The notes under the pieces are model-generated. The model saw only the letters and a program-made list of their open reading frames with translations. It did no database searches and was not told the DNA's origin. From positions 79,796,001 through 79,860,000 of the forward strand of contig NC_086097.1 of NCBI RefSeq assembly GCF_963921235.1: a stretch of DNA of 64,000 bases, written 5' to 3'. Position 1 is the first letter of the stretch; every line of letters begins with the position of its first letter. Both the position numbers and the translations under genes were made by a program. This document shows, piece after piece, positions 1-64,000 of this stretch. Origin of the DNA: Mobula hypostoma. Taxonomy: Eukaryota.

Positions 1-389
1 GCATAGATCATGCAGAGGATAAAATAGTGGACAGGTCCATTGTAGGCAGCGGAGAGAGAATCTCGGAGTTGGGGAAGTTGACTGGGAAAGGAACACCAGG
101 TACCTCCTCATGGAGGAAAGTAGAAAGCCGTGGGAGAATGTGATTACCTGGGGTCCTCAGAGGGTCTGAATCGAAAAAGTTTGAAAATGGATCTGGAAGC
201 CAGGTGATACAAGCTGGCGGCGAAGACATGTTTCCAGGAAGCATAGTTGGCTATGGCAGCGGTCTGGGTGAGCACATGGTTGAAGAGTTGGGGGGCAGCA
301 GAGATCACAGAGGAGGATCAGTGAGAGAGGGTTTCACTGAACTCCTGCCTGGCCTGCTGAGTTCTTCCAGCATTTTATGTGTGTAGCTT

Positions 390-912
390 TGCAATCAATA
401 TCAGTAAGACCAAAGAATTGATTGCAGATTCTAGGAAGAGGAAGTTGAAAGAACAAACACCAGTCTTCATTGAGGTGTTAGCTGCAGAAAGGGTGAGCAG
501 TTTCAAATTCCTTGGCATCATCATCTCATAGGATCTATCATGGGCCTAACACTTTGATGCAATCACAAAGAAAGCACAACAATGGCTTTACTTTGTAAGG
601 ATTTTGTGGTGATTTGATATGTCACCAAAGACTTTAGGAAATTTCTACAGACCTATGGTGCAGAGCATTCTGATTGGTTGTATCACCAACCAGTATGGAG
701 CCTGTAGGCCAAAACTCAATGTTTTAGGAACAGTTTCTTCCCCTTCACTATCTGATTTCTTAATGGTCCATGAATACTACCTCACTGTTCCTCTTTTAGA
801 TGAAATATTTAGTTATATTTTTGTACTCTTAGTAACAATTATGTCTTGCACTGTACTGCAACCACAAAACGACAAACATCACATTAGTCAGTGATAATAA
901 ACCTGATTCTAA
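390..912 (+). mobile_element. Rex1/Babar-type LINE, degraded 3' fragment
   Basis: Interrupted translation NISKTKELI..ERVSSFKFLG..DLSW..KKAQQWLYF, typical of the RT C-terminal region of this clade; ends in a gataataaacctgattct tail. Confidence 0.7.
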
Positions 913-924
913 ATCTGGTACTGC

Positions 925-1790
925 ACAGAGTCTTGTCATCTTCAGAAGTTTTCGGATGACTCTGCCATAGTTGGATGCATCAGCAAGGGAGATGAGGCTG
1001 AGTACAGGGCTACGGTAGGAAACTTTGTCACATGGTGTGAGCAGAATTATCTGCAGCTTAATGTGAAAAAGACTAAGGAGCTGGTGGTAGACCTGAGGAC
1101 AGCTAAGACTCCTGTTTCCATCCAGGGGGTCAGTGTGGAGATGGTGGTGATTACAAGTACCTGGGGATACGAATTGACAATAAACTGGACTGGTCAAAGA
1201 ATACTGAGGCTGTCTACAAGAAGGGTCAGAGCCGTCTCTACTTCCTGAGGAGACTGAGGTCCTTTAACATCTGCCGGACGATGCTGAGGATGTTCTATGA
1301 GTCTGTGCTGGCCAGTGCTATCATGTTTGCTGTTGTGTGCTGGGGCAGCAGGCTGAGGGTAGCAGACACCAACAGAATCAACAAACTCATTCGTAAGGCC
1401 AGTGATATTGTGGGGATGGAACTGGACTCTCTCACGGTGGTGTCTGAAAAGAGGATGCTGTCCAAGTTGCATGCCATCTTGGACAATGTCTCCCATCCAC
1501 TACATAATGTACTGGGTGGGCACAGGAGTACATTCAGCCAGAGACTCATTCCACCGTGATGCAACACAGAGCGTCATAGGAAGTCATTCCTGCCTGTGGC
1601 CATCAAACTTTACAACTCCTCCCTTGGAGGGTCAGACACCCTGAGCCAATAGGCTGGTCCTGGACTTATTTCCTGGCATAATTTACATATTGCTATTTAA
1701 CTATTTATGGTTTTATTACTATTTATTATTTATGGTGCAACTATAACGAAAACCAATTTCCCCCGGGATCAATAAAGTATGACTATGACT
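925..1790 (+). mobile_element. Rex1/Babar LINE, 5'-truncated 3' end (better-preserved subfamily)
   Basis: QKFSDDSAIVG, KKTKELVVDLR and MLRMFYESVLASAIMFAVVCWG..HPLH; 3' UTR ends aataaagtatgactatgact. Confidence 0.8.
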
Positions 1791-1809
1791 GTTGCATTAA
1801 GACTTAGTT

Positions 1810-3935
1810 AACAGTGAACATGCCCATGTAGCTATCCGACCAGAAGGTTTTACAATTTTCAGAATGGATTGAACCTCAAATTCCGTTAAGGAAAAAGGTG
1901 GCGGTGCTTGCCTTTTAGTCATTTCTCATTGGTGCTCGGACATTGGGGTTATGTCAACTCCTTGTTCCCCTGACTTAGAACACTAATGATTAAATGTAGC
2001 CATTCTATTTGTCTCGAGAATTCTATCCGTGATCCTGACTGCAGTTTACATACCGCCAGCGGCTGATTATAAACAAGCATTCGCAAAACTGCATAATGCT
2101 ATCTGTAAACAAGAAACAGCCCATCCCAATGCATTTCAAATTACAGTCAGCAACTTTAACCAGGCCTGTTTGAAGAAAACCCTGCCCAATTATCACCAGC
2201 ATGCAACCTGTTGCACCAGAGGTCCCAACACACTAGACCACTGCTACACTATGATAAGGAGTGCTTATCGTTTTTTCTTGTGACTGCATTTTGGCAAGCC
2301 GGATCATTTGGCTGTACTCCTACTACCTGCATACAGACAGACAGTAAACTGCAAGGCTTCAGAGATCAAGACAACCAAGAAGTGGTAGCAAGAGGCTGAG
2401 GAACGGTTACAGGATTGCTTTGAGTCAATAGACTAGGCCAAGTTCAAGAACTCATCTGAGGACTTGAAAGACTGACTATACCAGGGTCGTTACAGACAAA
2501 CAGCTGTGGGTGAGTGTGTCCCCACAAAATCATTCAGAGATATCTCCAATCAAAAGTCCTGGATGAACAATGAAATCCGGAATCTGCCGAGAGCCAGATC
2601 AGAGACATTCAAGTCAGGAGATCAAGAATGCTACAAGAGGTGCAGGTATGATCTCCAGAAAGCCATCTCTTGGGCAAAGTGGAAATTCCAGACTAGACTG
2701 GAATCAATGAGGGATGCTGAACAGCTGTGGCAGGGTTTAAATGTAATAAACTCCAACAAAGCTAAACCTTGCGACATAGAGGAGAGCAGAGCTTCGCTTC
2801 CAGATTATCTCAATGCCTTCTGTGCTCGCTTTGACCACCAGAACAGGTGGGAACCATCATTAACCGCCATGTCCCCCAATGATCCTTTGGTCTTAGTATC
2901 TGAAGATGACGTGCAGGCTGCCTTCAAGAGAGTGAATCCAAGGAAAGCGTCTGGTCCATATGGAGTACCTGGCTGAGTACTGAAGACCTGTGCCAAACAA
3001 CTGACTGATATATTCACCGATATCTTCAACCTCTCGCTCCAAACAGGCTTCAACTGTACTGGCCTAAGAGTGTGGTAACATGTCTAAGTGATTATTGCCC
3101 AGTGGCACTTACATCCACAGTAATTTCAGAGGCTGATGTTGAAGCACCTCATCTCCTGGCTGAATAGTGTCTTGGATCCACTCCAATTCCGCTCCTGAAG
3201 CAACAGGTCTACAGTGGATGCTATCTCGTTGGCTCTTCACACAGCCCTTGAACATTAGGACAGCAAAGATGCATACATCGGGATGCTCTTAATCGATTAC
3301 AGCTCGGCATTTAAAACCATCATCCCTTCAAAACTAATCAGTAAACTTTAAGACCGGGGGCAATACCTTCTTGTGCAATTTGAACCTAGATTTCCTCACT
3401 TGTAGACCCCAGACAGTTCAGATTGGCAAAAACATCTCCTCCACAATCACCATCAGCACAGGAGCACAGCAGAAATGTGTACTTAGCCCTCTGCTCTACT
3501 CTTTTACACCTATAAATGTGTGGCTAAGTACAGCTTCAACACCATATAGAAGTTTGCTGATGACACCACTGTGGTGGACTGTATCAATGAGGGTGATGAG
3601 TCAGCATACAGGAGGGAGATTGAAAACTTGGCTGAGTAATAACAACAACCTCAATGTCAAGAAAAGCAAAGAACTGATAGTAGACTTCAGGAGAGGGAAA
3701 CCAGAGGTTCATGAGCCAGTAATCATTGGAGGATCAGAGGTGGAGAGGGTCAGTAACTTCAAATTCCTGGGTGTCAGCATCTCAGAGGATCTATCCTGGA
3801 CCCATCATAGGAATATAATTGTGAAGAAAGCACGACAGCTCCTCTCAGGAGTCTGCGGAAATAAAGCAGGTCATCAAAAAATCTCGCAAACTTCTATAGT
3901 CCTATGGTGGAAAGTGTGCTGATTGTTTGCATTAC
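1810..3935 (+). mobile_element. Rex1/Babar LINE (APE endonuclease plus RT), decayed; 5' part of an element that resumes at 6678
   Basis: ORF fragments LTAVYIPP..TRGPNTLDHCY (APE), [22 protein letters not shown] and [19 protein letters not shown], with many frameshifts. Confidence 0.85.
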
Positions 3936-4270
3936 TCTTACAGAGACACCTCTTTCTCCCTTATTAGGGAGAGACAGCCTGTGGTATGTCAAATACCAGG
4001 TGAACAAGTAGTCTTTGGAGTACTGCAAGTCTGTGTCTTTCCTGTTGCTTTGCTCACACTTGAGTGCTTGGTAGTGGGTGCTGATGCTTTTTCTTTTGCC
4101 GGTGGGGAGAGGGAGGATCGTTGCTGCTGCCACTTGCATGCAGGAGGGAGGAGAGCTGGTGGGGGGGGACTTTGGAGTTCTAACGTTTAACTGTCATTCA
4201 TTCTTTAGGGGCACTCCTCTGTTTTTCATGGATAGTTATGAAGAAAAAGCACTTCAGGATGTATATTGCA
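3936..4270 (+). mobile_element. Short non-coding retroelement inserted in the Rex LINE; its tail is split by a CR1 and resumes at about 6635-6677
   Basis: Rex similarity breaks abruptly at about 3935. The sequence ...caggatgtatattg continues as tatacatttctctgatactaaatgtacc...ctttgaa after the CR1. Confidence 0.55.
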
Positions 4271-6634
4271 TTCTAGACTGGATATTGAGCAATGAGGAAG
4301 GGTTAATTAGCAATCTTGTCGTGAGAGGCCCCTTGGGTAAGAGTGACCATAATATGGTGGAATTCTTCATTAAGATGGAGAGTGACATAGTTAATTCAGA
4401 AACAAAGGTTCTGAACTTAAAGAAGGGTAACTTTGAAGGTATGAGACGTGAATTAGCTAAGATAGACTGGCAAATGACACTTAAAGGGTTAATGGTGGAT
4501 ATGCAATGGCAAGTATTTAAAGATCACATGGATGAACTACAACAATTGTTCATCCCAGTTTGGCAAAAGAATAAATCAAGGAAGGTAGTGCACCCGTGGC
4601 TAACAAGGGAAATCAGGGACAGCATCAATTCCAAAGAAGAAGCATACCAATTAGCCAGAAAAAGTGGCTCACCTGAGGACTGGGAGAAATTCAGAGTCCA
4701 ACAGAGGAGGACAAAGGGCTTAATTAGGAAGGGGAAAAAAGATTATGAGAAAAAACTGGCAGAGAACATAAAAAACTGATTGTAAAAGCTTCTATAGATA
4801 TGTGAAAAGAAAAAGATTGATTAAGACAAATGTAGGTCCCCTACAGACAGAAACAGGTGAATTGATTATGGGGAGCAAGGACATGGCAGACGAATTGAAT
4901 AACTACTTTGGTTCTGTCTTCACTAAGGAGGACATAAATAATTTTCCAGAAATAGTAGGGGACAGAGGGTCCAGTGAGATGGAGGAACTGAAGGAAATAC
5001 ATGTTAGTAGGGAAGTGGTGTTAGGTAAATTGAAGGGATTAAAGGCAGCTAAATCCCCAGGGCCAGATGGTCTGCATCCCAGAGTGCTTAAGGAAGTAGC
5101 CCAAGAAATAGTGGATGCATTAGTGATAACTTTTCAAAACTCATTAGATTCTGGACTAGTTCCTGAGGACTGGAGGGTGGCTAATGTAACCCCACTTTTT
5201 AAAAAAGGAGGGAGAGAGAAACCGGGGAATTATAGACCGGTTAGCCTAACATCGGTGATGGGGAAAATGCTAGATTCAGATATCAAAGATGTGATAACAG
5301 CACATTTGGAAAGCGGTGAAATCATCGGACAAAGTCAGCATGGATTTGTGAAAGGAAAATCATGTCTGACGAATCTCACAGAATTTTTTGAGGATGTAAC
5401 TAGTAGAGTGGATAGGGGAGAACCAGTGGATGTGGTAGATTTGGATTTTCAAAAGGCTTTTGACAAGGTCCCACACAGGAGATTAGTGCGCAAACTTAAA
5501 GCACACAGTATTGGGGGTAAGGTATTGATGTGGATAGAGAACTGGTTGGCAGACAGGAAACAAAGAGTGGGAATAAATGGGACCTTTTCAGAATGGCAGG
5601 CAGTGACTAGTGGGGTACCGCAAGGCTCAGTGCTGGGACCCCAGTTGTTTACAATATATATTAATGACTTAGATGAGGGAATTAAATGCAGCATCTCCAA
5701 GTTTGCAGATGACATGAAGCTGGGCGGCAGTGTTAGCTGTGAGGAGGATACTAAGAGGATGCAGGGTGACTTGGATAGGTTAGGTGAGTGGGCAAATTCA
5801 TGGCAGACACAATTTAATGTGGATAAATGTGAGGTTATCCACTTTGGTGGCAAAAACAGGAAAACAGATTATTATCTGAATGGTGGCCGATTAGGAAAAG
5901 GGGAGGTGCAACGAGACCTGGGTGTCATTATACACCAGTCATTGAAAGTGGGCATGCAGGTTACAGCAGGTGGTGAAAAAGGCAAATGGTATGCTGGCAT
6001 TCATAGCAAGAGGATTCCAGTATAGGAGCAGGGAGATACTATTGCAGTTGTACAAGGCCTTGGTGAGACCACACCTGGAGTATTGTGTGCAGTTTTGGTC
6101 CCCTAATCTGAGGAAAGACATCCTTGCCATAGAGAGAGTACAAAGAAGGTTCACCAGATTGATTCCTGGGATGGCAGGACTTTCATATGATGAAAGACTG
6201 GATCGACTAGGCTTATACTCGTTGGAATTTAGAAGATTGAGCGGGGATCTTATTGAAACATATAAAATCCTAAAGGGATTAGACAGGCTAGATGCAGGAA
6301 GATTGTTCCCAGTGTTGAGGAAGTCCAGAATGAGGGGTCACAGTTTGAGGATAAAGGGGAAGCCTTTTAGGACCGAGATTAGGAAAAACTTCTTCACACA
6401 GAGAGTGGTGAATCTGTGGAATTCTCTGCCACAGGAAACAGTTGAGGCCAGTTCATTGGCTATATTTAAGAGGGAGTTAGATATGGCCCTTGTGGCTAAA
6501 GGGATCAGGGGGTATGGAGGGAAGGCTGGTACAGGGTTCTGAGTTGGATGATCAGCCATGATCATACTGAATGGCGGTGCAGGCTCGAAGGGCCAAATGG
6601 CCTACTCCTGCACCTATTTTCTATGTTTCTATGT
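4271..6634 (+). mobile_element. CR1-clade LINE, 5'-truncated, ORF2 (end of APE plus RT) with two frameshifts
   Basis: LGKSDHN, KSPGPDGLHPRVLKE, NYRPVSLTS, QHGFVKGKSCLTNL, DFQKAFDKVPH, SGVPQGSVLGP, KFADD and LVRPHLEYCVQFWSP; 3' (ttctatgt)n tail. Confidence 0.95.
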
Positions 6635-6677
6635 ATACATTTCTCTGATACTAAATGTACCTTTCAAAACCTTTGAA

Positions 6678-7161
6678 GCAGCCTTGTACGGGAACACGAA
6701 TGCCCTTGAGTGGAAAATTCTACAAAAGGTAGTGGATTCGGCCCATTATATCACAGGGTAAAACCCTCTGAACCACTGAGCGCATCTACATGAAACATTG
6801 TCATAGAAAAGCAGCATCAATCATCAAAGATCCTTACCACCCAGGCCATGCACTTTTCTCACTGCTGTCATCAAGCAGAAGGTACAGGTGCCTCAGGACT
6901 TGCACCACCACATTGAAGAACAATTACTACCCCTCAACCAACAGGTTCTTGATGAAAGAGGATAGCTACACTAATTTAAGGACTCAGTTATAGTGTTGTT
7001 TCATGCTTGTTATTTATTTATATCTTCATTTGCACTGTTTCTTTACAGTTAACAGTTCCTGTTCTATAGATTTGCTAACTTTGACCCACAGAAAAAGAAT
7101 CTCAGGGTTCTACATGGTGACGTGTATGTGCTCTGATAATAAATTTTACTTCGAACTTTGA
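6678..7161 (+). mobile_element. 3' remainder and tail of the Rex/Babar LINE that starts near 1810
   Basis: KAASIIKDPYHPGHALFSLLSSSRRYR; tail aatctcagggtt...gataataaattttacttcgaactttga is shared with 17750-17810. Confidence 0.8.
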
Positions 7162-7940
7162 CAGTGTTGTTTTCAGCAAACATAAATATGGTTTTGGAGC
7201 TGCACTTAGCCACACAGTCATAACTGTAAAGCGAGTAGAGGAGAGGGCTAAGCACACAACCTTGAGGTGCAGCTGTGCTGTTGGATATTGTGAAGATGCT
7301 GTTGCTAATCCGAACTGATTGGGTGAGGAAATTGAGAATCCAATTATATAAGGAGGTACTGAGGCCAAGATCTTGGAGCTTATTGATTAGTCCAAGAGGA
7401 TGATAGTATTGAATCTTGAACTGTAGTTGATAAAGAACATCCTGATGGATGCACTTTGCTGTCCAGATGTTCCAGGGTTGAGTGAACAGCCAATGAAGTG
7501 GTATCTGCTATGTACCTGTTATGATAGTAGGCAAACTGAAGTGGATCCAAGTCGTTACTCTGGCAAAAGTTGATATATTTCATAATAAACCTGTTAAAGC
7601 ACTTCATCACAGTGAACGTAAGTGCTGCTGGATGATGGTCATTAAAGCAGGTTACCACATTCTTCTTAGGCACCTTGAAGCAGACCGCAAATGCAAGAGG
7701 TTAAAGATTTCAGTGAACACTGCAGCCAGTTGAAGTCTTTAATACTCTGCCAGGTACCCCATCTGGGCCACCCTCCTGGGTCACTGGGAGTTTGTGATAG
7801 CTCTTTATTTTGATGATCAAAGTGAGCATAGAAGGCATTAAGCTCATCTGGAAGCGAAGCCCTGTTGTCACCTATGTCGCCTGATTTCACTTTGTAAGAG
7901 GTGATAGCATTCAAGCCCTGCCACCTCTGTCGAGCCAGGG
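7162..7940 (-). mobile_element. Rex/Babar LINE RT fragment
   Basis: ASLPDELNAFYAHFD, TVMKCF..LDPLQFAY and [13 protein letters not shown]. Confidence 0.8.
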
Positions 7941-8121
7941 ATGAAAAGCTTGTAATCTGGACAGACCAGAGGAATCAGTATTATTCTAAATACAAAAAAG
8001 ATGAAGGAATCAAATTGACAAAACATTTTGATAGAGCAGAAGGCTGCTGTTTATATTGGCACATGTTTAAAAAGAGAAAAATTACAAGGCAAAGGAAAAC
8101 AGAAGAGGATACGGACTCCCT

Positions 8122-8890
8122 GGTAAGATGGTGACATGCTTGGGTGCAGTGGTCTCTCTGGGTTCAACCAAAGGTGAAATCATTTCACTCTCGCAAGACA
8201 TTGCCGGTTATCAAGAACATCAAGTACAGCAGGTCTATCCCACGAGCGAGTTGCTGGATAGCGGTGGAGCTGGACTTATTGCACACCATGTTGCAATCTG
8301 TATCAACCACTCAGGGAAGTGTGCGATCCAACAGATTGTTTTGAACTTCTTTGTTGTGATCATAAAATCCAGTTGGTAATGTAGAATGCTGCAAGTCCAA
8401 TTCACTAGTTCATTGGTGAGACCGACAGCAGGGGAACTGTGTAGCCCCGGATGTGCATGGACCAGTCCTCATTCATGCCTTGGATTTGCCTATTGCGGCC
8501 AGTAAGGGAAAAGACACTGGAGCTGTCTGTGTGTCACTGGATTCAGCGCTGGGTTGTGGGCTGGCCCCTCCCGTTAGTGCTGTCCTCTATTGTCATTCGA
8601 TGCACTGCCCGATATGAGGAACTGCTATGGGCTTGTTTTTGCAAATACACGACTCCAGGGCAAATTCCATGCACCATCAATCTACGACATTCAGGAACTT
8701 GGGCTATATTATTATTTTTAAATATATTTTTGTAACTATGTTCTTTTTTTGCTATCATGATTATATGTACTATCAGTGCTGTATGTGACTGTTGGTTCTG
8801 TGCTTTGCACCTTGGCCCCAGGGGAACACTGCTTCATTTTGCTGTAATCACATGAATGGAGAATGACAATTAAATTGAACTTGAACTTAT
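8122..8890 (+). mobile_element. Unclassified non-coding interspersed repeat (SINE-like); related copies at about 11045-11350 (-) and 43110-43592 (+)
   Basis: Blocks shared between copies (ggtaatgtagaatgctgcaagtc, ggctggcccctccc, caccatcaatcta); 3' tail gaatgacaattaaattgaacttgaactt. Confidence 0.55.
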
Positions 8891-9249
8891 TTTTGTGTAT
8901 TTCTCAGAAAGTCAACAGAGGCACATCAGGCCAAGATGCTTCACTGTACGTTACAATTTTTGTGAATGTAATTGACAGGAAAAAAATCTTTACACAGTAG
9001 TTCCAATGGCGCACAGTGGTTACTTTTTCACAAAGAAAACTTGTTGAAGTGAGATGGGCAGAACTAGATTACAAGATCTAATGATGCCAGCATTTGTTCA
9101 AAGCAAAATACAGCAACAAGAAACTATAATCTTTTTGCCACGCTTTCTTTAATGGATTGTAGAGATGGCAGTCTCATTTAAGTACATTGATTGCACAACA
9201 GGTTCTGAAAATAGCATGCATGGAGGAGTGTGGCTGGGGAGGGAAGAAT

Positions 9250-9925
9250 CAGATCAGGTGTGCATGGTCTGTATCCCTTCATTTCCTGCCTTTCCATTCA
9301 TCTGTCTAAAGGTCTTTTAAATGCTGCTGTGTTATCTGCTCCTTCTACCTTCCCAGCAATACTTTCCAAGCACCTCAAATTCTGTGTAAAAAAAATTGCC
9401 TCGAACATCTTCTTTAAACTTTTCCCCTCTTACTTTAAAGTTATGCCCCCTAATATTTAACCTTTCCACCTTAGGAAAAAGACTGTCTCCCCTAATATGC
9501 CTCTCATAATCTTATACATTTCCATCAGGTTGTTCCAGAGAAAACAATCCAAGTTTGTCCAAATTTCCTTTATAGCAAATACACTCCAATACAGGAAACA
9601 TCCTGATAAATCCCACTGCACCCTCTCTAAAGTTTCCACATTCTGTAATGCAGTGACCAGAAATGCACACAATACTCCACATGTGGCCAAACTAACATTT
9701 TATACAGAAATAACATGACTTCCTCACTTTTACACTCAATGCCATAACCAATAAAGGCAAGCATTCTTTATCCCTTCTTTATCATTCTATCACATATATT
9801 GGCAGATTCAGGGGACCTCTGTACAGCAATGCTCCTAACTGTCTCAACATGTGACCTCCCAAAATTTAATACCCCACATTATGTCCAGATTAAACCCTGC
9901 TATTTCTCTGCCCAAATTTCCAAAT
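9250..9925 (-). mobile_element. Old CR1 3' relic
   Basis: VETLERVQ..LMEMYKIMRG on the minus strand. Confidence 0.65.
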
Positions 9926-10510
9926 GATTCCGGTTAATTGGGGTACACCGGGATAAATATATTTTTGGCTCAATTAAACAGCTGTCCCAATTAGCCAAAG
10001 TCTCATGGAAATAGTTCGAAAGGTATAAAAAAAAATGAACTACCATTTAACTGAGTACCAATTTATGTATTTTAAAAAAATACAGAACAAATTAGAATGC
10101 TATCAATACCTCTATATAAGTATAAAACTGTCTATTAGTTCCTAATAGTTATCAACAGAGGAATTCATCCAGTGTGTGTTGTCATGTTCTTTTGATTGAC
10201 TGTAAATGAATAAAATCAGTGCAGATAACTAGTACAGATAATGGACTGCCTTCGTACAATGCTTTCAATGATTGCATCCTTCAAATCTTCATTTTCATTG
10301 TAACTTTCAAGATGATTGTTGAATTTTTCAAATTCTTCACAGTTCATAACTTGTTGAATAGTGAAATCATTTCATTTTCAATTCCATCCATTTCTGGCTT
10401 ATCCAGGTCTGAATGCTTGAAACTGCAGTGAGCAAAACAGCTTTTAATTGTCTTACTGCTTATTTCTCACCAACTATAAGTCACAAAAAAATCACTGCTT
10501 TTTGAACAAC
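9925..10510 (-). mobile_element. Tigger/pogo-like DNA transposon fragment, same family as 40345-42413
   Basis: 10141-10260 is the reverse complement of about 42105-42235; the terminus gattccggttaattgggg resembles that element's TIR. Confidence 0.6.
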
Positions 10511-11044
10511 GTTCATCAATATTCACAACTCCACCAATTTTTGTTTACGAGATATTTCGGCAGACACTTAAATAGGCAAAGCATAACAGGATATGGTTTA
10601 ATGTGAGCAAATGGGACTAGTGTGGATGGGCAAAAAGGTTGGCATATTGTTATGGGCTAATGGACCTGTTTCTGTACTGTACAACTCTATGACCATCATC
10701 CTTGAAATTCTACTCCTAAATCTGACTCCTAATTTTGCAATAAATACTTAAACTTTCCCTACCATGAGCACCTTTTGACTTACTCAATTCAACCTGCTCT
10801 CCATCAATATTCATCCCCTGCATTGCTATGCACTAGAAAATAAAAAAAGTCAAGTATTTATAGTAACCATTATACACAAGTTTATTTACATTAATCTAAC
10901 TTTGAAGTTATGTTTTCCATTTGGAGTGATATGGTGAAATAACCCACCATTGATATTAAAGGATTCAGTAAGCTGGCAAACAACATAAATGCATTTCAAA
11001 GTTATCTGCCACTGCAAGTTTGTGCATCACTGCAAAGAAGTCCC

Positions 11045-11350
11045 TTCAAGTTCAAGTTTAATTGTCATTCAACCATACATGACTATCCATGAATAGAGCC
11101 AAACAGCATTACTCCGGCGCCAAGCTGCAAAACACAGTGCCAACAGTCATACACAAACAACAGGAATTCTGCAGATGCTGGAAATTCAAGCAACACAAAT
11201 GAATTGGACTTGCAGCATTCCACACCACCAAATTCAACAGCGTCTTGCAATCACATGAAAAGTGACTAAAATGATCACTCATTGTTAGACTGCACACCTC
11301 CTTCGCTCTGATGTCTCTCTGACGTAGACAGCAGTAAATCCTCACCGTCT
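11045..11350 (-). mobile_element. Deleted copy of the 8122-8890 repeat family, containing a Penelope pseudo-LTR tail at about 11155-11197
   Basis: ttcaagttcaagtttaattgtcattc is the reverse complement of the 8860-8890 tail; gaattggacttgcagcattc is the reverse complement of about 8384-8403. Confidence 0.55.
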
Positions 11351-11949
11351 AGTTTAAGATATTAGCTACTTATTATCAAATGTTTATTCATGCTTTGAAT
11401 AACTGATCAGGAACAATATTTAAGAATTTGTATGTTACATTTATTGGTTAATTATACTCCAATCTGATGTGATCAAGAAAGCTTTATAATCCACTTGTAC
11501 TTATCGTTTAAAGAACTGCTCACTGTTTTGTTCATCCATAACAATCTCCTATTCACCATTTTGATATCTGAGATTGAATGATGCTCTAATATCGGTTCGG
11601 AGGAATTAACATGTAGGAGTGAATAAGACTTGTGCCTACAACTAAAAGGAGCACTGAGAAACAAGATCAAAACTCACAATGGTTACAATAAATCTGCAAA
11701 TGCTTCAAGGAAATCAGAGTGAGAAACAAACTGCTGCAAACTGCAAGTTCAAAAAGACTCACTAAAAACTAATTCAATTCAACTGTACGAAACCATGTTA
11801 GTTGGAATACTATGTAATTTTACATATAGCTATTGAAACTAATTGTAATTGATTTTAATGCATTCCTTTTCATATTGGTTTCTGATCTCATTTGGTCCTT
11901 GGACTTTAGTATCAAGAAGATGCATAAACCTTCACGGGTGAAATTCGGA

Positions 11950-13260
11950 AATAGAACATCTAACAGTACAGTACTGGACAGGTCCTTCAGCCACAGTGTT
12001 GTGTTGAACTAATTAAACTTTTAATTAATAGGATGAAGGTTCCTGATGACGGGTCTCAGCCCGAAATGTCAATTATTTACTCTTCACCTGGCCTGCTGAG
12101 TTCCTCCAGAATTTGTCTGTAATACAAGCATGTCATACGCTTTCTTTATCACCGTATCAACCTGTGCAGCACTTTATGGGAGCTAACGACATGGACCCTA
12201 AGACTTCTCTATATACCAACACACCTTGACATTAACAGTGCACAATCCCTTTTCATTTAATCTCCCGAAGTGCAACACTTCATAACTGGCCAGATTAAAC
12301 CCCATTAGCCATTTCTCTGTCCATATGTGCGACTGACCTGTAACACTCTGTATCCTTTGGCAATCCTCTTTACTGTGCACAACATCATTAGTCATTATAT
12401 TGTCTGTGAATTCAATAACCCATCCATCCACATTTTCACAAGATCTTTGGGGTATATCTCAAACAGCAGCAGTGCCAGTAAAGGTACCTGAGGAACACCA
12501 CTGGTCTCAAGAGTTCTAGCCGCAATAAGTCTCAGCAGCCTCTATCCTCTATCTTCTACAGGCAAGCAAATTCTGAATCCAAGAAGCCAAGTTGCCAAGG
12601 ATCCCATGCACCTTCATCGTCTGGATGAGCCTAGCATGAGGGTTCTTGTCAAATGCCTTACTAAAATCCATAGAGGCTATATCCACAGTTCTACCCTCAC
12701 AAGACACCTCCATCACTTCCTTGAAAAACTCAATTAAGTTAGTAAGACATGACTTGACCTGCACAAAGCCATGCTGTCTCTAATTAGGTCATGGTTTTCC
12801 AAACGCTCTTAAATCCTATCCCTAAGTATCCTCTCCAAAACCCTCCCTACCACTAACCAGTCTATAGTTTCCATGATTATCTGCACTTACTTTCTTGAAT
12901 AACAGAACAACATTAGGTACTTATCACTTCTCTGGGGCCTTATTTGTGGCTAGAGAGGACATGAAGATCTTGGTCAAGGCCCCAGAAATCTCATCTCATC
13001 TCAATAACCTGGGTATATCCATCAGGCCCTAGGGACTTACCTATCTTAATTTCCTTTATGAGACCCAACACCACCTCTTCTTTTACCTCAAAATGCCCTG
13101 GCATATTAGCACGATGCACACTGATCTCACTATCCTCCATTTCCTTCTCCTTCATTGTAAGTACTGACAAAATTTCTCATTTAGGACCTTGTCCAAATCC
13201 TCTGCCTCCGAGCATATTTTTGCTGCTTTATCATCAAGTGTTCCCAATGGTTCAACACCT
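11950..13260 (-). mobile_element. CR1 relic (RT), with a pseudo-LTR/hammerhead fragment at about 12040-12115
   Basis: KSCLTNLIEFF..MDFSKAFDK and KWLMGFN..EVLHFGR. Confidence 0.8.
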
Positions 13261-13279
13261 GGCTCACTTGAATCTATTT

Positions 13280-13550
13280 ATTGCTTTAAACTCACTGGGG
13301 TTGTTTCCACATTTACTTTAAACCTACAAGGTTCCCATTTCCCTCACTCCCTTTAACCTCACAGGGATTCAATACCCATGCTCACTATGCTCTGTTCCCA
13401 CACTCCTTTTAAACAAACCATGGCCAAGTTCATGTGTTTTTTTAAAATTCATCAGGGCCTTGTTACCTGCACTCCCTTACATTCCTCATAGCCCCATTCT
13501 CATTAACTTTTGAAACTGACTGGGGCTCTGTTTCCATTTAAACTCACCTG
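13280..13550. repeat. Degenerate tandem minisatellite, unit about 30 bp
   Basis: Recurring units resembling ttcccacactccctttaaactcacaggg or tttaaactcactgggg. Confidence 0.4.
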
Positions 13551-14029
13551 GAAAATGTGTTGTACTGCTACATTTTTAAAAAGTGAACTAAAAGGAGAAA
13601 ATATTCAATAGTGCAGAATACCTGCCAGTCTGCCACCACCAAAGCTAGATTAGTGGAGTTCTATGGTGCCCTGTAACAATCTACTTTAAAAGAACTAAGT
13701 ATAACTGTAGGCAACTATAAAAAATTTAAATAACCAATTTTAAACACCAATAAAGTCTGCATTAAGGATGTTCCTTCTGGTCTGAAGAAAATAGAAACAA
13801 TATACATTCCTGGAATTGGTAAAAAAGTAGTTCAATTACTCTAATGAAATTGATACTGCAGAACACTAGGACAAATAATTGAAAGGCAAAATATGCTCTT
13901 ACTTAACATTAAGTATTTCTTTCAATTGCATGCTGATCAAATCTGGGTTTCATTCCACCAAAAGAAAAGCATATCCAATGTCTCTGCAGTACTTCCAAAC
14001 GTTCCAAATGCAAAGGATATTCAATGTTA

Positions 14030-14955
14030 AAAGTTCAAAGTAAATTTATTATCCATGTATATATACGTCACCATCTACAATCCTGAGATTCTTTTCTTGC
14101 AGGCATTCACAAAGACACACAATAGAATTAATGAAAGACTGCGCACAACAAGATGCATAAACAACATGTATAAAAGACAACAAACTGCAAATACAAAAGA
14201 AGAAAAGAAGTGAATAAGCAATAAATATTGAGAGCATGAGAAGAAGAGTCCTTGGAAGTGAATCCATTGGTTGTGTTTAGTTTGTGGTTGGTGTGAGTGA
14301 AGTTGAGTGAAGTTAACCCCTCTGGTTCAAGAGCCTGACAGGTGAGGGGTAATAACTGTTCCTGAAAATGATGATGTGGGTCCTAAGGCTCCTGTACTTC
14401 CTTCCTGATGGCAGCAGCGAGAAGGGAGCAATGCCTGCATGGTGGGCGTCCTTGATGATTGATGCTGCCTCCCTGAGACAGTGCTCCATGGTGTTTTATC
14501 TATGACAGACTGGATTCTATCTATTATCTTTTGTGGGCTTTTCCATTCAAGGGCATTGGGGTTTCCATACTAGGCCATGATGCAACCAGTCAATATACTC
14601 TCCACCACAGGTCTATAGAAACTTAGCAAAGTTTTAGTTGACATGTCAAATCAATGCAAACATCCAAGAAAGTAAAGGCATCACTGTGCTTCCTTTGTGA
14701 TGGCACTTATGTGTTGGACCCAGGACAGATCCTCTGAGATGTTGACATCAAGGAACTTAAAGTGCTGATCCTCTCCACCTGTGATCCCCAGATGAACACT
14801 GGCTTGTGGACCTCCAGTTTCCTCCTCCTGTGGTCCTTGGTCCTGCTGAGATTGAGTGAGAGGTTGTTGTGTGGCACCACTCATCCAGATTTACAATCTC
14901 TGTTATTATACTGATTCATCACCACCTTTGACTCAGGCGACGACAATGGTGTTAA
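14030..14955 (-). mobile_element. Rex/Babar LINE 3' fragment
   Basis: FKFLDVNISEDLSWVQH..ITKEAQ; reverse-complement tail ttcaaagtaaatttattatc. Confidence 0.8.
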
Positions 14956-14964
14956 TTTACACCC

Positions 14965-17810
14965 ATTCCTTTTTGACATTGCTTAACCGAGTTAATTGCA
15001 TCAATATTCTATCCAACATCTCGTTAGCAAATGTGCAGGCGCTGGAGAACAAAATTGAGGATCTGAGGACAAAGTTGCTGCATTGGAGAGAAATGAGATG
15101 TTGTTGCGTTCTATGTTTGACTGAGACATGGCTTACTCACAGTACACAAGATATAGTAATCAGACCCTAGTGCAGTTTCACAGGATAAACTGAACTGCTG
15201 ATTCAAGAAAGGCAAAAGATGAAGGTGGGTGTTTCATGATAAACTCCAGGTGGTGCTCTGATGTGGCGGTTTTGTTGAACTCTTGTCCCCTGGAACACTT
15301 AATGATTAAATGTTATCTGTTCTATTTACCTAGGGAGTTCTTCTCCATAATCCGGACTGCAGTTTACATACCACCAGCAGCCGACTATAATCCAGTGCTT
15401 TAGATACTACATGATGTGCCATCTCCAAACAAGAAACAGTCCATCCTAATGCATTTCAAATCATAGTCAGGTACTTCAATCAGGCTTGTTTTTAAGAAAT
15501 CCCTGCCCAATTACCATCAGCGTATAGCCTGTGTCATCAGAAGTCCCAAGACACTAGACCACTGTGATACTAAGATAAGGAATGCCTACCGTTCCATGCC
15601 CAGACCACATTTTGGTAAATCAGATCACTTGGTTGTCCTTCTGCTACCTGCATACAGGCAGAAGCTAAAGAGTAAAGCTCCAGAGATTAGGACAACAAAG
15701 AGGTGGTCATGGGAGGCAGAGGAGTAGCAATGGGATTACTTCAAGTCGGTGGACTGGGTTGTGTACAAGGATTCATCTGTGGATCTGAATGAATACATCA
15801 TGGTTGTCACGGACTTTATAAAAGTTTCAGATGAGTGTGTCCCAAGAAAATTATTCAGTTTCTCTCAACCAGAAGCCATGGATGAATCATGAGATCCAGA
15901 ATCTGTTGAGAGACATTCAAGTCTGTTGAACAAGAAAGTTACAAGAGGTCCAGGAAAACTATCTCATGGGCAAAGAGGCAATTCCAGACAAAAGTTTAAT
16001 CAACGAAGGATTCTCGGCAGTTGTGGCTGGGCTTGAATGCCATCACTTCTTATAAAGTAAAACCAGGCAACAATAGGACTTCATTTCCAGGTTAACTTAT
16101 TGTTTTCTGTGGTCGCTTTCACTGGAAAAACATGGAGGAATCATCATTAACTCCCATAGCCCCCAGTGGTTCTGTGATTTCAGTCTGTGAAGCTGACATG
16201 TGAGCTGTCTTCGGAAAGCTGAAAATAGGGTACCCAGACAGAGCAGCTAGCCAAATTCTAAAGACTTGTGCTGATCAACTGGCTGTAGTGTTAACTGAGA
16301 TCTTTAACTTCTTGCTTCGGCATTCTGATATACCCACCTGCTTCAAGCAGATTTCACTTATACCAGTGCCAAAGGCGGCCATGGTAACCTGCCTCAATGA
16401 CTGTTGTCCAGAAGCACTAACATCCATAGTGATGAAGTGTTTTGAGAGGTTGATGATGAAACATATCAACTCCTGCCTGAGAAACAACTTGGATCTGCTG
16501 CAATTTGCCTACTGGCGCAACAGGTCAACAGCAGATTGGCTCTATACTCAACCCTGGATAATCTGGTTAGCAAAGGTGCATACATCTCTTTAACGACTAC
16601 AGCCTGGCATTCAATATTATCATCCAGTGAAGACTAATCAATAAACTTCAAGACCTTGGCTTCTATACCTCCTTGTGTAATTGGACTCTTGATTTCATCA
16701 CTCATATACCCCAGTTTGGATTGGCAACAGCTCCTCCAAAATCTCCATCTGTACAGCTTCACCACAAGGCCATGTGCTTAGCACCCTGCTCTACTCGCTT
16801 TACACTTATGACTGTGTGGCTAAGCTCAGCTCCAATGCTATATTCAAGGTTGCTGATGATGCCACTGTTGTAGCCCAAATCAAACGTGACCAAATCAGCA
16901 TACAAGAGAAATTGAAAATTTGGCTAATTGTTGCCACAACAATCTCTGATCAATGTCAACAAGACCAAGGAACTAATTATTGACTTCAGGAGAAGGAAAC
17001 CAGAGGTCCATGAGCCAGTCCTCATCAGAGGATCTGACATGGAGAGGGTCAGCAACTTTAAATTCCTCATGTTATCATTTCAGTGGACCTTTAGTGGGCA
17101 TAGCACTTAAGTGCAATTATGAAGAAAGCACGGCAGCACCTCTACTTCAGCATGGCATCTAAAACTCTGCCAAACTTCCACAGATGTGTGGTGCAGAGTA
17201 TATTGTCTGGCTGCAAAAGAAGCCTGATATGCAAACACCAATCCCTTTTAATGAAAAATCCTATAAAAGTAGTAAATACAGTCAACTCCATCATGTGTAA
17301 ATAACCTCCCCACCATTGAGCACACCTATACATATCTTTTTTGCAGGACAGCAGCTACAACTATCAGGGACCCCCACCCCCAACCAAGTCATGCTCTCTT
17401 CTCGCTCCTGCCATCATGAAGAAGGTTTAAAAGCCTTAAGACTGACACCACTCAGTTCAGGAACAGTTATTGCCCTTCAGGCATCAGGCTCTTGAACCAA
17501 AGGGGATAATTTCACAAACCCCATCATTGAAATATTCCCACACCCTATTGACTCACTTTCAAGGACTCTTCATCTCATGTTCTCCATATGTATTCCTTAT
17601 TTATTTATAATCATTATTTTTTTCCTTTTGTATTTCCACATGTTGTCTTTTGCACACTGGATGAACACCCACATTGCTGCAGTCTTTCATTTTTTCTATT
17701 ATGGTTATTATCCTATTATGGACTGATAGAGTATGCCCACAAAATGAATCTCAGGGTTATATATGGTGATATATATGTGCTTTCACAATAAATTTACTTT
17801 GAACTTTGAA
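14965..17810 (+). mobile_element. Rex/Babar LINE covering nearly the full ORF span, heavily decayed
   Basis: LANVQALENKIEDL..CLTETWL (APE start), TAVYIPP, PTCFKQ..IVMKCFERL, LLYSLYTYDC..KVADD and NKTKELIIDFRR; tail aataaatttactttgaactttgaa. Confidence 0.85.
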
Positions 17811-18059
17811 TATTCCAAGATATTCATTCATTTCCAGTGCTACCAATGGAAGTTGGTATCTCTTCAAATATGAGTATGCGAACAAAAATTGCCATAACAG
17901 ATTCAGAGCTTTTGAAATGCACAATCAAGAACTGTGATAATGTGCATAAACTGCCAACTTTTTCTGAAAACTGAGATAAAATATGTCATTATCTATACCA
18001 CGTGCACTTAAGTAATTCATCAGTTTTCTGTTAGAGTCATTCAAGAGAGAAGAACATTG

Positions 18060-18600
18060 TGTAGCTGGCTCATTATGTCCATTTCAGTACACCGCATATT
18101 GGGAAGGATGGCAAGACTTTCTTAAAGAGGAAGTAGAGGTGATCTATTAATACTGAAGAGTCAGTTATATGGAGAGGGCAAATTTGGACTTGTTCATCTT
18201 ATAGCAATAACGGCAAAGAGAAGAGTTAATGTAGAGGAGCAAAATTAAGAGGAGATTTGACACACTTATGGAAACTATCTTCAATAACAGCTGTGTCAGT
18301 AACCAGAGGAAGAGATTTAAAATAAGTGACATTGGAAAAGAGTGATCTGCTGATGAAGTGGTAGAAATGGTTCAATAGTTCAATTTAATATCAGCGAATG
18401 TACACAGTATACTACCTGAAATCTTTACTCTTTTCAGGCATCCATGAAATAGAGAAAAAAAAACAAAAATATCAAGTATAATTTTCAAAAAGTGTATTCA
18501 CTAAATAATTTAAAGACAAACATTGATAGGACAGTGGAAGAAAAATAAGCATATTTTTGGCCATAATTTGATGGACTGCCTTCCATGCTTTAAAACTTAA
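18060..18600 (+). mobile_element. Very old CR1 3' relic
   Basis: Residual similarity to the CR1 C-terminus (ggaaggatg..gacttt, ggacttgttcatctt..gagaagagttaat). Confidence 0.4.
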
Positions 18601-18994
18601 TGAACATCTCATCCATCAACATTCACTTTTGCAGTTAATTTTGAACTGTCGTTTAAACCAAATTAAGTATTCTTCAAGTTGTCAAAAGTATAAAGATATT
18701 TTTTGAAAATCTGCATGGAATATTTAATTTCTGGTCAACAACAAAGATGAGTAATTAACAATCTAGTTGCCATTGACCATGTTAACTTTTGAAAAATAGA
18801 GCATACGATACACTCAATTAATCCTGCTTGTGCACCATTAAGGGCTGAGTGATTTTATTAGTTTGGAGTTGAAGATGTATATACTTCAAAACTCTGGATC
18901 CTAAGTATGTATAAGCCAGTCCAGAATTCAGGTGATAGAAGTCTCATAGCGCTGTTAAACAAGAATTGAGAAGTGAGTAAATCTAGCCACTTAC

Positions 18995-19052
18995 CTTGAT
19001 TTCATCAACCTCATCAGGTACTATCTTGTATGCAGATACTGTTCCTCCCAAC
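18995..19052 (-). CDS. GPHN: Gephyrin G-domain (MogA-like) internal coding exon, 58 nt, equivalent to vertebrate exon 3
   Basis: Minus strand reads cttttcttttgtag|G TTG GGA GGA ACA GTA TCT GCA TAC AAG ATA GTA CCT GAT GAG GTT GAT GAA ATC AAG|gtaagt, giving LGGTVSAYKIVPDEVDEIK. This matches mammalian gephyrin LGGTISAYKIVPDEIEEIK as recalled. Splice sites are consensus. Confidence 0.95.
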
Positions 19053-19108
19053 CTACAAAAGAAAAGTATAGATCTTTCAGTACATTTTGTTTTTGACCCT
19101 TCACATTA

Positions 19109-19611
19109 CAGGTATCCCCTGCTATCCGAAAGTAGAGCGTGCCTATGAAACCGAAGAAGCAACTACATTAATTTATATTTGATAAAATTTTTTGAGCGTT
19201 CCCAGACCCAAAAAGATAACCTACCAAATCATACCAAATAGCACACAAAACCTAAAATAACGCTAACATATAGTAAAAGCAAGAATGATATGATAAATAC
19301 ACAGCCTATATAAAGTAGAAATTATGTATGTACAATGTAGTTTTACTTATCAGAATCGGGAAGATTTAGCCAAAACTGATTTGTAGAAAAAAATTTGCAC
19401 GTACACGCATGCGTGCACACCTGCCTGCGCAAGGCTTCACTGTCATGGTAGTCTTTCTCGGGGTAAACACAAGTTTAAAACGGGCGCCTTTTTTTGAAAA
19501 AACAAAAATCCTCTTCGGAATTCTTTTGGTTAGCGAAAACAGGTACTAATGTAGGTCTTTCATAAAAATGAAGTGTCGTAAACTGAACTTTCGTAAAGCG
19601 GGGGACACCTG
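19109..19611. mobile_element. Tigger/pogo-type MITE, 503 bp, TA target-site duplication
   Basis: ta|CAGGTATCCCCTGCTATCCGAAAGT...ACTTTCGTAAAGCGGGGGACACCTG|ta imperfect TIRs; no coding capacity seen. Confidence 0.8.
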
Positions 19612-19639
19612 TATAGATAATTTCTGCTAAGTATCGAAT

Positions 19640-20440
19640 TTGTGCCATGCCAACCTTTTTGGCTCATCTACACAAATCCCACTTTTGGGATCATTGGATA
19701 CATTACCCTTCCATACCTTGCCTGGTTAAGTGTCTGGAGTTGTCATACCAGATGTCAGCCACACTTTGTGTAAAAGACTTACCCCTCCGTTATAAAACTC
19801 TTTCCTCTCACCTTAAACCTAAGTCTTCTTGCTTTTGATACCTCTCCATTAGGAAAAAGATTTAATGCCTTTGTAATCTTATACATCTCTATCAAGCCAC
19901 CCCTCAGACTTCTTAGCTTCAGGATAAACAGGCACAGCCTATCCAATGTCTCCACATAACTAAAGTCTTCTAATCCAGGCAACTTCTGGGTGAATCTCCT
20001 TTGCACTTGCTCCATCATAATCTTCTGACTGTGTTGCACACTATTCCAAGAGTGGACCAACTTGTGTTTAATAAAGTTGTAACATAATGTCCTATCTTTT
20101 GTATTCTTTACACAGCATATGAAGGGAAGCATGCTTTGCTACTGCCAATCTGTGTTGCTGCTATAGTTCAGGACCTTATGTGTCTCCATTCATCAATATT
20201 ACTTAGCGCCTTATTATTAACCATGTATGTCCTATCTTATTTGACTTCTCAAAATGCCTCATTTCACACTTTATGGGATTAAAATCCATCTTCCTATACT
20301 CCATCCAATTTTCTATCTGATTCCTATCTTGCTGTAGCTTTAGCTAATTTTCGTTGCTATCCACCAATTTTTATGTCATCCACATACTTACCAAACATAT
20401 CCTTTGTTGACAAACATGTCACTAATATAAATAAAGTGAA
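19640..20440 (-). mobile_element. Old CR1 3' relic
   Basis: EQVQRRFTQKLPGLEDFSY..RGGLIEMYKI. Confidence 0.75.
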
Positions 20441-20969
20441 GTACTTTCAGGATGCTGGATCAAAATAAATGTAGCTAATTTTCAAACAATCTTTATACAT
20501 CATGGGCCTTCATTTCCTCTTCCAGTTCACTTGAGACATGTACATAGATTGACTGTTGAATTAATGATGCTGGCATGAATGGTGACCAATACAGTGATGT
20601 AGTAACAGGCTGAAATTTGATTAAATTGGATAAAAATTCACAGATGAACCCCTGCTTATCATAAGAATGCAGATTCAGTCATAATTTTACCAATATGTTC
20701 AAGAATAGCATGTAATTTTCTAACGGTAAGTGAGATAAAAATATGAGAGATTGATGAGGAGGTACAAGAAGATCTATTTACCAGGGGGTAAACCAGACAA
20801 GAGTGCAAGATCAAAAGAGGAAAAAAGCAAAAGGCTGGACTTTGTCCATTGAGAAAGTTGACATTTCAGCTTTCTTTCTCTCTTCATAAGTATTAAATCT
20901 TGAGCATTTTCCATTCATCTTTCAGATGTCCACTGTCTGAATTTTTTGTTTTACATTGCTCATATATTT

Positions 20970-23900
20970 TAGAACATAGAAAATAGAAAACCTACAGCAC
21001 ATTACAGGCCCTTCGGCCCACAAAGCTGTGCCGAACATGTCCTTACCTTAGAACTACCTAGGCTTACCCATAGCCCTCTATTTTTCTAAGCTCCATGTAG
21101 CCATCCAGGAGTCTCTTAAAAGACCCTATAGTTTCCACCTCCACCACCGCTGCCAGCAGCCCATTCCACACACTCACCACTCTCTGCATAAAAAACGTAC
21201 CTCTGACATCTCCTCTGTACCTACTTCCAAGCACCTTAAAACTATGCCCTCTCATGCAAGCCATTTCAGCCGTGGGAAAAAGCCTCTGACTATCCACACA
21301 ATCAATGCCTCGCATTATCTTGTACACCTCTATCAGGTCACCTCTCATCCTCCATCACTCCAAGAGGAAAAGGCCGAGTTCACTCAACCTACTCTTATAA
21401 GGCATGCTCCCCAATCGAGGTAACATCCTTGTAAATCTCTTCTGCACCCTTTCTATGGTTTCTACATCCTTCCTGTAGTGAGGCTACCAGAATTGAGCAC
21501 AGTACTCCAAGTGGGGTCTGACCAGGGTCCTATATAGTTGCAACATTACCTCTCAGCTCTTAAACTCAATCCCACGGTTGATGAAGGCCAATGCACCATG
21601 CACTTTCTTAACCACAGAGTCAACCTGCGTAGCAGCTTTGAGTGTCCTATGGACTTGGACCCCAAGATCCCTCTGATCCTCCACACTGCCAAGAGTCTTA
21701 CCATTAATGCTATATTCTGCCATCATATTTGACCTACCAAAATAAATCACCTCACATTTATCTGGGTTGAACTCCATCTGCCACTTCTCAGCCCAGTTTT
21801 GCATCCTATAAATGTCCCACTGTAAGTTCTGACAGCCCTCCACACTATCTACAACACCCCCAACCTCTGTGTCATCAGCAAATTTACTAACCCATCCCTC
21901 CACTTCCTCATCCAGGTCATTTATACAAATCATGAAGAGCAGGGGGTCCCAGAACAGATCCCTGAGGCACACCACTGGTCACCGACCTCCATGCAGAATA
22001 TGACCCATCTACAACCACTCTTTGCCTTCTGTGGGCAAGCCAGTTCTGGATCCACAAAGCGAGATCTCCTTGGATCCCATGCCTCCTTACTTTCTCAATA
22101 AGCCTTGCATGGGGTACCTTATCAAATGCCTTGCTGAAATCCATATACACTACATCTACGGCTCTACCTTCATCAATCTGTTTAGTCACATCCTCACAAA
22201 ATTCAATCACGCTTGTAAGGCACCACCTGCCTTTGACAAAACCATGCTGACTATCCCTAATCATATTATGCCTCTCCAAATGTTCATAAATCCTGCCTCT
22301 CAGGATCTTTTCCATCAACTTACCAACCACTGAAGAAAGACTTGCTGGCCTATAATTTCCTGGGCTATCTCTACTCCCTTTCTTGAATAATGAAACAACA
22401 TCTGCAACCCTCCAATCCTCTGGAACATCTCCCGTTCCTATTGATGACGCAAAGATCATCGCCAGAGGCTCAGCAATCTCCTCCCTCACTTACTACCGTG
22501 GTCCCGGTGACTTATACAACTTGATGCTTTCCAAAAGCTCCAGCACATCCTCTTCCTTAATATCTCCACGCTCAAACTTTTCAGTCCACTGCAAGTCATC
22601 CCTACAAGATTCTTTTCCGTAGTGAATACTGAAGGAAAGCATTCATTAAGTACCTCTGCTATCTCCTCCGATTCCATACACACTTTTCCACTGTCACACT
22701 TGATTGGTCCTATTCTCTCACATCTTATCCTCTTGCTCTTCACATACTTGTAGAATGCCTTGGGCTTTTCCTTAATCCTCTCCGCCAAGGCCTTCTCATG
22801 CTCCTTCCTGCTAGCCTTATAATCTTCTAGATCGCTATCATTATCTAGTTTTTTGAACTTTTTGTAAGGTCTTCTTTTCTTCTTGACTAGATTTATGACA
22901 GCCTCTATACACCATGGTTCCTGTACCCTACCATCTTTTCCCTGTCTCACTGGAACGTACCTATGCAGAACCCCACGCAAATATCCCCTGAACATTTGCC
23001 ACATTTCTTCCGTATGTTTTCTTGAGAACGTTTCCAATTCATGCTTCCAAGTTCCTGCCTGATAGCCTCATATTTCCTCTTACTTCAATTAAATGTTTCC
23101 CTAACTTGTCTGTTCCTATTCCTCTCCAATGCTATGGTAAAGGAGATAGAAGTGTGATCACTATCTCCAAAATGCTCTCCCACAGACAGACCTGACACCT
23201 GACCAGGTTCATGTCCCAATACCAGATCACGTACAGCTTCTCCTCTTGATGGCTTATCTACATATTGTGTCATGAAACCTTCTTGAACACACCTAACAAA
23301 CTCCACCCCATCTAAACCCCTCACTCTATGGAGATGCCAATCAATATTTGGGAAATTAAAATCTCCCACCACAACAACCCTGTTATTATTACTCCTTCCC
23401 AGAATATGTCTCCCTATCTGCTCCTCGATGTCCCTATTACTATTGGGTGGTCTATAAAAAACACCCAGTAGATTTATTGACCCCTTCCTATTCCTAACTA
23501 CCACCCACAGAGACTCCGTAGACAACCCTTCCATGACTTCTGCCTTTTCTGCAGCTGTGACACTACCCTGATCAACAGTGCCATGCCCCCGCCTCTTTTG
23601 CCTCCCTCCCTGTCCTTTCTGAAACATTTAAAGCCTGGCACTCGAAGTAACCATTCCTGCCCCTGCACTATCCAAGTCTCCCTAATGGCCACATCATAGC
23701 TCCAAGTGCTGATCCACGCTCTAAGCTCATCGGCTTTATTCATAATACTCCTCGCATTAAAATAGACACATCTCAAACCATCGGTCTGAGCATGTCCCTA
23801 CTCTATCACCTGCCTATCCTCCCTCGCGCACTGTCTCCAAGCTTTCTCTATTTATGAGCCAACCACCTCTTCCATCGTCTCTTCAGTTTGGTTCCCACCC

Positions 23901-24530
23901 CCCAGAAATCCTAGTTTAAACTCTCCCCAATAGCCTTAGTAAACCTCCCTGCCAGGATATTGGTCTCCCTAGGATTCAAGTGCAACCCATCCTTTTCGTA
24001 CAGGTCACTCCTGCCCCAAAAGAGGTTCCAATGATCCAGAAATCTGAATCCCTGCCCCCTGCTCCAATCCCTCAGCCACCCATTTATCCTCCATCTCACT
24101 CGATTCCTATACTCACTGTCACGTGGCACAGGCAGTAATCCCGAGATTACTACCTTTGAGGTCCTGCTTCTCAACTTCCTTCCTAACTCCCTATAGTCTG
24201 TTTTCAGTACCTCCTCCCTTTTCCTACCTATGTCGTTGGTACCAATATGGACCACGACCTCTGGCTGTTCTCCATCCAACTTCAAGATATCATGGACGCG
24301 ATCAGAAACATCCCAGACCCTGGCACCTGGGAAGCAAATTAGCATCTGCGTTTCTTTCCTGCGTCCACAGAGGCCCCTATCACTGCTGACATCCTCTTCC
24401 TTTCCCTACTCTTCTGAGCCACAGGGCCAGAACTCTGTGCCAGAGGCACGACTACTGTTGCTTCTCCCAGGTAGGCCGTCTCCCCCAGCAGTACTCAAAG
24501 TACTTACTGTTAAGAGGGACAGCCGCAGGG
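20970..24530 (-). mobile_element. CR1 LINE with SGNH-esterase ORF1 C-terminus and disrupted APE-RT ORF2
   Basis: CFPGARV..VVVHIGTNDIG..DGLHLN (23911-24345); YFNARSIMNK, GVFYRPP, GDFNFP, SDH, DFSKAFDKVPH, FADD; tail seen as agaacatagaaaatagaa on +. Confidence 0.95.
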
Positions 24531-24669
24531 ATAATTTTTTGAAATTAAAGGAAATCTTACAATTTGTATTGTGCTAAAGAGGCCCTTCTGCCACAGTACA
24601 ACGTGACTCTGAATCACTGATAAAATTGGAGTATCAAAATTTTCCAATGGAAATGTTTATAAAACTATA

Positions 24670-26224
24670 CAGTGCCTATAAAAAGTATTCACCCCCTTGA
24701 AAGTTTTCAAGTTTTATTGTTTCACCCCACTGAATCATAGTAATATGCCTTTTTTTGACACTGATCAACAGAAAAAGCCTCTTTTTGTCAAAGTGGAAAC
24801 AGATCTCTACAATATGATCTAATTACAAATATAAAATGCAAAATAACTGATTGCATAAGTATTCACACCCCTTTAATATGACACACCAAATCATCACTGG
24901 TGCAGACAATTGGTTTTAGAAGTCACAATATTAGTTAAATGGAGATCACCTGTGGGCAGTCAAGGTGTTTCAATTGATTGTAGTGAAAATACACCCATAT
25001 GTGGAAGGTCCAATGACTGGTGAATCAGTATCCCGGCAAAACTACACAACGAAGACAAAAAGAACACTCCAAGCAACTCCAAAGTTATTGAAAAGCACAA
25101 GTCGGGAGATGGATACAAGAACATTTCTAAGTCACTGAATATCCTTTGGAGTACAGTTATTTCAACCATGAAGAAATGGAAAGAATATGGCACAGCAGTA
25201 GATCCACCAGGCTGTCCTCAAAAACTGAGTGACCATGTAAGAGATCTTTGACAACTCTGGAGGAGTTAAAAGCCTCGGTGGCTGAGATGGGAGAGATTGT
25301 GCATACAACAGCTATTGCCTGGGTGCTTCACCAGTCACAGCTTTATGGGAGAGTGGTAAAGAGAAAGCCACTGTTTAAAAAAAAAACTCACATGAAATTT
25401 CAGGTAGAGTTTGCCAGAAAGCATATGGAAGACTCTGAAGTCAACTGGAAGAAGGTTCTATGGCATGATAAAATTGAAATTGAGCTTTTTGGCCATTAGA
25501 CTAAATGCTTGGCATAAGCCAAACACTGCACATCATCAAAAACACACCATCCCTACCATGAAGCATGCTGGTGGCTGCATCATGCTGTGGGGATACTTTG
25601 CTGCAGCAGGCCCTGGAAGGCTTGTGAAGGTGGAGGGTAAAATGAATGCAGCATAATATGGGGAAATCCTGGAGGAAAACCTGATGCAGTCAACAAGAGA
25701 ACTCTGACTTGGGAGAAAATTTGTTTTCCAGCAAGGCAATGACCCCAGGCATAAAGCCAAAGCTACACAGGAATGGCTTAAAAACTACAATGTCCTGGAG
25801 AGGCCAAGTCTGAGTCCAGACCTCAATCCAATTGGGAATTTTTGGCTGGACTTGAAAAGGGCTGTTCACTCTTGATTCCCATGCAATTTGACAGAGCTTG
25901 AGCAGTTTTGTAAAGAAGAATGGGGAAAAATTGCAGTATCCAGATGTGCAAAGCTGATAGAGAACCATCCACACAGACTCAAGACTGTAATTGCTCCAAA
26001 GGGGGTGAGTAATTATGCAATCTATTATTTTGTGTTTAATAATTCTAATACATTTAAACCAATTTGTAGAAATTTGTTTTCACTTTGACATGAAGGATTC
26101 TTTTCTGTTGATCAGTGTCAGAAAAGCCAAATTAAATCCACTGTGATTCAATCTTGTGAAACAATAAAACATGATAACTTCTGGTGGGGTGGGGGTGGGG
26201 AGTGAATATTTTTTATAGGTACTG
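24670..26224 (+). mobile_element. Tc1-family (IR/DR-type) DNA transposon, both ends present, decayed transposase
   Basis: ta|CAGTGCCTATAAAAAGTATTCAC...GTGAATATTTTTTATAGGTACTG|ta; TIRs of about 200 bp with an inner repeat (aagtattcac); transposase remnants [50 protein letters not shown] and ELEQFCKEEW. Confidence 0.92.
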
Positions 26225-26434
26225 TATATCAGCTAGTTGAATCACAGTCCAGGTGAATGGTCTAGACTAGAAAAGATGACTGTCCCATTTCCCTCCAGAT
26301 ATGCCACCTGACCCACTGAGTTCCTCTAATATTTTAGTGGTTCTGGATTACGACATTGGCAGTGTCTCTCTGTTGAGCAACACTGTTACACAGAAACAGT
26401 AAAAAAAAATTTTTTAAAAATCAACTGATTAGCA

Positions 26435-26833
26435 CTCAAAAAAGCAAAAATTGTAGATGCTGGAAATTTAAAATGAAAACAGAAAAGTACTGGAAATATG
26501 CAGGACAGGTGACAGCTGTGGAGAAAGGAAATTAAAGTTTCAGGTCTGTGACCTTGCATTAGAACTGGGAAAAGTTTAAAAATCAAAGAAATTGTAACTT
26601 GCAGAGAAGAAGGAAGATGACGAGAACAAGGGGGATGTCTGTGCAAAGATGGAGAATGAATGGCACACATAATAGTGGCACTGGCTGCAAGAGGGTAATG
26701 AAAACTGTTAACCTTTCATTAATATTAGCCAGCTTTGATACAAGCTAAAAAGGATAGTCCTCTGAAGTTTTTGAATTCTGTGCCAATTCCTCATAGCTGT
26801 AAAGTCTGAAGATGATTTGGTGTTTCTTGAGCT
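26435..26833 (-). mobile_element. Old Penelope-like pseudo-LTR/3' relic interrupted by the Tc1 derivative; continues from 28664
   Basis: tgtagatgctggaaat..gtttcaggtctgtgaccttgcattagaactgg resembles the 33360-33480 pseudo-LTR; tgtttcttgagctt|..|gttcggcctcattggaac resembles the GIY-YIG C-terminus. Confidence 0.5.
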
Positions 26834-26835
26834 TA

Positions 26836-28661
26836 TAGTGCTTGTAAAAGTATTCAGCCCCAAACCCTTTGTACACATAAATGAGTATTATAACTGGGGA
26901 TTTTGATCAATTTAACTGAGAATTTAATTTGTGAATCACATGCTCCTTTTTTCACAGAGCCCCAAAAAACAGGGAAAAATGTAAAGCATGGAAAAACTAA
27001 AAATTCAGAAACTGAAATGTCAGCAGTTCTAAAGTATTCATCCTCCTTTGCTCAGTACTTAGATGAGTCAGATTTCATAGCTATTACAGCCAGTAGTCTT
27101 TCTGGATAAGTCTGTTAGCTTTCCATAGCATGATGGAGCAAGATTTGCCCATTCCTCCTTACAAAATTGCTTGAGCTGTGCCAGGTTAGTTGGCGAGTGG
27201 TGGAGGACAGCAATTTTTTTTGGTCTTGCCAGATGTCCGATCGGGTTATGGTCAGGACTGCGGCCACGCAAGGACATCAATTTTCTTCATTTGAAACAAC
27301 TCCATAGTTGCCCTGGCAGTGTGCTTTGGGTCATTGCCCTGCTGAAAGATGAACTTTAAACTTTATTGTCACCAAACAATTGATACTAGAACGTACAATC
27401 ATCATAGCGATATTTGATTCTGCGCTTCCTGGATTACAAATCGATAATATTAAAAATTTAAATTATAAATCATAAATAGAAAATAGAAAAATGGAAAGTA
27501 AGATATTGCAAAAAAAAAGATGCAGGTCTGGATATTTGGAGGGTACGGCCCAGATCCGGGTCAGGATCCGTTCAGCAGTCTTAACACAGTTGGAAAGAAG
27601 CTGTTCCCAAATCTGGTCGTACGAGTCTTCAAGCTCCTGAATCTTCTCCCGGAGGGAAGAGGGACGAAAAGTGTGTTGGCTGGGTGGGTCGTGTCCTGAT
27701 TATCCTGGCAGCACTGCTCCGACAGTATGCGGTGTAAAGTGAGTCCAAGGACGGAAGACTAGTTCCTCTCCAGTTTAAGCCTTCTGTCAGAAGCTAGCAG
27801 ATTTTTATCCAGGATCTCTCTACATTTAGCAGCATTCATCGTTCCATCATTTCTGACCAGGTTTCCAGTCTCTGCTGCTGAAAAGCACTGGGTAGCATGA
27901 TGCTACCTCCACCATACCTTATGGTAGGGGTGGTGTTATCTGGCTGATCTGGCATAAATCTAATACTGTACATTTATCGCTTAACAAGAGCATATCATTG
28001 CCCATAAAGACTTTGCAAAGCATCACTTAGAAGATGCCCTAAAGATGTGGAAGAAGGTCTTGCAGTCAGATGAGACTAAGGTGCAACTTTTTGGCCCAGT
28101 ACTGGTATGTGTGGTGTAAATCTAATACTGCACATTGGATAGGTAACACCATCCCTACTGTATAGTATGGTGGGGGTAGCATCATTTTAAGGGGATGGTT
28201 TTGAGCAGCAGGAACAGCAAATTTGGTCAGGATTGATCGTAAGATGAATGCTGCTAAATACAGAGAGATCCCAAATTAAAAACCTGCTAGTCTCTGCCAG
28301 GTAGTGCAAACAGGGATGGAAGTTTGTCTTTCAGCAAGACAATGACCCAGAGCAATCATGGAATGGCTTCAAATGAAGAAAATTTACTGGCTGTAATAGC
28401 TGCAAGAGGTAGTTCAACTAAGAACTGAGCAAGGGGTAATGATTACCTTCAAACTGCTGGCATTTCAGTTTTTTAAATTTTAGTTTTTCATGTTTTACAT
28501 TTTTCCCTGGGTTTTTTGGACTTTACTTGGGGGGGTGGTGGGGAAGAAGGAGCATGTGATTCACAAATAAAAATTCTCAGTTAAATTGATCAAAATCCCT
28601 GGTTGGAATACTCAATTGTATGAACAAAGTGTTGGGAGCTAAATACTTTCAAAAGGTATTG
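26836..28661. mobile_element. Tc1-derived fold-back element: two transposon 3' halves in inverted orientation, TA flanks
   Basis: Long TIRs (ggattttgatcaatttaactgagaattt..gtgaatcacatgctcc and its reverse complement at about 28548-28600). Transposase C-terminus lies on the minus strand at left (KQFCKEEWANL) and on the plus strand at right (WKKVLQSDETK, FVFQQDND). Confidence 0.8.
27352..27760 (-). mobile_element. Rex/Babar-type LINE 3' end inserted in the fold-back Tc1
   Basis: Minus strand reads AARII..PTQPTHFSSLFPPGEDSG-like (frameshifted HP.H.LF..LPSGRR motif) and ends in an aataaagtttaaa tail. Confidence 0.65.
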
Positions 28662-28663
28662 TA

Positions 28664-29690
28664 AGTTCGGCCTCATTGGAACAATGCAAGAGATTAAAGA
28701 CAGAAAGACCAGTGTGGATGCCAAATGAGTTAAAGTGACAAACCAAAGGAAGGGCGGAATCATTGTTGTGAACAAAACATAGTTATCTCCAAGTTTGTGT
28801 ATTGGTTTCTTCAAGAAGAAGCCACAATACAGAAAACTGAATTGGAAGCTGGACAAGTAAATTATTGCATCATGTAGAAGGACTGTTCATGTAGAAGGAT
28901 CATTCAGTTCCTGAATGATGGGAAGGACAGGGGTGGGGGAAAAGGGTAGATTTGTGCCTTCTGTAGTTAGCAGGGATGATGTTGTGAGAAGGAGATGAGA
29001 GTGTGAAACAGGGAGTCATGGATTAAACAAAACACACAAAATGCTGTTGGAACTCAGCAGGCCAGGCAGCATCTATTGGGGGGGGTGGAGTACAGTTGAT
29101 GTTTTGGGCATTTTGTGTATTGCTGGGATTTGTAGTATTTACAGATTTTCTCTTGTTTGAGTTGTGGATTAAAAGCTGCATGGTGAGGGAAGGGGAAAAT
29201 TTGTTTGTGTTATCACATTTCATGTGAACATAGGATGATCTGGTGAATTTGGAAGGTGATGGGTGGAAGATGAGGGCAAGGTGAATCCCATCCTTGCTGT
29301 GAGTGGGAAGAAAGTACAAAACAGCAGGATTTCAAGAAATAATAACAGATGTGGTTGAGGGCCCTGTTAACTACAGGGGAAAAGAAACCATTGTTAAGGA
29401 AAAAGATTGCAACCTCAGAAACACTGGTGTTAAAAATATCACCATCAAAACAGATTGAGAGATCTGGGAGAATGGAATGGTACTCTTGCAAGAAGCATAG
29501 AAGGAGGCTTTACTGAGATACCTGTAAGAGCTTGTGGGCTTACAACAGATACTGGTTGCTAAATCGTGAAATGTGTGTGTATGGGGGAGGAGAGGGGGAA
29601 AAGGTGGGGGGGGGGTTGGAGAGGATGAATGATGAGTCATAGTTGGAGCTTGTGAAAGTAGGTTGGAAATTAGCAACAAAGGCGTACTAG
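28664..29690 (-). mobile_element. Penelope-like element relics plus a pseudo-LTR end at about 29025-29110
   Basis: IHLALIFHP (compare VPLVLTYHP) and FFLNNGFFSPVVNRAL; aacacacaaaatgctgttggaactcagcaggccaggcagcatcta. Confidence 0.6.
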
Positions 29691-29907
29691 ATTGTTTTTA
29701 TCTTTATACATCTAATGTAAAATGATAAAACTCGGACTATATAACAAATTAATCTGCATCTGTGAGAACCGTCCTTGAAAGACAAAGTAGTAATTGTCAT
29801 TGAATGTAACAATGAATAAGACAAAACATGCTCCACTGAACATTGCATGCACTAGAGAGTGATCTTGGTATTGAAATCAAGCTAATAACTTCAAACATAC
29901 TCCTGAT

Positions 29908-32900
29908 TATAACCATATAACAGTTACAGCACAGAAACAGGCCATCTTGGCCCTTCTAGTCCGTGCTGAAAGCTTACTCTCACCTAGTCCCACCGATCTG
30001 CACTCTGCCCATAACCCTCCATCCCTTTCCTGTCCATATACCTATCCAATTTTTCTTTAAGTGACAATATCAAACCTGCCTCTACCACTTCTACTAGAAG
30101 CTCATCCCACACAGCCACCACTCTCTGAGTAAAGAGGTTCCCTCTCGTGTTACCCCTAAACTGTTGCCCCCTAACTCTCAACTCATGTCCTCTTGTTTGA
30201 ATCTCCCCTACTCTCAATGGAAAAAGCCTATCCATGCCAACTCTATCTATACCCCTCATAATTTTAAATACCTCTATCAAGTCCCCCCTCAATCATCTAC
30301 ACTCCAAAGAATAAAGACCCAACTTGTTCAATCTTTCTCTGTAACTCAGGTGCTGAAACCCAGGTAACATTCTATGAAATCTTCTCTGTACTCTATTTTG
30401 TTGACATCTTTCCTATAATTCGGTGACCAGAACTATACACAATACTCCAAATTTGGCCTTACCAATGCCTTGTACAATTTTAACATTACATCCCAACTCC
30501 TATTCTCAATGCTCTGATTTATAAAGGCCAGCAGACCAAAAGATTTCTTCACCACCCTATCCACATGAGATTCCACCTTCAGGGAACTATGCACCATTAT
30601 TCCTAGATCCCTCTGTTCTACTGCATTCTTCAATGCCCTACCATTTACCATGTACGTCCTATTTTGATTAGTCCTACCAAAATGTAGCACCTCACATTTA
30701 TCAGCATTAAACTCCATCTGTAATCTTTCAGCCCACTCTTCTAACTGGCCTAAATCTCTCCGCAAGCTTTGAAAACCTACTTTATTATCCACAACGCCAG
30801 CTATCTCAGTATCATCTGCATACTTACTAATCCAATTTACCACCCCATCATCCAGATCATTAATATATATGACAAACAACATTGGACCCAGTACAGATCC
30901 CTGAAGCACACCGCTACACACCGTCCTCCAATCTGACACACAGTTATCCACCACTACTCTCTGGCGTCTCCCATCCAGCCACTGTTGAATCCATCTTACT
31001 ACTTCCATATTAATACCCTACAATTGAACCTTCCTAACTAATCTTCCATGTGGAACCTTGTCAAAGGCCTTACTGAAGTCCATATAGACAACATCCACTG
31101 CTTTACCCTCATCAACTTTCCTAGTAACCGCTTCAAAAAATTCAATAAGATTAGTCAAACATAACCTTCCATGTACAAATCCATGTTAACTGCTCCTAAT
31201 CAGACCCTGTCTATCCAGATAATTACATATACCATCTCTAAGAATACTTACCATCAATTTACCCACCACTGACGTCAAACTCACAGGCCGATAATTGCTA
31301 GGTTTACTCTTAGAACCCTTTTTAAACAATGGAACAACATGAGCAATACGCCAATCCTCCAGCACCATCCCCGTTTCTAATGACATTTGAAAGATTTCTG
31401 TCAGAGTCCCTGCTATTTCTACATTAACTTCCCTCAAGGTCCTAAGGAATATCCAGTCAGGACCCGGAGACTTATCCACTTTTATATTCCTTAAAAGCGC
31501 TAGTACTTCCTCTTTAATCATCATAGTTTCCATAACTTCCCTACTTGTTTCCCTTACCTTACACAATTCAATATCCTTCGTCTTAGTGAATACCAAAGAA
31601 AAGAAATTGCTCAGAATCTTCCCCCATCTCTTTTGGCTTCACAAATAGCTGTCCACTCTGATTCTCTAAGGGACCAATTTTATCCCTCACTATCCTTTTG
31701 CTATTTATATAACTGTAGAAACCCTTTGGATTTATTTTCACCTTACTGGCTGAAGCTGCCTCGTATCTTCTTTTAGCTTTTCTAATTTCTTTCTTAAGAT
31801 TCTTTTTACATTCTTTATATTCCTCGAGCACCTCATTTACTCCATGCTACCTATATTTATTGTAGATCTCTGTTTTTCCGAACCAAGTTTCCAATATCCC
31901 TTGAAAACCATGGCTCTCTCAAACTTTTAACCTTTCCTTTCAAGCTAACAGGAACATAAAGATTTTGTACCCTCAAAATTTCACCTTTAAATGACCTCCA
32001 TTTCTCTATTACACCCTTCCCAATGCACACCTTCTAAATCCTTTCGCATCTCCTCAAAGTTAGCCTTTCTCCAATCAAAAATCTCAACCCTGGGTCCAGA
32101 CCTATCCTTCTCCATAATTATATTGAAACTAATGGCATTGTGATCACTGGACCCAAAGTGCTCCCCAACACATACCTCTGTCACCTGACCTATCTCATTC
32201 CCTAACAGGAGATCCAACACTGCCCCTTCTCTAGTTGGTATCTCTATGTATTGCTGCAAAAAATCTATCCTGCACACATTTTACAAACTCCAAACCACCC
32301 AGCCCTTTTACAGTATGGGTTTCCCAGTCTATGTGTGGAAAATTAAAATCTCCCAGAATAACAACCTTGTGCTTACTACAAATATCTGCTATCTCCTTAC
32401 AAATTTGCTCCTCCACTACTTGCTCCCCATTAGGTGGTCTATAATATACCCCTAAAAGTGTTACAACATCTTTCCCATTCCTCAATTCCACCCAAATAGC
32501 CTCCCTAGACAACCTCTCTAATCTGTCCTGCCAGAGCACCGCTGTAATATTTTCTCTGACAAGTAATATAACACCTCCCCCTCTTGTCCCTCCGATTGTA
32601 ACACCTGAAGCAACGAAATCCAGGAATATTTAGTTGCCAATCACACCCCTCCTGCAACTATGTTTCACTAATACTTCCAGGTGTCAATCCATGCTCTAAG
32701 CTCATCCACCTTTCTTACAATGCTCCTAGCATTAAAATAAATGCATTTAAAAAATTTTCCACCTCTTACTCTGTTTATCACTAATAGTGCAAACAACTTT
32801 ACTATCTTTTTCTTCCTTCTCCCCTACATCTGTTCCTACACTCTGGTTCCCCTCCTCCCTTGTATCTCGTTTAAATCCACTGCAGCCTCTCTAGCAAACC

Positions 32901-33190
32901 TACCCGCAAGAATATTTGTCCCCCTCCAGTTCAGATGTAAACCGTCCCACCGGAACAGGTCCCATCTTCCCTGGAAAACTGCTCAATTATCTATAAATCT
33001 GAAGCCCTCCCTCCTGCACCATGTCTTCAGCCACGTGTTGATCTGCGCTACCTTACTATTTCTAAACCCGCCTGCATGTGGCACTGGTAGCAATCCTGAG
33101 ATTGCTATCCTGGAGGTCCTGTCCTTTAACTTGACGCCTAACTCCCTAAACTCACCTTTCAGGACCTCCTCACTCTTCCTACCCTACACC
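29908..33190 (-). mobile_element. CR1 LINE (end of esterase ORF1 plus APE-RT ORF2, frameshifted)
   Basis: GVYYRPP, GDFNFP, GSSDHN, KSPGPD, SGVLQGSVLGP, KYADD and LVRPNLEYCV; tail seen as taaccatataac on +. Confidence 0.95.
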
Positions 33191-33359
33191 ATTATGGTTG
33201 GTGAATTGTGACAACTTCAAAATCCTTTTCTAGTTGATCCCTCTATTGTAATTAACTACAGGAAAACTTAACAAGTTCTTGTCACATTATTTTAGGGTAC
33301 TATTTATAATTTTATGATTTATTCGAACAAGAATTACCACATACCTCTTAGTTTAAAAA

Positions 33360-34505
33360 AAAACACAACATTTAACTAACATACATCAAAGTTGCTGGTG
33401 AACGCAGCAGGCCAAGCAGCATCTATAGGAAGAGGGGCAGTCGACGTTTCAGGCCGAGACCCTTCGTCAGGACTAACTGAAGGAAGAGTGAGTAAGGGAT
33501 TTGAAAGCTGGAGGGGGAGGGGGAGATCCAAAATGATAGGAGAAGACAGGAGGGGGAGGGATAGAGCCGAGAGCTGGACAGGTGATAGGCAAAAGGGGAT
33601 ACGAGAGGATCATGGGACAGGAGGTCCGAGAAGAAAGACAAGGGGGGGGTGACCCAGAGGATGGGCAAGAGGTATATTCAGAGGGACAGAGGGAGAAAAA
33701 GGAGAGTGAGAGAAAGAATGTGTGCATAAAAATGAGTAACGGATGGGGTACGAGGGGGAGGTGGGGCCTTAGCGGAAGTTAGAGAAGTTGATGTTCATGC
33801 CATCAGGTTGAAGGATACCCAGAAGGAATATAAGGTGTTGTTCCTCCAACTTGAGTGTGGCTTCATCTTTACAGTAGAGGAGGCCGTGGATAGACATGTC
33901 AGAATGGGAATGAGATGTGGAATTAAAATGTGTGGCCACTGGGAGATCCTGCTTTCTCTGGCGGACAGAGCGTAGATGTTCAGCAAAGCGGTCTCCCAGT
34001 CTGCGTCGGGTCTCACAAATATATAAAAGGCCACATCGGGAGCACCGGACGCAGTATATCACCCCAGTCAACTCACAGGTGAAGTGATGCCTCACCTGGA
34101 AGGACTGTTTGGGGCCCTGAATGGTGGTAAGGGAGGAAGTGTAAGGGCATGTGTAGCACTTGTTCCGCTTGCACGGATAAGTGCCAGGAGGGAGATCAGC
34201 GGGGAGGGATGGGGGGGATGAATGGACAAGGGAGTTGTGTAGGGAGCGATCCCTGCGGAATGCAGAGAGAGGGGGGGAGGGAAAGATGTGCTTAGTGGTG
34301 GGATCCCGTTGGAGGTGGCGGAAGTTACGGAGAATAATATGTTGGACCCGGAGGCTGGTGGGGTGGTAGGTGAGGACCAGGGGAACCCTATTCCTAGTGG
34401 GGTGGTGGGAGGATGGAGTGAGAGCAGATGTACGTGAAATTAGGGAGATGCGTTTAAGAGCAGAGTTGATAGTGGAGGAAGGGAAGCCCCTTTCTTTAAA
34501 AAAGG
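33360..34505 (-). mobile_element. Penelope-like element (Neptune-like), 5'-truncated: GIY-YIG endonuclease plus 3' pseudo-LTR
   Basis: ORF 33769-34566: RVPLVLTYHP..CKRNKCYTC (cysteine linker)..VIYCVRCSRCGLLYICETRRRLGDRFAEHL (GIY-YIG variant). A pyrimidine-rich pseudo-LTR follows. Confidence 0.92.
33438..33475 (-). ncRNA. Minimal type-I hammerhead ribozyme motif in the Penelope pseudo-LTR
   Basis: UAGUC-CUGACGA-AGG(GUCUCGG)CCU-GAAA-C-GUC^GACUG: complete core, stem I UAGUC/GACUG, stem II AGG/CCU, and palindromic ACGU in place of stem III. Confidence 0.8.
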
Positions 34506-34999
34506 GGGTGAGTGACACAGCAGTTGTATTCACAATAAAGAATAACCAAGAGGAACATACAACCACTCTCCCAGCCTTCTAAATGCACAAATATAATCAT
34601 ATAATCATATAAAATCATATTAACAGATGGAAACAGTGAGGTTATTGAAAAAGTAGTGTGTGTGTTCTTTTAAGATGGTTATGAGGAATTGTATACAGAA
34701 TTAAAAGGGCTAAAACCTAACTGACTTATTGGCAGCTTGACAAGTCGTGCTGTGAGAATAATGTATGAACAAAGAAATGTTGTTCCATGAGAAGCTTCTC
34801 AGTCTACCCTTATCAAATTATGTGATAACAATGTACAAGCTCACTTGGCTGCAGATTTTCTCAAGCTCGGTGAGCAGAGATTCTGGGTTGCCAACTGAGA
34901 ACGCAAGCTTGCTAATAAACAGTATGTAATTTTAAGTAAACTGTGTTTGACAGTTATTCTGAGTCTGAACCTAAAGGCCTCTGGTAGAGAGGCAGATCG

Positions 35000-35555
35000 A
35001 CAATTATAGCCAGGAGTGGTGATGGGGACAAGCTCCCACGAAATATTAAATGCTCCCAATGGCATGTGCCTCAAACAGTCTCTAACAGCCTAGTCCAACT
35101 CCTGGCCTTCATGTGTAGCTTAACTACTAAGCCTGGCGGAACCGTTTCTACTTGTAGGAGAAGGGGCAAAGGCAAGTCAATGGCACCTTAAAATCAATCG
35201 CTTTGAGCAGATGGAGTTTGTTGGCCATGGTTGGCAGCTCATATTACAAGAAGGAAAACTCTGATCTCAAAACTCTGTTGTCCTGCCACTATACCCACTC
35301 ATGGGGAAGGCTTCGGGAACAAACCCTGGGGGGGGGCGGGGGGGGCAGGGTTATTACGTAGAGTTCAATGTTGACTGGCAACTCCTGCAACACTGCAGAG
35401 ACCAATACAGTTTGGTACTAGCTGTTCTTTTGTGTTCATCAGATGCACGGAGAGGGTGAGCTTGCTACATGGGTAACAGCTTGCTCTCCATGTACTATCC
35501 AGGCCTGTGTATCTAGACAGTAAGATGCAATGCTCAGACTGATGGAGGCTCTCAC
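35000..35555 (+). mobile_element. Non-coding repeat resembling an RTE-clade 5' UTR
   Basis: Contains ggttggcagctc..gaaggaaaactctgatctcaaa, a motif I recall from RTE 5' regions; no convincing ORF. Confidence 0.5.
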
Positions 35556-35589
35556 CACAGTGTTTGTGTGTAAGATAGCTAGATTAAAT

Positions 35590-36560
35590 CAGACTGAGGG
35601 GAAGTGGGGGCAAACCAGAGGAGAGAGAAAGGAGAACAGGGTTATCTAAAGTTGTAAAACTCAATCCAGGCAAAATATTAGATGCTGTTCTTTTAGCTCA
35701 TGTTTGGCCTCACATTGGCGGTGGAGAAAGTTGGTGTGGGAACAGGAAAGGCGAAATTACATGCAACTTGGAGATCAGGATAGCCAATGCAGACTGAGTG
35801 TAAGCGTTCCACAAAATATTTTTCTAATGTGGATGAAACCACATTGAGAGCATTGGAAGCGGTAGATGAGGTTGGAGGAGGTTTATGCGAACCTTCTCTA
35901 GCCCACAGGGCTGTTTGGGTCCCTAGTTGGTGGTGAGGGAGGAGATGTAGAGACAAATGTTGCAACTCCTACAGCAGGTTGCGGCAAGGAAATACATTCC
36001 CTCTATTCCTTTTGGTTCCCTGTCACTCAGTTTCATTCCTTTCTACCATCAGCCTATCACCCCACACACTACAACTTCTAGTTCTCTATCCTCTCCCCCT
36101 AATGGTCCATTTGTCCCTAATCTCTCCCTTATTTGGTTCCACTATCAACTTGTTTAATTGTCTAGCATCTGCAGCCTCTTATCACCTTCCAGCATTTATC
36201 TCTACTTGCACCTTCCCTTTGGTTATCAGTAGCCAATCTGTCTCCAAATATAAGAGACAGATAGAGGAAGGGAATAGAGATATTAGAGATGGACCAAGTA
36301 AATTTGAGGACAAGGTGGAAGGTGGTGCCAATGTTGATGAAATTGAACTTGGCATAGGTGCAGGAAGCAGCACAAATGCAGTCATCAATGTAGTGTAGAA
36401 ACCTATCTATGCCTATCACCTGCCACTTTGTAGTCATTCCCCTCCCTACCTTCTTATTTTGGCTTCCACCCCCTTCCTTTCTAGTTCTGATAAAGGGTCG
36501 GCCCATAAATGTCAAATGCTTATTCCCCTCCATCGATGCTGCCTGACCTGCTGTGTCTAA
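35590..36560. mobile_element. Rearranged Penelope-like relic with inverted pseudo-LTR pieces
   Basis: Minus-strand FLHYIDDCI (RT YxDD) and YFVERLHSV..VACNF (endonuclease); plus-strand pseudo-LTR at about 36410-36555 (ttctgataaagggtcggccc..gatgctgcctgacctgctg). Confidence 0.7.
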
Positions 36561-37209
36561 TTTTATGTAATCTGACTGTGATATTTTAGTCACACATAAC
36601 ACAGAAATACTGAAGCCTATTAATAGCCTTGTTTTATTCAGCTTGTTACCTAGCAACAACCACAATAATGATCTTCTTATTTAAAATAGTTTTAGAATTT
36701 GTGTGTTTGACAGCATAATTTACTTGAATCATTTTTTTAAAGCCTGTCTCAATCCTGGAGTCACAATAACAGATAACAAAGCTGATTTTTTTATTTGAAA
36801 ATATTCACTACTTTGCAAATTAAGCAGCCCTATTAAGCTGGCATTGTTTACATTCTATTTTAAACCCCATACTGTCTTTTCTTTTTGATCTCCATTTCTA
36901 ATTTATTTAACTACTTATGCCAATCAATATTCTTTACCAAATAATCATTCAGCTCAGGATTTAAGACTGAATTAACTTATTTTCATTGAAATTTATTCCA
37001 CATTTTAATGAAACAGTTGTGGAAACAATACAGATAATCTCTTGGCCTGTTGAACTTTAAAGCCACAAATTAACAACTGACTTTAATATTTTAGTTCTTA
37101 TTCTCAGATCTTGTGTATGGTTGTAGTTCATCAATTTAGAGCTAATGAAAAATTCATTAGCTGAAATCTTTGCATTCAATGGTCAACTGTAAAATGTTGC
37201 ATCTAAATC

Positions 37210-39185
37210 GTACAGTATTCTAGCTGTTTGCTAGAGCTGCTGGGGAGGGCTAACTAATTTGGCAAGGGGATGGGAACCAGAGTGACAGGGCTGAGGATGG
37301 GGTAGCTGGTATGCAAATAGATAGTGTGTAATGAGTGAGGAAGGACAGTCAGATGACAGGGCAAAATCATTCAGTGGGATGAGTTGATGTGTAATATGGG
37401 GGCAAAATCAAAAATGGTGATTAAAAACAGGACTGGAGGTTTTGTAGTGGAATAAAAGCATAGACTATTTTGTAAACGGTGGGAAAATTCAAAAATGCAG
37501 AGGTGTAAACAGACTTGCAAGTCCTCGTGCAGGACATCCTAAATGTTAACTTGAAAGGTTGAGTCAGTTGTAAGGAAAGCAAATGCAATGTAGCATTCAT
37601 TTTGAGTGGGCTAGAATATAAAAGCAAGGATGTAATGCTGAGGCTGAGGTATTGGTCAGACTGCACTTGGAGTATTGTGAGGTGTAACTTTTGACACCCT
37701 TACTAATGAAGAACCTATCTACTTCCACTTTAAATATAAACAATGTCTTGGACTCCATGGCCATCTATGGCAATGAATACCACAGATTCATCATCTTCTG
37801 GCTAAAGAAATTCCACCTTGTATTTGTTCTAAATGGAGACCTCTCTATTCTGATGCTTTGCCCTCTTGTCTTGGGCTCTTTCCCCTGCCCCCCCTCAATA
37901 AGAAACATCCTCTCCATGTCCGTCATTTGCATTTTCCATCAATGGGCCTTTACCAACATGTCAGAGAAGTAAAATAATGAAGAGCACAAGCGGAGCTCTG
38001 AATTTTGGAATTCCTTGGATGTTTTATTTAGCATTCCTTTTGGTCCTGGGCATTGTGATTTTTTTTTGGGGGGGGGGAGCGGTAGGTTTGAGGATACAGC
38101 CCTGACATCCCACATCACACTAGTATTTAGCATAGCCACTTAATCATGTGGGCACGAAGTGTAGAATAGAACCAGAACAACAGGTTTAGGGTGGGGGGGG
38201 GGGTGAGATTTAGAGGAAATATTAGGAGGAACCTTTTTTTTTACCCAGAAACTGCTGAAATGCTCTACCAGACAGGGGGTCGAGGTTGGGTCACTAACAA
38301 GTGACAAGTGTGTAAATGAACACTTGAACGGCTTAGCAACACTCACAACACGCTGGAGGAACTCAGCAGGTCGGGCAGAATCCATGGAAACGATCAGTCA
38401 ACGTTTCCGGTCAGGACTGAAGAGGGAAGGGCTCAGAGGCCCTACAAAGAAGGTAGGGGGAGGGTGGGAAGGAGAAGACTGGTAGGTGCCAGGTGAAAAA
38501 CCAGTAAGGGGAAAGATAAAAGGGTGGTGGGGGGGGGAAGCAGGGAGGGGATAGGCAGGGAAGGTGAAGAAAGAATAGGGGAAAGCACAATAGGTAGTAG
38601 AAGGAGGCGGAACCATGAGGGAGGTGACAGGCAGCTGGGGGACGGGGCAGAGTGAAACTCGGATGGGGGAAGGGAGGGAAGGTAATTACTGGAAGTTGGA
38701 GAACCTGAACTGCTTAGGCAGTAGAGGGTCACGGACCAAGTATTAGGCAAAGGTGCTACTATAGAAGGGTGCCCATTGATCAGCACCATGAATTGGACTG
38801 ATGGGCTGACTTCACTTGCTGCAGTTTATAAGAATCTCACTGAAACCTATCAACTATTGAAAGCCTAGCTAGAATGGATTAGGAGAAGATGTTTCCTGTA
38901 GTGGGGAGGTCTAGGACCGGAGGGCACAGCCTCAGAATCTAAGGCACAGACTTAGAACGGGTATGAGACGGAATTCCTTTGGCCAGAGACTGGTGAATTT
39001 GTGGAATTAATTGCCACAGTCAAAGGGTATATTTAAAATGGAGGTTGATAGGTTCTTGATTGGTAAGGACAACAAAGGTTGTGGGGAAAAGACAGGAGAA
39101 TGGGATTGAGGGCCATAATGGAATGGTGGAGCAGACTCAATAGGTTGAATGGTCTAATTCTGCTCCTATGTCTCATGGTCTAATT
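37210..39185. mobile_element. Cluster of CR1 fragments (37210-37680 +, 37700-37925 -, 38140-38340 +, 38830-39185 +) with a Penelope pseudo-LTR (about 38340-38705 -)
   Basis: ctagaatataaaagcaaggatgtaatgctg..cacttggagtattgtga; CR1 3' end ggtctaattctgctcctatgtct; gctggaggaactcagcaggtcgggcag. Confidence 0.7.
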
Positions 39186-40344
39186 TATCTACCTGCTTGC
39201 ATACTCTGATCTGAATTCTTAAGAGCTTATTTCCCTGTCCCTGTTAAGATATCACTACATTTTGGAAATTAAAAATTATTTAATTTCCAAAATGGTGTTG
39301 TAAATTATGCAGTTTTCAAAAAATTAAATATTAGATGTGCCTTTTTCATTCACTTTCTAAAGATTGTGCCAGACTTTATTTTAATTGGTCCTTTCCTCAC
39401 GAGCAACATTTTTAGGAACCTAAAACTTTGAGAGAAGTAACTGACAAACCACCAGCTTTCATGTCTGAGGCTATGACACAGGCCAAAAAGTAAAATCCTC
39501 TCGGCCTGACATTGAAACACCTCAGTATAAGCTATTGGAGTTATAAAGCAGCTAGCCTAGATGTCTCCTGCCATTCTAATTTCGACACACACGTACCTGT
39601 CCCTCAATGTAGTCCACTGCCACTGAAAATTTCTTTCTTGACTGTATCATTTCCAGTCTTGATATATCCAATTACTTATTGCCAAGGTTTACATCCCCTG
39701 TTTTATTTAGGTACTAAAGAGAGCATTATTTTATTCCTTAAAATGAAACAATGCATCAGAAATAAATACATTTTAATTTATGGAAAGGCATGATGTGAGT
39801 TTTAAAACAAGATGCCTGCAAAGTAATTCTGCACAGGGAAAGAGAGTCATTGAATAGATGAATATTAACAATGGCCTTGTAAGGATCAAGCAACTTCAGC
39901 TGTTTTACCACTGACCTTCCTTTTGTCAAAAGGTCAGAAGTGACAATGTACACTGGTAATCTTTACTTCCATTATAATTCTCTGGAAAATGAAAATTAAA
40001 TATTTACATCTGTCATGACAGATTTCTGAAAAGAAAACTATCCAGGTAGAATGAAAATTCAAGGAAATGAGCATTTTTAATAAAAATAAGGCATTGTGGA
40101 ACTTGCCACAATTGAATAACTGTTCTCCAATTGAATAACTTAACTGTGGTTATTTTCAGATGGTTCCTACACATCAACAGCTGCAATGTACACTTTTTAA
40201 GACAACTGGGGGAGAGAGAGAGAGGGTAACTACAGATAAGTTGGCCTATCCTTATCAGGGAATATTGGATTGTATCAATGTCTTCTTTGCAATTTAACTT
40301 CCTCATGCCTGCTTGTGTTTTTATATGATTACCTACAATACATA

Positions 40345-42413
40345 CAGTGGATTCCAATTAATAGGGCTATCGGTATCCCAGGGCTGCCGCTTATTTGGGA
40401 CAACTTTTTTTTTAAATAAGCAACTATTCAAGTAAATAGCCTGAATTTCCTTCGTTCATTTGGGACACTATGCCACTTAATTGGGACAGCAGACTGCTGC
40501 TGAAATTTTGAACTAGCGTCAGTCATGTGTGTTTATGTAGCAGCTTTAGACACGATGCTGTGTTTGGAGCTAACAGTTATTAAACATTGTCAGTTTGTGC
40601 TTTAAAAAAAGCGGTGATATTTTGTCACTGTTACTTGGCGTGAAATAAGCAGCAAGACAACTCAGAATTGTCTTGTTCACTGCAATTTCAAGCATTGAAG
40701 CTTAGATGCAAGAAATGGCTGGGAGTATGAAACAATTTCACAACTTCATGTTAGTAACTACAAAGAATTTGAAGGTATTGACAATTATAAGACCATAAGT
40801 TACAGGAGAAGAATTAGGCCATTTGGCCCATTGAGATTGCTCCACCATTTCATCATAGCTGATCCAATTTTCCTTTCAGCCCCAATCTCCTGCCTTCTCC
40901 CCGGTGTTCCTTCACATCCTGACCAATCAAATATCTATTAACCTCTGCCTTAAATATATATAAAGACTTGGCCTCCACAGCTGCCTATGAGAAAGAATTA
41001 CACAGATTCACCACTCTCTGGCTAAAGAAATTCCTCATTTCCATCCTCAAAGGCCGCCCCTATATTTTGAGGCTGTGTTCTTGCGTCTTAGACTCTCCAC
41101 CATAGGAAACATCCTCTTCTCATCCACTCTATCAAGGCCATTCACTATTCCATAGGTTTCAATGAGGTCACCCAATCTTCTGAATTCTTGTGAATACAGG
41201 CCCAGAGCCATCAAACGCTCTTCATATGACAAACCATTGAATCCTAGAATCATTTTCATGAAGCTCCTTTGAACCCACTCCAGTTTCAGCACATCCTTTC
41301 TAAGATAAGGGGACCTAAACTGCTCACAATGCTCCAAGTGAGGCCTCACCAGTCTCAACATTACATCCTTGCTTTTGTAGTCTAGTCCTCTTGAAATGAA
41401 GCTAATGAATGCATTTACCTTCCTCACCACAGACTCAACGTGCAAAGTACACAACATCAACCAAATTTCCTTTGTCTATTCAGCTTGCTATTTCTTCAAA
41501 GAATTCCAACAAATTTGTTAGGCATGATTTAACCTTGAGGAAACAGCCTATCTTATCATGTGCCTATAAATACCCTGAGACCTCATCCTTAATAATCAAC
41601 TCCAACATCTTCCCAGCCACTGAGGTCAGACTAACTGGCCTATAGTTTTCTTTCTTCTGCCTCTCTCCCCTCTTAAAGTAGAGGGACATCTGCAATTTTC
41701 CAATCTTTCAGAATCACTCCAGAATATAGTGATTCCTTGAAGGATCATTACTCGTGTCTCCACGATCTCTTCAGTCACCTCCTTCAGAGCTGTGCGATAT
41801 ACCATCTAGTCCAGGTGACATCTACCTTCAGACCCTTTGTTTCCCAAGAACCTTCTCTCTATTATCTTGAATTATAAAACCTAATTGAACCTTCTTCAAT
41901 TATCTTGAATGTTACAATGAAAATGAAGATTTGCAGGGTGCAACAACCTCTAACTAGCATTAGTTACATACATTTATGTGGCTAATAGACACTACACTGT
42001 GATTAGAGTGAAGAATTGTTAAATAGAGGCAATGTTATTCATTTGGGCTAACTTACTCCAAATTAAAAGCAGTGATTGTTGCCACTACTTCACGCAGGAA
42101 GGTAATGAAGGTAGCCCATTATCTACACTAGGTCTCTGCATTGATTTTGTTTATTTACAGTAAATCAAAACAACATAGCAGCATATACTGTATGAATTCC
42201 TCCGTTGTCTAACTATAAGGAACTAATATAGTTTTATAGTATTGCAGTAATATTGGTAGTGTTTTAATTTGTTCTGTATTTCCTTTAAGTACATAATTTG
42301 TTATTTAGTTAAACGTTGTCTTTTTTAAACTATTGCCATGAAACTTCGGCTAATTAGGGTAGTCACTTAATCGGGCCAAAATGTACTGGCCCCAATGCAC
42401 CTGGAATTCATTG
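40345..42413. mobile_element. Tigger/pogo-like non-autonomous DNA transposon with TA flanks, interrupted by a CR1
   Basis: ta|CAGTGGATTCC...GGAATTCATTG|ta; internal sequence is homologous to 9925-10510. Confidence 0.65.
40787..41860 (-). mobile_element. CR1 3' fragment with internal deletions
   Basis: LVRPHLEHCEQFRSPYLRKD..GDLIETY; tail seen as ataagaccataag on +. Confidence 0.85.
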
Positions 42414-43109
42414 TACATTTCTTTAGTGGTCACAGTATGTATATGAAATTGTTCAGTGTGTCCTTTAGTGATTACAGTTCTTTCTGAAAGCCTCTTTGGT
42501 ATCACAGTATTTGAATAGGGGCCATCTGATTGGTTAACTCTATCTACAAATTTGAATGGAACATCTACTTATCTATAGTATAAGAGGCACATTGGCTCAC
42601 CATCTTTAGTCTTATCCTCCTGCTACTGTCTATTTCTGATTCATTTGTTCTATTAGCACTTAATAAAACTATTGTGAAGCAACAAGATTTATACCTTGGT
42701 CTTGACTTCAGAAAGAATCTTGGATTAAAAACAGAATTCAACAGGAAGATATCAAAATCTATTATTAAAGAAGTAGTTGCAGAGCTCCTATAATAGGACT
42801 GTTCATCTATAAGAGAGAACATTGAATTATGAAAGGAAAATAATTTTTGACAATCAGCTGGAGTGTTTGAGGTTGTAACTTAACAGAAGAGAGCACAAGG
42901 TTGATGTGGTGTATTTAAACTTCTGCAAGACCTTTGATAAGATGGTACAGATGTGTATATTACAGAAAATTAGAGAGCACATCTTTTTTGGATTGGGAGA
43001 CTGTGATTAGTGGGATACTGCAAGGAAAAATGCTGCTCCACAACTGTACACAACCTGTATCAATTACTTTGAAGAGAGGATAATGCGCAATATATCTAAG
43101 TGCAAATAA

Positions 43110-43592
43110 TTGTCCAAGACATTTTTATTGTGATTGCAAGACCCTGTTGGACATTGGTAATGTAAAATACACAAGTCTGGTTCACTGGTGAGAATGACAG
43201 CCGGGGAGTTCCGCTGCCTCGGTTGTTACAAGGACCAGGCTCTCATGCCACAGTATTGCCCGTTGCAGCTGCCCAGGAAAGAGCAGTGGCCTCTGAGGGT
43301 GCACTGGAATCTGTGCTGGGCTGGTGGCTGGCCCCTCCCACTGGTGCTGCTTCTCCAGTGTTCACCCAGTGGAAGACAAGCTGAACTAGGACAACATCCA
43401 CGCACCATCAATCTATAGGCCATGCCACTCAAGGATTTGGATTTTTTTTTTGTGATTGCATGTTTTTCTGACATTGTAACACTATGCACTGTGTGATGTG
43501 CGCTGCTGGTACTGTGTTTTGCACTTTGGCCCTGGAGGGAATGCTCTTTCATATGGCTGTATTCGTATATGGTTGAATCCCAAACTATAATC
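43110..43592 (+). mobile_element. Copy of the unclassified 8122-8890 repeat family
   Basis: Colinear similarity with about 8340-8870. Confidence 0.55.
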
Positions 43593-44193
43593 AATGCACA
43601 GCAGGCTGACCTATGAGTACCTGTTGTCTAGATGGGCCAGAGCAGAGTGAGGAACCAGAGAAACTGCATCTGTTTTTGACCTATTATTGCAGGGGACAAA
43701 CTGGAGCGAATCTAAGTCTTCTGAGCCAGAAGCGGATTCACCAAGTAATGTTTTTAAGTATTGCATTAGTCCTGAGCATACTAGCATTCACACCCTGAGA
43801 AAAAATAAAATATGTGAATTGAATTTATTTTATTACATTGCAAACTATACCTGCAGCATACTTTCCCAAAGGTTCATCAGCACTGGCCAAAACCTCAGTG
43901 TGAAGATGAGTGCCCAAAGACAAAGGAAAGCTCCTGAGACACCTGAAACCCGACACTGTTGCTGTAGCACACAAGGCAACCAATGGGAAGGAGCTGTTAC
44001 ATTCTTCAAACTGGCCAATCAATGACTGGCATGGCAGCAGCAGCTTTCAAACGGCAAATAAAATGAACCTTCACATTAGTCTCAGAAATAAAATAATAAT
44101 TGAATCAATTAAATTAACCTTTTTTCAATTTCTTATTTTCAGTTCAGTAATATTCTCTCAACTGATAAACGTATTTTATACAGAGTGAATTAA

Positions 44194-44522
44194 GGGTGGT
44201 ACAGTATCATAGTGGTTGTGTAACACTTTACAGTGCTACCAACAGGAAAATTGGGGTTCAATTCCAGCCGTTGTCTGTAAGAACTTTGTACATTCTCCTT
44301 GTGATCAAGTGGGTTTCTTCCAATGCTCTGGTTCCTCCCACATTCCAAAAACGTACAGGTTAGGGTTAGTAAGTTGTGAGTATGCTATGTTTGTGCTAGA
44401 ACCATGGCGAGACTTGCAGGCTGTCCCCAGCACGTCCTCGGACTGTGTTGGTCCTCGACACAAACAACACATTTCACTATATTTCAATGTTTTGATGTAA
44501 ATGTGACAAATAAAACCAATCT
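44194..44522 (+). mobile_element. tRNA-derived V-SINE (HE1-like) with a non-CR1 tail
   Basis: B-box ggttcaattcc; V-domain tttgtacattctcc..gtgggtttc..gctctggttcctcccacattccaaaaacgt; tail atgtgacaaataaaaccaatct. Confidence 0.75.
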
Positions 44523-45525
44523 GAATATGGCAATTTCTTTGTATTTTATGAACTATCTTTAGGTAATTCCACTGGCGGGGGGAAGGCAAAATAGGAAAGT
44601 TATAGAAGGGATAGGGGAGAACAAAGTGAAAAACATAATTGTTCCCAAACTGCCCAAGTAAAAGTCTTAAGTAAGCAAAATATTTAATATTTAAATATTA
44701 AATAATCTCCGTTGCTTGTGTACATCAAGATGTTGAGTAGCTGCTCACCCATTGCAATATCTACCATATATCTTTCATTATCTGCACACTATCTTCTACA
44801 CTCCCACAAGTTCAATTTTAGCTCAGCTTAACTGCAAGAATATGCAGAACAGGACGACAGTTAGCACTGAGGTGAATCAAAATCACTGCAGGACAGTTAC
44901 AGCTGAGATATAAACAACGTGGGGGAGGGGAAAGTGCCCATGCCTCTCACAAATTAAAACACTAATTCTTCACTGAGGGCAGATGGAGAAAGAAGATAAA
45001 AGTAGTACTTTTCAGACTATTTGCTCTGAGGAAAAACAGCTGTTGAAAGATGAACCTTGTCATCAGATAGCCTGAGTACTCGCTGCTTCTCTGATGATAA
45101 AGAAGTCTTCAAATGAACCAAAAATATGTGACCATTAGGTGTACATGAAATATAATTATGAACCAATTTGTTTACAGCACTCAGCTGTACTCTAGATGCA
45201 ATTTACAGGTAATGACTAAGTTTCATAAATTAACCACATTGAGAAAGCAGGAATGTCAGCGAAGCTGAAGGAAAACGTGTTCATTGTTCTGAATTACTCT
45301 CATGTAGGAAACAGGTGCTTAGCTTGACACTTCTATCAGCGGGATACATGGCTTTCATTGACCCATTGATGGAAACTTGCTGACAGGATCAGAGTACTTA
45401 AGCATTAACTGCAACACAATTCTTCCTTTATCATTAGTTGGAATCTGACTTGTGTTACTGCATTACTTTTGCACATCATCGTGTTTATACTACATGACCA
45501 GACTGGCACAATTACTAACATTATT

Positions 45526-45812
45526 GGCACCATGGTCCTGTAGTAGTTAGCACAACACTATTACAGCTTGGATGTTGGAGTTCAGAGTTCAATCCTGGTG
45601 GCTTCCATAAGAAGTTTGTACATCCTCCCTGTGGAATGCATAGGTTTAGTCCGGGTGCTTCAGTTTCCTCCCACAGTCCAAAGACATACTGGTTAGTAAA
45701 TCAATTAGTTATTATAAATTGTTGTGTGGTTAGGCTAGGGTTAAATCAGGGGTTGCTGGGCGGCTCGGCTTGAAAGGCTGCAAAAGCCTATTCTGTGCTG
45801 TACCTCTAAGCT
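45526..45812 (+). mobile_element. tRNA-derived V-SINE (HE1-like) with a CR1-type tail
   Basis: B-box gagttcaatcc; V-domain gtttgtacatcctccctgtg..ccgggtgcttcagtttcctcccacagtccaaagac; tail gaaaggc..gcctattctgtgctgta. Confidence 0.75.
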
Positions 45813-46667
45813 AAACTTATCAGTGCAGAAGGCACAATTTTAATACGTTGTAAAATGTGAAAGTAAATGTCAAAGTACGCAATGTCCATGAGCAACTTTG
45901 ACAAGCATTTGCACAAGGTGTAAGCACTGATTTGTTTAAAGCTTGCATATTGGAAAAAGCACAAAGATGGAACATTAAGGTAGCCTTCAAAATGTCTTTA
46001 TATAAAGAAAAACAGGAAGCAATTCATTCATTTAAGAATAGGCAAATAAGAGCTACTAGCAGACCTGAAAACTGAAAGCAATTGAACTGTATCAGAGTTA
46101 ATATAGTGAACAAGTGGTGTTGTCCTAAATCTCCTGTAGCAGTGCAGCATGCAGAAGCAACAAAAACATGTCAAGGTCAAGATTTCTAGTTTTTGGTAGC
46201 TAAGTACACAAAATTTCCAGACTTGCTCTGCTCAACAGCAGCTGTGTAGTTCCTCTCCCACTGGTTTGTACATCCCTCATATATCCAACCAGGAAAGTCA
46301 CTGCAACTAAATTTAATAACACACATGCATAGTTAAGCCTAAATGCATATACAAGCAATGATTTTCTGAGAATACATTTAAAAGCAGTTACTTATTGATC
46401 TTGCATTCTGATCTTGATCTTAAAAAGACTTTCTTCTACTGCATAAGGTATAACCAATATTACTGAGTAGTTCTGAAATATATGAATTGCACTAATTCAA
46501 AACAAGCAAACAAAACAGTTTCCGGGTTTGTTGAATGGCTTTTGACCTGAAGGATTAACTGGTTTCCTCTCTCTGTAGTTCCAGTCTGTTGAGCATTTCC
46601 ATAATCTTCTGCTTTTATTTCAGCTTTCCAGCACCTGCACTATTTCATTTTAGTGTTTTTTTAAAAA

Positions 46668-49600
46668 AGCATAGAACATGGAATAGTACAGCACATTACA
46701 GGCCCTTTGGCCCACAATGTTGTGCCGACCCTCAAACCCTGCTTCCCATATAACCCCCTACCTTAAATTCCTCCATATACCTGTCTAGTAGTCTCTTAAA
46801 CTTCACTAGTGTATTTGCCTCCACCACTGACTCAGGCAGTGCATTCTACGCACCAACCACTCTGAGTTTAAAAAAAAAACCTTCCTCTAATATCCCCCGT
46901 GAAATTCCCACCCCTTAAAGCCATGTCCTCTTGTATTGAGCAGTGGTGCCCTGGGGAAGAGGCACTGGCTATCCACTCTATCTATTCCTCTTATTAGCTT
47001 GTACACCTCTACCATGTCTCCTCTCATCCTCCTTCTCTCCAAAGAGTAAAGTCCTAGCTCCCTTAATCTCTGATCATAATGCATACTCTCTAAACCAGGC
47101 AGCATCCTGGTAAATCTCCTCTGTACCCTTTCCAATGCTTCCACATCCTTCCTATAGTGAGGCGACCAGAACTGGACACAGTACTCCAAGCGTGGCCTAA
47201 CCAGAGTTTTGCAGAGCTACATCATTACATTGCGTCTCTTAAACTCTATCCCTCAATTTATGAAAGCTAACACCCCATAAGCTGTCTTAACTACCCTATC
47301 TACCTATGAGGCAACTTTCAGGGATCTGGGGACATGTATCCCCAGATCCCTCTACTCCTCCACACTACCAAGTATCCTGCCATTTACTTTGTACTCTGCC
47401 TTGGAGTTTGTCCTTCCAAAGTGTACCACCTCATACTTCTCCGGGTTGAACTCCATCTGCCACTTCTCAGCCCACTTCTGCATCTTATCAATGTCTCTCT
47501 GCAATCTTCGACAATCCTCTACACTATCTACAACACTCCCAACCTTTGTGTCGTCTGCAAACTTGCCAACCCACCCTTCTACCCCCACATCCAGGTTGTT
47601 AATAAAAAATCACGAAAAGTAGAGGTCCCACAACAGATACTTGTGGGACACCACTAGTCACAACCCTCCAATCTGAATGTACTCCCTCCACCATGACACT
47701 CTGCCTTCTGCAGGCAAGCCAATTCTGAATCCACCTGGCCAAACTTCCCTGGATCCCATGCCTTCTGACTTTCTGAATAAGCCTATCATGTGGAACCTTG
47801 TCAAATGCCTTATTAAAATCCATGTAGATCACATCCACTGCACTGCACCATTTATATGCCTCAAAGTCGTCTATCAGGCTTGTTAGACACGATCTGCCCT
47901 TCACAAAGCCATGCTGACTGTCCCTGATCAGTCTATGATTCTCCAAATGCCCATAGATCCTATCTCTAATAATCTTTTCCAAACAGCTTTCCCACCACAG
48001 ACGTAAGGCTCACTGGTCTATAATTACCCAGACTGAACCTACTAGCTTTTCTGAACAAGAGGATAACATTCGCCTCCCTCCAATCCTCCAGTACCATTCC
48101 CGTGGACAACGAGGACATAAAGATCCTAGCCATAGGCTCAGCAATCTCTTCCCTCACCTCATGGAGCAGCCTGGGGAATATTCTGTCAGGCCCCGGGGAC
48201 TTATCCATCCTAATGTATTTTAACAACTCCAACACCTCCTCTCCCTTAATATCATCATGCTCCAGAACATCAGCCTCACTCATATTGTCCTCACCATCAT
48301 CAAGTTCCCTCTCATTGGTGAATACTGAAGAGAAGTATTCATTGAGGACCTCCCTCACTTCCACAGCCTCCAGGCACATCTTCCCATCTTTATCTCTAAT
48401 CAGTCCTACCTTCACTCCTGTTATCCTTTTGTTCTTCACATAATTGAAGAATGCCTTAGGGTTTTCCTTTACCTGACTCGCCAAGGCCTTCTCATGCCCC
48501 CTTCTTAAGCTCCTTTCTTGCTTCCCTATATTCCTCAACAGACACCTCTGATCCTTCCTTCCTAAACCTCATGTATGCTGCCCTCTTCCATCTGACTAGA
48601 TTTTCCACCTCACTTGTCACCCACAGTTCCTTCATCGTACCATTCTTTACCTTCCTCACCGGGACAAATTTATCCCTAACACCCTGCAAGAGATCTCTAA
48701 ACATCGACCACATATCCATAGTACATTTCCCTGCAAAAACATCATCCCAATTCACACCTGCAAGTTCTAGCCTTATAACCTCATAATTTGCCCTTCCCAA
48801 TTAAAAATTTTCCTGTCCTCTGATTCTATCCTTTTCCATGATAATGCTAAAGGCCAGGGAGTGGTGGTCACTGTCCCCCAGGTGCTCACCCACTGAGAGA
48901 TCTGTGACCTGACCCGGTTCGTTACATAATACTAGATCTAGTATGGCATTCCCCCTAGTCGGCCTGTTAACATACTGTGACAGGAATCCATCCTGGACAT
49001 ACTTAACAAACTCTGCCCCATCTAATCTTGGAACTAATTAGGTGCCAATCAATGTTAGGGAAGTTAAAGTCACCCATGATAACAACCCTGGTATTTTTGC
49101 ACCTTTCCAAAATCAGCCTCTCAATCTGCTGCTTTGTATCTCTGCTGCTACCAGGGGGCCTATAAAATACCCCCAATAGAGTAACTGCTTCCTTCCTGTT
49201 CCTGACTTCCACCCATACTGACTCAAAAGAGGATCCTGCTACATTACCCACCCTTTCTGTAGCTGTAATAGTATCCCTGACCAGTAATGCCACCCCTCCT
49301 CCTCTCCCCCCGCCCCATCCCTTTTAAAGCACTGAAATCCAGGAATATTGAGAATCCATTCCCGCCCTGGTGCCAGCCAAGTCTCTGTAATGGCCACTAC
49401 ATCATAATTCAATGTATGTATCCAAGCTCTCAGTTCATCACCTTTGTTCCTGATGCTTCTTGCATTGAAGTACACACACTAGCCCTCTACCTTACTACCT
49501 TTACACCATTTATTCTGCTTCTCTTTCCTCAAACCCTCTCTATATGTTAGATCTGGCTTTACTCCATGCACTTCTTTCACTGCTCTATCGCTCCACTTCC

Positions 49601-50370
49601 CACCCCCCTTGCAAATTAGTTTAAACCCTCCCCAACCATGCTAGCAAAACCTACCTGCAGGGATATTGCTCCCCCTTGAGTTCAGGTGCAACCCATCCAA
49701 TCTGTACAGGTCCCACCTTCCCCAGAAGAGATCCCAATGATCCAAAAATCTAAAACACTGCTCCCTGCACCAACTCTTCAGCCACGCATTCAACTGCCAT
49801 CTCCTCCATTTCTTACCATCACTGTCACGTAGCACTGGCAGCAATCCTAAGAATGCCACCCTTGAGGTCCTGTTCTTCAGCTTTCTGCCTAGTTCCCGAA
49901 ACTCACACTTCAGGACCTCATCCCTCTTACTGCCTATGTCATTGGTATCAACATGTATCATGACTTCTGGTTGCTTTCCCTCTCGTACCAGGATGTCGTG
50001 CACCCGGTCAGAGACATCCAGGACCCTGGTGCCCGGGAGGCAACAAACCATACGGGTGTCCTTCTCACGTCCACAAAATCTCCTGTCTGCTCCCCTGACT
50101 ATAGAGTCTCCAATGACGACAGCTCTCCTCTTCTCCGTCCCACCTTTCTGCATTACAGGGTCAGACTGAGTGCCAGAGGCCCTGCCACAGTGACTCACAC
50201 CTGGTCGGTCATCCCCGCCAACAGTATCCAGGATGGTAAACATTATTCAGGGGTGCTCTGCACTACCTGTCTACTCACCTTCGCTTTCCCCCCTCTGACT
50301 GTCACCCAACGACCTGCTTCCAATAGCCTAGGTGTGACTACCTCCCTGTAGCTCTCACTACCTCCCTGTA
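46668..50370 (-). mobile_element. CR1 LINE with SGNH-esterase ORF1 and disrupted ORF2
   Basis: VVIGDSIVRG..CLPG..TNDIG..DGLHLN (49641-50243); YFNARSIRNK, TETW, GDFNFP, KSPGPD, KAFDKVPH, KFADD and EYCVQFWSP. Confidence 0.95.
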
Positions 50371-51039
50371 ACAATTGGTTACTTACAGTTTCATAAGCAA
50401 AACTCTGTCTTTTCTTTGAGAAATTCCATTGTCTTTTGTTCTTGTCATCAAGCAATCAACATTGTAGCAAGGTATACCTTGGAATCGTTGACCATCTACA
50501 CTACTTTCCGGTCAAGATGTCGCCTGCTTACAACGCTCCTTCGGTCAACATCTTCTGGATAGTGATGAAACCAGATACAGTATTTCACCACTTTTATGTA
50601 TTTTATGTTTTTTTTGTATTGAATGTGGTTCTAGAACTGTTGGAGCCTGTGATTTGGCATTTGGATATTGTTTGGGTATTCCAGCGCTCTGCAATCTCTG
50701 GGAGCATTCCAGGAGGCGGAGGTGGTGAGCGAGGGCAGGCTGTAAGACGGGGTGCAAGCCAATGTTCAACTCTATTTCGCCGATTAAAACTTCCATTCTT
50801 CATTAATTAAAGTGATGAGGGAGATTGAAACCTCAAGCAATTGTATTATAATGTTTTTCTGAATTTGTTATACTAGTCACTCTGGAAGCCTGCATTGAAT
50901 TTATGCAGAAATAATTCTAAACTGCATATATTTTCAGGTGATACATTTCATGACCTGCAAAGGCTCAGGGATATCCTCAACTGCTTTATTCCACCAGCAG
51001 TTTTCTTTCAGAACTCATAAATATTATTTTATTTTCTGC

Positions 51040-53305
51040 TTTTCTAGAGCAGTTTATGGTTAATCCCACTAGGGTAAAGTCAATTCTGGATTGGGTGTTG
51101 TGTAATAAACCGGATTTGATTGGGGCGCTTAAGTAAAGGAACGCTTAGGAGACAGTGATCATAATATGATAGAATTCACACAGCAGTTTGAGAGAGAAAA
51201 GTTAGATGGATCAGTATTACAGTGGAGCAAAGGAAATTAGAGGCATGAAAGGGAGCTGACCACAGTTTATTGGATGGGGACACTAGTGGGGATGATAGCA
51301 GTACAACAATGGTTGGAGTTTCTGGGAGCAAGTTGGAAGACACAGGATGGAAACATCCCAAAGATTAACAGGTGTTCTAAAGGCAGGGTGATGGAACCAT
51401 GGCTGACAAGGGAAGTCAAAGACAGCATAAGAGTAAAAGTGAGGGTAGATAATGTAGCAAAAATTAGTGGTAAATTAGAGGATTGGGAAGCTTCAAAAAT
51501 AACAAAAGAAGGCAACTTAAAAAGGCCATGAGGAGAGATAAGATAAAATATAAAGGTAGTCTAGCCAATAATATAAAAAGAGGTTACCAAAAGGTTTTTC
51601 AGATATATAGAGTAAAACAGAGTCCAAACAAAATATCAGATTGCTAGAAGATAATGCTGGAGAGGAGGTAATAGGGGACAAAGAAATGGCGGATGAACTT
51701 AAGTATTTTGCATCAGTCTTCATTATGGAAGGCAGTAGCAGTATGCCAGAAATTTGAGTGTCAGGAGGTAGAAGGGAATGTAGTTACTATGACTAAGGAG
51801 GTGCTTAGACGCTGAAAAGTCTGAAGGTAGATAAGTCACCTAGACCAGATGGACTACACTCCAGGGTTCTGAAAGAGGTAGCTGAAGAGATTGTGGAGGC
51901 ATTCGTAATGATCTTTCAAGAATCACTAGATTCTGGAATGATTTCAGAGAACTGGAAAGTTGCCAATGCCACTCCATTCTTTAAGAAGGGAGGTAGGCAG
52001 AAGAAAATAACTTGTAGTCCAGTTAGCCTGACATCAGTCAGTAGGAAGATGGAGTCAGTTATCAAAGATGAGAGTTTAGGATACTTGGAAGCACATGATA
52101 AAATAGCGGTTTCCTGAGAGAAAATCTCGCCGGACAAATCTGTTGGAATTTTTTGAGGAAATAACAAGCTGGATAGACAATGGCAAACCAGTGGATGTTG
52201 TGTCCTTTGATCTTCAGAAGACCTTTGTCAAGGTGTCACACATGTGGCTGCTAACAAGACAGGAGCCCATGGTATTACAAGAAAGATACTAGCATGGATA
52301 GAAGATTGACTGACTGGCAGAAGGCAAAGAATGAGAATAAAGGGGGTCTTTTCTGGTTGGCTGCTGGTAACTAGTGGTGTTCCATGGAGTCAGTGCTGGG
52401 ACTGCTTTTTTTCTCGTTATATATCAGTGATAATTTTGTGGTCCTGTTTGCAGACAATACAAATATAGGTGGGGGTGGAGGTCGTATTGTGGAGGGACTT
52501 AGAAAGATTGGGAGAATAGGCAAAGAAGTGGTAGATGGAATATAGCGAAAGGAAGTGTATGGTAATATACTTTATTAGAAGGAGAAAATACAAACTATTT
52601 TCTAAAAGGGGAGAAAATTCAAAAATCAGAGGTGCAAAGGGACTTGCAAGTTAATGTGCAGATTTCTCTAAAAGTTAACTTGCAGGTTGAGTCCAATGGT
52701 AATGAAGACAAATGCAATGTTAGCATTCATTTCAAGAGGACTAGAATATAAAAGCAAGGATGCAATTCTGAAGCTGAATAAGGCATTGATCAGCCTCCAT
52801 GTGAGCAGTTTTGGGCCCTTTATCTAAGAAAAGATCTTCTGGCATTGAAGAGGGTCCAGAAGAGGTTCATGAGAATGAATGGTTAATGTGTCAGGAGCAT
52901 TTGATGTCCTCACTTAAATTCAGAAAAATGAGGTGTGATCTCATTGAAACCTATCAAATATTAAATGGCCCAGATAGAGTGGATGTTTCCTATGGTGGGC
53001 GAATTTACAACCAGAGGGCACAGCCTTAGAATAGAAGAACTTCCATTTAGAACAGCAATGAGGAGGCCTTTCTTTAACCAGAGAGTAGTGAATCTGTGGA
53101 ATTCTTTGCCACAGACGGCTGTGAAGGCCAAACAATTGGATATACTTAAAGTGGAGTTTGATAGGTTCTTAATTAGTCAGGGCATCAAAGGTTACAGGAA
53201 GAAGACACGAGAATAAGGTTGAGAGAGATAATAAATCAGCCATGATGGAATTGTGGAACAGACTCAATGGGCTGACTAGCCTAATTCTGCTCCCATGTCT
53301 TATGG
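51040..53305 (+). mobile_element. Decayed CR1 ORF2 with 3' end
   Basis: SDHN, PWLTREVK, WKVANATPFFKKG and RVVNLWNSLP; 3' cctaattctgctcccatgtcttatgg. Confidence 0.88.
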
Positions 53306-53307
53306 AT

Positions 53308-53440
53308 CAATTAACCTACTAATCCCTATGTTTTTGGAATGTATAAGAAAACCGGAGCACCCGGAGGAAACCACATAATAATGCGGAAAACATAGAAACC
53401 CCTTACAGAGAGTGATGGGATCTAATCATAATGCTGATGT
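53308..53440 (-). mobile_element. V-SINE fragment
   Basis: tttttggaatg..aaaccggagcacccggaggaaacc is the reverse complement of the V-domain. Confidence 0.65.
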
Positions 53441-53699
53441 GCATGCCATTGACCAAATATATGATCCATGGTTCAAATTAGTCTGAACATACTGTAAATT
53501 ACCATCTGTTGACATAGATTTATGCAGAACATCTGCATTTTCATAATTACACAAACTCAATGTACATGGTTTTACAAAAAGATTACTGTATATTAATCAA
53601 ATGCAGTTTTTGACTAATTCAATTGAAAAATCATAACTTTGAGATAAACAATGTATGACATTTTGTTTGATATGTATTTCAAAAGATAAACATAAAATT

Positions 53700-54261
53700 C
53701 AGAACTTCTAGTGGGACTGGAGAAAATCACATGGAAAACATTCAAGGATGTTGTTGAAAATTTTCTTGGCAACTTAAGAACACCAAACTACGTGCAGCTG
53801 GTTGACAACATGCTTCAAACATACAAAACCATGAAGTGTAACATGACACTAAAGATAAATTTTCCGCATTCCCATTTAGACTTCTTCCCTGCAAATCTTG
53901 GTGCTGTCAGTGATGAGCATGGTGAAAGGTTTCACCAGAACACTGCAGTCAGGGAGCAACAGTATCAGGGCAACTGGAATCAATCAATGTTGGCTGATTA
54001 TTGTTGGACATTTTAGTGAGAAGCCTCAGACACCGAGTCCAAACAAAATCATTAATCAAACATTTTTCACTTAGTTTAACTATTGAAGGCATCAGCACCA
54101 TTATGCAATTAAGTGCACTATATTCATTAAAAGTTAATGTCTTGTTTCTCCAGATTTCTACGCGATACAAATCCTCTGAAGTTAGATTTCTGTTCAGCTT
54201 CAAGTAGTCCAACACAAAAAAATAAAGAGGAAGCAACACTTGAAAAAATTGCTGTCCAGTA
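53700..54261 (+). mobile_element. Chapaev3-like (CMC) DNA transposon, 3' fragment
   Basis: ENFLGN..NY..LVDNML..KCNMTLKINFPHSHLDFFPANLGAVSDEHGERFHQ..YQGNW..MLADYCW; right end aaaaaattgctgtccagt(a) resembles a ...CAGTG terminus. Confidence 0.7.
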
Positions 54262-54674
54262 ATATCACTGTTCCTGCCTTACCATTTTCTGTTGCAGCCT
54301 ATTCCAGATACCAACTACTCTTTTTGTGAAAAACTTACCCCTCAAACCATCTAGCTTTAAACGCCACTACCACAGAGATTGTATGGCTACCTATCCCATC
54401 TAGGCTTCTCATAATTTTATATCAATCTGTTATGTCATATCTCTGCTTCCTTTGCTCCAGATAGATGTACTGTATTCAATTTCTCTCGATAACTCAAGCT
54501 GACCAGTCAATATTTCCTGTACCATCTCTTGTTTAATCATGTTTCCCAAAGTTGTTTTATAAAAAAGAACATCACTGAGCAGACCTGACATTCCCAATGA
54601 AAGATACTAATGTAAAAAATACACTCCCAGAGGGCCAATAATTTTTTAAAAATACAATCCAGCATATATTTAGA

Positions 54675-55486
54675 TCAGTGCGCCGGTCGTGCATGCAGCC
54701 TGGTACAGCCATTCCGACCTATTCTTACTTTCTTCTTACTTTTTAATTTACGTTATTTTTTGTATTTTTTTTCTCACGGTAACATGTCGAAGCTGCACCC
54801 TCTCTAACATGCTGGTATAGAGAGTTTTATTTGGGTTTTCTTTAGTGCTGGAAATGGTTACATCCCGACACGCGGGACAGAAGCAAGGTCGCATTGTGTA
54901 TTCCACGGACCAGCAGATCCCAGCCGCCTTAGCTAACAGAGTGGTAGACACCCCTGCTGAAATCCAGAGGAAAACACACGGGGGGGTCACAAAGCCGAGG
55001 AAAGAGGACCGGGTCGAGACAACACAGTCTTTTGGAGAAGAGGAGTTTGGTGGGTAATACTGTTCCGGCTGACCGGAAGTGCACCGAGAGCGGTAAGCGT
55101 AAAGGAATTGGGTGCTTACTGTTCTGGCTAACAATGGATGGTGCAATCCGGGGTATATTACGATCGAGGAACGTGTCTGCAGACTGGATATTGAACTTTT
55201 TACTGTTGGACTTCGGCCACATTCCACCGTGATACAACACTTGGCGGCACGGGAGGTCATTCCTGCCTGTGGCCATCGAACGTGCAGCTCCTCCCGTGGA
55301 GGTTCAGACACCCTGAGCCAATAGACTGGTCCTGGACTTATTTTCCATCTGGCATAGTTTGCATTTTGGTGTTTGATTGTTGGGGTTTAATGTATTGCTA
55401 TATTTACGCTCTATTCTTGGTTGGTGTGGCTGTAATGAAACCAAATTTCCCTCGGGATTAATAAAGTATATCTATCTATCTATCTA
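54675..55486 (+). mobile_element. Internally deleted (bipartite) Rex/Babar derivative
   Basis: 5' Rex ORF start (IVYSTDQ..PAEIQRKTHGG; ADRKCTESGKRKG..NNGWCNPG..DIELF..LRP) is fused at about 55220 to a 3' end matching 1547-1680; tail aataaagta(tatc)n. Confidence 0.75.
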
Positions 55487-56312
55487 ACTCCCGGACCTGT
55501 GCATACATATAGATTTGCAAATGCTAAGGTTGGTGTCTAAAACATGAGACTTCTCAAAGACATCATCTTAATGTTTGACTCATCATTCAAATTTGATTGA
55601 ATAATGTATAGTTCCTTCAATTACTCGATGGATAAAGACTAAACACATGGTAAAAAGTGAAAGGAACAAACAAATGGAAGTGCTGCAAATTTGAAATTAA
55701 AAACAAAAAATGTAGGAAATACTCAGCAGGTCACCAACAGTGAAGTCCCACCTGTAGTAGTTGTGTGCTATTATTGGAATCTACATTCAAAGAAGGCTCA
55801 CTTTTGCTCACAATGGGCCTCTTTTGCTAAGAAGCATCAGACATTTTCTAGAATACTATCAGGAACAAAATGCTTCAATTCTCATAGGTACTGGTTCAAC
55901 AAGCTGAGTTTCTTTTCCTTCCTGCAGAAAAGTTCAGGCAGGTATAGTAAAGATACTCAAATGATAAACACGTTGATAAAAGGAAAATCTGGAAAACTTG
56001 TTTCCAGTGGCAGAACAATCAAAAACTAAACAAAATAGATTTATGATAATTGGCTAAAAATGGGGATAATTATTTTTACTCAATAAATTGTATGCCAGAA
56101 AATGCGAGGACAAAGACTGAATCATTAATTTCAACAGGTAGTTTACAAATATCTAAAAGAAAATAATTTGCAAGCTCTGGGGTGGGGGAACAGCCATACT
56201 GTGTGAATAATTGCTCTCTCAACAAGACAGTATGGAGCATATGGACGCCTCTTTGCTGAATCAAATACAACTCTAAGCCAAATATAAATACAGCTAGTAA
56301 TGATGAATTCTA

Positions 56313-56528
56313 TCAAAGTTGCTGGTAAACGCAGCAGGCCAGGCAGCATCTCTAGGAAGAGGTACAGTCGACGTTTCAGGCTGAGACCCTTTGTCAGGAC
56401 TAACGAAGGGTCTTGGCCTGAAACGTCGACTGTACCTCTTCCTAGAGGTGCTGCCTGGCCTGCTGTGTTCACCAGCAACTTTGATGTGTGTTGCTTGAAT
56501 TTCCAGCATCTGCAGAATTCCTGTTGTT
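56313..56528. mobile_element. Palindromic Penelope pseudo-LTR insertion with a 15-bp target-site duplication
   Basis: Inverted arms of about 82 bp (56312-56393 and 56403-56485); taatgatgaattcta occurs at 56298-56312 and 56529-56543. Confidence 0.88.
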
Positions 56529-58499
56529 TAATGATGAATTCTACATTGCTTGGACATTTATACTTAAAGGAATAATGAATGCTGGAAACACTGAATTAAA
56601 ATTCATGATTTTTTGACATTTTCTGCAGAATGGTGAAAATGTTCAGCTTTTGATGACTTTTGGTTTAAATATGATAAGGTAAAAAGAAAATATTATGTTT
56701 TCATTGACTAAATAGTGAACATTTTACAGTATTAGCTTACCTAGACAATTACAAGTGAGCTTAATGAAAGCTCTCAATTTGGTATGCAGAGACAGCATGG
56801 CAAGATGAGAGAAACAGGGAAACCTCTCTAAAGGATAAGCTAATAAGACACAAGTTTCAGAAAAAGACTGAGCAATACAGGAAAAAGATTGTATGGCTGG
56901 TCATATTTGTTGAAATCCAGCACTAGATTTATTGAGGTGAAAACTTTTGGGGATTATGTAGATACTATTTTGCTTAAGTTAAGAAAGATTATCCTGGAGC
57001 ATGGTTAAGTATGCTGCATTCATTATTTTGCAATAATATGTGAAGTTATACTGTCTATTATTTCAATAAGGTGATAATTATGGGTTGGATATTTCAAATT
57101 TTGTCCTCTTTTCTCACTAAATGCTGTCATACATGAAGAGAAGATGCAGATATCGACTTTGGTTCAAGCTATGATACAAATAAAGCTAGAAAAAAAAATG
57201 GTACTGAACCTACACAAGTTTCAGACCAAACTACTGCTTGTAATAAACAAAGAGTTAAAAAGAACGCTGAACAGATCACAACACGTAGTAAGATCCTTAG
57301 AGCTTGGGCAGCCTTTTAAATTAGAAAAAGCAATTTCATATGGCATTATGTACAGATACATAAAAACTGTACAAATACACTTAGTTCTGTGCACAACAAA
57401 AATATTATACATCAAGTAGAGCAGCACATCTATTCCTAGCAGATCTGTCTTCCCAAGATACTGCAAGTTGAAAGGGGAAACAGTCACACATCAAACTTAA
57501 AAGTAAATTGATGTTTCATTTGATAGACACGAAAAACATAGCAGAGACTGTTCAAAGGACTAAAATGCTCCCAACTGAACTGCATGCTCTTTTTAATTAT
57601 TGATGCAACAATCTATGTCAGCAAGCAGATGCATTCAACCAGGATTCCCACACCTAACAACAGCACAGCATAGATATAATTACATTAACCAGAATATCTC
57701 CTGGGCATGTCAGAAGACTGCAGAAAAAAATGACTCTCATTATGAAATCAGCTGAAGATTATTTGTGAGATGGCTGGTAGATGGAATAGCTCAGTCATAC
57801 GTTTCTTCCCATTTTAATCAAAGACATTTTTATCTTTAGTTTGTTAATAAGCTCCATGTCATCTTCAGTTTCAAATTTTAATTTGGTAAATTTAAATAAA
57901 AACAAGCAAATGAAGCTCGTTTCTACTGACAATATTTCCCAGACACTTTAACATGGTTAAAAACAGTCAAATTGGACCTGTAAAAATCTTACAACAATGC
58001 TCCTACAGTTTCAGCCACCATCATAAAAATCACAACCTGAAATTCTCCATTACTGCAAAATTTAATTGCCTCTCATCCAATTACAGAATGTGATGAAGCT
58101 GCATTATAATCTATCTTTAGATTTAAATTACCTTCTGCATTTTTACCTATAAAGACAGAATGATTAAATACAGTAATCCATGAATAATAATTTGGCCCTA
58201 ATAGCAACAGAGAGGATTATCAGCTTTTAGATGACTGACACTATAAAATGAACCACCTTTGCTAATATATACAAAGGGACTATCAAAGTGAATTTATTCT
58301 CAGTTAAACGTCTTAAGCTAAAGAGGTGCTGTACTTATCTGAAGGGTCTTGTTAGATCTTGGAAAGAATATTATTTTACTGAAAGTTGTGAACCAGGACA
58401 TTAAAAACACCTATGTCAGACTAGAGTTCAGCTTTCAATACTATAATTCCAAGCAATCTCATCTCCAAATGACTCAACACCTCTCTTTGTAACTGATCT

Positions 58500-59020
58500 T
58501 TGACCTCCTAAGCAACAGATTGCAATTTGTAAGGACAGGCAGCCATGCCTCCGCCATGATTATCCTAAACACTGGTGCTCCATAAGGCTGTGGGCTACTC
58601 TACTCCCTATACAATGGGCTGATTCTGCTCTAACTCCATTTACAAGTTGTGGATGACAATACCGAAGCAAGCCAAATCTCAAATAACAAATGAGTCAGTA
58701 CAGGAGGGAGATAGCGAGCCTCGTGACACGGTGTCATGACAACATCCCTTCCCTTAATGTCAGCAATACAAAAGAACTACTCATTGATTTTAGGAAGGAG
58801 GTAGTGCACATGCTTCTGTTTAAATCAATGGTGTTTAGGTCGGGAGGTTGAAAGCTTCACGTTCCTTGGAGTGAGCCTGTCCTGGTTTGACCATGTTGAT
58901 GTCACAGCCAAGAAAAGTCGCCAGTGCCTCTAGTTCCTCAGGAGGCTAAGGAAATTTGCCATGTTTTCTTCTTGTGGACAGAGCTCCACACATCATGCAA
59001 ACCAGCCTCCTCTCCATGAA
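58500..59020 (+). mobile_element. Rex/Babar RT relic
   Basis: tgtaactg..cttgacctccta..ctaaacactggtgctcc..ttaatgtcagcaatacaaaagaactactcattgattttagg..ctcaggaggctaaggaaattt. Confidence 0.7.
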
Positions 59021-59312
59021 TAAACACAAAAGATTCTGCAGATGCTAGAAATTCAGAGCAACACTCTGAATGCTGGAGAAACAGGTCAGGCAGCATCTTT
59101 GGTAAGAACAAGCAGTCAATGTTTTGAGCTGAGACCCTTCATCAGGACCGGAAAGGAATAGGTAAGAGGCCAGAATAAAAAGGTGGAGGGAGGGAATGGA
59201 GTACAAGCTGGCAGGTGACAAGTGAGACCAGAAGAGGAAGGTGTGTGGGTGGGGAGAGGGGATGAAGCAAAAAGCTGTGAGGTGATAGGTGGAACAGGTA
59301 AGGGGCTGAAAA
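59021..59312 (-). mobile_element. Solo Penelope-like pseudo-LTR with a mutated hammerhead
   Basis: aaacacaaaagattctgcagatgctagaaat..gagacccttcatcaggac; the minus strand has CUGAUGA but AAAA in place of GAAA. Confidence 0.75.
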
Positions 59313-59374
59313 AGAATTGAATTGACTTTATTTCTTACATCCTTCACAGACATGAGGAGTAAAGATCTTTACGT

Positions 59375-59613
59375 TACTACTACGTCGACTCAGGCCTAGG
59401 GGGCTGGTGTCGGGTACGATGACGGACTCTCCACTTCACACCCTCTCCCTCATCAGTGTGTTCAGTTCATCTACATTAGCCACGCCACAGTCTTCTAGGA
59501 GTGTGTTGACCATAGTCTTGGGAGGGTGCCCAGGGCTCATGCTCCCGTGCTTGGGCTCCCATATGATGACTAGGCTGGCAGGTAGCTCGGGGTGGCATAG
59601 ACAGTTCCCTGCT
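59375..59613 (-). mobile_element. RTE-like LINE 3' end, cut off by the L1 insertion
   Basis: AGNCLCHPELPASLVIIWEPKHG..GHPPKTMVNTLLEDCG; short gtagtagtaa tail. Confidence 0.65.
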
Positions 59614-59772
59614 GCTGGAGACTTCCGGTAGCGCTCATGGAGTGAAGTCGCGTTCTTGACTCGCTCCATTACCTCTGAGTTTTTTCTCTCTATGGTCAGC
59701 TATACTTTAATTAACTATTAAGGCATCAATTTTTACAATACTTTGAATTAAACTGAATTCTCTGACAATTGG

Positions 59773-60672
59773 ATGATACTGAGATCGGCTATGTCTAAGA
59801 ACGGGAAAGACGGCAAGGATGGTAAACCTCCGGTTAAACCGAAAGCTACGGATCTCCCTCCGACTGAATCACCGGTGACTTTGGAAGCTATATCGGAGTT
59901 AATTCAGAGGGAAATTTCAACCTCTGTTAGGGAGATGATTCGTACAGAAATTATGGGCTTTGTTAAAGACCTGATTCATATGGAAATCTCAACTAAGTTC
60001 CAGAAAATTGCCGATTTAATTGATAAGATGCAAACATGTATTGCGGAACATCAGTCGGCTATATCTGGTCTTCAAAAATCCGCGCAACAAAGTGAGCTTA
60101 AGATGGGGAAAGTCGAAGAAACAATTAATGTAATGAAGAAGAAACTTGACTTTTTGACTTTTAAAAACTCTGACTTGGAATCTAGAATGCGACGGCAGAA
60201 TTTACGAATGATTGGCGTCAGGGAAGCCGTGGAAGCTAACAACCCTATGAAATATTTCTCCCAACTTTTAAAAGATGCATTCCCTACTGTATTTCCTGAC
60301 CAACCACCGCTACTGGATCGTGTTCACAGAATCCCATTATACTCGTCTAGGTCAGATAGACCTAGGCATGTTATCTTACGTTTTCATTACTTTCAAGATA
60401 AGGAGAGACTGTTTCGATTCGCTCGATCTAAAGGTTTCATTGATTTTTCGGATCTTAAGTTCCGATTCGTGGAAGATTTCAGTAAACCAATCTGGGACCA
60501 ACGGGTCCGTTACAGATCCGTGATGTCGGAATTCTATAAGATGGATTTAAGACCAGCGCTGCTGTACCCTGCACGTCTAAGGATTCGCATGTTAGATGGA
60601 GCTCTTCGTTTTTTTGATTCTCCATCGGATGCCCAGAGTTATCTGGATCAACTTTCATCTTCAACATCTTAA
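59773..60672 (+). CDS. L1 ORF1p (coiled coil, RRM and CTD; Transposase_22-like)
   Basis: DLESRMRRQNLRMIGVRE, LDRVHRI, PRHVILRFHYFQDKE, FVEDFS and LLYPARLRI; alternative start at 59791. Confidence 0.92.
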   Translation: MILRSAMSKNGKDGKDGKPPVKPKATDLPPTESPVTLEAISELIQREISTSVREMIRTEIMGFVKDLIHMEISTKFQKIADLIDKMQTCIAEHQSAISGLQKSAQQSELKMGKVEETINVMKKKLDFLTFKNSDLESRMRRQNLRMIGVREAVEANNPMKYFSQLLKDAFPTVFPDQPPLLDRVHRIPLYSSRSDRPRHVILRFHYFQDKERLFRFARSKGFIDFSDLKFRFVEDFSKPIWDQRVRYRSVMSEFYKMDLRPALLYPARLRIRMLDGALRFFDSPSDAQSYLDQLSSSTS

Positions 60673-61392
60673 TTGCCTTTTTTTAATTTTCTCCGTTGAT
60701 CGGAGGCTGTGAATTGGTTGGTTTTAACTTTTCTGTGCCCTATTTGGGCAGAAAAGTTTACTTTCGATTTCTTAATATGGCTGCTAAACTTTCTTTTTAA
60801 CTGCGTCATTTCTTTCTTTTCCCAGGGGATTCTGGGTGGTTACTTCCCTTTTGTCATCTTACGTATTTCCTGTGCGGCCTTAAATTTTGTAGTTTTTTTT
60901 AAATTTTATTCTGTTTTGCTTTTTATAATCATTTTATGTTAATAATCCTATTTTTTTTGTTGCTGTGTCTATTCATGAGTTTGAGGTTTATTGTGGTTTT
61001 TTTTAATATATACTTTCCGGCTTTTGTTCTGTTCTGTGTGTATTTTAATTGAGCTAACTTTTTTTTACTTATTTTTTTTACTGTTTTACAATTAGCTGAT
61101 CCTTTTCATATTTATACCTTTTTTTTAGGGAGCGTATACCGGAAGTCATGGGGGTAGTTTTAGCGCTTGCTTCTTTCTGGCGGGTCTGCTTTAGATTTCG
61201 CCTTGGGGTCCTGGGGTGGGGGGCGGTGGGAGGGGCTTCACGTTTTAGTTTGTTTCTCTTTGGGCTATATACATTATTGAAGTATTGGTTACGTCCTTTT
61301 CCCCGGTATCTTTTGTATGTTCTGTTTCCTCTCCGGGTCTGTGGGTCGCGCCTATTGTCAATCCTCCTTGTTATGGGTTGACTTTAGGATTT

Positions 61393-64000
61393 ATGGAGTC
61401 TATTATTAATTTTGTCTCCTGGAATACTAATGGTCTTAATCATCCTATTAAAAGGAAAAAAGTTTTTAAAGTGTTCCGGAGACTTAAAGCACAAATTTTA
61501 TTTTTACAAGAGACCCATGTACGGAGGGGGGACAGACTACGTTTTTTCAAATTTTGGAAGGGACAACAATTTCATTCGAACTCCAATGCTAAGATTCGAG
61601 GCGTCTCTATTTTTATAGACTCCTCAGTTACTTTTATACAACAGGATATTATCTCTGATCCGAATGGTAGATTTTTATTGGTTAGTGGTTTATTATTTAA
61701 TAAAAAAGTAGTTTTGGTTAATGTTTATGCTCCTAATATGGATTGTCCGGAATTTTATAAATCATTGTTTGATCAGTTTCCGAATTTGAACGAGTTTTCA
61801 TTGATTTGGGGCGGAGATCTTAATACCTGTTTATCTCCAGCTTTGGACCGTTCGGCTCCTTTACGGACTTTACCTAATAAATCTGCAAATTTGATTAATT
61901 TTTTCCTTTCTGATTCTGGGTCGACGGACATTTGGCGTTTTCTGCATCCTCAGGAAAAAGATTTTTCCTTCTTTTCACATGTTCATCATTCCTATTCAAG
62001 AATTGATTATTTTTTCATTGATTCTCGTCTCATTCCTTCAGTGATTAAATGTGATTATGATTCTATAACCATTTCGGATCATGCTCCACTTAAGCTTTCT
62101 ATTAAAATTATGGCCAATATATCAAACAATAGACAATGGCGTTTTAATTCGCTGTTGCTTCAGGACTCGGACTTTGTTAATTTTATGAATGAACAGATTG
62201 AGCTTTTTTTTACAATTAACCATACAGAAGATATTTCGGTTAACACTCTTTGGGACACTTTTAAAGCCTATATTCGGGGTCAGATTATTTCGTATTCCGT
62301 TGCTTTGAGGAAGAAACAGAAGCAGGAGGAGATGGTAATTGTGGACAAGATTAAAGAAATTGATAAGAAATATGTTATGGCTCCTTCTGAGGAGCTATAC
62401 AAACAAAGAACTGAACTTCAAATGGAACACAGTTTACTACTCTCGTCCTCGATTGTAAACCAATTAAAGAAAACAAGAAGTGATTTTTATGTTCACAGTG
62501 ATAAAATTGGCAAGCTGCTGGCTAATCAATTGAAATCTAATTATGTTAAATCTCAAATCAATCAGATTTATAACCAAAATGATCGATTGATATTGGATCA
62601 TGTGGGGATTAATCAAACCTTTTGTGATTTTTATTCTTCTTTATACCAATCAGAGTCTCCTCGAGATTCTAAATATATGAATGATTTTTTAGATAAGTTA
62701 GACTTCCCTCTGATTTCACAGGATATGTCTTCTTTATTAGATACTTCCATTACAATGGATGAGATTAAGAATGTTATTTTTTCTATGAATCTGGGGAAAG
62801 CTCCTGGCCCTGATGGGTTTACCGTTGAATTTTATAAATGTTTTGCTTCTTTATTGATTCCTTGGCTCTATAAGGTTTTTGAGGCTTCTTTGAAACTTGG
62901 TAAACTTCCGGAATCTTTTAATAGAGCATCAATTTCTTTAATACTAAAGAAGGATAAAGACCCTGCTCAATGTGCATCTTATAGACCAATATCTTTATTA
63001 AATGTTGATTCTAAAGTTTTTTCTAAGTTATTAGCAAATAGACTAGAAAAAGTACTTCCTTCTATTATTTCGGAAGACCAAACGGGTTTTATTAAAGGTC
63101 GTTACTCTTTTTATAATATTCGTACATTGTTAAATATCGTTTATACTCCCTCACAAAATGTTCCTGAGTGTGTTATTTCTTTAGATGCCGAGAAAGCTTT
63201 TGATAGAGTAGAATGGCCTTATTTATTTAAGGTGCTTGAAATGTTTAATTTTAGCTTGAAATTTATATCCTGGATTAAACTGTTATATTACTCCCCTGTA
63301 GCCTCGGTTCGTACTAACTTCTTAAACTCACCTTTTTTTCCTCTCTTTCGTGGTACTCGACAAGGCTGTCCTCTTAGTCCCCTATTATTTGATATTGCAT
63401 TAGAACCTCTTGCAATTGCTATTCGAGAATCTTTAAATATTACTGGGATAACTCGGGGATTAAAGTCCCATAAATTATCACTCTATGCTGATGATTTACT
63501 TTTATATATTTCTAATCCTGAGAGATCCATTCCTGCTGTTTTAGAGTTATTAGCACAATTTGGTCTTTTCTCAGGTTATAAATTAAATCTTAGTAAGAGT
63601 GAACTTTTTCCGATTAATAAACATCTTCCCTTATATTATAAATTTCCATTTAAATTGATTAATAATTACTTTTCATATCTTGGGATTAAAATTACTTGTA
63701 AACATAAAGATTTATTTAAGACTAACTTTTTACCATTAATAGACCATATTACTCAACTTTCATCTAAATGGTTTCCCTTATATTTAACTTTGATTGGTCG
63801 TATTAATGCAGTTAAGATGTTTTTTTTGCCAAAATTTTTATATGTGTTTCAGGCATTACCAATTTCCGTTCCTAAATCTTTTTTTGATAAAGTTGACTCT
63901 AAAATTTCTTCATTTATTTGGCAGAACAAGAATCCGAGACTGGGTAAAATACATTTACAGAAAGCTAAGAGAGATGGAGGTTTAGCATTACCTAACTTTA
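61393..64000 (+). CDS. L1 ORF2p (APE endonuclease plus reverse transcriptase), partial at the window edge
   Basis: MESIINFVSWNTNGLN..LQETH..GGDLN..SRIDYF..SDHAPL..KAPGPDGF..YRPISLLN..LDAEKAFDRV..TRQGCPLSPLLF..YADD..GGLALPNF. Motifs at 63181, 63484 and 63961 are in frame with ATG 61393. Its absence from the ORF track is consistent with no stop before the edge. Confidence 0.93.
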   Translation, partial: MESIINFVSWNTNGLNHPIKRKKVFKVFRRLKAQILFLQETHVRRGDRLRFFKFWKGQQFHSNSNAKIRGVSIFIDSSVTFIQQDIISDPNGRFLLVSGLLFNKKVVLVNVYAPNMDCPEFYKSLFDQFPNLNEFSLIWGGDLNTCLSPALDRSAPLRTLPNKSANLINFFLSDSGSTDIWRFLHPQEKDFSFFSHVHHSYSRIDYFFIDSRLIPSVIKCDYDSITISDHAPLKLSIKIMANISNNRQWRFNSLLLQDSDFVNFMNEQIELFFTINHTEDISVNTLWDTFKAYIRGQIISYSVALRKKQKQEEMVIVDKIKEIDKKYVMAPSEELYKQRTELQMEHSLLLSSSIVNQLKKTRSDFYVHSDKIGKLLANQLKSNYVKSQINQIYNQNDRLILDHVGINQTFCDFYSSLYQSESPRDSKYMNDFLDKLDFPLISQDMSSLLDTSITMDEIKNVIFSMNLGKAPGPDGFTVEFYKCFASLLIPWLYKVFEASLKLGKLPESFNRASISLILKKDKDPAQCASYRPISLLNVDSKVFSKLLANRLEKVLPSIISEDQTGFIKGRYSFYNIRTLLNIVYTPSQNVPECVISLDAEKAFDRVEWPYLFKVLEMFNFSLKFISWIKLLYYSPVASVRTNFLNSPFFPLFRGTRQGCPLSPLLFDIALEPLAIAIRESLNITGITRGLKSHKLSLYADDLLLYISNPERSIPAVLELLAQFGLFSGYKLNLSKSELFPINKHLPLYYKFPFKLINNYFSYLGIKITCKHKDLFKTNFLPLIDHITQLSSKWFPLYLTLIGRINAVKMFFLPKFLYVFQALPISVPKSFFDKVDSKISSFIWQNKNPRLGKIHLQKAKRDGGLALPNF

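Follow-up and report, generated by a model that had tools for sequence, protein, structure and literature searches.

Introduction

Does a hammerhead ribozyme motif in an intron of the gephyrin gene (GPHN) of Mobula hypostoma cut the transcript that carries it, or is it an idle passenger of a retroelement? The motif lies on the minus strand at 33438-33475 of the analysed stretch of 64,000 nucleotides (hereafter the window, to which all coordinates refer). A first-pass annotation made from the letters had described it as an intact minimal hammerhead in the pseudo-LTR of a Penelope-like element and, given its place on the GPHN strand, as a potential self-cleavage site in the pre-mRNA. The motif, its host element, its gene context and its sequence family were analysed to answer this question.

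Results

A complete minimal hammerhead core at 33438-33475

Re-reading the letters returned the sequence, strand and coordinates that had been claimed, and every core nucleotide was found both in the sequence and by a descriptor. On the minus strand, a 5-bp stem I (5' arm 33475-33471, 3' arm 33442-33438), the outermost pair of which is a U-G wobble, encloses core nucleotides C3-A9 (33470-33464), a bulged A after A9 (33463; folding model and contig variation), a 4-bp stem II (33462-33459 with 33454-33451) with G10.1-U11.1 as its closing pair, G12-A14 (33450-33448), A15.1 (33447), C15.2 (33446), G16.2 (33445), U16.1 (33444) and C17 (33443). The palindromic ACGU at 33447-33444 stands in the place of stem III, as previously read. 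The predicted scissile bond, 3' of C17 in a GUC triplet, falls between 33443 and 33442 and agrees with hammerhead numbering.

The descriptor (stem I of at least 4 bp, CUGANGA, stem II of at least 3 bp, GAAA-NN-UH) was composed after the motif had been seen and was modelled on a published design. Scanning both strands of the window gave 33438-33475 as the sole match, versus 3 matches in 600 block-wise dinucleotide shuffles. The loose pattern CTGANGA..GAAA matched 11 times against 7.3 expected, which is not above chance. Searches of the window and of 33380-33540 against Rfam yielded 5 and 3 weak matches, none of them to a hammerhead family, an absence that we attribute to the missing stem III. 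This Rfam result and the ordinary fold energy of the monomer (z -1.24) are what a chance resemblance would predict, but that reading was rejected by the shuffle control together with the contig variation described below and carries negligible probability. Against it also stand the position of the motif at a Penelope-like element terminus, a published site of such motifs, and the presence of published features that the descriptor did not demand, namely the extra nucleotide between 9 and 10.1 (A 33463) and the palindromic 15.2-16.2 without helix III. An open helix I of 5 bp (type I) and a helix II of 4 bp, both features of the class, are likewise present; the G10.1-C11.1 pair of the class is absent, being G-U in this copy. 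Judged by these sequence features, 33438-33475 is a genuine copy of the minimal Penelope-like hammerhead, a wobble variant inside its family.

Stem II is better paired in a shifted register with a G10.1-U11.1 wobble

The short stem II proposed earlier exists as a helix, but its AGG/CCU pairing with a 7-nt loop was replaced by the bulged A and four base pairs. In the folding model, the A10.1-U11.1 pair of the earlier register (A 33463-U 33451) had a probability of 0.022 and G 33462-U 33451 one of 0.959, and the GGGU/GCCU form with a 4-nt loop and the bulged A lay 1.4 kcal/mol below the earlier form. Contigs of four public sequencing runs, out of 24 listed, carried C rather than U at 33451 (position 11.1) in 18, 29, 61 and 76% of depth, a change compatible with pairing to G but not to A, so that the A-paired register was discarded; 33462 and 33463 were not among the best 40 of 57 variable rows in these runs.

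With the bulged A, the copy departs from the usual G10.1-C11.1 pair. Because C11.1 and G12 form a CpG, U11.1 probably arose by deamination. In two of the runs, X1 and X5, U predominated (82 and 71% of depth), indicating that a subfamily carrying the wobble was amplified. Standard hammerheads cleave more slowly when 10.1-11.1 is altered. A literature search found no cleavage rates for G10.1-U11.1.

The motif resides in a truncated endonuclease-bearing Penelope-like element

The host element spans 33378-34503 on the minus strand, is about 1.1 kb long and is truncated at its 5' end. It consists of a 3' untranslated, pseudo-LTR-forming terminal part (33378-33768), with contig depth falling off below 33374-33385, and an open reading frame remnant of 244 codons plus stop (33769-34503), recognised from the open reading frame list and protein comparison. 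The hammerhead lies about 295 nt past the stop of this frame on the same strand. Assignment to the pseudo-LTR of a Penelope-like element thus held as far as the terminal repeat sequence is concerned; the locus itself holds a single truncated monomer, and neither a tandem nor an inverted second pseudo-LTR was found there. No second hammerhead unit adjoins 33438-33475, and the tandem organisation of retrozymes is absent. Truncated single copies have been described as common for Penelope-like elements (PMC4209133, PMC8557442).

The remnant contains the end of the reverse transcriptase (RT) thumb region, a CX4CX2C linker and a GIY-YIG endonuclease. A protein search with it gave 9 matches among 1227 candidates, all longer proteins. 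The best came from one stingray, at 73% identity, and from three sharks, which points to a cartilaginous fish as the host; at 42% identity (E 4e-50), the remnant also matched a 924-aa protein in which RVT_1 precedes GIY-YIG. Pfam GIY-YIG in the remnant itself was weak (E 0.033, below the cut-off). The relatives have an RT domain upstream, which the remnant has lost by 5' truncation. The conserved Cys and His residues of the aligned endonuclease region are present, and YIG has become YIC (codon near 34017), the glycine being kept in 7/7 aligned relatives. The linker reads C111-X4-C116-X2-C119. A CX2-5CxxC linker between RT and endonuclease is described as characteristic of the Neptune and Nematis clades (PMC8557442), and by this feature the endonuclease-bearing (EN+) Penelope-like element is putatively of Neptune/Nematis type.

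No clear target-site duplication was found for 33378-34503, the best shared word being 9 nt and including the element's own 5' end. The 33378 end is without the tail of about 35 nt that is present at 56492-56528. The insertion is dead. Two further observations concern this sequence. The last 20 residues of an annotated shark protein (P0003) resemble what translation through the same hammerhead-bearing element end would give, and back-translation suggests that this gene model was built on a related element. Inside the open reading frame remnant, a splice acceptor and donor delimit 34096-34252 (minus strand, 157 nt), a possible cryptic exon on the GPHN strand; by generic splice weights this pair scores second in the window.

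The motif lies on the GPHN strand, upstream of a gephyrin exon

A splice-site scan ranked a 58-nt, AG/GT-flanked minus-strand segment at 18995-19052 first of 20 candidates. It encodes residues 49-67, and its translation matched gephyrin with E 3e-6, all three matches being gephyrin. Since this exon is on the minus strand, the motif is on the GPHN strand, as the first-pass annotation had it. The exon is 14.4 kb downstream of the motif, which we infer to lie inside the preceding intron, with the upstream exon falling outside the window. Searches by tblastn with E. coli MogA and MoeA detected no gephyrin exon in the window (best E 1.1). Nor did six short gephyrin-type motifs, taken from outside the linker region, reveal a further GPHN exon there, none of their 8 matches having a gephyrin-like context.

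No intact partner is present in the window

Including the 33438 copy, a profile search of the window located 11 element ends (minus strand, 6; plus strand, 5). Eight of the 11 were readable at the hammerhead positions, and the whole core was found only in the 33438 copy; the other three are without the 5' half of the hammerhead, and none of the 10 other copies has an intact 5' half. The nearest similar copy on the GPHN strand (56365-56402, minus, 22.9 kb upstream) was considered as a partner able to cut at 33443/33442 and rejected, as its G8 is changed to A and it is buried in a long inverted repeat of 86 bp with a predicted fold of -162 kcal/mol. Older, decayed element ends with broken or missing cores are found at 340-383, 12041-12109, 26246-26323, 26500-26566, 29033-29109, 36482-36559, 38352-38417 and 59071-59148.

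The inverted repeat belongs to a 216-bp insertion of the same element end (56313-56528) with a 15-bp target-site duplication (within 56298-56543). Two head-to-head copies, one tailed and one tailless, are joined inside stem I of the hammerhead, and both cores are broken. The junction has its counterpart in the 33438 copy in an imperfect hairpin immediately upstream of the core, a match that points to cDNA fold-back as the origin of the inversion. In the GPHN intron this insertion would form a long double-stranded RNA.

Other repeats in the window include an open 306-codon frame of the L1 ORF1 family at 59752-60672 (plus, antisense to GPHN; Pfam Transposase_22, E 1.6e-9) and long decayed LINEs with endonuclease- and RT-like frames at 4075-6640, 21000-24600, 29900-33210 and 46800-50350, three of them on the GPHN strand, which we take by their motifs to be CR1-like.

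Predicted folds bury the hammerhead core

In equilibrium predictions, with energy models that omit tertiary contacts, co-transcriptional folding and proteins, the isolated 38-mer paired G5-G8 with C15.2-C17 at probabilities of 0.98-0.99, a burial of the core that is helped by the C at position 7. A hairpin was predicted in 33462-33483 (minus strand; -8.2 kcal/mol for 33460-33486). In five longer contexts of 71-801 nt, the 5' half of the core was predicted to be sequestered by an upstream hairpin, and the fold competent for cleavage lay 6.1-9.1 kcal/mol above the ensemble. For two copies, an active dimer can be drawn through the ACGU palindrome (-11.5 kcal/mol), but it is not the lowest-energy dimer, the inactive duplex being predicted at -30.3 kcal/mol.

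Published cleavage tests concern families other than that of the 33438 copy. A minimal motif from Schistosoma was reported not to cleave alone and to cleave at a low level as a dimer or trimer (PMC4209133). The motif of the anole element PAc was reported to be cut only with added protein, core mutants were without effect on insertion in vitro, and no RNA-seq reads ended at the hammerhead site (PMC11167929). The earlier expectation that a lone monomer should cleave poorly is thus in line with the inactive predicted folds and with the published uncut single motif. Given this precedent, the core-burying hairpins and the lack of a partner 5' half in the window, cleavage of GPHN RNA at 33443/33442 appears unlikely. 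The proposal of a meaningful self-cleavage site in GPHN pre-mRNA was not borne out by these predictions and the window survey; that the motif is one of very many family copies is a further point against it.

The family is abundant and the motif is conserved between subfamilies

A 331-base stretch around the motif (33290-33620) matched 3646, 3852, 18005 and 12436 contigs in the four public runs, and nearly all of these fell on the element side of the insertion boundary. Contig depth over this stretch does not measure copy number, but it marks the family as very abundant in related sequencing runs. The insertion junction was bridged by none of the contigs in the four runs; one, from run X19, spanned the left flank to about 33361 and stopped short of it.

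Many contigs were identical over exactly 33438-33474 and divergent outside, and hundreds of loose contig ends were observed at 33438 and 33473-33474, which are the motif edges. This divergence at the edges indicates that different subfamilies have kept the hammerhead, which probably functioned in source elements. Among the best 40 of 57 variable rows, at least 10 positions were inside the motif. Those listed included six plain CpG transitions at up to 22% of depth, C17 and G1.1 among them, together with a base of the loop and a base of stem I, the latter at 53% in run X24; G12, which forms one CpG with 11.1, was changed to A in 2-10% of depth. C3, U4, G5, A6, G8, A9, A13, A14, A15.1 and U16.1 were not among these best 40 rows. 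The pattern, read from the best 40 of 57 variable rows with an 85% identity filter, appears to fit source elements under selection whose inserted copies then decay neutrally. The 33438 copy differed from one sister copy at 9 of 91 bases. Judged solely from that sister copy and the open reading frame, the copy is young, and we hold this, rather than retention by the host, to be why its hammerhead is intact.

Discussion

The reading that we favour, at a probability of about 0.87, is that of an inert 5'-truncated Penelope-like insertion that is transcribed with the GPHN intron, stays inactively folded, finds no partner in the 64 kb analysed and is lost with the excised intron. A truncated copy of an abundant endonuclease-bearing retroelement would have inserted in sense orientation into a long GPHN intron and carried in the minimal hammerhead of the family's terminal repeat. 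By analogy with published work, the motif of the source element most likely acts as a dimer, in which two copies pair through the ACGU palindrome into a stem III and the 5' half of each cuts the GUC site of the other, probably aided by the element's protein. The 33438 motif would be transcribed as part of the intron and, with no working partner nearby and in predicted inactive hairpins, would be removed with it uncut.

Three other readings were weighed against inert passage. One of them, which we consider rather unlikely, concerns the source element and is compatible with an inert 33438 copy: the motif of this subfamily may be non-catalytic, a structural or protein-binding signal or a hitchhiker, with U11.1 reflecting relaxed selection on catalysis. 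The majority of U11.1 in two runs implies that the wobble form was amplified, core mutants of the anole element inserted normally in vitro (PMC11167929), and some Penelope-like clades are described as spreading without canonical hammerheads (PMC8557442). Such relaxation is hard to reconcile with the ten core positions outside the best 40 variable rows and with a conserved island that coincides with the ribozyme. The main rival, improbable in our judgement, is a latent cleavage site at which occasional cuts occur once the element's protein, or another copy acting in trans, builds an active dimer, causing a small loss of GPHN pre-mRNA limited to cells expressing the element. The core is intact and on the transcribed strand, cleavage assisted by protein is reported for the anole element (PMC11167929), the very many family copies provide partners in trans in nuclear RNA, and retrozymes are reported to be under-represented in Xenopus introns, 42-44% of them still being intronic (preprint 10.64898/2026.07.22.740005). 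These points are countered by the predicted inactive folds and the far more stable inactive duplex, by the wobble at 10.1-11.1, and by the transcription time to the next exon of about 4 min (14.4 kb at 3.5-4.1 kb/min, quoted in PMC10274809). Slow intronic cuts also appear to be tolerated: in earlier work, as reported in PMC2995048, introns cut by a hammerhead were still spliced and a fast HDV ribozyme blocked splicing. The 6 sense versus 5 antisense copies in the window, a tiny sample, likewise speak against a latent site. There is only a slim chance that intact-core sense copies in introns are generally latent sites, such that a burst of the element would cut many pre-mRNAs, GPHN included, and selection would deplete them from the sense strand.

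Recruitment by the host, as a regulatory ribozyme tuning GPHN splicing like the intronic ribozyme of CPEB3, seems highly improbable. The geometry is similar, with a sense-strand motif about 14 kb before the next exon versus 9.9 kb for CPEB3, but a hammerhead without stem III is not a self-sufficient ribozyme. Moreover, the motif sits in an unmodified repeat copy near the family majority, its insertion junction was not bridged by contigs of the four runs, and no evidence of orthologous conservation was obtained. Inert passage of a truncated insertion accounts for the locus best.

The single GPHN locus matters little, and its family is the more useful object: being abundant, containing both C11.1 and U11.1 forms and allowing an intragenic strand-bias test, it offers a test bed for what Penelope hammerheads do. 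Should intronic copies prove to be cleaved in trans or with the help of protein, a retroelement would have a new route to harm or regulate host transcripts. Literature searches returned nothing on a ribozyme in gephyrin and nothing on this motif in sharks and rays; both were weak, and the latter was swamped by hammerhead sharks.

The kind of motif has been in print since 2014, and the 33438 locus adds one more copy. The minimal hammerheads of metazoan Penelope-like elements (Cervera and De la Pena 2014, PMC4209133) share with it the full core, a helix I of 4-5 bp, the extra nucleotide between 9 and 10.1, the palindromic 15.2-16.2, the lack of helix III, the location in the terminal repeat and the occurrence mostly as single dispersed copies. 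Their highly conserved G10.1-C11.1 pair, which is outside the published descriptor, is G10.1-U11.1 here, and helix II has 4 bp; the main-text portion of that paper used for the comparison makes no mention of cartilaginous fishes. The anole Poseidon element PAc (Frangieh et al. 2024, PMC11167929) likewise has a hammerhead in a vertebrate endonuclease-bearing Penelope-like element and, as in the family of the 33438 copy, an optional tail at its 3' end. PAc belongs to the Penelope/Poseidon clade and was assayed with its protein, whereas the present copy is truncated, has the cysteine linker of Neptune/Nematis type and is known from its sequence alone. Non-LTR retrozymes (preprint 10.64898/2026.07.22.740005), described to include one chondrichthyan genome, also contain a type-I hammerhead of Penelope origin; they are tandem non-coding repeats with one ribozyme per unit, whereas the 33438 motif is a lone copy attached to an open reading frame remnant. 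CPEB3-type intronic ribozymes likewise occupy the sense strand of long introns in neural genes. They are, however, conserved at one locus, and the CPEB3 ribozyme is active alone with a half-life of 2-3 min, whereas the 33438 motif is a repeat copy without stem III.
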